A DNA stretch of 64,000 nucleotides, taken from positions 186,001 to 250,000 of the forward strand of contig CM075990.1 in NCBI GenBank assembly GCA_038087875.1, given 5' to 3'. The stretch comes from Malacoraja senta. Its lineage: Eukaryota. This document shows positions 1-64,000 of the stretch, one piece after another. Below the pieces are notes generated by a model that was not told where the DNA came from, did not search any database, and saw nothing but the letters and a program-made list of their open reading frames with translations. Positions within the stretch are counted from its first letter, which is position 1. Every line of letters begins with the position of its first letter. A program made the position numbers and the translations under genes.

Positions 1-830
1 TCAACCCAAAACCCCCAAACAACCATTTGCAGTGCCTTTTACTTCAACCCAAAACCCCCAAAACAACATTTGCAGTGCCTTTTTACTTCAACCTAAACCC
101 CCCAAACAACCATTTGCAGTGCCTTTTACTTCTACCCAAAACCCCCAAAACAACATTTGCAGTGCCTTTTTACTTCAACCTAAACCCCCCAAACAACCAT
201 TTGCAGTGCCTTTTACTTCTACCCAAACAACGATTTGCAGTGCCTTTTACTTCAACTCAAACAACCATTTGCAATGCCTTTTACTTCAACCCGAACAACC
301 ATTTGCAGTGCTTTTTACTTCAACCAAAACCCCCCAAATAACCATTTGCAATGCCTTTTACTTCAACCCAAACCCCCCAAACAACCATTTGCAGTGCCTT
401 TTACTTCAACCCAAACCCCCCAAACAACCATTTGCAGTGCCTTTTACTTCAACCCAAACCCCCCAAACAACTATTTGCAGTGCCTTTTACTTCAACCCAA
501 ACCCCCCAAACAACTATTTGCAGTGCCTTTTACTTCAACCCAAAACCCCCAAATAACCATTTGCAATGCCTTTTACTTCAACCTATAACCCCCAAACAAC
601 CATTTGCAGTGCCATTTACTTTAACCCAAAACCCCCAAACAACAATTTGAGGTGCCTTATTCTTCAACCCAAACCCCCAAACAACCATTTGCAGTGCCAT
701 TTGCTTCAACCCCAAACCACCATTTGCAGTGCCTTTTAATTCAACCCAAAACCCCTAATCAACCATTTGCAGTGCTTTTTGCTTCAACGCAAAACCCCCA
801 AACAACCATTTGCAGTGCTTTTTACATCAA
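1..830. repeat. Tandem satellite, ~43-44 bp unit (ACCATTTGCAGTGCCTTTTACTTCAACCCAAAACCCCCAAACA); runs off the window start
   Basis: Roughly 19-20 visible copies. There is an 87-bp dimer near the start (the 29-aa repeat in the ORF track) and shorter ~35-bp variants lacking the C-run. The array decays towards 830. Confidence 0.95.
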
Positions 831-945
831 GAGTGTTTTATTGTAATGTCCCAGATAGAACAATGAAATTCTTACTTGCAGCAGCACAACAGAATATGTA
901 AACATAGTACACTGTAAACAATATAATAAACAAGAGAAAAAGATC
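830..945 (-). mobile_element. Short LINE 3'-UTR remnant (Rex/Babar-like tail)
   Basis: TTTATTGT...GAACAATGAAATTCTTACTTGCAGCAGCACAACAG resembles the minus-strand 3' end of the Rex copy at ~28210. Confidence 0.4.
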
Positions 946-1047
946 AGTGTGTGTGTATATATACACATACTCACACATACATGTATATATTATATATGTA
1001 TCTAGATATATACATGCACACACATATGTACACATGGGTGACAATCG

Positions 1048-1283
1048 GTGCTGTCTGCATGGAGTTTGTACATTCTTCCCGTGTTCTGCTTGGGTTTTCT
1101 CCAAATTTTTCGGTTTCCTCCCGCACTACAAGGACGTACAGGTTTGTAGGTTAATTGGCTTGGTATCAATGTAAAATTGTCCCTAGTGTGCTTAGGGTGG
1201 TGTTAGTGCGCAGGAATCGCTGGTCGGTGCAGACTCGGTAGGGTGAAGGGCCTGTTTCCATTCTGTGCTCTAAACTAAACTAA
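1048..1283 (+). mobile_element. HE1-type V-SINE, 5'-truncated
   Basis: GGTGCTGTCTG..GGAGTTTGTAC core and a CR1-like 3' end finishing in (CTAAA)n. Confidence 0.85.
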
Positions 1284-1505
1284 TCAAAACATCAATAATA
1301 GTACTATAATAACAATAATAGTATACAATGGGGGATACTCTGCATTTTGCAGATGGTACACACTGTGGTCAGTGTCCATGTGTAGACAGCAATAGTTTTC
1401 AGAGTGATCGAAGGGGGGTTTATCAAGCTGTCTATCTGCGATAACGTCAAACTTTCTATTGTGTCTTGAAGCTACACTCACCTGAGTAATTGTTTTGCAA
1501 CTTGT

Positions 1506-1905
1506 GTATAAAATGTGTATAAAATCACGAGAGGAATAGATCGGGTAGATACCCACAGTCTCTTGCCCAGAATAGGTGAATCGAGGACCAGAGGACATGG
1601 GTTTAAGGTGAAGGGGAAAACAACTAATAGGAATCTAAGAAGTAACTTTTTCACACAAAGAGGGATGGGTGTATTGAAGGAGCTGCTAGAGGAGGTAGTT
1701 GAGGCAGGGACTATCCCAACATTTAAAAAACATTTAGACAAGTACATGGATAGGACAGGTTTGGATGGATATGGGCCAAACACGGGCAGGTGGGATTAGG
1801 ACATGTGTAACTGGGACATGTTATCCGGTGTGGGCACATTGGGCCGAAGGGCCTGTGTCCGCGCTGTAGCGCTCTTATGACTTTATGATGACTTTATGAC
1901 TCTAT
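1506..1905 (+). mobile_element. CR1 LINE 3' fragment
   Basis: ORF 1515-1799 reads YKITRGIDRVD..TRGHGFKVKG..FFTQR (CR1 ORF2 C-terminus). The tail is (TATGACT)n-like. Confidence 0.9.
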
Positions 1906-2262
1906 ATCTTGACCTGGACTTTGCAGATGATGGGAAGGCTTTGAGAAGTCCATTGTTTAATCCCGCACTACACAATACCACACAAATTATTGTGCTGCTT
2001 GAACATCACAGATGTTGCCTAATGCAACTGAGCTTGTGGTCCAGAATGTGGATGAAGTGATATTATTGAATGCTGATGAAAATGACCAGGTGTTCCTCTG
2101 TGGGAAATGCTCATTGCCTGCCTTCAGTGTGTGTCACAAGTACAATTTGTCACAAAGCAATCCAACCCAGAATGTTGCCAAGGTCTTAGACCATGCAGGA
2201 ACATAATGATTCATTCTCTGTATCCAGAAACTGTAGAATTGGTTCCATAGATGAAATGAACA

Positions 2263-2880
2263 GTGATCAGTTCTGGGCACCATGTTATAGGAACAATGTT
2301 ATTAAGCTGGAAAGAGTACAGCGAAGATTTACGAGGATGTTGCCAGGACTCAAGCCTCTGAGCAATAGGGAGAGGTTGGGTAGGCTGTGACTCTATTCCT
2401 TGGAGTGCAGGAGGATGAGGGGTGATCTTGTAGAGGTGTACAACATCATGAGAGGAATAGATCCGGTAGATGCACAGAGTCTCGCCCAGATTAGGTGAAT
2501 CGAGGACCAGTGGAGATAGGTTTAAGGTGAAACGGGCAAGATTCAATATGAATATGAGGGGTAATTCTTTCACACAAAGGTTGGTGGTTGTATGGAATGT
2601 GCTACCAGAGGAGGTAGTTGAGGGAGGGACTATCCCAACGTTTAAGAAACAGTTAGACAGACACGTAGATGCGCCTACTCCTTCCCTCCAGAGATGCTGT
2701 TTGATCCACTAAGTTACTCAGCTTTTTGTGCCTATCTTAGGCACATAGATAGGACATGTTTAGAGGGATATGGGCCAAACGCAGGCAGATGGGACTCGTA
2801 TAGATGGGACATGTGGGTCGGTGTGGGCAAGTTGGGCCGAAGGGCCTGTTGCCACACTTTATGACTATGATTCTATGATT
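2263..2880 (+). mobile_element. CR1 LINE 3' fragment, interrupted at ~2671-2740 by a Penelope-end remnant
   Basis: QFWAPCYR..LERVQRRFTRMLPGL and SFTQRLVVVWNVLP motifs. The insert CCAGAGATGCTG..AGTTACTC is flanked by an imperfect duplication (ACACGTAGAT/GCACATAGAT). Confidence 0.85.
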
Positions 2881-2904
2881 AATCAATCTCTTACAAGATT
2901 GCAT

Positions 2905-4890
2905 AAGAACACAAGAATAGGAGTTGGAGTAGGCTATTTATTCACTAAAGCCGGCCACACCCAGCATTCAATATGATCATAGCTGGTCGATCCTGGCCTT
3001 AACTTCCCTTCAATGCCTGTTCCCCATAACTCTTAATGCCTCTATCTTTTAGATATTTATCTACCTCCACTTCACAAATGTCTAATGATCTGCCTTGCAT
3101 CAACCCCGGGGCAGAAATTTACAAAAATTCATAACTCTCTGAGAAAAGAAATTTTAAATGACTGGCGGCATTCCATGTAGTAATGTCCCTAAGAATGTGA
3201 CTCCCTCAATATGGTATGGGACTTTATTTGTCACATGTAATGAGGTACAGTGAAATTCATTTTTGGCTAAGTACAAGTATCACTATACATAAGCACTTGT
3301 ATACATCCTGGATAAGCATCTCAGATACAGCACAAGTGTACAGCAATAGTACACTGAAACAGTATACAGAGTCGCCAGTTTGGTGCCATTTTCAAGTCCC
3401 AGTTGTTGAAAGTGTAGGGATCTTGATCTGACCACGAAGGCCTGTTGTCCTGCTGGTGTTGCAGGGTCGGCCTGGCCAACCGAAGCCGTGGTGTCCTCCG
3501 CCGCTGCTCCACCGCGTGCAGTCCATGTGCTCGGCCTCTTGGAGCGGAGCCCGGTCCAGCTGAGCCCCAGGCTGCTGCAGGGCCTCCAGCGGCCCACTTC
3601 ACTGTCGAAGCCGTGCACTCCCTCCTGCAGACGGTCAGCTTACTGGCCCACCGTCCGACTCCTTCTTCTCTAGGCGGGAGAGCCAAGCCTTCCAGGTGGG
3701 TTCGGGTCTACGGCGCGGGTCCTTGATCTGAGGCGGACAAATCGGGCCTACCGGGTGGGTCCTCCGTCCACGGCAGGCGAGTCCCCAGTCTGTGACAGGC
3801 AAGCCGGACTTTCCGGGCAGGTTCTCCATCCTCGTTCTGCAGTGGGTAAGCTGGATCTTCTGGCTGGTCCTCGGTGTTCTGTCCGCAGTGGACAGTCTAG
3901 GCCTGCTGGTGGATCAGGCCACAGTAGTGGCAATATCCTAATATCTACCCCGTTAACCCTTCTGAAAATCTTATGTTTAAATTTAGTTACAATCATTCCT
4001 CTGAACTCCATGGAAATCAGAACCCCAGCCGTCCATCCTCTCATGAAAGGACAACCCTCTCACTCCAGGAATTAGCTGGGCAAATCTCCTTTGGACGGCC
4101 TCCAACAATACTATATCCTTTTTATTTCCAAGTAAGGAGTCAAAATCTATGTGCAATATTCTTGGATAGGCCTCACTAACATCCTATACAATTACAACAA
4201 AACTCCCTATTCTTAACGATAGACACAAATGCTGGAGTAACTCGGCAGGACAGAGGTAAGGAAGGGTAAGGTGTGAAAAGGAGACACCAAAATGGCTGGG
4301 AAAATGTGGAATAGATCACTGCTAGCTAGATGGTGACAACTATGCAAACAGAGATGAAATGTAATCGGGGACAGTCAGAATAATCGGAGAACTGGGAAGG
4401 GGGAGGGGATGGAGAGAGAGGTAAAGCAGGGGTTACTTGAAGTTAGAGGTCAACATTTAGGTGTAAGCTGCACAAGCAAAATATAGGGTGCTGTTCCTCC
4501 AATTTGCGCTGGGTCTCACTCTGACAATGGAGGAGGCTCAGGACAAAAGGTCAGTGTGGGAATGGGAGGGGGAGTTAAAGTGGTTAGTAACCGGGAGATC
4601 AGGTAGGTTTGGGCGGACTGGACGGAGGTGTTCAGCGACATGATCGCTGAGCCAGCGCTTGGTCTCGCCGATATACTGGAGTCCACACCTGGAACAGCGG
4701 ATACAGTAGACGAGGTTGATGGAGGTGTAAGTGAACCTCTGCCTCACCTGCAAAGACTATTCTTAAATTCTTATTCTTAAACCCCTTCACAATGAAGGCC
4801 AAAATGCCATTTTTCTTCTTAATCACGTTTGACCTACCTGGCAACTATTTGTGATTTACAGGCCAGAATACCTGGATCCTTCTGAACTTC
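2905..4890 (-). mobile_element. Old CR1 3' region, fragmented by an unclassified repeat (~3220-3890) and a Penelope fragment
   Basis: CATAAGAAC..ATAGGAG tail at 2902. ORF remnants read GVDIRILPL (3748-4044) and KKNGILAFIVKGF (4632-4844). Confidence 0.6.
4221..4755 (-). mobile_element. Penelope-like element 3' fragment encoding a GIY-YIG endonuclease remnant
   Basis: ORF 4538-4753 reads LVYCIRCSRCGLQYIGETKR..EH..HFNSPSH (GIY-YIG with CCHH residues). It is followed by the same terminal sequence as the short hammerhead-bearing repeats. Confidence 0.85.
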
Positions 4891-4894
4891 ACTT

Positions 4895-5150
4895 GGAGTC
4901 AGAGTGCGCACCGACCATGTGATCTCCGTACATTAACACTATCCTACACTAGGGATAATTTTTACATATACATCAAGCCAATTAACCTACAAACCTGTAC
5001 GTCTTTGGAGTTTGGGAGGAAGCCGAAGATCTCAGAGAAAACCCACACAGGTCACGGGAAGAACGTACAAACTCCATCCAGACTAAAGGTACTTGGTTCC
5101 CCGAGGCAAATGTAGCCAGGATTGCAGCCTATCTACCGCTGTGCCACAGT
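4895..5150 (-). mobile_element. HE1-type V-SINE
   Basis: Reverse complement of the SINE core (ACCTACAAACCTGTACGTCTTTGGAG..GAACGTACAAACTCC). Confidence 0.8.
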
Positions 5151-5850
5151 TTAAATGTATTGCCTCAACTACCTCTGACAACTCATTCCACATATACAGA
5201 GCCTCTGCATGAAAGGTTGTCCCTCGGATTCCTATCTGAAGAAGGGTTTCGGCCCGAAACGTTGCCTATTTCCTTCGCTCCATAGATGCTGCCGCACCCG
5301 CTGAGTTTCTCCAGCACTTTTGTCTACCTCTGCATGAAAAGTTGTCCCTCGGATTCCTATTAAATCTTTCCTATCTCACCTTAAAATATGTCCTCTAGTT
5401 CGTAAACCCCCTTCCCAGCGAAAAATACTGCATGCACCCTATCTATCCCGCTCATGATTTCATACGCTTCCATAAGATCACCCCTCAACCTCTTGCCCTC
5501 ATATTATAAAGACCAATTCAGTCCAATCTCCTCTATACCTCAGGGCCTTGAATCCTAGGAACATCCTCATAAATCTTATCTGCACATTTTCTAGCTTGAT
5601 GGCATCTTTTCTATAGCAGGGTGACCAAAACTGAACACAATACTCTAAGTGCGGCCTCACCAACATCTTGTACAATGTAATACCATGTCTCCACTCAATT
5701 TCTTGACTTATGAAGGTTAGGTTGCCAAATGTCTTCTTCATCATCCTATCTATTTGCAATGCCAATTTCAGGCAAGCAAGTACTTCTACTCTGAGATCCC
5801 TCAGCTCTACAAGACTCAAGTCCCTACAGGTCACTGTGAAGGTCCTGCCC
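5150..5850 (-). mobile_element. CR1 3' fragment, host of the 91-bp insert
   Basis: ORF 5499-5834 reads LYKMLVRPHLEYCVQFWSPCYRKD. Confidence 0.85.
5236..5326 (+). ncRNA. Solo Penelope-terminal fragment with a minimal hammerhead-ribozyme-like motif
   Basis: CTGAAGA-A-GGGTTTCGGCCC(stem II)-GAAACGTT. It is flanked by a 34-bp direct duplication at 5202-5235 and 5327-5360 (1 mismatch). Confidence 0.65.
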
Positions 5851-6599
5851 TAATGATGATGAAGATACTTTATTGTCACTTGGATATTCATTGTTTTCAA
5901 GTACACAAAAGAGTCGCCACAAAAGTGCTGAAAAATTAACAAAATGTACTCCTCTTCTCCTCCAACCCACAGACAATCAGGTACTGCACCCACACACACG
6001 GGCAATGACTAAGCCGCCAGGATAAACCAGTGACTGCCAGCATTGCCTCTTCAAGCTCTAAAATTGAGCTGGCAGGATAAGCCTGAGACCACCGGCAACC
6101 CCTCTCGATGCAAGGGTGAACTGTGGGGATAAACCTGAGACAGCCACGCCTCCTCCTTACAGCACGGTGGCGCAGCAGTTGAGTTGCTGCCTTAAGCCCC
6201 TGTCCCACTTACGTGTCCTTGGCACGCTAATTACGCGACCTCATGGTCGCGTTGAGGCGCGACTGTCCCGCGAAGGTCGCAAGCGATTTCATGCGCCCGC
6301 ACAGCCGACTGGCTGCATCTCTGGAGAGAAGGAATGGGTGATGTTTCGTGTCGAGACTCTTCTTCAGTCTGAAAGAAGGGTCTTGACCCGAAACGTCACC
6401 CATTGCTTCTCTCCAGAGATGCTGCCGGTCCCGCTGAGTTACTCCAGCATTTTGTGTCTATCTTCAATTTTCTTGGAACCGCTCTTTTTTTTTTTTTTTT
6501 TCCGTAAATGTTCTTTTTGTTAGATTTTTAAACAAATGTACAATTTACAAGGGAGGGTAGAAAGCTCAAACAATTTAAAAAACACTTAAACAAAATTAT

Positions 6600-9500
6600 C
6601 AAATTAAAATATTAACATTTTTATCTGTAATATATTCAACCTCCTGCGGTGACCAGCATTCACAGAAGGCCTCCACAGTCCCCGTGGACACCGCGTGTTC
6701 CCTCTCTAGGGACACGCGGGCACGGACGCAACCCCGGAAAAGGGGCAGGCAGCCGACCGCTGTGCGGCCATATACTCGTGGAACACGGTCTCTTCCTCAC
6801 CGCAGAAATGACAAGCAGGGGAAGAGTCCATGAACCGGCTCAAGTACCTATTACAGGCCACGGCTTTGTGCAAAACTCTCCACCCCAGGTCCCCGATGTA
6901 AAGGGGGAGGACTCCCTTGTAGAGAGACCTCCACTGGGGACCGCTCCCCTCGTCAGGTGGTAACACGGACCGCCAGGGTGTGTCTGGATGGAAGACGAGG
7001 GCGAGGAAGTGGAGAGTGTGCAAGAGCAGCCTGTACAGTATGCGCCTCTCCGCGCCACAGAATGGAACACTGGGCATCTCAGAAAGGCGGCTCGTGTTGC
7101 ATGGGGCCGGCTCTCGGGGAGGGTCCCGGGCTATGGGCCCTATGAACAATTCCGACTGAGCGGGGGTAAGCTCGTCCGGAATCGTTCCATGTACACGCCT
7201 CTCCTCGAAACCCACCGTCACAGCCCCGACACCCCCCTTCCCCTGAGGAGCAGGGCCCTGGCTGAAGCTGACCAAATTCCTGGCCTTCAGGAGTTCACGG
7301 TAAAAACCAGGCAACTCCCGCCTAGCGCGTCGACTCATGCCCGCTACCGGGAGCCGGGAGCCCTCCTGAAGGCACCGCCCCTGACGGAAAAAGTACGTCG
7401 CCAGCACGTGCCATTTAGGAGGGTAGTCCGAGTAGACGTACCTCTGCAGGGTCCTGAGTCGGAGAGCCGCCACCAGGGTACGAATACAGACCAGCGCCTG
7501 ACCACCCTCCTCCAACGGGAGACTCAGAACCCCAGCAGAGACCCAGTGGTTCCTCTCACCCCAGAAGAAGTTGACCAATCTCCTCTGTAACATGGTTATA
7601 AAATAAGAGGATGGGACCATAGTGGCCATCCGGTACCACAGCAGAGAGGCCACCAGCTGGTTTATAACTACAGCCCTGCCCCGGTAAGAGAGCACACCAA
7701 GTAGGTCGGACCAACGTCCCAGCCGGGCGACCACTTTCGCCTCCAGCTCCTGCCAGTTCGCCGGCCACCCCTCCTCAGCGGGACTCAGGTAGACCCCCAG
7801 ATAGAGGAGGTGCGTGGTACTCCACGCAAAATCTGCCATCTCCTCCGGCAGGGAGCCCACCTGCCACCCACCCACCAAGAGACCAGAACACTTCCCCCAG
7901 TTGATCCTGGCGGAGGATGCAGCCGAGAAAACCTGCTGGCACTCACGCATCCTCCACAAGTCAACGGGGTCGGTGAACATCAGAAGGACATCATCGGCAT
8001 AGGCCGAGAGAACCACCTCCATCCCCGGCCCCGGTAAAGCCAGGCCTGTCAACCTCCTCCGGAGAAGGCACAGGAAAGGCTCGACACAGATGGAATACAG
8101 CTGGCCGGACATGGGACATCCCTGACGAACCCCCCTCCCAAAGGGAATGGGGGCCAACAAAGTGCCGTTGACCTTAACAAGGCATTCTGCAGCAATATAT
8201 AAATGTCGGACCCAGGCCACAAAATGCGGTCCAAATCCGAACGCCTGCAGAGTCCCAAGAAGGTGGTCGTGCTCCACCCTGTCAAACGCCTTCTCCTGGT
8301 CGAGGGAGAGAAAGGCGACCGACTGACCAGCCCCCTGGGACAGATGGATCAGGTCCCAGAGCAGATGGATATTGTCCTGGATGGACCGGCCCGGGACTGT
8401 GTACGACTGGTCAGGGTGGATCACCTGGGACAGCACAGGACCCAGGCGATTCGCCAATGCCCGTGCAAAGACTTTATAGTCCGTGCTGAGGAGAGAGACC
8501 GGGCGCCAGTTCTTGAAAAGGCGAAGATCGCCCTTCTTGGGCAGCAGGACAACAACTGCCCTGCGCCAAGAGAAAGGCATCTCTCCGGTCGCCAGGCTCT
8601 CCCCCAGGACCTTCATATAGTCGCCCCCCAGGACATCCCAGAAGGCTCTAAGGTACTCCACAGTCAGCCCATCCAGCCCTGGAGACTTGCCCCTCCTGAG
8701 CTAGTGCAGGGCAACAGTCAACTCCTCCAGAGTTGGGGGATCATCCAGGTGTTCAGCCATATCATTGCACACAGTGGGTAAGCCCTCCCACAGGACTTCT
8801 TGCGCCTCCCCACTCGATGTGCCAGCCGAGAACAGAGTCCTGTAGAAAGACCGAACTGAGGCACCAATGCTCTCTGGATCTGTGACAGAGGAGCCATCAT
8901 CCGCAAGCAACTCTACAAGCTGCCTGCGGGCTCCTCGCCCCTTCTCCAGAGAAAAGAAAAAGGGGGAGGCGCGGTCCAGGTCGTGCAACATCTGGACCCG
9001 CGACCTCACATATGCACCCCGGGACTTCCTAAGCTGCAAGTCCCTCAGTGCTCCCTTCTTCTCCTGGTATTCCTCCCACTCACACGAAGCCCCACCAGTC
9101 TGATCCAGATGAGCCTCCGAGTCGAGCAACTCTCTCTCAAGCCGTCCGATCTCAGAGTCCCGCGCCTTGGTCGACCCCCTCGCGTAGTCCTGGCAAAACA
9201 GATGGACGTAGGCCTTCCCCACATCCCACCACTGCCTTAGGGAAAGGAAACGCCCCTGCCTCTCTCTCCACCTCACCCAGAACTGCCTGAATGAATCCCG
9301 GAATCGGCGATCCTCCAACAGCTGGCTATTAAAATGCCAGTACGCGGACCCTGCCCGTGTGCGCGCTGGGATAAAGTCCACTCGCACCAGGCAATGGTCC
9401 AAGCATGGCGCCGGCTGCATGGAGGCTGCCGAAACACATGAGACATAGGCCTTGGACACGTATAAATGATCAATACGGGAACCACCACCCTCAAACCTGT

Positions 9501-10071
9501 ACGAGAAGGCGTTAGAGTCAGGATGGAAATTCCGCCAAGCATCTACCAGCTCAAAAGAGTCCACCATCTCCCTCAAAGTCTTTACTGCTCCCGGGTCACG
9601 CTGAACGCCAGAGCAATCTCTTGTCTCGAGGGCACAATTAAAATCTCCCCCAAGGAAAACACACTCCCCACGGTCGATAGTATTCAACAACGTGGTCACT
9701 TCCCTTGTTAAGCGCGTCTGCATTGCGCCGATCTTGGGGGCGTACACATTAACAAAGTGTAATGGCACGCCATCCAAGCGCATGGCCAGATACAGCAAAC
9801 GGCCTGGTACAACGTCCTGCACTTTGAGGATCTCCGGCTTGAAAGACGGGGCCAACAGGAAGGCTACTCCACTCGATTTGGAGCTGAGATGACTCGTGTA
9901 GACCCCCCCTTCCCACTCCAGGAGCCAGGTGGGTTCATCACTAGCCACAGTGTGTGTTTCCTGCAGGAAGCTCACCGCATACCTCCCGTCCCTGAGCACT
10001 GAGAGATGGTGAAACCTACGGAGAGACCCCCTGCCCCCATTGATATTCAGGCTGGCTATAGTGAGCTTCAT
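6600..10071 (-). pseudogene. Tx1 ORF2: APE endonuclease, reverse transcriptase and C-terminal zinc finger
   Basis: SLNING, FLQETH, GGDFN, RID and DH endonuclease motifs; WRPVSLL, LDQEKAFD, QGCPMS and YADD RT motifs; CHFC..H zinc finger. There is an in-frame stop at 8701 and the C-terminus is disrupted. Confidence 0.92.
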
Positions 10072-12048
10072 TTTGAAAGTACACTAGATCTTTTACCCAT
10101 CCACGGTGATGGATTGGAGCCGCCCCTACCCTTCTGCCCTCTCTTTAGGGTCTTAAAAAGCTCTTGGAACTGGCGCCTCTCATTTCTTACTAGCCCCGCC
10201 TCATTCCCCTTCTTCTGAAGGATGGCATGAATGGACTGCATGGGCGCCCTCAGGTCCGACCAGCGGTCGACAGCCAAATCCACCTTGTTCCTACTCCTTC
10301 TAGTGTCCTTTAAGAACTTCCGAAGTTCCCAGACTTCGACAAGTCGAGACACGGGGCCGCGGGGTGGAGCAGTCCGTCAACTCACTGTCAACGGACTCCG
10401 CGTACCCTTCCTCCTCGCACTCAATGTCCGAGCCCGAGTCCAGAAGGTTACTACTCTCAGCCGCCTCGCTCACCCCTCCCTGTGAGGTGGGCATTCCAGC
10501 CATATCACACAGTCCCTCCTCTGTCACCATCCCACCCCCAGGATCAGTGACAGGGGCAGGTACCAGTGCCTCTGACCGCGGCAAGCTATCTGACAATTGG
10601 CCAGTCTCCTGCACGCTCCCATCGCCCTCTGTAACCGGATTGGGAACAGTGAAGTCAGAGCAAGTCTCCGGGCCTTGCTGTAAGCGTGTATGTATGGAGT
10701 CCGACCTAAGGACACGATCCGAAACGATCACCCCACTGTGGCCCTCAGGGGCCGATGTTACTGGAGTCTCCCCTGCTCCCTCAACCGTAGCCTCAACGGG
10801 GAGCTCATGTTGGGGACCCACCCCCTCACCCAAGTCCCCCCCCTTCAGGCTGCCCCTGGTCATCCACTAAGCTAGCAGACGTGTTCTCTGGGGGAACAGC
10901 CCCCAAGAGTAATATATCGCCACTCTCAGGTGGTCCCAGACCTACAGAGGCATCCTCCTCCTCAGAGGAAACGTGCCCTGGGTACCCCACCTCAACAGGA
11001 GGGGAAAACTCCCCTTCAGGTTGCCCCTGAACTTCAGGCCCCTTCTCTGTATCGGAGGACCCATGCCTCCTCCTCTTCGAACCACTGGCGTACGGTGGTA
11101 CGGTGAGCTCCATTGCAGAAGCCTCTACCTCCGCACTACCGTCTATCTCAGAGGCAAGCACAAAATTATCTGCTGCCTGCGGTCCCACTTGGAGGTGATC
11201 ATCTTCTAGGGGACCCGCCTGGAGATGTTTCTTCTTTTTCTTGACTTTCCTCCCCCTCTGATGCTCCCAAACCTTCCCATCCACCCCACGCACTTCTCCG
11301 GCATCCACCGCCACAGGTACGGGACATGGGGATGGTGGGGGGATAGGGGTTGGGGGTAGGGGAGTAAAGCCTTCACGGGCCACCGTGGTAAAACCAGCAG
11401 CCCCAGATGGGCCAGTAATGCTTTCCCGTGCCATCATGGTGGAACTGGCAGCCCAGGTCCTGGGACAATTCTTGCGAAAATGCCCCACCTTTTTGCAAGC
11501 GTGACAACGCACTTGGCCCGCATTCCAGAACATGCGATAGGAGAAATCATCCACCTCCACCTCAAAACTCCCCTCCGTCCATCCCCTGTGCCAACTGCAT
11601 ATACACGCGATGCTTGAACATATATATATGCTGCATCTCAGGATCGTCAAACCTGTGCAACAGTTTGGTGAGCCCTGACCGCACCTCCCCCAGCTTCCTT
11701 ACATGTGGGAGCAGGAGCGCATCCGGAACAAAAGTGGGAACGTTGGACAGAATGACCGGCAAAACCGGACCCCGCCATGGGTCCACCGCCGCTGTTACCC
11801 CCCTTTCCAGAGCTAGAGCCACCGCCTGTTCAGTCTTTAGTAGAACCACAACCTTCCCACTGACCACCGCGTCCGAGACTATGGCTTTCTTGCCAACAGT
11901 CTCACCCAGCGCATCTAGTAAGGCCTTTAAGGGCAGGTTGCTCTGCATGTACATTTTTACACCATATGTGCGCCCCATCAACTCGTGGCCCTCAGTCTCG
12001 GAGACTGCCGACCGTGCGACAGCTGCATAACTCTGAGGGGCCGCCATC
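10068..12048 (-). pseudogene. Tx1 ORF1: gag-like protein with a zinc knuckle
   Basis: MAAPQSYAAVA start, VILSNVPTFVPD, CHACKKVGHFRKNC and a long acidic linker. It is frameshifted across ORFs 11562-12404, 10826-11650, 10300-10863 and 10068-10352. Its stop overlaps the ORF2 ATG. Confidence 0.85.
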
Positions 12049-13529
12049 TTTAGGGCGTGGCACAACACACAAAGTATCAGTACTTTATAATCAAAGCAGT
12101 CTTTCTGCTGTTGCTGCACCTCCACTCTTTTGCAGCAGTTAAATAGTCTTGTGAAGGCTTTCTTGGTAAGCAACAGAAGCAGTCTCCTCCTGATAAGATA
12201 GGAATGTCCGTGCCAATCCTCCCTGTCGTCAAAAATGGAGCTTCCGGAAGCTTCTTCCCCAGGCCTCCGTCGCCTCCCCGGCTTCAACGAAATCCAAGGC
12301 ACTGTTGCCGTTCTTACCCAGCACACGTGGACCGGGCAAGTCGGTGTAGGAGGGAGCTTTCCGATGTTACTGACCACAAACACCGCTCTAGACTCAGCTC
12401 CCACTAGTTCAAGTGTAACTTGGCCTTCCGCCAGCCACTGCCGCTCCTACGACTTTCCAGATACACGGACAAATCCTCCCTAATTAGAGGAATCTTTGAA
12501 CAAAGAAAGTCTCTGCAGATCGACAAAGCTCTGAACTGCAAAGTCTGACTGCTTTTGTTTCTCCCCGCCAAACAATACCTTCCGAAAAGTTCATCAAATC
12601 CTCCCTGCCAGCAGAACAGCTTCTCACCTGGCCCCGCTCTGGGAGTAGAAGTGGGGGCGTATCCAGACCGCAACGGCCGTTAGCCCCAGGCCAGTTTGGC
12701 GATCGTTTGCCTGCTTCTGCTGTTGGAGGTGAGACGTTGCGTCGCGCCAGGGTCTTGGGCCTGTCCAACTTTGGCCGTCAATTACGCGACAGGCCGTTGG
12801 CGCGCAAAGATTTCGTTCGCTACAAAAATTTTGTATGCACCGTGCAATGTCGCGCACAACTACATACCCCTCCGCGCTTCTCAGTGGAACCGGCTCCGCG
12901 CGTGCATACGATGCCCGTGTGCCTCAACGCGACAACGAGGTCGTGTAATTTGCGTGCCAAGGACACGTAAGTGGGACAGGCCCTTTACAGTGCTTGCAGC
13001 GCCAGAGACCCGTGTTCGATCCCGACTATGGGTGCTGTCTGTACGGAGATTGTACGTTCTCCACGTGACCTGCGTGGGTTTTCTCCGAGATTTTCGGTTT
13101 CCTCCCACACTCCAAAGACGTACAGGTTTACAGGTTAATTGGCTTGGTATAAGTGTAAATTGTCCCTTGTGCGTGCAGGATAGTGATAGTGTGCGAGGAT
13201 CGCTGGTCGGCGTGGACTCGGTAGGCCGAAGGGCCAGTTTCCGCGCTGTATCTCTAAAAACTAAAAGACCAGCAAGCCCGAGACCGAGGTCAGACAAGTC
13301 CGAGATCGGCAGATCAACCACACATGTGTCCCGGTGACAAGGGACAGCGCCCCCATTCAGTTCTGGATTTTCTTGTCACTGTAAATAAAACATATCACTC
13401 GAGATCACCCTTCTGTGAGTGTCGACATGGTCACTGCCAAACCCAGTGTCATGCCCGACTTTGCAATGTCACAGCTTGGATGATGAGGATGGTGTCAAGG
13501 ATTGCTCAGCTGTGAGATCTGGATTCTTG

Positions 13530-13640
13530 AGTGAAAAACAAATTGCTGGAGGAACTCAGCAGATCAGGCAAGATCAATGGAAGCCAATGAACAGACGGTG
13601 TTTCAGGTGGAGGCCTCTTCTCCAGACTGAACCCGACCCA
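13530..13640 (-). mobile_element. Diverged Penelope-end (hammerhead-family) repeat
   Basis: TGCTGGAGGAACTCAGCAGATCAGGCA..GTTTCAGG..CTTCTCCAGACT is a decayed match to the family. Confidence 0.55.
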
Positions 13641-13689
13641 AAATGATAGCAATTGTCCTGCTCTGGTGGAGAGAATAAGAACCGTCAAC

Positions 13690-14550
13690 CTTTTCTGATG
13701 ATGAACAATGATCTGATCATGTTCGAAATGCCTCTGATAATGATGTAACCTCGTGGTATTGATCAATCCTTGAGATAAAGATTAACTTGTTAGTGCTATT
13801 GGCTGAATGACTTGGGGTAGTAATCAACCTCTGCGATAAAGACTGATCCTGCTCTGATAATGATAAACTCACTGTGATAAACATCGACCCACCTGATAAT
13901 GATCGATGGCCCTCTTGTGATCATCCCTAACCTGACCCGGAGCAATGATCGATCCACCGCACTGTGTTAGAAACGTCTCACAGCTGGTAAACATTATCCC
14001 TGTCAAAGTGGTCAACCTAAATTCAAAACCCCCCCCTCGACCAGAAAATCAACCACCCCACAGTGATAAACTCCCAGCCCCAGCAGTAATTGATCTAGTG
14101 GAGCTGCCGGTGAAAGCTCCAAAGACCCAAGTCCAGTGACCCTGGCAATAATCACCTTCTTCTTGAGAAAATCATCCTTATCCTGAGAAAATTACCCTCA
14201 ACCCTTGATAATTACTCTCACCCTGTGATATTTACTCACACCCTGTGATAATTACTCGCACCCTGTGATAATTACTCACACCCTGTGATAATTACTCACC
14301 CTGTGATAATTACTCACATCCTGTGATAATTACTCACTGTGATAATTAATCACACCTCTGTGATAATTACTCACACCTCTGTGATTATTACTCACTACTC
14401 TGTGATAATTACTCACATCCTATGATGAATACCATCATGCGTTGATAATCTTCCTCAATCGGAGAACGTCAACTGCACCCATTGATACTCGCCCTTTCCC
14501 TGTAATAACCGTGCCCACGTGCCAATAATCACCCTGCCGCAGATCACCAT
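13690..14550. repeat. Degenerate ~20-bp minisatellite (CCCTGTGATAATTACTCACA), best preserved at 14190-14430
   Basis: About 11 near-perfect units in the core, with degenerate TGATAA-bearing units on both sides. It resumes at 20089-20500 and 25652-25858. Confidence 0.85.
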
Positions 14551-14698
14551 TGTAATGTATTCATACATATTCATGTATATGCTAATGAGTTGGTGTTCAA
14601 TATAAGCAAGGAATGTTGGGTAATAAATCTCTCTCTTGTGATCCAGGCAACCAGCGTGTAAGTTGTTATTCATTCTGCCGTCCGGAATATAACAAAAT

Positions 14699-14716
14699 TG
14701 GCGACGAGGATGGGAT
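14699..14716 (+). promoter_or_regulatory. Primer-binding site, complementary to the 3' end of tRNA-Ser(GCT)
   Basis: TGGCGACGAGGATGGGAT is the reverse complement of ATCCCATCCTCGTCGCCA, which I recall as the vertebrate tRNA-Ser(GCT) 3' end. Confidence 0.8.
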
Positions 14717-17700
14717 AGAGTTTGTGAACTCATCCTTTAAATACAGTGCAGGACTGTTTTGCAACATGCAGTATTGTTAAACATTTTAAACAGTAAATAC
14801 GGAGTTGTGTCGCAGTTGTTTGCGAGCTGGACATGATAGGCCACAGATCCTTCTATGCAGGGGTCTGTAGTTTAAAACAGCTGCTGGACAAATCGTCGAT
14901 AGCTTTTCAGGCTATCTCTATGTTGTGTCTACGTGGCAAGATACCGTCCTTGGGATTGTATACGATTTTTTTTTGTCGAGTTCCTCAAACTGAACAGCCA
15001 TTGTGCAGTTAAGTTTTAGGTGAATTGTTACACCACAACAGACAAGAAATCGGGGTTTTTGAACCGACTTAAAAAAAAAAGAGAATGACTTGATGGCAGC
15101 GTTCACGGGCAATAAACCTTGGCACTTTTGACAAGAGTAGAGAGCCGTTCAGCTCCTATATGGAGAGAGCAAATATATTTTTCACGGCAAACAACATAAT
15201 GGAGATTAGTGCTGAAGGAGAGTGACTGAAACAAATAAGGCTGTTTGCAAATGCATGAAAGCGATTCTGCTCACAGAGATCGGTTCTGAAGTTTACGGCA
15301 CACTCGTGAATCTCCTTGCGCACATAAAGGCAAAAGACGTGCCATTCAATGACGTTATGAAGAAGTTGGAGGAGCACTTCAACCCAAAGCCTCTGGAAAT
15401 TGCAGAAACCTATAAATTTGGCACTAGAAACCGGAAGCAGAATGAGACAATCAATGAGTACATTGTTGCTTTGAAAAACGTAAGTTTGTGCAACTTTGGA
15501 ACCTTTGGAACCTTTCTCGGACACGCACTACGCGACACATTTGTTTGTGGTCTAGTGGATGAACGAATTAAGTTCAAACGCATGAACACTCCAGATCTCA
15601 CATTCGAGAAAGCATGCAAGATTGCTAGCACAATGGAGATGGCATCAAAGAATGCTCGCGAGATTCGTCCACCAAGGACTGCAGTGGCCGTTTACAGTCA
15701 CAAGGCAGTGCCTATGGCCAAACCAAGAGGCGCTAAATCAAAACCAAAGTATGGCGGGGAGCCGAGTTCAGCCAGTTGTTATCGTTGCAATGGTAATCAC
15801 TCATCCAATTTTGTCAGTTCAAAATGGCCAAGTGCTATAACTGCCAGAAGAAAGGCCATATCGCTTCAGCATGTCGGGCCAAGCTTAAAGCAGGAAACCA
15901 ACAATCTGCGGGAAACAAGCAACAACACCAGAGAGGAGTTCAGAACTTGGAGATGAACTCAGATGGAAATGAACTTGGGTTGTACATGATTTATGCAACC
16001 AACATCGATAAGCCTACAACCAGCCAAGGCAAGGACTTTCAAACTAAACTATTGATAAATGAACAGTTAATCGATATATGTATTGACACGGCAGCAGATT
16101 GTTCGGTCATGAGCAAAGACCTGTGCGAAGCAAAGTTCCTACAGGTACCATTGTTTGAGAGTAAGGTCAAGCTGAGAACCTACTCGGGCGAAGTGTTGGA
16201 GACATGCAGACAAATGAACTGTAAAGTTCAGCATAATGGTCAGTCGGTAACACTGCCCATCATAGTGGCCAGCTACAGAAATAAACCAACCCTCCTTGGA
16301 AAGGATTGGCTGAGTAAAATAGAGTTCGACTGGAAGAACATTTTCAGCGTCAATTTGTCCAAATCACGTCTTGAAAACATCATAAGCAAACATGCAAACA
16401 TTTTTGCTAACAGTTACAAGGGAATAACAGGGTACTCTGCACACATTCGACTTATGCAAGATGTGAGACCTGTGTATTGTCGACCAAGACCTGTACCATA
16501 TGCACTAAAGCACAAGTGGAGGAAGAATTCGACAGGTTAGAGCGGAATGGAGTACTCGTGAAGGCAGAGCAGAGTAACTGGGCAACGCCAATTGTGGCCG
16601 TACCCAAGGCCGACAAAACTGTTCGACTATGTGGTGACTACAAAGTCACAATCAACCAAGCCGTTGATGATGAACAATATCCGTTACCAACCTCGCAAGA
16701 TCTAGCAAGAGTCTTCACTAAACTGGATTTGCCCAACTCAATGTCGACAAGGAAAGTCAGCAGTACTTGACTATCAACATACATAAGGGCTTGTATTCAG
16801 ATACAAAGCTGCCCTATGGTGTGAAATCCTCAGTCTGTCATGGACCAAATATTACAAGGCATTCCGCACTGTGTGTGTAACTAGGATGACCTACTGATAT
16901 TCACAGAGGGCATGGTAGAACATCTGGAAATCCTTGAGCAAGTTCTCACACGACTGAACTGCCACAATGTCAAACTGCGACAAAGTAAATGTGCATTTGC
17001 GCAGAGGTGGTCTACCTTGGACTCAAAGTAGATGCCAATGGACTTTGCCCTTGGGTCATTCCTTGGGATGGTGCAGTTCTATGCATGATTCCTTCCAGAT
17101 TTAGCAACTGTGCTAAAGCAACTACATCATCTACAAAATGATGTGAAATGGACGTGGGGAAAGGAACAGCAACGTGCATATGACATCTGCAAGGAAAACT
17201 TGACAAGTGACAAACTCCTTGTTCACTACGATACAACACGCAAGATGAAACTTGCTTGTGATGCTTCAAGTTATGGTGTAGGTGCAGTGATCTCCCACGT
17301 AATGAATGACAGACAGGAAAAGCCTATTGCTTTTGCATCCCGCACCCTATCACTGAATGTGCGTAATTATGCACAGATAGAAAAGGAACCACTCAGCATT
17401 GTGTTCGGAATCAAGAAATTCCATCAGTTTCTTCTCGGCAGACCATTCACCCTAGTGACTGATCACAAGCCACTACTAGTGATACTTGGTCCCAAGTCAG
17501 CTATATCTTCCGTGGTGGCATCAAGGATGCAGCGCTAGGCAATTTTGTTATCCCAGTATGACTACAAGATTACAGAAGCTCCAAGTGCAACGCAGTTGCA
17601 GATATGTTGTCCCGGTTGCCCCACGAGAACTCTGACGTGGGAAGGGGGAACTCAATCTACACACTGCAAGTTGTAGATGAAGACTTTCCAGTGACTGCAA

Positions 17701-18525
17701 CAGAAATTACAGCAGAAACAGAGAAAGACACTGTGCTGAAGTGGGTCTATGAACAGACATTGAACGGTTGGACTGAAATCGATAGTGGATTGAACTCAGT
17801 TCTGAACTCAGAGCTGAAGCCTTTCTAATATCGACGCCATGAATTACCATGTGAGCAGGGATGCATTAAGTGGGGTTACAGAGTGGTTGTACCAGAGTCT
17901 TTGAGAAACAAAACTATGAATGAACTCCATTCCGAACATCCTGGCATAGTAAGCATGAAGTCAATTGCCAGAAGTTTTGTGTATTGGCTTGGTATTGACA
18001 GTGACATTGAGTCACTGGTGAGCAAATGTTGTGGCTGCCAAAATTACTGGAGTAAACCACCAAAAACACCAGTACAACCCTGGTCATGGCCAAGTAGACC
18101 TTTTCAGAGAGTTCATGTAGATTTTTGTGAAAAGGATAATGATCACTTTCTGGTACTAGTAGATAGTCATTCCAAATGGATTGAGGTTAAGCATATGGGG
18201 TCAAGCACTACTACTGAGTGTACCATAGATGAGTTGAGATCCATTTTTGCATCCCATGGTTTACCGGAAAAACTTGTTTCTGATAATGGGCCTCAGTTTC
18301 GTTCAGAACGGTTCAAAGAGTTCATGCAGCGGAATAGTGTAAAACACAAACTTGTTCCCCCAGACCCATCCAGCCTCCAACGGGTGCAGCAGAAAGGTCT
18401 GTTAGAGTTGTCAAAGATGCTCTCAAGAAACAAGTTTTACAGAGTAGTTCAAAGCTCAGCATGAAACATCATTTGACTAGTTTCTTGCTGAAGTACAGAA
18501 CCACACAACACACAACAACAGGTTA

Positions 18526-19220
18526 AGGGCCTGTCCCACTTACGTGTCCTTGGCACGCAAATTACGCGACCTCGTGGTCACGTTGAAGTGCACGGGCATC
18601 ATATGGCCGCGCGGGGCCGGTCCCACTGAGAAGCGCGGAGGGGTATGGAGTTGTGCGCGACATCGCGCGGGACTCCGAAATTTTTGTAGCGAACGAAATC
18701 TTCGCGCGCCAACGGCCTGTCGTGTAACCGACGGCTAAAGTGGGACAGGCCCAGGACCCTGGCGCGACGCAACGTCTCACCTCCAACAGCAGCAGAAGCA
18801 GTCAAATGATCGCCGAACTCGGCCTGGGGCTCACGGCAGTTGTGGTCCGGATCCGCCCCCACTTTTCCTCCCAGAGCGGGGCCAAGACAATTGAAGATGG
18901 ACACAAAATGCTGGAGTAACTCAGTGGGACCGACAGCATCTCTGGAGAGAAGCAATGGGTGACGTTTCGGGTCAAGACCCTTCTTTTCAGACTGAAGAAG
19001 AGTCTCGACATGAAATGTCACCAATTCCTTCTCTCCAGAGATACTGCCGGTCCCGCTGAGTTACTCCTGCATTTTGTCCATCTTCAAATGACGTTACGCG
19101 CTCCAGATGGCTGTGCATACGCATGAAATCGCATGCGACCTTCGCAGGACCATCGCGGCTCAACGCGACCACGAGGTCGCGTAATTTGCGTGCCAAGGAC
19201 ACGTAAGTGGGACAGGCCCT
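18526..19220 (+). mobile_element. PIF/Harbinger-type MITE family A, copy 2 (695 bp, no Tx1), inserted in the Gypsy integrase
   Basis: ~60-bp TIRs AGGGCCTGTCCCACTTACGTGTCC.., flanked by TTA (18523-18525) and TAA (19221-19223). Removal restores integrase TTTG-x-SPAELL. Confidence 0.88.
18890..19088. ncRNA. Palindromic head-to-head pair of Penelope-derived hammerhead-like motifs inside the MITE
   Basis: ~95-bp inverted arms are centred on CAGACTG (~18991). Each arm reads CTGAA(N)GA-A-stem II-GAAAYGTC. The equivalent, partly deleted palindrome lies at 6313-6468. Confidence 0.6.
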
Positions 19221-20504
19221 TAATTCACCTGCAGAACTGTTGATGAAGAGAAGGCTAAGAATATGCCTAAGTCCAGTTCAAACCAATTTGGCTTTGAGAT
19301 TTGAGCAAAAACAGTTAATTCAAAAACGTCATTTTGACTCCCACAAAAAGGAAAGCTACTTAAAGCCAGATGAGCAGGTTCATGTTCTCAGTCCTCCCAA
19401 CAAGTTCAGTCAAGACAAATGAGATGTTAGGAAAATAGTGGAAGTGTGTGGAACAAAAAGATACTTAGTTGAAGTTGGAGATAGGATCAAAAGTGTTCAT
19501 GTTGATCAAATGATTCCAGCCAAAGATGAACCAAAAACTGAGCATGAAGTCCTAATCCCCGAGTATTTATCTGAAAGTGAGTTGGAAGAGACCACCGTGA
19601 TTGTAACACAAAGCTCAGTTAGTACAGACAAAGAAACAGATTCCTCTGGTCAAAGTCAGGGTACGAATACAGAGCCAAACAAGCCTGCAGTTGAGTCAAC
19701 ACTTAAACCTGTTACACCAGTTACTGTTGGACGATCAGGCAGGATCCGTAAACCAGCAGTCAGGTTAGGTTTGTAAGTTAAATAAATCACTGCACAAGTA
19801 AAACAAAAATGTGTAGATATGTAAAATAAATAAATTATGCTATCATTTAAAATTTCATGAAAACCGGTTTAAATCGAGTATCACCACAACAACATTGTAA
19901 CTGAGTACTTAGATTTAATACTTTAAAAAAGGAGAGCAGTGTAATGTATTCATACATATTCATGTATATGTTAATGAGTTGGTGTTCAATATAAGCAGGG
20001 AATGTTGGGTAATAAATCTCTCTCTCGTGATCCAGGCAACCAGCGTGTAAGTTGTTATTCATTCTGCCGTCGGGAATATAACAACCATCGCCAGCTGATA
20101 ATCCTCTTGTTGCTGATTACTACCCTCCTCTTGCGGTAATCACACTCACTCACTGATAATCACCCACCCGGGGGATAGTCCTCCCTGTTATTACCAACTT
20201 CTCCTGCTGCAATAACCCTAAACTGCAGATAAATGCCCCCACTCCTCTTGATAATCACTGCCCCCCTGAAGACAAATCACCCTCACTCTGTGATACTCAC
20301 ACACCCGTGATCATCACACCCGCTAGATGATAATCACCTCTGTGATATTCAGGTCTATGACGAACATCACCATTCCATACCCCCAGAGATGCTGAGTGTC
20401 CCACTGAGTTACTCTAGCATTTTGTGTATCTCTTCTGTGATATTTATGTTTACCCTGTTTTAATAACCTGCTGATAATTACCTTCACCTTGTGATGATTA
20501 CATT

Positions 20505-20788
20505 GTGACGCAGCGGTAGAGTGCTGCCTTACAGCACCAGAGACTCGGGTTTGAACCTGACTACGGGTGCTGTCTGTACGGAGTTTGTATGTTCTCCCCG
20601 TGACCTGCGTGGGTTTTCTCCCGGTGCTCTAGTTTCGTGCCACATTCCAAAGACATACACGTTTGAAGGTTAATTGTAAATTGTCTTTACTGTGTGTAGG
20701 ATAGTGTTAATGTGCAGGTATCGTGTTAATGTGCGGTGGGCCGAAGGGCCTGTTTCCACGCTGTATCTCTAAACTAAACTAAATTAAA
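20505..20788 (+). mobile_element. HE1-type V-SINE
   Basis: GCAGCGGTAGAG..GCCTTACAGC head, SINE core and (CTAAA)n tail. Confidence 0.88.
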
Positions 20789-21309
20789 CACTAATAATAG
20801 TAAGATTAAACGAGAACTTACCTAAGTTTGATGTTTGATCTTTATTTTATGAGGTGTTACGTAGGTGATTACGTGAAGAACCCCACCAGTGCGCCTGCGC
20901 GTCAATCTTCAAAGCAGCGGTGTGAAATCACAAAAAACAACAACCGAAGTAATATAGTCTCATAATAAAATGAGTAATACAAGAACTTCCATCTGACCTT
21001 TATGATAGAGGGTAGGGTCGTGGCGGGCACGTAATCACCTACGTAACTCCTCATAAAATAAAGATCAAACTTCAAACTTAGGTAAGTTCTCGTTTAATCT
21101 TACTATTTTACTTCGGAGTCATGTGAGTGACTACGTGAAGATTTTAAAGCTTTGTGATTTCATGCCGTGGATCAATCCCGGCTTCTCACTGCATAGATTG
21201 ACTCGGAACGAGAATAATCAATCATGCATTCATAATAACATTTGTACCACAAATTCAGTAATTCATTTCAATAATGAAATGAATCAGATCCCCTTTAAAC
21301 CAGAGGAAT

Positions 21310-22260
21310 TTACACAGAACTTAAAATAGTTTCTGCAAACAACCCCGCATTAACAATAGGCCGATGGTAAAAATGTTGAAACATCAACTCATTGGACCAC
21401 CCGGTGGCTGCGAGGATATGGTCGACGGGGCCGTCTTTTGCCCTGGCCGCCGACGTTTCTGCTGCCCTAGTCGAGTGAGACGTAAAAACATAAGTGTTAA
21501 TACCAGCAGCTGTTAAGACTTCTTTTATCCATCTGGAAATAGTCTGTATTGAAACTCTCTTGTGTGGTTTCTTGTGTGTGATCAACAACCCAGTTTCCGT
21601 ATTCTCAAATTCTTTGTGACCTCAATGTATTGTAATAAATATGTCTTAATACAGAGACATGGATCATTTGGATATGCTGCTAGCATAATTTTAAATCCTG
21701 TCACACCTGGCCTAATTTACTTTAGTAGGTCATAGATATAGAATGTAACCTTGTCTTCAGTTACTTCCATACTGTCTTTTTGTAATTTTCCAAGTGTTTG
21801 CACTCGTTGTGCTGTCACTCATGCCAGAAGCATGAATACTTTCATACTGAGCTTGACCAAAGGTAAAGACACACTTGATGACCTTTCACGAAGTAGTTTC
21901 AGTACCACACTTACATCCCAGATTGTCACGTACCTAGGTTTCGGTGGTTTGGAATTAAAGATTCCTTTCATTAGTCTGGAAACAATTGGGTGTGACCCAA
22001 TTGAGTTTCTTTCTGAATCCAGAACCAAATATGAGGACAATGCACTTCTGGCTGAATTAATTGCACTACAACTCAGACCTTGATCATAATAAAGTTTTGA
22101 CAGAAATTCTAAACATTTGAAATATCTGCAGTACTTTGTTGCACATTCTTTTGTACACAGAACTCTTCCCATTTCTTAATATAAGAAAGGTACTGTTTTT
22201 GAGTGCTCTTCCTCCCGGCTGCCGTAAGCATGTCCACAGTATGCTCAGACAGTCCTCGTC
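21310..22260 (-). pseudogene. DIRS tyrosine recombinase
   Basis: INSARSALS, HPIVSRLMKGIFN..P.PRY, TISRWIK and HSTRAA..GWS..F..FY motifs; frameshifted. Confidence 0.9.
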
Positions 22261-22269
22261 CCAGAAAAG

Positions 22270-24180
22270 GCATTCTTAAAACCTGCAAATCAACAAATCC
22301 AAACGATGGTATAATGGATGTTGTTACCCTGTTACAGAGTGCAACAATAAATTACTCCTTTTTGGGACTTTCATCAACATTTGTGTTGTTAATTCTAATA
22401 TCAACAGATATCATGGCTGTATAGGCCAATCTGGTAATACCAATACCCTTGAAGCAGCATCTTGCCTGATTTTAAGCAAACATTGGCTTATGAGGCAGAA
22501 AGGTGGAAATATATATGAAAACATACCACCCAAATGTAGCGAGAAAGCATCAATCGCCACTGCTCCTGGATCTGGTTTCCATGAGACATATCTCGATAGC
22601 TGATGATTCAAGTCGATGTCGGTCATTCCAAATCTGGTTACTATATCATTGAATACCTCTTGATTCAACATCCATTCTTTATTATCATGGAACTTTCGTG
22701 ACCTGGTGTCTGCTATCATATTCATTCTACCTGGTAGATGGATAGCTGAAATCCAAATATTCTTTTCAATACACCAAGACCAAATTTGATTAGCCATTTT
22801 GTCACATGACACCGACTTGATTCCACCCATATGATTAATATAGGCAACTGCTGATGTGTTATCAATTTGAACTTGAACATGCTTATTAGTTGTGTTAGAA
22901 CAGTAAGCTTGGAGCCCATAGAAACATCCTAGAAGCTCCAAATAGTTAATTCCCCATGTCTGCAGTAACAATGACTCTTCCTGATTCCATCTGCCTCCGC
23001 AGCTAGATGTTAAGTCAGTTGCACCCCATCCTAGTGCACTGGCATCAGTTTGTAATATCATGGAAGGTTGTTCAATCAGCACTTTGCTGGAACTGCTTGA
23101 GACATGTAGAATCCACCACTGCAGATCAGAAACTGCATTTGTTGTTAGTTGCATGGTTCTATCAAAATGACCAACATGCTTTCTCAGTGCCTGTTCTTTA
23201 ATTCTCTGCAGCTGTTGATAATGTAATGGTCCAAATTGAACTGCTGGGAATGCTGCTACTAATTTTCCCAGTATACGAGCCACCTGTCTAATTGAGGGTT
23301 TTTGCTCGTTTAGGAGATTACTACAATCTTTAATCAAATCCACCCTTTTTTCCCTGGGCAAAGTAATATTCATTTGGACTGAATCAATTGTAAACCCAAA
23401 TAATTAATAGAGGTACATGGTGTTAACCTAGATTTCTTTGGATGAATTAGAAACCCCAAATTTTCAAAAGTTGATTTCACAACTGCAACAGATGCTTCTG
23501 TTGACTGTTTTGTCTTTCCTATAATCAAGACATCATCCAAATATGCCATGAATACATGCCCCTGGCTTCTCAGCAAACCCAGAATTGGTTTTAACAATTT
23601 TGTGAATATTCTGGGTGCAGATGTTAACCCATTAGGCAGAGCTTTGAACTGCCACAACTGGTTCATCCATTTAAATTTAAGATACTTCCTATCTTCTGAA
23701 TGAACAGACACTGAATAATATGCCTTTCAAGTCTATAGTTGCCATATAACATGCTTCTGAAATAAACTGTTTGGCAGTCACAAATGTTTCCATTTTAAAA
23801 TGTCTAAATTGCACAAGAGGATTCAGATTTGTCAAATCTAGAATAATCCTACATCCTCCATCCTTTTTTGATTGAGGGAATATATTTCACACAAATTGGT
23901 GACTTTGGTAGACTGATTTTTTTCAATAACCCCTTTTTTATATAGGGTTTCAAGTGCAACCTGAACCTCCATCACTTCTTTTTGTACAAAGTGCAGAGTT
24001 CGGCTAGGAAGATGCTGAACAGGCAAATAATAATTTGGATTGAATTCAATTCGAAATCCTTGTATACGATTCAGGATTACCACATTCTGAAGTAATTTTC
24101 TTCCAATTATTATAAAAGAAATGTAACCTGCCTCCAACTTTTGGACTTAATCCAGTTAGTATGTTCCCATGAGAACCAGG
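22270..24180 (-). pseudogene. DIRS RT, RNase H and N6-adenine methyltransferase-like domain
   Basis: LPNGLTSAPRIFTK and YLDD (RT); TDAS..GWG, INYLEL, DN and HLPG..N..AD (RNase H); DAF..YIFPPF..PDWP.QPW (methyltransferase). Confidence 0.9.
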
Positions 24181-25859
24181 TCCATCTACCTCTTGAGTCA
24201 TTTGAGTACCCTGAGATTCCTGGGTTCTCCCGGAAGCACGCCCACTGGTTCTTGCTCCCGCTGCTGGCTGCCAACTACGTCCCTGCGTTGATGAGCGACT
24301 TGGTCCAGGATCCGTATGACGTCTGAAAGGATACTTCCTCTTTACAGACTTCACAACCATTGATGTCTTCATCAATCCTGTTTTTGCTTCATCTTCCAAC
24401 TCTTTAATACGTCTCCCGAGATCCTCTCCAAAGAGTAAGTTGGGTAATTGTATAGTACTTGGTTTGCTGCGAATTTTGGATTCATAGTAGGCCGTATCAC
24501 ACTTTTCCTCAGACAATTGTCCCGAAGTGGGTGCTGCATGGCAACCCCGGTGTTTCCTGATGCAACTCCGTCATCTCTTGGCTTTTTTCTGCTATTCTGG
24601 CAAAAGCAGTTATTCCAGAACCCAGCAGCTTTAATATTCTCTGCAACTGATTCCACATAATTTGATTCACTGCTGCTGCTTTCAGCAACCCACAGTTACT
24701 TCTTGCAGTCTCATCCATTTCCTGCTGTTCCAGCTAATGGAAAACCAAGTAATTTATTAAGGAGGCCAGTTCTTCTCCTAATGGCTCTCCTGACCCTGAT
24801 GGGGCAGCGAATCCTACTGCCAGGAGTGGAACATCTGGCAGCTGCCATTCATCGCCTTGTACAGCCTCACCGTCAGAGTCGGGGTCTGAAATCTCATGAC
24901 CCGTAGCACGCTCCTCATTCCTGAGGGTGCATTCCATCAGCCCTGAGCCAGGTGCTGTTAAGCTGCTCCTGCAGCTTGGATTACAGTACACTCCTTCCTG
25001 AGTGAACTTTGCTCCAACAGCCTATGAAAAAGGCTTTCTATTTGGGCAACATGCTCGAAAGCAGTATCTAGCCCTGTACCAGGAGCTGTTTGAGCTGTTT
25101 CCAGCAGCTTGCTTTCAGTACACTCCTCCCTGAGTGAACTTTGCTCCAACAGCCTATGTAAAAGGCTTTCTATTTGGGCAATATGCTCGAAAGCAGTATC
25201 TAGCTCTGGAGCTACTTACATTGCCTGGGACTCCCTCCTGGGCCGTTGGGATTTAAACTTTGTCTTTTGCCCGACATGCGCTGACAGTGTTTTCACCAGC
25301 CCCAGGTCCACAGTCGCTATGCTCACCGCTGGCGACTGTACCGGGGTTTAGAGGCGGTTGGTCTCTAACCGCGGACTCCCGACTTTCCCGACTTCTGTCG
25401 GCTGTGTCGCTCGCCTCTTCCCCCTGTCCGTTTTTTCCATGGCGTCTGTGGAAAAAATCCCCATTGACCCACAGTAAACGGACCTGGAAAACCTGAAAAA
25501 AGTTTTTACTTACCTTGTAGTTGAAAAACTACAAATCCACTCGAGGAGCTCTGCTCCTCACGTCCGTTTGCGTCAAGGCGTCTGACATAATGACGTGCAG
25601 GCGCACTGGCGGGGTTCTTCACGTAGTCACTTACGTGACTCCGAAGTAAAATTACCCTGCTGCTGTGATAATCACCCTGCTGCTGAGAGTCACTCTTTCT
25701 ATCTGTGATAATTTTACATCTGTTGATAATTTTCCAACCTTTGGTATAATCTCCTTCTCTGTTATGATCACACTCACCCTGTGATAGTCCACACAACCCC
25801 CAGTATTAATCATCTTCACCATGAGATAATCACCTTACCCCATGATAAACATCATTATA

Positions 25860-26165
25860 GGGCAGCACTATGGCACAGCGGTAGAGTTGCTGCCTTAGAG
25901 CACTTACAGCGCCAGAGACCCGGGTTCGATCATGACTACTGATGCTGTCTGTACGGAGTTTGTACGTTCTCCCCGTGACCGCAAGAGTTTTCTCTGAGAT
26001 CTCCGATTTCCTCCCACAGTCCAAAGACGTACAGGTTTGCAAGAAAATTGGCTTGGTATGAATGTAAAATTGTCCCTAGTGTGTGTGGGATAGTGTTAAT
26101 GTGCGGGGATAACTGGTCGGTGCAGACTAGTTGGGCCGAAAGGCCTGTTTCCACACGACTATGCT
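25860..26165 (+). mobile_element. HE1-type V-SINE, near full length
   Basis: GGGCAGCAC..GGCACAGCGGTAGAG (A-box-like), GGTTCGATC (B-box) and the SINE core. Confidence 0.9.
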
Positions 26166-26923
26166 GCCCATTCACTGGCACATGGGTTCTGGAAATTCTT
26201 GTTTCTCAATGAAATGGAACTGAACCTTCTCAGACTTTTCTGAAACATTATGCACCTGATGCACAAAACTATGAATGATTGTGTGAAAGATAACTATAAA
26301 CTAATATTGTAAACTAGATCCTTTAGAGTTCATGTGTCATTTTACATCAGTTCCTCACTATGGGACGGTGGCACAATTGTAGAGTTGCTGCCCTACAGCG
26401 CCTGGGTTCGATCCTGACTACAGATGGTGTCTGTACGGAGTTTCTACATTCTCCCCGTGACCCGAGTGGGGTTTCTCCAGGAGCTTTGATTTCCTACCAC
26501 ACTCGAAAACCATACAGACTTGTACGTTAATTGGCCTGTCCTGGTAAATTGTCCCTAGTGTGCGTAGGATAGAGTTAGTGTGCGAGGATTGCCGGTTAGG
26601 CCCGGGAGCCGTTGGAGCTGTTGCAGTGGGAGGAGTAAAGTCCGGGCGGTGAGTACAAAACCCCATCGTGGGCCTTCGTTCCACAGAGGCCCGGGAGCCG
26701 TTGGAGCTGTTGGTGTGGGAGGAGGAACCCAAATCGGTAACGTTCCATTCGCAGTTTACAGTCCAAAACAAGTGGGCTTGAGGAAGCCGCTGATTGGTGC
26801 AAGCGGACTAGAGGAAGCAGCTGATTGGGAGTCAGATCCCTGCTGATTTCTTCCAGCAGATTGTATTGTATTTGTATTGTATTGTACTTGTATTGTATTG
26901 TATTGTATCCAGGGTACAGGAGT

Positions 26924-27859
26924 ATGAGGGCCAGGGCAGTTTACTGTTCTGGATGTCAGATGTGGGAGGTCAAGGAATCTGATAGCCTTCCAGACGTCCA
27001 CATCTGCGCCAGGTGTATCGAGATGGGGCTCCTAAGGGACCGTATTAGGAACCTGGAGCAGCAGCTCGATGACCTCCATCTGGTCAGGGAGAGCGAGGAA
27101 GTCATAGAGAGGAGTTATAGAGAGGTGGTCACTCCAAGACCACAGGAGGCAGGCAAGTGGGTCACGGTTAGGAGGGGCAAGGGGCAGAGGCAGGGACTAG
27201 AGAGTACCCCAGTGGCTGTACACCTTGACAATAAGTACTCCTGTTTGAGTACTGTTGGGGGGGACAGCCTATCTGGGGCTAGCGACAGCGGCCAGGCCTC
27301 TGGTACAGAGACCGGCCCTGTTGTTCAGAAGGGTAAGGAAAATAAGAGGAGGGCAGTAGTAATAGGGGACTCTATAGTTAGGGGGTCAGATAGGCGATTC
27401 TGTGGACGCAGTCAGGAGACCCGGATGGTAGTTTGCCTCCCTGGTGCCAGGGTCCGGGATGTGTCTGAACGTGTCCAGGATATCCTGAAATGGGAGGGAG
27501 AGGAGCCTGAGGTCATGGTACATATAGGTACCAATGACATAGGTGGAAAAAGGGAAGAGGTCCTGAAAGGAGAATTTAGGGAGTTAGGAGGAGAGTTAAG
27601 GAGAAGGACCACAAAGGTAACAATCTCGGGATTACTGCCTGTGCCACGCGACAGTGAGAGTAGGAATGGAGCGAGGTGGAGGATAAATGCGTGGCTGAAG
27701 GACTGGTGCAGAGGGCAGGGAGTCAAGTTTTTGGATCATTGGGACCTCTTTTGGGGAAGGTGTGACCTGTACAAAAAGGACGGGTTGCACTTGAACCCGA
27801 GGGGGACCAATATCCTGGAGGGGAGATTTGCAAAGGCTACTGCGGAGACTTTAAACTAG
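26924..27859 (+). CDS. CR1 ORF1p: zinc finger, coiled coil and SGNH/GDSL esterase; reading frame intact
   Basis: CSGC..CARC, followed by heptads, then VIGDSIVRG, PGA, HIGTND and DGLHL esterase blocks. The likely start is ATG 26924, after the (TTGTA)n microsatellite. Confidence 0.88.
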   Translation: MRARAVYCSGCQMWEVKESDSLPDVHICARCIEMGLLRDRIRNLEQQLDDLHLVRESEEVIERSYREVVTPRPQEAGKWVTVRRGKGQRQGLESTPVAVHLDNKYSCLSTVGGDSLSGASDSGQASGTETGPVVQKGKENKRRAVVIGDSIVRGSDRRFCGRSQETRMVVCLPGARVRDVSERVQDILKWEGEEPEVMVHIGTNDIGGKREEVLKGEFRELGGELRRRTTKVTISGLLPVPRDSESRNGARWRINAWLKDWCRGQGVKFLDHWDLFWGRCDLYKKDGLHLNPRGTNILEGRFAKATAETLN

Positions 27860-28185
27860 AACAGATGGGGGGAGGGACTCAAATAGAGAAAGCTGGTATA
27901 CAGTGTGTGAGGCAGGAGGCAGAGAAGGGAAGCACTCAGACCCAACAGGTAGGGGGGAAAGAAGAAAAAATAATAAACAGAGAATAAGAGGTGGTGGGTT
28001 TCTTAAATGTATGAGCAGAGAGACAGAGGGGCGTAAAATGAGGGTAGAAGCAATAGGTAACAAGGTGAAAAGTAAACGTGGCAGGCAGACAAATCCAGGG
28101 CAAAAATCAAAAGGGGCCACTTTTCAACATAATTGTATAAGGGGTAAGAGCATTGTAAAAACAAGCCTGAAAGCTTTGTGTCTCA

Positions 28186-30509
28186 GATTCAGATTCAGAT
28201 TCAGATTCAACTTTATTGTCATTGTGCAGTGTACAGTACAGAGACAACGAAATGCAGTTAGCATCTCCCGAGAAGAGCGACATAAATATGAGCAGTAAAT
28301 AAATAAATCTAATAAATCCTGGTGGGAGGAGTGTCCGGGGGGGGGGGGGGGGTGTGATTGGCAGTCACCGAGGTACAGTGTTGAGTAGTGTAACCGCCGT
28401 AGGGAAGAAGCTGTTCCTGGACCTGCTGGTCCGGCAACGGAGAGACCTGTAGCGTCTCCCGGATGGTAGGAGGGTAAACAGTCTGTGGTTGGGGTGAGAG
28501 CAGTCCTTGGCGATGCTGAGAGCCCTTCGCAGACAACGCTTGCTTTGGACAGACTCAATGGTGGGGAGTGAGGAACCGGTGATGCGTTGGGCAATTTTCA
28601 CCACCCTCTGCAGTGCTTTCCAGTCGGAGACAGAGCAGTTGCCATACCATACTGTGATGCAGTTGGTAAGGATGCTCTCGATGGTGCAGCGGTAGAAGTT
28701 CACCAGAATCCGAGGAGACAGATGGACCTTCTTTAGTCTCCTCAGGAAGAAGAGACGCTGGTGAGCCTTCTTGACCAGAGTTGAGGTATTGTTGGTCCAA
28801 GAGAGGTCATCGGAGATGTTGACCCCCAGGAACCTGAAGCTGGAAACACGTTCCACCTCCCTCCCGTTAATGTGGATGGGGGTGTGCATGCCGCCCCTAG
28901 ACTTCCTGAAGTCTACAATGAGCTCCTTGGTCTTCTTGGAGTTAAGGGCCAGGTTGTTGTCAGCGCACCATGCTGCTAGGAGCTGGACCTCCTCCCTATA
29001 GGCCGACTCATCGTTGTTGCTGATGAGGCCAATCACCGTTGTATCATCTGCATACTTGATGATGGTGTTAGTACCATGTACAGGTGTGCAGTCGTAGGTG
29101 AAGAGGGAGTAGAGGAGGGGGCTCAGCACACAGCCCTGTGGAACGCCGGTGTTCAGGGTGAGGGTTGAAGAGGTGTGCTTGTCTAACCTAACAGACTGGG
29201 GTCTGTTGGTTAGAAAGTCCAGTATCCAGTTGCAGAGGGAGGGGTCGATGCCCAGGTCACCGAGTTTGGTGATCAGTTTAGAGGGTATGATGGTGTTGAA
29301 TGCTGAGCTGTAATCGATGAACAGCATTCTTACGTAAGTGTCTCTGTTGTCGAGGTGGGAGAGGGCGGAGTGAAGTGCCGTTGAGATGGCATCCTCCGTA
29401 CTCCTGTTCTTGCGGTAGGCAAACTGATAGGGATCCAACGTGGGGGGTAGGCAGCCTTTGAGGTGTGCCAGGACCAGCCTCTCGAAGCACTTGGCGATGA
29501 TGGGAGTAAGTGCAACTGGGCGGAAGTCGTTGAGGCTTGCCGCAGTGGAGTGTTTTGGCACCGGCACGATGGAGGTGGATTTAAGGCACGTGGGCACAAC
29601 TGCTTGGGCAAGTGACAGGTTGAAGATGTCAGTCCAGACGTCTGTCAGCTGCGCAGCACAGGCCCTGAGGACGCGCCCGGGGATGCCGTCGGGGCCAGCA
29701 GCCTTACGTGCATTAGTCCTACTCAGTGCCACGTACACGTCGAAGGGGGTGAGTGAGAGGGGCTGGTGATCGGCAGGGAGCACCGCCTTGATGGCCAACT
29801 GCCGATTGTCCCTATCGAAACGGCCATAGAAGTGGTTGAGCTCCTCAAGGAAGGAGGCGTTACTGGATGTGGGGGTGGTGTTGGTGGGTCTAAAGTCCGT
29901 GATGGCCTGGATGCCTTGCCACATGCGTCGGGGGTCGGAGTTGTTGTTGAAGTGCTCCTCAATCCTGAGTTTATGGCAGTGCTTGGCCTTCTTTATGCCC
30001 TTCTTCAGGTTAGCCCTGGATGAACTATAGGCTCGGGCATCGCCTGACCTGAAAGCGGTGTCCCGTGCTTTCAGCAGTAGCCTGACCTCGCTGTTCATCC
30101 ATGGCTTCTGATTCGGGAATATGGTCACCTGTTTGAGGGAGGTGACACAGTTGATGGTGGAGTTTATAAAGTCCAGAACAGATGATGTATAGGAGTCAAT
30201 GTCCGTGTGGGAGTCAAGGGTGGCCTGGGCTGCAAACGCCTTCCAGTCAGTGTTTCCAAAACACTGCTGAAGTGTGGAGTCCGCATCCTCTGACCAGACT
30301 TTAACTGTCCTCACAGTGGGTTTAACCCGTCTGATGAGTGGGGAGTACTTTGGGAGCAGGAACAATGAGAGGTGATCAGACTGTCCAAGGTGGGGGAGGG
30401 GGACGGCTTTGTAAGCTTCAGCCATGTTGGTGTAGACTTTGTCCAGTGTCTTGCCTTCTCTAGTGGCGAAGGAGACATGTTGGTGGAATTTGGGGAGTAC
30501 AGTCTTCAG
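28186..30509 (-). mobile_element. Rex1/Babar-clade LINE, 5'-truncated, young
   Basis: 6-bp TSD GTCTCA (28180-28185 / 30510-30515) and a (TGAATC)n tail. It splits the CR1 ORF2 motif LKALCL|NARSIRNK. Confidence 0.9.
28365..30509 (-). CDS. Rex1/Babar endonuclease C-terminus and RT; uninterrupted but lacking the N-terminus
   Basis: The 686-aa ORF stays open up to the truncation point. Motifs: [52 protein letters not shown]. Confidence 0.88.
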
Positions 30510-30515
30510 GTCTCA

Positions 30516-33280
30516 ATGCAAGGAGCATTCGTAATAAGGTGGATGAGTTGAATGTGCAGATAGCTATTAATGATTATGATATAGTTGGGATCACGGAGAC
30601 ATGGCTCCACGGTGACCAAGGCTGGGAGCTAAACATCCAGGGATATTCAATATTCAGGAGGGATAGACAGAAAGGTAAAGGAGGTGGGGTAGCGTTGCTG
30701 GTTAGAGAGGAGATTAACACAATGGAAAGGAAGGATATTAGCTTGGAGGATGTGGAATCGATATGGGTAGAGCTACGAAATACTAAGGGGCAGAAAACGC
30801 TAGTGGGTGTTGTGTACAGGCCACCTAACAGTAGCAGTGGAGTTGGGGATGGCATCAAACAGGAAATTAGAAATGCGTGCAACAAAGGTAAAACAGTTAT
30901 AATGGGTGACTTCAATCTACATATAGATTGGGTGAATCAAATTGGCAGGGGTGCTGAGGAAGAGGATTTCTTGGAATGTATGCGGGATAGTTTTCTAAAC
31001 CAACATGTAGAGGAACTAACGAGAGAGCAGGCTATTCTAGACTGGGTATTGAGTAATGAGGAAGGGTTAGTTAGCAGTCTTGTTGTGCGTGGCCCCTTGG
31101 GCAAGAGTGACCATAATATGGTTGAGTTCTTCATTAGGATGGAGAGTGACATTGTTAATTCAGAAACAAGGGTTCTGAACTTAAAGAAAGGTAACTTTGA
31201 GGGTATGAAACGTGAATTGGCCAAGATTGACCGGCAATTCATTCTTAAAGGGTTGACAGTGGATATGCAATGGAAGGCATTTAAAGACTGCATGGATGAA
31301 CTACAAAAATTGTTCATCCCAGTTTGGCAAATGAATCAATCAGGGAAGGTAGTGCATCCGTGGATAACAAGGGAAATCAGGGATAGTATCAAAACAAAAG
31401 ATGAAGCATACAAATTAGCCAGAAAAAGCAGCCTACCAGAGGACTGGGAGAAATTCAGAGTCCAGCAGAAGAGGACAAAGGGCTTAATTAGGAAAAGGAA
31501 AATAGATTATGAAAGAAAACTGACTGCAAAAGTTTTTATAGATATGTGAAGAGAAAGAGATTAGTTAAAACAAATGTAGGTCCCTTGCAGTCAGAAACAG
31601 GTGAATTGATCATGGGGAACAAGGACATAGCAGACCAATTGAATAACTACTTTGGTTCTGTCTTCACTGAGGAAGACATCAATAATCTGCCGGAAATAGC
31701 AGGGGACCGCGGGTCAAATGAGATCGAGGAACTGAGTGAAATCCAGGTTAGCCGGGAAGTGATGTTAGGTAAATTGAATGGATTAAAGGCCAATAAACCC
31801 CCAGGGCCAGATAGGCTGCATCCCAGAGTACTTAAGGAAGTAGCCCCAGAAATAGTGGATGCATTAGTGATAATTTTTCAAAACTCCTTAGATTCTGGAG
31901 TAGTTCCTGAGGATTGGAGGGTAGCTAATGTAACCCCCCTTTTTAAAAAGGGAGGGAGAGAGAAAACGGGGAATTACCAACCAGTTAGTCTAACATCAGT
32001 AGTGGGGAAACTGCTAGAGTCAATTATTAAAGATGGGATAGCAGCACATTTGGAAAGTGGTGAAATCATTGGACAAAGTCAGCATGGATTTACGAAAGGT
32101 AAATCATGTCTGACGAATCTTATAGAATTTTTCGAGGATGTAACTAGTAGAGTGGATAAGGGAGAACCAGTGGATGTGTTACATCTGGACTTTCAGAAGG
32201 CTTTCGACAAGGTCCCACATAAGAGATTAGTATACAAACTTAAAGCACCCTGTATTGGGGGTTCAGTATTGATGTGGATAGAGAACTGGCTGGCAAACAG
32301 GAAGCAAAGAGTAGGAGTAAACGGGTCCTTTTCAGAATGGCAGGCAGTGACTAGTGGGGTAACGCAAGGCTCAGTGCTGGGACCCCAGCTATTTACAATA
32401 TATATTAATGATTTGGACGAGGGAATTGAATGCAACATCTCCAAGTTTGCGGATGACACGAAGCTGGGGGGCAGTGTTAGCTGTGAGGAGGATGCTAGGA
32501 GGCTGCAAGGTGACTTGGATAGGCTGGGTGAGTGGGCAAATGCATGGCAGATGCAGTATAATGTGGATAAATGTGAGGTTATCCACTTTGGTGGCAAAAA
32601 CAGGAAAGTAGACTATTATCTAAATGGTGGCCGATTAGGAAAAGGGGAGATGCAACGAGACCTGGGTGTCATGGTACACCAGTCATTGAAAGTAGGCATG
32701 CAGGTGCAGCAGGCAGTGAAGAAAGCGAATGGTATGTTAGCATTCATAGCAAAAGGATTTGAGTATACGAGCAGGAAGGTTCTACTGCAGTTGTACAGGG
32801 TCTTGGTGAGACCACACCTGGAGTATTGCGTACAGTTTTGGTCTCCAAATCTGAGGAAAGACATTCTTGCCATAGAGGGAGTACAGAGAAGGTTCACCAG
32901 ATTGATTCCTGGGATGTCAGGACTTTCATATGAAGAAAGATTGGATAGACTCGGCTTGTACTCGCTAGAATTTAGAAGATTGAGGGGGGATCTTATAGAA
33001 ACTTACAAAATTCTTAAGGGGTTGGACATGCTAGATGCAGAAAGATTGTTCCTGATGTTGGGGAAGTCCAGGACAAGGGGTCACAGTTTAAGGATAAGGG
33101 GAAATCCTTTAGGACCGAGATGAGAAAAAACGTTTTCACACAGAGAGTGGTGAATCTCTGGAACTCTCTGCCACAGAAGGTAGTTGAGGCCAGTTCATTG
33201 GCTATATTTAAGAGGGAGTTAGATGTGGCCCTTGTGGCTAAATGGATCAGGAGGTATGGAGAGAAGGCAGGTACAGGATA
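30516..33280 (+). pseudogene. CR1 ORF2 (APE endonuclease and RT); its first codons lie at ~28125-28185
   Basis: ITETW, VYRPP, MGDFN, SDH, LDFQKAFD, QGSVLGP, FADD and RPHLEYC motifs. Frameshifts at ~31530 and ~33100. Confidence 0.93.
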
Positions 33281-33490
33281 CTGAGTTGGATGATCAGCCA
33301 TGATCATATTGATTGGCGGTGCAGGCTCGAAGGGCCGAATGGCCTACTCCTGCACCTATTTTCTATGTTTCTATGTTTCTATGTTAGCGCGGACTCGGTG
33401 GAACAAAGGGCCTGTTTCTGCACTGTATCTCTAAACTAAACTAAACAAACATATTCCTAAAATTATTGTACTACATGAAAGATATCACAG

Positions 33491-36400
33491 AATAGTAAGA
33501 TTAAATGAGAACTTACCAGTTTGAAGTTTGATCTTTATTTTATGAGGAGTTACGTTGGTGATTACGTGAAGAACCCCGTCAGGGCGCATGCGCGTCAATC
33601 TTCAAAGCAGCGGTATGAAATCACAGACAAAACCATAATTGAAGTAACATATTAAGATGATCAACATGAGAACTACCATTATGACCTTTTTTCTATGAGA
33701 GAGGGTTGGGCGTGGCGGGCACGTAATCACCAACGTAACTCCTCATAAAATAAAGATCAAACTTCAAACTGGTAAGTTCTCGTTTAATCTTACTATTTTT
33801 CTTCGGAGTCACGTGAGTGACTACGTGAAGATTTTAAAGCTCTGTGATTTTTATGCCGCAGATCAAAATCCCGGCTTCTCACTGCATCGATTGACTGAGT
33901 ATCATCAATAATGCTGTAAACATGACATTGCATATCATGCAAAAACAAAACAGTTTTATTTTTGGTCATAAAACAACCAATAAACCCTCTTAATGTAGGG
34001 CAACAAACGAAACAGAATGAAACAGTATTGAAAACAGACGTTAAACAATAGCAACAGCACTCAATATTGAGTTAGCAAACAGCCCTCCATCGGCAATCGG
34101 CCGATGGTAGTATTGCTGAAACACAAGTTCATTTTTCCAACCTGCGGCTTTTAATATATGGTCGATGGGAACGTCCATCGCCCTGGCTGCGGATGTTGCT
34201 ACTGCGCTAGTGGAATGAGATGTAAACACATAAATGTTAATTCCTGCCTGAACCAACTCTTGCTTTAACCACCTTGAGATAGTCTGAACTGCCACTCTTT
34301 TATGTTGGCTTTTTGTAACTGACAAATAATCCTGTTTCTTCTTGTCTTAAAGCCCTTGTGGCTTCAATGTAATGTAACAAATGTGTCCTTACACATAAAC
34401 ATGGAGCTGTAGGATATGCTGAGAACACAATCTTAAAACCTGTCACACCTGGCCTGCTTTGTTTGAGCAGGTCAGAAATATAAAACAGAACATTCTCTGT
34501 ATTCACTTCCATTCTCTCGAACTGAAGTTTTTTGGAAAGTCTGCACTCTCTGTACTGACACCAATGCCATTAGCATAGCCAATTTCATGGTTAATTTTAA
34601 CAAAGTTATAGCCGTGACAGGGACCCAATGACAAAGTATGTTACGAACAACGCTTACCTCGCAGATTACCATATACCTAGGCTTAGGCGGTTTGGAATTA
34701 GATTCCTTTCATCAACCTAGATATGAGAGGGTGCGAAACAATACTTTGTGTCCGTGTACCTATTACAAGATATGCGGACAAAGCACTTCTAGCTGTATTG
34801 ATAGCAGTATAGCTAAGACCTTCATCATAATAAAGTGTAGATAAATTCTAACACATTTTCAATAACTACAGTATCATATTGAATATTCTTTTGAACACAA
34901 TATTGTTCCTTTTTTTTTTTTTCATAAGTCATATACTGTTTTTGAGTACTCTTACTCCAGACTGCAGCGAGTATATACACCGTTGGCCTAGAAAGTCCTC
35001 GACCAATGTAAGGCATTCTTGAAACCTGCAAACTAACAGATCCATACCGTCACATAACGGATGAACTTAATGCGTTACTGGATGCTCCAGCAAATTCCTA
35101 CTGTTTGGAATCAGCAAAAAGAGGTTGGATCGCTATCTGTAACATCAAAGGGAACCATGGTTGAATCAGGCAATTTGGTATCACCAAAACCCCTGAAGCG
35201 GCATCCTGCTTGATTTTCTCAAACACCGACCTATGAGGCAGAATGGTGGGAAAATGTACACAAACATATCATCCCAATTTAGTGAAAAAGCATCAATTGC
35301 CACTGCCCCTGGATCTGGTGCCTATGAAACATATTTTGGCCTTCCATATAGAAGTACTATGTTCTTGAACACATCCTGGTTCCACATCCACTCTGTGTTA
35401 TGATGGAATTTTCGTGAGCTGCCATCTGGTACTACATTAAGTTTCCCTGGCAGATAGATAGCTCCAATCCAAATCTCTCTATCCCTACTCCAGGTCCAAT
35501 TGTATTTGCCAACCTGTCACATGATAACGATTTGATTCCACCCATGTGATTCATATCAGCAACTGCTGCAGTGTTGTCTATTTTGCACTGCACATGCAAA
35601 CTAGTTTAGTTAGTGCCATAAGCCTTGAGTCCATAAAATACTCTTGGTTAATTCCCCATGTATGCAGAAGCAATGTTCATCTGTCTCCACCGCTGGATCT
35701 TGTATCAGTAGCACCCTACCCAAGTGCTCTGACATCAGTCTGCAAATCATGGAAGCTTGGTCCAATAACACTTTGGAACTACTAGTGGACACATGCTGAA
35801 TCCACCATTGTACATCAGCAACAGCCTCTATTGATAGAAGCATAGGTCTATTATAATGACCCCAATGTATCCTCAATGCTTGTTCCTTTGACCTTTGTAA
35901 TTGTAGATAATAAAGTGGCCATATTGAACTGCTGGAAATGCTGCCAGCCATTACCACAGCAGTCTTGTCACCTGGCTAATTGAAGGCTGTGTGTTAGCAA
36001 TTAACTTGATATAGCTCTTAATTAGCTCTACCCTTTTTTGCCTGGGCAAGGTCACAATGTTGTTGATTAAGTCCATTGTGAACCCAACTAGTCAATTTGT
36101 GTCACAGGTATAAATTTAGATTCCTCAGAATAGCTTATAAAGCCCAATTAAAAATTGGTTTTTACCAACTGCCACTGATGCTTCAGCTGTTTCCTTTGAT
36201 TGTCCTACAATCAAGATATTATCTAGCTAAGCCATGAGCACATGACCTTGACTTCTCATCATGCCTAGAATAGGTTTTAACAACTTTGTAATCCCTCTAG
36301 GAGCTGAAGACAAACCATTAGGCAGTGGATTGTATTGGCATAATTCCCCATCCAGCTGAATTTTAAATCTTCTATCCTGCAAATGAACAGACACTGAATC

Positions 36401-38271
36401 CGCATCTTTAAGATCTCCTTCACAAACGTTTCCATCTTAAAATGTCTATACCATACAAAAGGGTTAAGCCTATTCAGGTCTGTATAATTCTGCATCCCCC
36501 CATCCTTTTTTGGTCTGTGAAAGATATTGGACACAAACTGATGGCTTTGGTAAACTGCCTTAGCAATTACACCTTTATTACATAAGCTTGCAAGTTCCAG
36601 CTGAACTTCCAATTGTTCAGTGATACTGAAGTCAAACTCCTTTTTTGGAACATGTTGCATGGGTAAATCAGAATTTGCATTTAAGCTTTATTCGATGCCC
36701 TTGAATAACCTTCAGTATAAACATATCTGAGGTAAACATTTAATTGTATCACATTAGATCTGTCTACATGAGAACCAGACCCTCTTACCTCCTTACCACC
36801 TGGCATTCTTCCCCGGCCTTGAGCTGGATATCTCACCTCCGTGGCGGTGCTACAGCCGAACGCCAACCGCGCTGCATCGTAGCTGGACTCGTCCCTTGCC
36901 CGGACCAGTCTGCTCCCTTATAGGGATACTTCCGCTTTGGTGAATATGTGGCTGCCGTCTTAGCCTCCTCCTCCAGCTCCTTCACCTGCTGTGCGAAATC
37001 CTCGCCAAACAGCTGTGCCAGTTGCACTGTGCCAGGCTGGCAGAGTGAAGCATATTTAGCATTGATGGTTGGTCTAATCGCATCTTGCGGAGGCAATTGA
37101 TCTCAAAGTGGGCACTCCACAATAGCGCCTTTTGTTGTAATTTGTCATGCCCTCTCCATCCACCATCCTGGCAAAGCTCGTTATACCAGATGCCAGCAAC
37201 TTTAAAAATATGCTGGAGCTTCACATGCTCCTGGGCTTTCATTAGTATGCCCATCTTACCCCAATTCTTCCTGTTCCCAACAGGAACTTTTAACAGTCCA
37301 CAGTTGATTGGGGCTTCATACTTCATTACTGTCTCATCCATTGTCAGCTCCTGTAGCTGATGTGAGACTTGGTAATTTATGCTGGTGGCAAGTTCCTCAC
37401 CCAGAGGCTCACCAGCATCCGACGACATGGCAAACCATCCTGCACTCGTCGGACTCAGGGTCAGAGCGTATCTGCCCTTCTGCACTCACCTCTTGCAAAG
37501 AGGGTGCTTTCAAGCAGGCCTCTACTAGGCACTGCCAGCGGAGCCGTCCCCACGGCCTCCCGCCTGCACAACTCCTCCTGGAGTATGGCTTTATGAAGCA
37601 GACCTCTCCTAGGCACTGCCAGCGGAGCCTTCCCTAAGGCTTCCCGCCTGCACTACTCCTCCTGGAGTTGTGGCTTTATGAGGCAGACCTCCTAGGCACT
37701 GCCAGCAGAGCCTTCCCTATGGCTTCCCACCTGCACTACTCCTCCTGGAGCGTCTCTGTGGAGCAGCCCCTGTATGAGCTGCTCCTTTTGGATAACCGCT
37801 GGGGAACGGTATCCAGTCCCCGACGGGACTCTCGTGGCCCGACTCTGCGGAGTCTATAGCCCTGACAGACTTAACTTATGCCGACCGCCCGACTGGCGTT
37901 GGCTGTGTACCCGGCTGGGCACTTTCTGAAGTCTGTCGCCGCACCGCTACCGGCTTGCGACTCCCCCGAGGTGACAGGCTGCCTTTCAGAGACTGCGTCC
38001 CGCAGCTCTCTCTCTCCTTGTCGGCAGCAACCTGCACCTTTTCCTTGTTCCTGTATGTGGGAGAAAAAACACACAGAAATTTCTTTACTTTTCTTTACTT
38101 TTTTCTAACTCCTCCAAAGTCTCCCCGACTTTGGTGGAGCTGTATTTACTCACGTTGCAGCAGGAGCTCCGAGCTCCCGCTGCCGTTGTCGCCAATGCGT
38201 CAGACGTAATGACGCGCATGCGCCCTGACGGGGTTCTTCACGTAGTCACTCACGTGACTCCGAAGTAAAAT
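33491..38271 (-). mobile_element. DIRS copy 2 (full length, heavily decayed)
   Basis: Same terminal and ICR architecture (ICR ~33720-33832). YR remnant TISRWLK..HSTS..GWK and RT remnant FVSNIF.RPKKDG..HFKMET. AAT at both flanks. Confidence 0.93.
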
Positions 38272-38522
38272 TTGTATTCTTTCTCCAATAATAAAACACT
38301 GTGTGAATGTGTACAATGCATATTCGTGAATCTGCAGATCTGGGAGTCAGGATGAATGAAAAATAAAACAGCATGTTGGTTGCTAGCTGTAATTGTGAAA
38401 TTTGAATTGATATTAACTTTCTAAAGTGAATTGTACATGCAGTATTGTACGTGAAGAGAAAATGGAAGGGCTAAGAGGAGAAATGGTTTTAGTGGAAAGT
38501 TTGAGAGGTGGCAAAATTATAA

Positions 38523-41500
38523 ATTTTACTTCGGAGTCACTACGTGAAGAACCCGCCAGCACGCATGCGCGTCATATCGTCTAACGCATTGCGGAACGTC
38601 GGGCAGGGGGAGCGCTGCTCCACCAGCGGTCAAACCTGAAGGTAAGTTTTAAACTTTTTTCCAGGTCTGTTTTCTCCTTGCAGGAAGCTCTTTGCAGAGT
38701 TCCTGCTGGAGACGTTCCGGGGTCGAAATCCCGGCTCCACTCGGCTCCCTTCTACAGGGACGGCGGGGGGGAATCCCGGATACAAAAACTGCGGGGATAT
38801 TCGGCTCGGGGGAAGTCCGACCACAGACATCGCGGAGAAGCCCTTCTTCAGGGACCGCGAGGGAATCCCGGCTGCGAAAACTGCGGGGATATTTGGCTCG
38901 GGGGAAGCCCGGCTGCGGGGACCGCGGAACCCGGCTTCGGGGACCGTGGGAAGACTGCGGGTAACCCGGCTCGCCTCGGCCACGGGGACCGTGGGAAGAC
39001 ACGGCTACAGACCGCGGAAGTGCGGGTAGCCGGCGGCGACTTCAGACTCCGGCAGCCCGCAGAGGGTAAGAGCTTAAACAGAGTCTGAGAGGCCTAGACT
39101 GAAGTCAGGCCAGGAGGGTTCCCCTCCGACATGGGTACGTCCTCGGACGTTTTACCCTGATGGAGCTTGGATAGCATCCACTGGGCGTTCATCCCACTAA
39201 CATAATGCTCCATCCTCATATGGTCCATGGAAATCTCCCTATCTGTGAAGGTGAGTACGAGGGGTCAGTTGGTAACTGACTCCAAACTCCGCGGTGGTTC
39301 CCCAGAAAGGGGGTAAAACCAAAAGTAAGGCGGATAGGAACCGCAGTGGTTCCCCAGAAAGGGGGTAAAACCAAGGGTAAGATGGATAGTAACCGGGGTG
39401 GTTCCCCAGACAGAAGTATGTCAGGGGAACATACTGGCAGAAAACCAGGAGCGGCCAGAGTTCCCCTCATGGAGCAGCAGCTACTTCACATCACATCATT
39501 ATAGGAACATGTGAAGTGTTCCTGAAGTGCAGCAGTGAACAGCGCTATCTGGGGTCATATTGGAGGCGGCATGAACCCAGTAAATGTCCAGCCGCCGAAT
39601 CTTCTCTTCATGGAAAATCTGTTCAAACAGGTAAGACCGGGATCAAGAAACAAAAACTGTCAGACTACTCAAAGTACCAACGACAAGCAAAGCTTCATTG
39701 TGTCGGCGACAACACACCCTATGCCTTCATCGGCAGGAAGCGGTTCACGGAAGCTGGTGGCAGGTTGTAAGCTGAGCACAGGTCTTTTAGGCCAATGCCC
39801 AAAACCAGCCCTAAGGGGAATATGGTATCCACGTACCCCAGCAGTCCTACTCTCCAAATCAAGGACAGGAATAGAACCTGCATCAGGGGCCTTTGGGGCT
39901 TACCATAAACCACCGATAACCATGAAGGTACGTGGGTCTGGTTCTTTCCGAATCATGGGATATGTGGACCATTTACAAGTTGGTAATATTTACACTTGTT
40001 TTGTACAGATGACAATGATAATGCAAGATTCAGATCTGTTTATAATTAAAATAATAACATGAGATTCGATTATACTGCACAGTATACAAGCGAGACAGGC
40101 ACAGAATTTGGCCAGAGTTCTCGGAAATATTGCTGGAGTTGCCTTTCAAGGCAGGCTCGCAATTATGGCAGATGTGGCCTGTTCATTGTCAACAGGTTCA
40201 ACTCATGTGCAGTATAGACATTTCTGAATAGGAAACTTCGTGACTGTTTAAACTTCCATGGGATCAGTTTCCATTCACGGGGCACCGGAGGTATTTTAAA
40301 TTTAGCTGGATGGGGCAATGATACAGTTAAAAGCGTTGCAAAATGGGCTAACTTCAGCTCCCAGGTTATTTACCAAATTACTAAAACCAGTGCTTCGACT
40401 GCTCAGAGCTAAAAAACAATTGTCATGGCCTATCGGGATGACATTCTAAATGCTGTATTTTGCTAAATTAGCTGTATCAACCACCAAACTATATTTGAGA
40501 AATTGGGTTTCTCACCCATCCAGTTACATTTAAGTTGATACCAACTGAAATTATTGATTATTGGGATTTACCTTTAACTCTATTAATTTGTCTGGGACTC
40601 CGCCCTGAGGCAAGAGATTGGAATTGAAGCCTGTAACAACCTTGTTATCAAGCAGCCTTCTGTTCATCAATTGTAATTGGCAATATATTGGCTTTCAGCT
40701 GTGCTATTTGGGCCTTTGCATTATCAGAACTATACAACGTGCAAAGGAGTAGCTCTCAAGTACCACGTAGGTCATTGTTGCCAGACCTATGATATTCCAG
40801 CTGAAACTATCAAAGTCACCATGGTGGACATACAGTATTCAGCATTGCTCCACTAACTTTTCATCAGTAAATCTTCAGTGAATTACAAACTGATGCTATT
40901 GCTCAAAGATGGAAAATTACTTATACCATCTCTAGTTACGGAGGTGGATGGGATTGCATGAGTTGCCAATTCTTCAGTTATAAGGTATCAACTACCTATA
41001 GACACTAGGTGCATTTTATGGGTTAAAGGTTTTGTGCAGATATGCATGATCTGCATGCTCAAGTCCAAGTTGATGCACTTTGGTGGTGGTATGTTAATCA
41101 CGTGGGTACAACCAAGTCAAAGTATCTGGTGATAGTTTACCTACCCTCATTTGGCACTGGTGTATCATCATGTAAAATCAATGATAACACAGAATGGATG
41201 TTGGATCACAAAGTATTTAATGACATTATGGCTCGATGGAACACTAAAAGATCGAGATATTTGCATCCAGGCTCAATCACCAGTTCCAAAAAATATGTGG
41301 CATATCAGTGGCGATGGATGCATTCTTGCTACACTGGGGAGGAATGTTCTTTTATGTCTTCCTCCATTTTGCCTCATCAGACAGGTCTTGCAAATAATTC
41401 AGCAAGTTCCCGCTTCAGGCTTTTTTGTAGTGCCTGACTGGCATTTACAGCCATGGTTCCCGCTGATGTGGGGAATGATAATAGAACCAAACTATGGGCA

Positions 41501-43770
41501 TGCTCACTGCAGATTGCAGGGGTAGCACCAAATAAGAAGTATTTTCCTCATAAGGAGATGGGAAGTAATTGTTTTTGCTAATATTACATATATTTCGGCA
41601 CGGATGACTGACGTCGTGAAGTTCAGTTATATGGGTTTGACAAATATTAAGTTAAAGTGCCATTTACTGTGCCGAACGTGCCTTCTCATCATATTAGAAA
41701 CATAGAAACATAGAAAATAGGTGCAGGAGTAGGCCATTCGGCCTTTCGAGCCTGCACCGCCATTCAATATGATCATGGCTGATCATCCAACTCAGTATCC
41801 CGTACCTGCCTTCTCTCCATACCCCCTGATCCCTTTAGCCACAAGGGCCACATCTAACTCCCTCTTAAATATAGCCAATGAACTGGCCTCAACTGCCCTC
41901 TGTGGCAGAGAGTTCCAGAGATTCACCACTCTCTGTGTGAAAAAGTTTTTCCTCATCTCGGTCTTAAAGGATTTCCCCCTTATCCTTAAGCTGTGACCCC
42001 TTGTCCTGGACTTCCCCAACATCGGGAACAATCTTCCTGCATCTAGCATGTCCAACCCCATAAGAATTTTGTACGTTTCTATAAGATCCCCTCTCAATCT
42101 CCTAAATTCTAGCGAGTATAAGCCAAGTCTATCCAGTCTTTCTTCATATGAAAGTCCTGACATCCCAGGAATCAGTCTGATGAACCTTCTCTGCACTCCC
42201 TCTATGGCTATAATGTCCTTCCTCAGATTTGGAGACCAAAACTGTACGCAATACTCCAGGTGTGGTCTCACCAAGACCCTGTACAACTGTAGTAGAACCT
42301 CCCTGCTCCTATACTCAAATCCTCTTGCTATGAAGGCCAACATACCATTCGCTTTCTTCACTGCCTGCTGCACCTGCATGCCTACTTTCAATGACTGGTG
42401 TACCATGACACCCAGGTCTCGCTGCATCTCCCCATTTCCTAATCGGCCACCATTTAGATAATAGTCTGCCTTCCCGTTTTTGCCACCAAAGTGGATAACC
42501 TCACATTTATCCACATTATACTGCATCTGCCTATTCTGCATATTGGCTGCGGGGAGCAGAATGCACTCTGTCGGGTCTCGTTCTTTGATATCTAAATTAT
42601 GAAGGGTATCTTCTAACTCAAAACCTCCCAGGCCCAGGTATGCAGAAATATGGGACGTTAACATTGTGCTACGCAGCTTCGCTGGTGGGATCCAGCTACA
42701 TCCCTGTCCTTGGTCAAACTCACTTACAAAGTGGTTATGCTCATGGCGCTGAGTCCAGCGCAACGGGTCCAATCATTGCATAAGCTAGGGACTGGACAGG
42801 ATGATTATATCTGCAGGCAAAATAACATTTTATGGTTATGTCTTAGTCAAACAGAATAGACCAGGGGCATCAGGTCTTAACTAGACTTGTTGGCATTTCC
42901 CATGGACCTTCAGTTGTTTGTGGTCACACATCTACACCTGTATGTTAAGGTTACTAAGAGCTTAAAGACTCTGAACTAGCAATGTTTGCTAGTTACATAA
43001 AGCCTCATAAGTAGGAATCACTACACACCATCTCGAGGTGGTTAACGGGTTCTGGCTTATAGAGGAGTGAACACTGACATTTCAAGTCTCACTCCACCAG
43101 GGCTGCAACAACATCAGCAGCAGGGTTATGGACGTTTCGCGGGACCACATCCTAGCGGCTGCAGGATGGTCAAACGAACGATCTTTCCAAACATTTTATA
43201 ACTAACCCATTGCCAGACCGGGGGTATTTGCCAACTCTATATTAGGTTCTATTTTATAGTTTTCTCCCGGTTGAGGGAGGTTACTGTTATCATTATTTGT
43301 TCATTAAAAGCATCAACATGTCTATATCTATGTCATGTCTGAATGCATTTTTAATGTTCACTCATCATTGGTCAACTGATGCAGTGTGTGGCGCATGGAC
43401 TCGTTTCCACAGCATGAAATCACAGAGCTTTGAAATCTTCACGTAGTCACTCACGTGACTCCGAAGTAAAATAGTAAGATTAAACGAGAACTTACCAGTT
43501 TGAATTTTGATCTTTATTTTATGAGGAGTTACGTTGAGGGATTACGTGCCCTCCGCTCCCAACCCTCTATCATAAAGATCAGCTGTTTTTCTAGTCTTCT
43601 CTAATCTTACTATGTTTAGTTCAACAACTGTTATCTGTGATCTCACACCGCTGCTTTGAAGATTGACGCGCATGCGTGCTGGCGGGTTCTTCACGTAATC
43701 CCTCAACGTAACTCCTCATAAAATAAAGATCAAACTTCAACCTGGTAAGTTCTCGTTTAATCTTACTATT
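38523..43770 (+). mobile_element. DIRS copy 3 (full length, heavily decayed, contains a CR1 insert)
   Basis: Starts ATTTTACTTCGGAGTCAC, ICR at ~43435-43550, ends ATCTTACTATT. Methyltransferase remnant PPFCLI..VVPDW..QPWFP and YR remnant CACTCCACCAGGGCTGC. Confidence 0.92.
41696..42530 (-). mobile_element. CR1 3' fragment inserted in the DIRS3 recombinase
   Basis: Nearly identical to 32549-33382 of the full-length CR1, with an (AGAAACAT)n tail on the plus strand. Confidence 0.93.
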
Positions 43771-43809
43771 CTTCTGGGAGATTCAGATGCATCAGGAGCT
43801 GTGAACACT

Positions 43810-44240
43810 CTCCCCAGAGGCCCAGCATAAATTGGAGGAACAGCACCTCATATTTTGCTTGGTTAGTTCACGCCTCTGTGGTATGAATATTGACTTCTCT
43901 AACTTCAAGTAACCCTTCCTTTCCCTCCATCCCTCCCCCTTCCCAGTTCTCCGACCAGTCTGACTGTGCCCAATTACATTTTATCTGTTTGCTTCTCCTT
44001 GCTAACAATGATCTATTCTAAATCTTCCTAGATCTCCACCTCCTTTGATGTCTCATTTTCACATCTTACCCTTCCATATTTCTAGTTCCCCTCTTCCCAA
44101 TTCTCAGTCTGAAGAGTGGTCTCAACCCAAAACGTCACCTATTCCTTCTCTCCAGAGATGCTGCCTGTCCCGCTGAGTAACTCCAGCATTTTGTGTCTAT
44201 CTTCAGTTTAAACCAGCATCTGCAGTTCCTTCCTACACTC
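43810..44240 (+). mobile_element. Penelope-like 3' fragment with a degenerate hammerhead-like motif at ~44109-44137
   Basis: LEEQHLIF-type endonuclease tail, matching 4221-4540 in reverse. CTGAAGAG..AAAACGTC has lost the G of the GAAA box. Confidence 0.75.
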
Positions 44241-44503
44241 TTTTTCTCCTTCACTCATTATAATCTTATTCCTAGATTTCATCTGGATTAAGCTCCTGCT
44301 GCCGTTGGTGCTTCAGGTTCAGAGTTGAATTCCTTTTCTGGGATTGCACTGGCTTTCACTGCTGTCAAAATTCGATGAAATCACAAGAACTTTTAGCGGA
44401 GATTAATTCAATGTTGCCCCAAAGCAAAATTGTGTTCTCGCCAGAGTTTAATGTCAGTGAAATAAAAGAAAATGTCATCACACTTTAAAAGATGGATGAA
44501 TCA

Positions 44504-44894
44504 GGCTGCATCTAGCCTGTCCAGCCTGGGGTTGGACAGGCTAGATGCAGGAAGATTGTTCCCGATGTTGGGGAAGTCCAGGACAAGGGGTCACAGCTTA
44601 AGGATAAGGGGGAAATCCTTTTAGACCGAGATGAGAAAAAACTTTTTCACACAGAGAGTGGTGAATCTCTGGAACTCTCTGCCACAGAGGGTAGTTGAGG
44701 CCAGTTCATTGGCTATATTTAAGAGGGAGTTAGATGTGGCCCTTGTGGCTAAAGGGATCAGGGGGTATGGAGAGAAGGCAGGTACGGGATACTGAGTTGG
44801 ATGATCAGCCATGATCATATTGAATGGTGGCGCAGGCTCGAAGGGCCGAATGGCCTACTCCTGCACCTATTTTCTATGTATCTATGTATCTATG
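44504..44894 (+). mobile_element. CR1 3' fragment with a short 5' inverted duplication
   Basis: Matches 33018-33380. Approximate TSD TGGATGAATCA / TGGATGATTCA. Confidence 0.9.
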
Positions 44895-44908
44895 ATTGGA
44901 TGATTCAA

Positions 44909-45205
44909 CTTAGTTTAGAGATACAGCGCAGAAACAGCCTCTTCGGCCCACTGAGTCCGCACCGACCAGCGATCCCTGCACATTAACACTATCCTCCACA
45001 CACTAGGGACAATATTTTCATTTATACCAAACCAGTTAACCTACATTCTTGTGCATCTTTGGAGCGTGGATGGAAACCGAAGATCTTGGAGAAAACCCAC
45101 GCAGGTCATGGGGAGAACGTACAAACTCCGTACAGGCACACGTAGCCAGGATCAAACCCGGGTCTCGGATGCTGTAAAGCAGCAGCTCTATTGCTACACC
45201 ACCTT
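44909..45205 (-). mobile_element. HE1-type V-SINE
   Basis: Reverse complement of the full SINE. Confidence 0.85.
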
Positions 45206-45597
45206 GCAGACCTGTGATAATCATGAAATGACATTAAACTTACAGCTTTCTGACTTCCGGTGGCACCATGTTGGACTGAACAGGTGTAGCATTTAGCTCC
45301 GTGCCCGTAATCGGCGAATTTTCGCTTTAAAAATCGATTTGGAAGTCGGGTCCGTGTGTAATAACTTACCGGAGCTGCTTGTCGCGGTGCTGATGATGTC
45401 ATCAGAAATTGCCGCGAAAATAACGGAGGTTTAAGCTATTTTTAAATGAAAAGAACGACTCCTGTCAGAGCCCCCAGAGATCTGTCTCCAAGCAACTTTT
45501 GAAAATACAGTCACTACCTGAAAAAATTCAAGAACCTGAAGAAGTAACTGCTGAACTTCAAGAACTCGAAGAAGTATCTGCTGAATTAGCTCTGAAA

Positions 45598-46527
45598 ATG
45601 ACTACAAGATCAAAGGCTGAAATGGCTGAAAAAGTTTCAAAGGACAAAGAAATGGAGGAAATTAAGATATCGGTGAGTGACTTAAAAAATGAACTTTTGG
45701 CAGCTAATAAAAGTATGATGGAGAGCATGGAGAGCATGATGCAGAACATGAACGTCGGGAATCAGAAAGTTATTGATTCAATCGGTAATATAAATAAACG
45801 AATAGACGATGTTCATGGTGAATTATCTTTGAAAATTGATAAGGTTGAAACAGACTGTACTAGTAAGTTTGAGGTGGTCCACCAAACTGTTAAAACATGT
45901 TGTACTACCATGAAAGATATGGAAATAGCAATGTTACAAATGGCTGAAGAAATGCAGAAAATTAAGAAGAATTATGAAGAGGTCGTGGGTCAGCTGACCA
46001 AAACGTTGGATAAATGCCTTGACTTGGAAGCAAGGTCAAGACGGCAGAATTTAAGAATAGTTGGAGTGGCAGAAGGGGAAGAGGGGAATGATCCCCAAGA
46101 GTACACTGCTAACTTACTTAAAAATATACTCGATCTGCCAGCTAAACCGAAAATTGAAGTGGCACGCCGGGCGAATCGGCCAAAATTAAGGGCACAAATA
46201 AGAGCTGCTCCCCCATGACAGATCATTGTGAAATTTCGGGACATTTCAGCTTTGGAAGAGGCCATAAAAAAAGTACAACATGGAAAGATTATGAAGTTTG
46301 GGATGAACACTATCAGACTTTTTAGAGACTATCCTTATGAAATTGCCAAAAAACGAGAAACGTTTAAAAATACACAACAGATCTTGAAAGGGCACAGGGA
46401 AATCAGATATGGAATAATTTATCCTGCTAAGATGATCATCACTTATAAGGATACCGAACGCAAATTTGCTGATCCAGAAGCTGCTTACAAATATGCTCAA
46501 GGCATTGTAAAAGAAATAGAGGCTTAA
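45598..46527 (+). pseudogene. L1 ORF1p (coiled coil, RRM, CTD) with a single in-frame stop
   Basis: DLEARSRRQNLRIVGVAEGEE, PP*QIIVKF (TGA at 46216-46218, probably CGA>TGA), RLFRDYP and IYPAKM. Confidence 0.9.
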
Positions 46528-47601
46528 GTAAAACATCACATCCTCAAGACAAGGTTATTATTCTACAGACAACGGCTGAGGGAAGGTCGATAGAAATAAC
46601 TTTTTAAACTCTTAAAAGAAAAAAGGATTAAGATGGTGCAGCTTCTCCATGTGTAGCTGTCTAGACTCTCTTATCTCCTCAAGGACAAATTCGGCTTCAA
46701 CAAGAGCGAAAGATGGAATAACGAGGGTGTGGCTGAATGAGCAACCTAATGAAGATGGATGGGGGGAAAAAAATCCTGAATACTGTTAAAATGTTATCCT
46801 TATACTAATTCCATACTAACACAAAAACTACTGAACTAATATAGCTATAGTAATTAATGTTATTGAAATTAATACATTAACAGTAATGATTTAAAATTGA
46901 ATTGCTTAACTGATAAAATGTAATAGTTCATTGCAAGGATTGAACCCCCTCCCCCCCCCCCCCCCCCCTGGTAGGGGAGGAGGGGGGCTAAATATAAGTA
47001 AATAGATTTACAACAGACTACCAAATTAATTTAGAAATTATGATAAGCTCTAGTTTAAATTTTGTGCGGAAGGAGGTGAGGAGATTCAAAATCTTGGCAA
47101 ATAGCCAGGTGCCTGAATCGGGTTAACCCCTTCCAACCAAAGGCAGTTTAGTATGGAGGAAGAAAACGTAATAATTGTTAACATAAGTAAATGGTAGATA
47201 AGCTAGGAGATTAGAGAAGATTTATTTGAATACAAAGATATGGTAGATACGGTAAGGCTGACACATAAAATTTGGCTTTGAATGGGTCCCAACTCCCTTT
47301 TGTAAGATTATTCAAGGGGACGGAGCTAAATGTAGATTAACAACTACGGAAGTCATTAATTGTGTAACTACCACCATTAGGTGGATAATTGGCCACAGTG
47401 TCGTCATTTTTAGACACTGTAACCTCACTCTTTTGATTTTTTTTTCATGTCACAATAATGTACACTTTTTTGTTTTTTTACTTAAGGACAATTTTGAGAG
47501 GGATGTAATAATTGAATTTAATATTGCAAATGCTCGCCCAACAGCCAGAGACCTAAGGTATTGTTTGCACCACATGTTTAAAAGGTAGTAAATAATTTAA
47601 A

Positions 47602-50600
47602 ATGCAAGACGATATACAAAAGAAATTTGGAGGAATCACATTCTGTAGTTGGAATATTAAGGGTGCTAATGAACCAATTAAAAGGGGTAAGATTTTTGCA
47701 CAATTGAAGTCACTCAATTCGGACATAATATTTCTACAAGAAACTCACTTGAAACTGCAAGCTCAAGCCAGATTGAAGGCAAACTGGATAGGCCAAACAT
47801 ACCAATCTTCATATATTTCCAAAGCTAGAGGCACAGCAATCATTATTCGAAAAGGTATACCATTTAAATCGAAGAAGATCGTGACAGATAAGGAAGGGAG
47901 ATACCTTATAGTTACCGGAGAGATTCATGATACCCCAATCACCTTGGTAAATATTTATGCGCCTAATTTTGATAATCCTCAATTTTTTAATAAAATTTTG
48001 AATATAATTACAGAGTTCAATTATCAAAATGTGATAATTGGGGGAGATTTTAACTGTGTTTTGGATCCATATTTGGATAAATCTTCACAACAGAGTAGGG
48101 GTAACACAAAATCTAAAACCAGGGAAATCTTAAATACTTACATAAAAAATACAAATATAACAGATGTTTGGAGGATCGCTAACCCTGTCGGAAGGGAATA
48201 CTCGTTTTATTCAATGGTACACAAAACGTATTCACGTATCGACTATTTCTTAGTGGATACAAAACTAATTCCCTATACAATGAACCCAAAATATCACAAT
48301 GGTATAATTTCTGATCACTCCCCATTAACTTTTTTTAAAATTAGAAGGAATGCCTTCTAATAAATCGTTTTGGAGGTTTAATCCTCAAATCTTGACCCAC
48401 AAGGGGAAATATATTTAAAACAACAGATGGAACTTTTAAAAAAAAATAATGATACCCCAGAGATTTCACCAGTTCTACTATGGGAATCATTCAAAGCAGT
48501 TATTAGAGGATCTATAATCTCATATCAAGCCTTTTTAAATAAAAGGAATAAGAAAGAACAAAGGCAGTTAGAAGAACAAATTAGAGAATTGGAATTAGAT
48601 AATGCTAAAGAGCCTACTATAGACAAACATAATAAAATAACAATAATGAAATTTAAATTAAATAAAATATTATCAGCAAATGTTATTAGACTATTTCAAA
48701 TCACAAAACAGGAAAATTTTGAATTTGGGGATAAACCACACAAGCTTCTGGCTCGACAACTGAAAAAATGGGAAAAGGACCACATGATTTTAAGGATTAA
48801 ATCAAATAAAGGGGAATTGTTAACACTACCTAAGGATATTAATAAAAGATTCGCACAATTTTATCAAAATGTATATACATCTAAAGCGGTAGCAGATAGT
48901 ACTAAAGTTAGAGAGTTCCTGGATAATTGTAAGCTCCCAAAACTTAATGTGAGTGAACAAGAGGAATTAGGTGCACAAATCTCAACTAAGGAAATAGAAG
49001 AAACAATAAATACATTAAAGAACGGAAAAACTCCAGGGCCAGATGGTTTTAGTAATGAATTTTATAAAAGATTTTATGAGATAATTACACCACGACTACA
49101 TAAAATGTATATATATGCTTTTAAAGAACATACACTTCCAGAAACACTGGCAGAGTCAACGATTACTCTAATACCTAAAAAAAGGTCAAGATTTAGAAGA
49201 TCCGGGCTCTTATAGAGCTATTGCGCTGTTAAATACAGATAAAAAAATATTAGCGAAAACATTAGCTAGAAGGCTAAGTAACTATGTCAGTAAATTAATA
49301 AATCCGGATCAAACAGGGTTTATACCCAAGAGGTATTCAAGTAATAACCTGAGACGTCTGTTTAATTTAATGCACTCACATAAAACCGAAGAGCAAGATT
49401 TATCAATTATCTCACTGGACGCAGAAAAAGCATTTGATCAAGTGGAATGGGATTATATGGTTAAAGTATTGCAAAAATTTCAAGTGGGAGTGAATTTTAT
49501 CGCTTGGGTAAAATTATTATATGACAGGCCTACGGCCAGAATATTAACTAATAATATCCTGTCCTCGAAATTTCAGTTATCAAGGGGAAATAGACAGGGG
49601 TGTTCATTATCACCTCTGCTATTTGCTCTTGTAATAGAACCGTTAGCGGAAAGTATTAGGATACATCCGAATATTTATGGGTACAATACAAAATATTCAA
49701 ATAATAAGATATCTTTATATGCAGATGATGTACTACTATACATTACAAAATCACAAACTAGTATACCAAATATATTAAATTTAATTGAGGAATTTGGATC
49801 CTTTTCAGAATATAGAATAAATTGGAATAAAAGTGAAATTATGCCGATTAAACCTCAGGAATCGACACACCTGTTAAAATTCCCTTTTAAAATCGCCGTA
49901 GAAAAATTTAAATATTTGGGAATTGAAATTACTAGAAAATATAAGTCTCTATTTAATGCAAACTATATGCCCTTACTCAATAAACTAAACACACTGATTA
50001 AATTCTGGAAAACCCTCCCGATGTCTCTTATAGGCCGAATAAATGCTATAAAAATGATCTTTTTACCACAAATTTTATATCTATTCCAGTCAATACCGAT
50101 ATACTTACCCAAAATTTGTTTTTAAAAATTGGATGCTGATATTACAAATTTTATATGGGACTATAAATCCCACAGAATCCAAAGAAAACATTTGTGTAAA
50201 CCTAAGGAATTTGGTGGATTATCACTCCCCAATTTTTTATATTATTACTGGGCCACAAATGTCAAAAATATGATTCACCTGTTGGACAATTCAGCCCAGC
50301 AGGTGGATTGGATAGTAATGGAGAGAGAGGACTGCTCCCCTTTTAACATAGGAGCGATCCTTCTCTCACCAACAAAAATAAAGAATACAATATATAGTAA
50401 AAATCCAATTATTCACAGTACAATTAGAATTTGGAAACAAATAAAATTATCGTTAAAATTAAGAAATCTATCACTTCTTTCACCGATAATGAATAACCCT
50501 TCGTTTAAACCTTCTATGATAGATAGAGATTTTATAAATTGGGAAAGCAGGAATTAAAACGTTTGGAGATATGTATGATAATGGAAGTTTTTTTTAACAT

Positions 50601-51369
50601 TTCACCAATTACAACTTAAATACAACTTGAATAATAATCAATATTTTAAATATTTCCAACTACGTGACTATTTGAAAAAGTATACACGGGAATATCAAAA
50701 TATCTCTCCTGACTTATTAGATGGGATAATGAATATTTAATATCATACCTATATAATTCCATTTTAAATATAGAAATTCCATCATCGGACGGGATCAGAA
50801 GAAAATGGGAACAGGAATTGGCTATCAAAATCTCGAAAGAGAGTTGGGATAAACATCTATTATATGTGCATAAATGTTCGATTAACGTAAGACATACTCT
50901 GATTCAATTTAAAATTTTACATAGATTATATTATTCAAAAGCTAAATTAAGTAAATTTTACCCAAATACCTCTGCAAACTGTGATAAATGCCTAGTCCAA
51001 GAATCAACTATAGCACATTCTTTTGTTTTTTGTATAAAAATTCAAAAATTTTGGAATGAAATTTTTGAAATTTTCACTAAATTATTTAAAATAAAACTGA
51101 AACCGAATGCAGAACTGATTATTTTTGGAACAATAGAAGCAACTTTGGAGCTGACTTCGTTTCAAAGGAGTTTTATTAGTTATGGCTTAATAACGGCAAA
51201 AAAATTAATACTGAAATTTTGGAAAAATGCGCCTACGCCAACAATAAAAATGTGGACTTCTAATATGTCGGAATTGTTACATCTAGAAGATATGAGATTC
51301 CTCCTAGCAGGTAAACAAGACCAATTACAAAAGATTTGGTCTCCATATATCGACTTATTACAAGCATAG
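47602..51369 (+). pseudogene. L1 ORF2p (endonuclease, RT, zinc finger), several frameshifts
   Basis: SWNIKG, FLQETH, GGDFN, SRIDY, SDH, LDAEKAFD, RQGCSLSP, YADD and CDKC..HSF..C motifs. Confidence 0.94.
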
Positions 51370-52016
51370 GGTGCAACAAAATGTTGATAATAAATGGTTT
51401 TAGGACCTGGCGAGGGGTGAGTAAAGATAAGAAGTAGGTACATCCCTTTCATATTGTCCTATCTTATTTTCTTTTTTCTCTTTTTTTCTTTTCTTCTTTA
51501 ACTACTTGTGGTTTAGGTTCACATGTGTGTTCCTGGGCCACTTTTTCATTCACTCACTGACTGCCCTTGCTAGTTCTTTCTATTCTTCTTTTCTATTAAA
51601 GTTGAAAAACAGAAGTGGTACAAGAACTGTATAAATTTACGTTATTGCAGATTACTGTAATGTAAAATAATTCTAAAAAAATAAAAGAAATTAAAAAAAA
51701 AAAAAAAACTTACAGCTTTCTCAGCAAAGCATCATTGTATTCCCTCATCAAATGCTCACAATCATATTTACTTCATGCAGAGATTCTATCAAGTATTCCA
51801 AGCATGCCAGCAGTTCCTGGGATGGATCCTGCTGCAGTGGGGTGGGGGGGTTGAATGAGCCGCTGTTGATACATGAAGGAAGTTGAAGTTAGCAACTGAT
51901 GAGTGGCTGTCAAATATTTTCTGATAAATTGCTGCTTAATAAGTTGTTAGTAAAAGTAAGCACAGCATTTGAAAGGGTGCTGGGAGTTGGATAAATGAAT
52001 GAATGGAGCATCTGAT

Positions 52017-52400
52017 TAGTTCAGTTTAGTTTAGAGATACAGCGCACAACCAGAGAGCAGTGCTGACTTACTATCGACCTCTTTGGTGACCCTCAGACTA
52101 TCCTTGATGGAACTTTACTGGCTTTATTTTGCACTAAACATTATTCCCCTATCATGTATCTATACACTGTAAATGGCTCAATTGTAATCATGTATTTTCT
52201 TTCTGCTGACTGGTTAGCACACAACAAAAGCTTTTCACTGTACCTCAGTACACGTGACAGTAAACTAAACTGAACTGAAACAGGCCCTTCAGCCCACTGT
52301 GTCTGTGCCGACAAGCGATCCCTGCACATTAACACTATTCTACACACAAACTGGACAATTTACAATTTTACCAAGCCAATTAACCTACAAACCTGTACAT
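52017..52400 (-). mobile_element. HE1-type SINE 3' half, split by a plus-strand Rex-type 3' UTR fragment (~52046-52276)
   Basis: TTTAGAGATACAGCGC | GAAACAGGCCCTTC rejoins the SINE. The insert matches 62520-62750. Confidence 0.75.
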
Positions 52401-53002
52401 CATCATTGCTACAATTGGGAAGAAGGTACAGGAGCCTGAGAACCATGACACCAGATCCAGAACAGGTAGGTAGGTGATGGTCTTGGCATCATGTGCGGCA
52501 CAGACATTGTGGGCCGAAGGGCCTGCTCTTGTGTTGTATCGTTCCATCATCTATGTTCCAAATGCCGATGCTGGAATATTAAGATAACTAGAGTGCTAGA
52601 TGAACTAAACAGGTCAGGCAGCATCTGTAGAGTTAATGGACAGGTGACATTTCAGGTCTGGACCTTTCTTTGAAATGTCATTTCGTTACTGGTGCATATT
52701 GTTATGTATTGCTGGGAACAATAACCACAAGGGAGGAAGTAATTTAATAGTAATTTACTAATTACCTTCGAACTTGAAACATCGTGGCAACTTACAAAAA
52801 AATGGCTGCAGCCTTTTAGATGGAGTCCCGACCAAGTCCCACGAAAGTCCCACATCACTGTCCACTGAATGGATGGTGTTTCAAATCCACCACTCACACA
52901 CGTACACCAGCAACGTTCCTGGCTGTCAGGGATGCCAACACGCATGCCCATAAGAGGCCGATATGCCTGCGCGTAAGTTAACCGCTCTGAACTTATGACC
53001 AT

Positions 53003-53302
53003 TGGGTGGCACAGCGGTAGAGTTCCTGCCTTTCAGTGCTTGCAACGCTGGAGACCCGGGTTTGATTCTGACTATGGCTCCTGTCTGTACGGAGCTTGTA
53101 CATTCCCCCTGTGACCGCGTGGGTTTCCTCTGAGATCTTTGGTTTCCTCCCACACTCCAAAGAAGTACAAGTATGTAGGTTAATTGGCTTGGTGTAAGTG
53201 TAAAATTGTCCCTAGTGTGTGTCGGATAGTGTAAGTGTGTGGGGATCGCTGGTCGGTGTGGACTCGGTGGGCCGAATGGCCTGTTTCCGCGCTGTATCTC
53301 CA
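53003..53302 (+). mobile_element. HE1-type V-SINE
   Basis: Head, core and 3' end are all recognisable. Confidence 0.88.
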
Positions 53303-53392
53303 GACACTCTTGACTCCTGACTTGAATGTCTAGAAGGCATTTGGTCTAAAAGATTTGTGTGGATAGAAGATTGGCTCGTGAACAGGAAGCAG

Positions 53393-54765
53393 TGCGACAG
53401 CTCCAGGAGAAGTGCAGGGAACAGCATAAACCACTCTATCTGGTGTATATAGACGTCACTAAAGCCTTCGACCTGGTGAACAGAAAAGGACTGTTCCTAC
53501 TGCTTGAGAAAATTGGCTGCCCTAGCTTCATGATCATCACCTTTCACAAGGACATAAAAGGCACGGTTGTGTACAATGATCCTCATGTGAGCCCTTCCCA
53601 ATCAACAGTGGTGTGAAGCAAGGCTGTGTATTGGCACCAACCCACTTGGGGATATTCTTTTCCCTGCTTCTGACCTACCCCTTCAGTCATCCCGGGATGG
53701 TGTCTATCTACAGGGGGAAAGCTCTTCAACCTGGCTCGCCTGCATGCTAAAACAAAGGTGAAGGAGGTCCTCATCAGAGAAAAGCTCTTCACCGATAATG
53801 CAGCTTTTGTATCCAACACAGAGGAGGTTCTGCACAGGCTCATTAGCAACTTTGCCCACTGCTGCAGAGAGTTTGGACTCTCAATCAGTCAAAGACCAAC
53901 GTCAGTGCACAGCCACTCACATTGCATTAAAATCCGTGACCACAGGCTGGAAGTGGTTGACGATTTCACCTACCTCGGATCTACAACCTCCACCAATCTG
54001 TCTCTGGACACTGAAATCACCAGGCGAGTCTGGAATGCGGAAGCCACCGTGGCCAGGCTGGCTAAGAGGATGTGTAAGAACAAGCTCCTCACTGACAAGC
54101 CCAGAATACGTGTGTACCAGGCATGCGTCCTCACCACCCTCCAGTATGGCAGCAAGACATGGGCTACATAAATGGCGGCAGGAGCGCTGTCTAAACACCA
54201 TGCATATGCGATGCCTCAAACGGATTTTCCGTATCTCCTGGCAGGACCGCACCCCCTACAACAACACCCTGGAGCATGCTGGAGTCCCCAGCATGTAATC
54301 TCTGCTGAGTCAGTGACGTCTCCAATGGCTTGGCCATGTTTGACGGATGGAGGATGGCCTCATGCCATAGGACATCTTGTACGGTCAGCTTGCAACTGGC
54401 TCTTGGCACAGTGGACGGCCTGCTCTCCACTTCAAAGATGCCTGCAAGTGGGATATGAAGGCTTGTGGCATCAACACTGACAACTGGGAGGCTGCGGCAG
54501 AGGATCGCCGCAGGTTGCAATTGTCCAGGGTGGCATGAGGAGGGAGGACATGGACAGGAACTTGCGTGCTGTAGAGAGGACGGCCAGCGGAGAGAAATGA
54601 GCTTCTACAGCCCCAACGGCCTCCTTTATCTGTTCCCATGGCGGCAGAGACCGTCACTGGAGAATTGGGTTGGTCAGCCACAGCAGACATTACCAACACG
54701 TGCAAAGACCCTGGAGACCTCACCGTGGCGCAGAAGCTTGGTCTTTCTAGACTGAGAGCTGCCGA
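53393..54765 (+). mobile_element. RTE-clade LINE, 5'-truncated and decayed, inserted in an old CR1 remnant
   Basis: RQLQEKCREQHKPLY..IDVTKAFDLV, FTYLGS, VYQACVLTTL.YG and RCLKRI..ISWQD motifs. A ~33-bp flanking duplication lies at 53360-53392 / 54766-54798. Confidence 0.88.
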
Positions 54766-55102
54766 TGGATTGAAGATTGGCTAGTGAACAGGAAGCAGCA
54801 GGGAGGCATAAATGGTTCTTTCTCTGGTTGCTGAGATGTGTAGTCGTGTGCATTCAGGATCGATGCTGGGACCTCAAACTTTTACAATTTAGGTAGATGG
54901 TTTGAATGAAGGTATCTCTTGCTAATGTTGATTACACAAAAAAGGATAAGAAAATAAACCAGGAAGAAAACATAAAGAAGTTAGATAGGTTAAGCAAATA
55001 AATGCAGATCTGACAAAAGGAGTATTTTGTTCTGGAGCACAGAAAAAGATCCTTTGGTTCATTGGGTCAACCATTACCCTAATCCTACATTAATTCCATG
55101 TT

Positions 55103-55239
55103 GTGTAGGAATGAATTGTAGATGCTGGTTTAAACTGAAGATAGACACAAAAAGCTGGAGTAACTCAATGGGTTCGACAACATCTCTGGAGAAAAGGATT
55201 AGGTGACGTTTCGGGTCGAGATCCTTCTTCAGACTTCAG
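55103..55239 (-). ncRNA. Solo Penelope-terminal fragment with a hammerhead-like motif
   Basis: The minus strand reads CTGAAGA-A-GGATCTCGACCC-GAAACGTC. The 11-bp TSD is AATTCCATGTT (55092-55102 / 55240-55250). Confidence 0.65.
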
Positions 55240-55434
55240 AATTCCATGTTATTCTCCACACATTTTCCTAAACTCCCCTCAAATTCTATGACTTATTATC
55301 ATGCTAGAAGGCAATTACACTGGCTAATTAACATGCCCAATCTCATGTCTTTGAGGTGTGGGAGGACACTAGAGCTCCGTGAGGAAGCCACTGCAGTCAC
55401 CGAGTGACTGTGCAAACTCCACATTGCCAGCACT

Positions 55435-55741
55435 AGATTAGTTTCGTTTAGAGATACAGTGTGGAAATAGGCCACTTAGCCCACCGAGTCCGCGCTGACC
55501 AGCGATCCCTGCATATTAACACAAGCCTACACGCACTAGGGACAATTTACATTAATACCAAGCCAATTAACCTAAAAACAACATCTTTGGAGTGTGGGAG
55601 GAAACCGAAGATCTCGGAGAAAACCCAAGCAGGTCACGGGGAGAACATACAAACTCCGTACGGACAAGCACCCATAGTCGGGATCGAACCCTGCAAGCGC
55701 TGTATGGCAGTATTTCTACCGCTGCGCCACTGTGCCGCCCT
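55435..55741 (-). mobile_element. HE1-type V-SINE (older SINE remnants at ~55260-55432 and ~56020-56210)
   Basis: Reverse complement of the SINE. Confidence 0.85.
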
Positions 55742-56449
55742 ATTATATGGGTGGGATTGTTGGGTTTTAACAGGAGATTCTACCAATATGAGGCTACATT
55801 GCTATTAGCTGCATCAAGGTGCCATCTTTCTATGTGAGGAAATTGGAATTGTCTGTTTCGGTAAGAAATATGAAAAAAAGTATGCATGTTCATGGTGAGA
55901 GAGGTAGTGAGAAATCAGGGTGAGAGGGGGAAAGTTTAATGGAGATGTGTGGGGCAAGTATTTTACATGTAGAGAAGTGGAGGCTAGGAACACATTACAG
56001 GGGTGGTGATGGAGGCACATTTTTACCAAAGCCCATTCACTTTCAAACCTGTACGTCTTCAGACTGTGGGAGGAAACTGGAGCACCCGACAGAAACCCAC
56101 GTGTTCTCAGGGAGAACTTACGAACTCCGTACAGATAGTGCCCATAGATCAAACCTGGGTCTCAGGCACTGTAAGGCAGCAACTCTACTGCTGTGCCACT
56201 GTGTAACCCCAATGATAGTATTATTTATGAGCCATTGGCACGTAAGTGTGGGGAATAGCAGGATATGGATCATGTACAGGTAGATGAAACCTGGCTTCGT
56301 GTTTGGCACAAGCATTGTGGGCCGATGGGCCAATTTCTGTTCTATGTTCCTCTGGCATGACTTGCATAAAGCTGGCTTGAAGGTACAGCAAGTAAATTCA
56401 GAAAGCATAACTGCTTTAGTTTAATGCTTCAGAATACAACTTGTCTTGG

Positions 56450-57335
56450 TTAAGAACATATCTGAACTACCAATTAGGCCATTCGGCCCATCGTGTCTCC
56501 TCTGCCATTCAATTATGGCTGATCTATCTCTCCATCCTAACCACATTCTCCTGCCTTCGCCCCATAACCCCCGACAACTGTACTAATCAACAATCTATCT
56601 GTGTCTGCCTTAAAAAATATCCAATGACTTGGCCTCCACAGCCTTCTGTGGCAAAGAATTCCACAGATTCAACACCTTCTTTATAGACAATAGACAATAG
56701 ACAATAGACAATAGGTGCAGGAGTAGGCCATTCGGCCCTTTGAGCCAACACCGCCATTCAATGTGATCATGGCTGATCATCCCCAATCAATACCCCGTTC
56801 CTGCCTTTTCCCCATATCCCCTGACTCCGCTATCTTTAAGAGCCCTATCCAGCTCTCTCTTGAAAGCATCCAGAGAACCGGCCTCCACCGCCCCTTACTA
56901 AAGGAATGTCCTTTAATTCTGAGGCTATGCCCTCTGGTCCTAGACTCTCCCACTAGTGGAAACATCATCTCCACATCCACTCTATCCAAGCCTTTCACCT
57001 TTAGGAACGTTTCAATACCCCCCTCATCCTTCTAAACTCCAGTGAGTACAGGCCCAGTGCCATCAAACCCTCGTCATATGTTAACCCACTCATTCCTGGG
57101 ATCATTCTTGTAAACTACCTCTGGACCCTCTCCAGAGCCAGCACATCCTTCCTCATATATGGTGCCCAAAACTGCTCACAATACTCCAAATATGGCCTGA
57201 CCAGCGCCTTATAGAGCCTCAGTATTACATCCCTATTTTTGTATTCCAGTCCTCTTGATGTAATGTTAGCAATGATTTTGCATTCCTTGCTACCGATTCG
57301 GCTTGCAAATTAACTTGTTGGGAATCCTGCACAAG
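56450..57335 (-). mobile_element. Two adjacent CR1 3' fragments
   Basis: ORF 56777-56998 reads KGLDRVDVEMMFPLVGESRTRGH. An (ATAGACA)n tail lies at 56683-56714. Confidence 0.85.
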
Positions 57336-58924
57336 CAAGGTAACATGGTAGACAGGATTATGGATGTAAATTTACAAACTGATCATCCATGACCTTATTA
57401 AGTGACGAGGCAGGACTGCGGTAGATTATAAAGGTGGTACATCACCCAGATCCCAGAAAAAGAATATGTTTTAAAAAACTGTTCCCTTCAGCAATTGCTC
57501 ATTATCTTGTTTCTTATATGGCTTTGTTCAGAAATAGCATAATTATATGGCATCAATCAAATAATGATTTTGGCAATGTAATGTTATTAATAAAGAATGA
57601 TGTATTCCTTTGGCCCCCTGGAGGTGGAGACCATGAGTGGATTAAAACATTAAACTCTCCCATATGTTTTAATCAGCTCTCAATCCGAGTTAGAATACTT
57701 CTGAGAGGCCATTATCAAGATCCCGTGACTGCATTTTGGACACATTGGTGCATCATGAAAGTGGGGCACTCTCTTCACTGACTATGTAGTTGCATAGCAA
57801 CACTGATGCTAGTGGAACTTTGCTTAAATACAAAAAGGCACCACAATTCCTTGGTAATTTATGGTATTATGTACACTAATAGCATTGAGTTTTCCCTGCT
57901 TTCAAGACTAATGCAGTTAGTTCTCCCCTGTGTGATCCAGTCTTGTACAATTAGCACCCTATGGAATGCTGGCATTTAATATCTGGGCCACTGAGTCTTG
58001 CCTTCTACTTAGAAACATAGAAACATAGAAAATAGGTGCAGGAGGAGACCATTCGGCCCTTCGAGCCAGCACCACCGTTTTTTTGTGATCATGGCTGATC
58101 ATGCTGCAAGTGATGTATTTACGAGCACTTCCGAGACTGGCTAACTTTCTTTGTGTGAGAAGAAAGTATTGGATTTATATAACACATAAAATTATTACAC
58201 ATTATCTTCACCGTGTTGGGTGATGTACAAACCAGGACTGCAAGGCACCATTTAGCTCTTTGAAAATTGATATACTGTATCACCTTTGTCACCAGATAGG
58301 ATTTTGACATAGAGTCTTGCATCACAGAAAGAGGCACTTTGGCCCATCATGTCTATTCTGACCATCAAGTCCTATCTATATTGCCAAACTATACGACCAC
58401 GGTACTACCAGCATGTCTCTTGTCTCAGCAGAGGCCAGAACACACTTGACCACTTCATCAGCAAGTGTGTGGAAGACTGTGTGCTGACAAAGGCAATCCG
58501 AATGCTCCCCAACCATGGATGAACCGCGAGGTACATTCACTGGTTAAGGCCAGGTCTGCTGCATACAAGTCAAACGGTCCAGAGCGGTACAAGAAGGCCC
58601 ACTTTGATCTCCACAAAACCATCAAGGACACCTACAGACAATACTGGGACAAATTTAAGTCCTAGTATAATCACTCGGACACACGGAGAATGTGGCAAGG
58701 TCTGAATACTATAGCTGACTGCAAAGTGAAGTCTGGCAGCATGGTGGTAGTGTGGTCCTACCTGATGTATTTAATACTTTCTATGCAAGCTTCGAGTAGA
58801 AGGCCAAGGGGCAATGACATTCATCCCATCAGACTCAAGTGTGCCTCATCCCGTGCTCACTGTTGCTTAAGTTAGATTGGCCTTTCCAAGGGTGAACTCA
58901 CGGAAAGCAACTGATCTCCCCTTA

Positions 58925-59021
58925 GGTAGACACAAAATGCTGGAGTAACTCAGCGGGTCAGGCAGCATCTCTGGAGAGAAGGAATGGGTGACGTTTCGGG
59001 TCGAGACCCTTCTTCAGACTG
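58925..59021 (-). ncRNA. Solo Penelope-terminal fragment with an intact hammerhead-like core
   Basis: The minus strand reads AGT-CTGAAGA-A-GGGTCTCGACCC-GAAACGTC-ACC, with a perfect 5-bp stem II. Confidence 0.65.
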
Positions 59022-59760
59022 ATGAAGAACTCTCCCTACTCAGAGACACACACCTGCTTCAAGAAGACCACCATCATCCAAGTGCCGAAGAAAAGCAAGA
59101 ACCCATGCCTAAGGGACAACCGTCCAGTAGCCTTGACATCCACCATCATGAAATGTTTTGAGTGGCTGATTATGCAATGTATTAAATCCAGTCTACCCAG
59201 CGGCCTTGACCCACTGCAGTTCACCTACCGCCACAACAGGTCCACGGACGATTCCATCGCCCTGGCCCTACACTCATCCCTAGAACACCTGGATAAGAGA
59301 GACACCTACATCAGATTCCTATTCATAGAGTACAACTCTGCTTTTAACACCATTATTCCATCCAGACTTATCACCAAACTCGTGGAACTTGGAGTCAGCA
59401 CTCATCTCAGCAACTGGATCTTCGACTTTTCTGACCAACAGACCCCAATCAGTGAGGATAGTGCACAAATTATCCTCTACAATAATCTTCAACACTAGTG
59501 CTCTGCAAGGATGCGTTCTCAGCCCCCTTCTTTATTCCTTGTACACCCACGACTGCGCAGCCCTGAGCAAATCCAACTCAATCTACAAATTCACAGACGA
59601 TACCACCGTTGTGGGCCAGATATCAAATAATGACGTGAAGGAGATTGAGAACCTCATGACCTGCTGTCGAGATAACAACATTTCTATCGATGACAGCAAG
59701 ACAAAGGAGATAAAGATCGACTTCAGGAAGCAAAGTGGTACAAATATCCTGGTATACATT

Positions 59761-62027
59761 CGTTCACTCGTGTGTCAGACGACGTTCTGCCATCGCTTTG
59801 CCACAGCCAGTGCCACATCTGTGCCTCTGCAGAGATCGTCCGTAGTGCATGTCTCTCCGCCGCAAGTCAGTAGGTGGGTCATTGTCTGTACCTCTGTGGA
59901 GACCGTCCCCAGTGCGTGCCTCTCTGCTGCAAGTCAGGAGCTGGGACATTGTCTGTACCTCTCCACAGTTGCACTTGTCAGAGTCCGAGAGCACCCACTT
60001 CTTCAGGTTGAGTCTGTAACATCCCACTCCGGTGCGGAGGCAGTTTAGGGCTTTCCAGGTAGTATAAGGCAGGTGCTGTCCTGGTGCCATCTGTTGTTTG
60101 GTTTTGGTGCCTGTCACGGTTGGCTCTACTTCCATGAAGCTGTTCCGACTCTTCAGGCGTTTCTTGGCATGTTGGTGATTGTGCAAGGGGTGACGAGGGT
60201 CTGTGTCCGCATTGAAGCGTTCCACTGCAGCTGCTCGATCACGTCTTCAAGATGGTTCGTCGATGCCAGCCAGCTTGTACAGATGCTCAACCTTTGTTGG
60301 CTTCAGGCATCCTGTGGTTTTCCTGCAGGCAGTGTTCAATGCAGAGTCCACCTTGCGCGCATGTTTAGCGCGGCCAGACAGGGCTTGCATATTCTGCCAC
60401 TGAGAAACAGAGCGCCAGGGCTGCAGTGCGGATTGTTGTTGGGTCACTTCCAAATGAGCTGTTTCCCAATTTTTCAATGACATTGTTCCGGGTGTTGACC
60501 TCGGCCTTGGTTTTCTCAACATGTTGGCGATATGATAATGTGCGATCGAGGACCACACCGAGGTACTTTGGGGCTTTGCAGTGTTCCAACAGAACATCAT
60601 TCCATCGCACCTGCAGTTGACGTTTCGCATCCTGGTTCCGGAGGTGGAAAGCTGCGCTTTGCATTTTTGTTGGGTTTGGGCGCAGGGAGTTCTGTTAGTA
60701 GTATGTTGTCATATTCTGCAGAGCAGCTTCTAGTACGGTCCCAATCTGGCTGAAGTCTGAGGATTGCGTTGCGATGCATTAAAGCCCTGTCCCACTGTAC
60801 GAGTTCATTCCAAGAGCTCTCCCGAGTTTAAAAAAAATCAAACTTGTGGTAAGCACGGAGAATTAACATAGCGGGTACGTCGGAGCTCGGGGACGTCTCT
60901 TAGCAGCTCGTAACGCTAACGGCAGGTACTCGGGAATACTCGCTAATGGCAGGTAAGCACGGGAAGACTCGTGAAGATTTTTGAACATGTTGAAAAATGT
61001 CCATGAGAGCCCCGAGTACCGATGAGTGGCCATTACCGTAAATCTACGAGTTCGAATCAGGTCAAACTCGGGAGAACTCTTGGAATGAACTCGTACCGTG
61101 GGACAGGGCTTTAAGTTATCGGCATACAGAAACGACCTAGATTTCGGGGTGATGGGTTGGTCATTGGTGTATATATTACCGTACTAGAGGCTGCTCTGCA
61201 GAATATGACAACATACTGCCCTGTGGTAGACCATTCTTGTGGCGTCTCCAACGGCTGTTCTGACCATTCAGGCATATGAAGAAGTGGCGGTTCTCCATCA
61301 TTGTCATGATGAACTGGACAAGATGAGAGTCGTGTAGTGTTTGTTGCTGTGCACAAGTCTACAAACACTGCACCTGTGATCAGCTTCCCCTCAAAGCCAT
61401 CTTCAATGTGCTGAGTGAGGTTCAGCAGTGGTCCTGTTGATGACTCTCCCTGGCGGAACCCATCCTGTTCAGGTATCAAGACATTGTCTACATCCGGCAA
61501 GATGCGGTTCAGTATGTATCTCTCCATCAGTTTGTATGGGTGGCACAGAAGGGATATAGGCTGGTAGCTGCTGGGAAGATTGGCATCTTTTCCTGGTTTT
61601 GGTAAAGCAACAACCTTTGATTTCCGCCAGACTCGTGAAATGGAGTTGGTTGCTATGCAGATGTTAAACATTTCCAGCAACCATTCTCGTGCTCTGGGAC
61701 CCAGATGTTGCAGCATCTCAGTTCTGATGTTGTCTAAGCCAGCTGTCTTGTTAGGTTTCATCACATTCAGGGCTTTGTTGAGTTCGTCCATGGTGAAAGG
61801 TTGAGTGTGCCATCTGTCATTTCGGTTGTTGTAATCAGCAACCTTTGGGGGTGGAGGTTTCTTACCACTACCCTTGCCGTTTAGCAACAACTGGTGGGCA
61901 ACTTGGTTAGCAGTCACATTTCCACGTGGTTTACTGTGGGTGGGGTCATTACCGAGACGTCTCAGTGTCGCCCTTGCCTTCCATGCTGCTGTGTCGTAGG
62001 TGTCATCATTTGACACCATTTTGAGTG
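59761..62027 (-). mobile_element. I-group LINE, Vingi/Ingi-like, 5'-truncated and decayed
   Basis: 6-bp TSD TACATT (59755-59760 / 62028-62033). Motifs: YQPISLLC, AVFVDL, YADN, YLGVVLDRTLSY, ALCFSVAEYASPVW, LRTGVG and C.CG..QT...L.C. No RNase H is visible. Confidence 0.72.
60782..61111. mobile_element. PIF/Harbinger-type MITE family B (330 bp), inserted in the RT catalytic motif of the Vingi-like element
   Basis: ~48-bp TIRs AAGCCCTGTCCCAC(T/G)GTACGAGTTCATTCCAAGAG.., flanked by TTA and TAA. It shares the CCTGTCCCAC terminus with family A. Confidence 0.85.
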
Positions 62028-62754
62028 TACATTGATGACACAAAAGTAGAGATTGTTGAAAGCTTTAAGTTCCCAGGAGTAAGTATCACCAGAAATTTGC
62101 ACCAACCCATATTGGAGCAACGACCAAGAAAGCACACCAATGGCTCTACTTCCTTAGAAGGCTGAGGAAGTTTGGCATGTCCCCAACAACTGCCACCAAC
62201 TTTTACAGATGCTCCATATAAAGCATTTTATCAGGGTACGTCACAGCTTGTTTTGGGAGCAACTCCATCCAAGACCGCAAGAAATTGCAGAGAACTGTGG
62301 ACGCAGCCCAGACCATCACACAAACCAACCTCCCTTCCATTAACTACATTTACACTTCACGCTGCCTCGGCAAGGCCAGCAGCACAATTAAAGACGAGTC
62401 TCACTCCCTCTTCTCCCCTCTGCCATCAGGCAAGTGGTACAGAAGTGTGAAAACGCACACCTCCAGATTCAGGGACTTTCACCCCAACTGTTATCAGGCA
62501 ACTGAAACATCCAAGCAACAACAAGAGAGAGACGTCCTGGGCTACCATCTACCGCACTGGAGACTCTTGGACTATCTTTAATCAGACTTTACTGGACTTT
62601 ATCTTGCACTAAATGTTATTCCCTTTATCATGTATCTGTACACTGTGGATGGCTCAATTGTAATCATGTATCATCTTTCTGCTGACTGGTTAGCATGCAA
62701 CAAATGCTCTTCACTGCACCTTTGCACATGTGACAATAAACTAAACTAATCTAA

Positions 62755-64000
62755 AATAGTAAGATTGAAAGAGAACTTGCCAGTTTGAAGTTTGATCTAT
62801 ATTTTATGAGGAGTTACGATGAGCGATTACGTGAAGAAGAAGGCCGTCAGCACACATGCGCGTCAATCTTCAAAGCAGTGGTGTGAAATCACAGATAACA
62901 GTTGTTGAACTAACATAGTAAGATTAGAGATGACTAGAACTACCAGATAATCTTTATGATACGAGGGTTGGAAGCGGTGGGCACGTAATCGCTCATCGTA
63001 ACTCCTCATAAAATAAAGATCAAACTTCAAACTGGCAAGTTCTCGTTTAATCTTACTATTTTACTTCGGAGTCACGTGAGTGACTAAGTGAAGATTTTGA
63101 AGCTCTGTGATTTCATGCCGTGGATATGAGTCCGTGCGTCACACACTGCATCAGTTGACCAGGATGAGTGAAAATAATTAATGCATTCAGACATGACATA
63201 GACAAAAAATGCTGATGCTTTAATAATCAAAGAAAATAATAGTGACCTCTCCCCCAGGGGGAAACTATAAAACAGAACTTAAAATAGAATTAGCAAAAGC
63301 CCCGGTCTGGCGATAGGTTTGTTATAAAAGCTTTGGTACGTCAGTTCATTAGACCATCCTGCAGCCACTAGAATGTGGTCGAGAGGGACGTCCATATCCC
63401 TCGCTGCTGACGTAGATGCAGCCCTGGTGGAATGAGGTTTAAAAGTGTCAGTGTCCACTCCTGCACATGCCAGAACCTGTTTTATCCATCTTGAAATGGT
63501 CTGTACTGTAACCTTCCTATGAGGTTTTGTGTAGATGATGAATAAAGATAATTCCGAGCCTCTGAGGCTCTCAGTGACCTTAATGTATTGTAGTATTGTG
63601 TAACTACACACAACCGTAGGTCTAAGGGGTATGCCATAAAAAATAATTTGAGCCCCGACACCCCTGGTCTGCTCTGCTTAATTAAATCATAAACAAAAAA
63701 GGTAATATTGTCAAAAGATGTAACCATGCTGTCCAGTCTTAGTTTATTTAACGTCTGGACCAGTTACGCTGAAACCAGCGCCATGAGCATGACTACCTTA
63801 AGAGTGAGATGAGGCAGAGATAGCGATGAAGCTGGAGCCCACTGGCGAAGCAGCGTGAGAACCACGCTCACATCACATATCTGCGAATATCGGGGCCTAG
63901 GGGGAGTGGAGTTAAAAATGCCCTTCATAAATCTTGTTATTAAGGGGTGAGATCCGACAGTGTGGTTCCCTGACCCCAGCCATAAGTAAGATGATAAAGC
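62755..64000 (-). mobile_element. DIRS copy 4, 3' portion (continues beyond the window)
   Basis: Terminal and ICR structure at 62755-63095. YR remnants TISRWIK..HSTRAASTS..GWS (63279-63611) and HPLITRFMKGIFN. Confidence 0.92.

Follow-up and report, generated by a model that had tools for sequence, protein, structure and literature searches.

In a 64,000-nt stretch of the Malacoraja senta genome (hereafter the window), a Tx1-clade LINE is inserted in the middle of a MITE bounded by terminal inverted repeats (TIRs), and this MITE is itself located in a SINE. We consider it probable, from the sequence of the locus, that the LINE family prefers this mid-MITE site in an abundant and likely Harbinger-type MITE. 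Targeting is favoured on indirect grounds: the MITE family takes up only about 1% of the window, the site is rich in GC and unlike that of L1, and the nearest relative to have been characterised targets a transposon.

Nested architecture

The order of nesting, from host SINE to MITE copy 1 to a minus-strand Tx1 LINE, was as originally predicted and was borne out by blastn and alignment of the SINE halves, both MITE arms and the Tx1 ends. The host SINE, presumably of the HE1/tRNA-head type, lies on the plus strand. Its 5' part (6160-6194) ends in the left TTA duplication (6192-6194) and matches SINE copies at 25863-25897 and 56172-56203 (blastn, within the window), while the right TTA duplication and the remaining SINE occupy 12985-13266. 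Compared with five further copies of the SINE elsewhere in the window, the two halves (about 6160-6194 and 12985-13266) show 83-88% identity; other copies read straight through the insertion point with a single TTA. The MITE would have entered the SINE first, with a 3-bp TTA duplication, and the LINE would have come second. The window is rich in nested repeats, with MITEs inserted in a SINE, in what remains of an LTR retrotransposon and in an RT ORF. A second copy of the Tx1 LINE was not found in the window by blastn and tblastn.

The composite MITE copy 1 spans 6195-12984 (6,790 bp). Its left arm (6195-6484, plus strand) starts with a 62-bp TIR at 6195-6256, and its right arm (12629-12984, plus strand) ends with the TIR at 12923-12984. 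An empty copy of 695 bp, MITE copy 2, is present at 18526-19220. The arms align with copy 2 end to end, with 265/290 (91.4%) identical positions on the left and 320/355 (90.1%) on the right, except for a 56-bp deletion in the left arm. Both TIRs, predicted to be intact, are recognisable but only roughly intact; they differ from each other at 6 of 62 positions, two of which are terminal positions 3-4 of the left TIR, compared with 2 of 62 in copy 2.

The outer flanks of copy 1 are a perfect TTA/TTA pair. Two other MITE insertions have flanks that differ at the middle base and are naively read as TTAA, but only a 3-bp gain fits their host-frame tests. On the strength of these tests, we rejected reading the MITE flanks as TTAA (piggyBac/Kolobok) or as TA (mariner). 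The MITE TIR begins with AGG, and PIF/Harbinger TIRs start with A or G (available text of PMC4482050). Its 3-bp TWA duplication makes the MITE likely Harbinger-type, in agreement with the original prediction. PIF/Harbinger MITEs as described in that text share with it the TWA duplication, a TIR starting with A and the lack of coding sequence; the MITE here differs in its TIR of about 62 bp (most are <60 bp), the TIR-like repeats in its interior and the palindrome that it has captured.

Coding regions and lineage of the LINE

The LINE extends over 6485-12628 on the minus strand, with a poly(A) tail of 17 nt at 6485-6501 and a 5' UTR at 12048-12628, between the 5' target-site duplication (TSD) and the ORF1 ATG. 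ORF2 (6600-10071, minus strand) encodes an APE endonuclease (EN), a reverse transcriptase (RT) and a C-terminal Cys/His remnant, with both Pfam domains above cut-off (PF03372, E 6e-13; PF00078, E 3e-39). It is damaged by a TAG at codon 457 and a frame change towards the 3' end, and an alignment with Xenopus ORF2 shows two gaps, near 7237-7152 and around 6760. ORF1 (10068-12047, minus strand), followed by three-frame translation, is broken by frameshifts and a stop and encodes a CCHC zinc knuckle (PF00098, E 0.0013, slightly below the curated cut-off). Contigs from other copies carry indels in ORF1 at 10361, 10836 and 11576, and ORF1 matched only unnamed eukaryotic clusters in the Atlas search. 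The hallmarks of the Tx1 clade are therefore present, namely the sub-cut-off ORF1 knuckle, the ORF2 endonuclease and RT, the poly(A) tail and the TSD. The LINE is full-length in the sense of running from end to end, but not in its reading frames; judging from the stop, frameshifts and gaps, this copy is dead.

ORF2, whose N-terminus had been predicted to resemble Xenopus Tx1 ORF2, has its best match over its full length in Xenopus Tx1L (UniRef YTX2_XENLA, P0002; 1125 bits, 46% identity, 100% cover), and the next best match with at least 80% query cover reaches 775 bits and 41%. In FastTree phylogenies of the EN domain, which had been proposed together with the prediction, the LINE grouped with Tx1L, apart from other Tx1-type matches, with supports of 0.991 (5/48), 0.999 (15/90) and 0.997 (30/254), and in the RT tree with 1.0 (4/47). 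The trees were midpoint-rooted and built without the named Keno, Dewa, Kibi and Tx2L references. The assignment of the LINE to the Tx1L lineage is thus supported by the EN and RT trees and by the best ORF2 match. Closer relatives, at 67-74%, are present on ENA and Logan contigs.

The recognition loop of the EN beta-hairpin has 7 residues in this LINE, in Heterodontus P0045 and in P0122 and P0124, whereas it has 11 in Xenopus Tx1L and in turtle and sturgeon relatives. The 11-residue loop, a feature of Tx1L, is therefore absent here, and the specificity of Tx1L is not transferable to this LINE. The two endonucleases are 42% identical, and the loop of the LINE lacks the RDGH tip of Tx1L (available text of PMC1950540). 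The short Gly-rich loop may read a sequence other than the Xenopus target. Two observations count against targeting, the single filled site and an EN loop four residues shorter than that of Tx1L.

The target site

The LINE is flanked by an 11-bp TSD, with the 3' copy at 6474-6484 and the 5' copy at 12629-12639 (minus strand). TSDs of Tx1L are about 23 bp long, compared with 11 bp here. The 5' copy is the same as the empty site, and the 3' copy differs from it at two adjacent bases. A duplication of 12 bp had been predicted; the duplication is real, but it reaches 12 bp only when one base of the tail is included, and its copies carry the two mismatches. At least 10 of 12 matches would be expected by chance with a probability of 8e-5, or about 0.002 across 25 registers. 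The unoccupied motif, placed by the prediction once within 18871-18886 of MITE copy 2, was found there once at 18874-18884, at the midpoint of the element, with 348 and 347 bp on its two sides.

GC content at the site is 82%, and no more than one T is available to pair with the poly(A) tail. The site is unlike the TTTT/AA rule followed by the promiscuous L1 (available text of PMC1950540). No tRNA genes were found, so the target does not correspond to any RNA gene that could be recognised. Following established LINE biology, the EN would nick the strand beside the GC-rich motif, reverse transcription of the poly(A) RNA would then be primed there, and the duplication would result from a second nick at a distance of about 11 nt. 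The abundant MITE may serve the LINE family as a safe landing pad.

Copies in other organisms

Contigs from four runs, of four other organisms, were aligned over 6370-12910; summed depths do not translate into copy numbers here, and we use only their ratios. Both the MITE and the Tx1 families are multicopy in these runs, and the MITE is 20-70 times more abundant than the LINE by depth. From these ratios, no more than about 1.5-5% of the MITEs would be filled. Among the joints listed, empty sites (joint 6473>12629) were seen in 14, 19, 17 and 11 contigs of the four runs, which indicates a conserved and abundant target. The Tx1 5' UTR region is covered by contigs in all four runs.

The depth of the 3' end of Tx1 exceeds that of the 5' end 12-80 times in 4/4 runs, so most copies are 5'-truncated retrotransposition products and not whole composites. 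This profile bears on a hitch-hiking reading, in which Harbinger transposase amplified one ancestral insertion as a whole 6.8-kb unit, and shared flanks would arise with no targeting. Such multiplication agrees with the two recognisable TIRs, the perfect outer TTA/TTA and the composite Tx1 elements in Xenopus known from a title (Garrett et al. 1989, cited in PMC1950540, available text). It is nevertheless very improbable given the 3'-heavy depth and the two terminal mismatches of the left TIR.

Among the junctions and joints listed, none lies at 6484-6501 or 12628 and none links the Tx1 interior to a MITE arm. This speaks neither for nor against targeting, since the hairpin repeat dominated the listing and a further 498 joints and 4,252 loose ends fall outside it. 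Eight of the 32 contig pieces among the matches listed extend at least 60 nt past the match on the 5' side, and for none of them is a further piece listed that falls on the MITE arm. These eight count weakly against targeting: they are 83-86% alike, and the ends of three of them, two at position 9409 and one at position 9400, look like the point of divergence of a sister subfamily. The junctions listed from the contigs of the four runs contain neither a second filled site nor a clear unrelated flank.

Chance nesting, in which a Tx1 family of little or no specificity hit one of many MITE copies in a genome saturated with repeats, has to be weighed here. It is in line with the lack of a second filled site among the junctions listed, with the crowding of the window by nested repeats and with an EN loop unlike that of Tx1L; moreover, the locus was chosen for study because it is nested. 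However, the MITE family outside the composite covers only 695 of about 57,200 bases (1.2%), or 1.8% for both TIR MITE families, which makes chance placement unlikely. The site is GC-rich rather than T-rich, and the nearest relative to have been characterised has a DNA transposon as its target (available text of PMC1950540 and PMC6719617). We regard chance nesting as possible but rather unlikely.

The exact 3' UTR motif had 0 matches in metagenome contigs, and related loci (80 from metagenomes, 1 from a genome) had best segments of at most 46% identity and, by blastn, matched neither the MITE nor the Tx1 ends. Related viral loci numbered 0. A junction-peptide search with spurious ORFs spanning the target site yielded 10 candidates and 0 matches, and 311 proteins compared with the MITEs and the SINE by tblastn gave 16 short matches at chance level. 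The 16-mer target motif had 12 matches in viral contigs, none MITE-like, and these were attributed to chance.

The palindrome in the MITE

What is left of a captured palindromic repeat, whose cores look like degenerate minimal hammerheads, lies at 6307-6470 (self inverted match 6307-6430). The repeat has many copies across the window. The palindrome is about 200 bp long and folds as DNA at -81 kcal/mol, a value without shuffle control. In MITE copy 2 the hairpin is at 18888-19090, and the target motif is a few bases from its base. By eye, its core resembles the minimal Penelope-type hammerhead, a form described in the available text of PMC4209133, locked inside the long hairpin. The Rfam search gave no hammerhead match and nothing at gathering score, only four sub-threshold hairpin matches, and the core is altered on both strands of both MITE copies (4/4 readings) compared with cleaner free copies in the window. 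The predicted palindrome adjoining the site is borne out, and its hammerhead stays a candidate.

The LINE might instead prefer the palindrome base, where a cruciform might form or breaks might cluster, or a short GC motif that also occurs elsewhere, and not the MITE itself. The TSD ends a few bases from the base of a near-perfect hairpin, with the likely nick about 15 bp away, and the hairpin repeat is vastly commoner than the MITE (depth of 8-25 million in bin 6370-6588, versus 0.1-0.5 million for the MITE). This preference is improbable, since the nick would fall in MITE sequence outside the hairpin and the consensus of the listed loose ends from free copies of the hairpin repeat lacks the target motif.

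Comparison with known systems

Tx1L of Xenopus laevis has a sequence-specific EN and targets Tx1D, a non-autonomous DNA transposon (available text of PMC1950540). The LINE studied here is likewise found inside a non-autonomous TIR element and belongs to the same EN and RT clade. Differences lie in the target sequence, which is unlike the AGTT motif of the Tx1L target (same text), and in the host, as Tx1D has been called piggyBac-type (PMC4494074) and the MITE has a 3-bp TWA duplication. The specificity of Tx1L was shown biochemically; that of the present LINE is proposed from sequence.

The crocodilian Tx1-9_AMi has Harbinger transposons as its target and sits about 300 bp from the end of the element (Kojima 2015, PMC4494074). 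By description, it is like the present LINE in its Tx1 clade, its Harbinger host and its position, about 350 bp from the end here; it differs in coming from another host class, and its preference was drawn from many copies, versus one here. In that study, a family is taken as target-specific when >20% of flanks share one target. Tx1-Mar and SINEU in Mariner-N4_AMi (PMC4494074) also belong to the Tx1 clade, and their landing pad is an abundant DNA transposon of the non-autonomous kind but, unlike this LINE, they are of a Keno-related group, with a Mariner host and two preferred sites.

Implications

Transposon-targeting by Tx1 LINEs is already published for frogs and crocodiles, Harbinger hosts included. 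The Tx1-9_AMi precedent (PMC4494074), which the original prediction had overlooked, lowers the novelty of the present case and raises the prior for targeting. A broader scenario, which we put forward with considerable doubt, is that the Tx1L lineage has lived on non-autonomous DNA transposons since the split of sharks and bony fishes, and that the elasmobranch EN was rewired through its short Gly-rich loop to cut a Harbinger MITE at an 11-bp, GC-rich site. The MITE would then offer safety and perhaps a promoter upstream, and Harbinger transposase could also move filled copies as whole units. If the preference is true, transposon-targeting Tx1 LINEs extend to cartilaginous fishes. There would then be a natural pair of related endonucleases, with an 11-residue loop in Xenopus and a 7-residue loop here, directed to different targets. 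This pair could be used to probe how APE endonucleases shift specificity, a question left open after loop-grafting in L1 (available text of PMC1950540).

Nested structure of the composite

A TIR element (MITE copy 1, 6195-12984), with TTA on either flank, splits at a TTA a host element at ~6160-13266, which we take to be a SINE. The host is 83-88% identical to five other copies, and other, uninterrupted copies in the window carry a single TTA at the insertion point. The MITE arms match the uninterrupted 695-bp MITE (copy 2, 18526-19220) at 265/290 and 320/355 positions, a 56-bp deletion aside. Between them lies a Tx1 LINE of 6,144 bp on the minus strand (6485-12628) with a 17-nt poly(A). The target-site duplication (6474-6484 and 12629-12639) has 11 bp with two adjacent mismatches, or 12 bp counting one tail base. 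Its motif is present once in the empty MITE, at 18874-18884, and a match this good would arise at random with a probability of ~0.002, register allowed for. In Xenopus Tx1L the duplication is about 23 bp.

The nested structure is thus present in the sequence, which confirms the observation of the original prediction, including the single unoccupied site in copy 2, although the duplication described as 12 bp is imperfect. The TIRs, both thought intact, differ at 6 of 62 bases in copy 1, including terminal positions 3-4, and at 2 of 62 in copy 2. The LINE does run end to end as predicted, but it is dead, with a TAG at ORF2 codon 457, a 3' frame change, a broken ORF1 and, when ORF2 is aligned to that of Xenopus, gaps near 7237-7152 and 6760. 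Several of these defects appear specific to this copy, because contigs of other Tx1 copies, from four sequencing runs of other organisms, carry another base at position 8703 (90-100% of depth, 4/4 runs) and have indels at 10361, 10836 and 11576. Organism B has young Tx1 copies that are nearly identical to one another, as shown by contigs at 6-14x single-copy depth and ~97% identity over 10103-12568 (run X9; records 29, 30 and 32).

Host MITE and other elements

The MITE was predicted to be of Harbinger type, and this is supported: its TIR starts with AGG and its duplication is a 3-bp TWA, a combination that PMC4482050 and PMC3014272 give as the PIF/Harbinger signature. A second TIR MITE family (60782-61111, 330 bp) has a related TIR start and lies in the RT reading frame of a LINE. 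Both it and copy 2 are flanked by TTA on the left and TAA on the right; a TTAA duplication was rejected for both, since no gain other than 3 bp agrees with the reading frames of their hosts. Such non-identical flanks, found at two of three Harbinger-type insertions (18523-19223 and 60779-61114), may come from middle-base repair during insertion or from two substitutions. TIR-like repeats occur inside the MITE at 18614 and 18739, the latter terminating its first 228 bp (18526-18753), and the 695-bp MITE may be a small one lengthened by captured DNA.

The 200-bp palindrome of the MITE, predicted as a hammerhead palindrome, belongs to a highly abundant repeat whose cores resemble the minimal hammerhead, a form described in PMC4209133. 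The palindrome is real, but its cores are altered, locked in a hairpin and without a match in Rfam, so that activity as a ribozyme here is not supported. Further repeat copies with such a core are at 5236-5334, 44101-44209, 55132-55241, 58924-59029, 20363-20435 and 2681-2738; three copies (5236, 55232 and 59017) match a simple core pattern. The repeat is the most abundant part of the aligned stretch by read depth in the four runs.

Copy 2 is hosted by a decayed Gypsy-type LTR retrotransposon (15216-19600) with gag, pol and integrase fragments. By ORF appearance we take 22411-24570 to be a decayed DIRS-like RT/RNase H element, 26825-33123 a decayed CR1-like element interrupted by a Rex/L2-type LINE, and 45424-51369 a near-complete L1.

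LINE lineage and endonuclease loop

The read-through ORF2 (P0001) contains APE and RT domains. The best of its 353 matches is Xenopus Tx1 ORF2 (46%, 100% cover, 1125 bits), followed by sturgeon (56% over 69%) and turtle gene models; the closest named matches are exonised pieces from Hemitrygon (79% in RT) and Heterodontus (63% in the endonuclease, EN). These matches point to a cartilaginous fish as the probable source of the window. In FastTree trees, midpoint-rooted and excluding sequences with too little domain coverage, P0001 falls in one group with Tx1L of Xenopus and with sequences from sturgeon, turtle and elasmobranchs. Support is 0.991 for EN (5/48) and 1.0 for RT (4/47), and in larger EN sets 0.999 (15/90) and 0.997 (30/254). 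The predicted kinship with Xenopus Tx1 is supported: P0001 lies in the Tx1L clade, in trees that include no Keno, Dewa, Kibi, Tx2L or Tx1-9_AMi by name. As Tx1L does with Tx1D, Tx2L of Xenopus inserts site-specifically into a non-autonomous DNA transposon, Tx2D.

PMC1950540 links a hairpin loop of the EN to target choice. This loop is 11 residues long in the members from Xenopus, sturgeon and turtle. In P0001, P0045 (Heterodontus), P0122 and P0124 it is Gly-rich and counts 7 residues, against 8 in P0130 and P0173 and 6 in P0252; it is unreadable in 3 of 30 clade members. P0001 belongs to the Tx1L lineage but has a different recognition surface. A Tx1-type LINE (39%) also occurs at L093:3386-4780, on a 5.7-kb contig of a Metamycoplasmataceae MAG, and is most likely animal host contamination.

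Probable target preference

Of the runs listed, 20/24, from five organisms and one further group, contain 24-45% of sampled words. Four runs were aligned to the stretch and cover all 30 bins, which shows that relatives have both families. Depth, read as ratios only and not as copy numbers, is 12, 82, 34 and 28x higher at 6808-7026 than at 12064-12282, which fits 5'-truncated retrotransposition. MITE depth at 12716 is 32, 21, 51 and 71x that of the Tx1 3' end at 6519, placing the target in large excess, and empty sites (joint 6473>12629) occur in 14, 19, 17 and 11 contigs. Among the contig pieces listed, 8/32 continue for at least 60 nt at the 5' side, and none of these has a second listed piece that falls on the MITE arm, which counts weakly against targeting; they are 83-86% alike and look like a diverged sister subfamily. 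Three of these end at 9400-9409, losing the match at the end of the EN domain and hinting at a sister subfamily with a different EN. No second filled site was found in metagenome and viral contigs, related loci, a junction-peptide proxy or relatives' proteins.

Insertion would involve a nick beside the GC-rich motif, then target-primed reverse transcription, as established for LINEs. GC makes up 82% of the site, which offers the tail no more than one T for pairing, whereas L1 sites are TTTT/AA. With the composite left out, the MITE family accounts for 1.2% of the window and the recognised TIR MITEs together for 1.8%. Insertion of Tx1L into Tx1D is described in PMC4494074, PMC6719617 and PMC1950540; the first also describes the crocodilian Tx1-9_AMi, a Tx1 with Harbinger-type targets, so targeting of this kind is already published. 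A search of literature listings and abstract openings, rather than of Repbase or Dfam, brought up no study of where Tx1 elements insert in cartilaginous fishes.

Three points favour preference: the MITE is scarce in the window, the site is GC-rich, and a DNA transposon is the target of the closest relative that has been characterised. A prior of about three in ten, with a likelihood ratio that we estimate at 10-20, would give at least four in five, which we lowered because the loop has changed, there is a single copy and nested cases were selected. Chance nesting, to which the single copy lends itself and which the scarce MITE disfavours, retains a real but minor probability. The site, at the MITE midpoint (348/347), adjoins the hairpin base, and a preference for that base or a short motif instead is improbable; hitch-hiking of the composite alone, between TIRs that have diverged, is more improbable still.

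The original interpretation is thus partly supported: this Tx1 family probably prefers the MITE site, with a modest lean in its favour. An old partnership of the Tx1L lineage with transposons, with a retargeted loop and a mobile composite, would be a rather unlikely extension of that reading.
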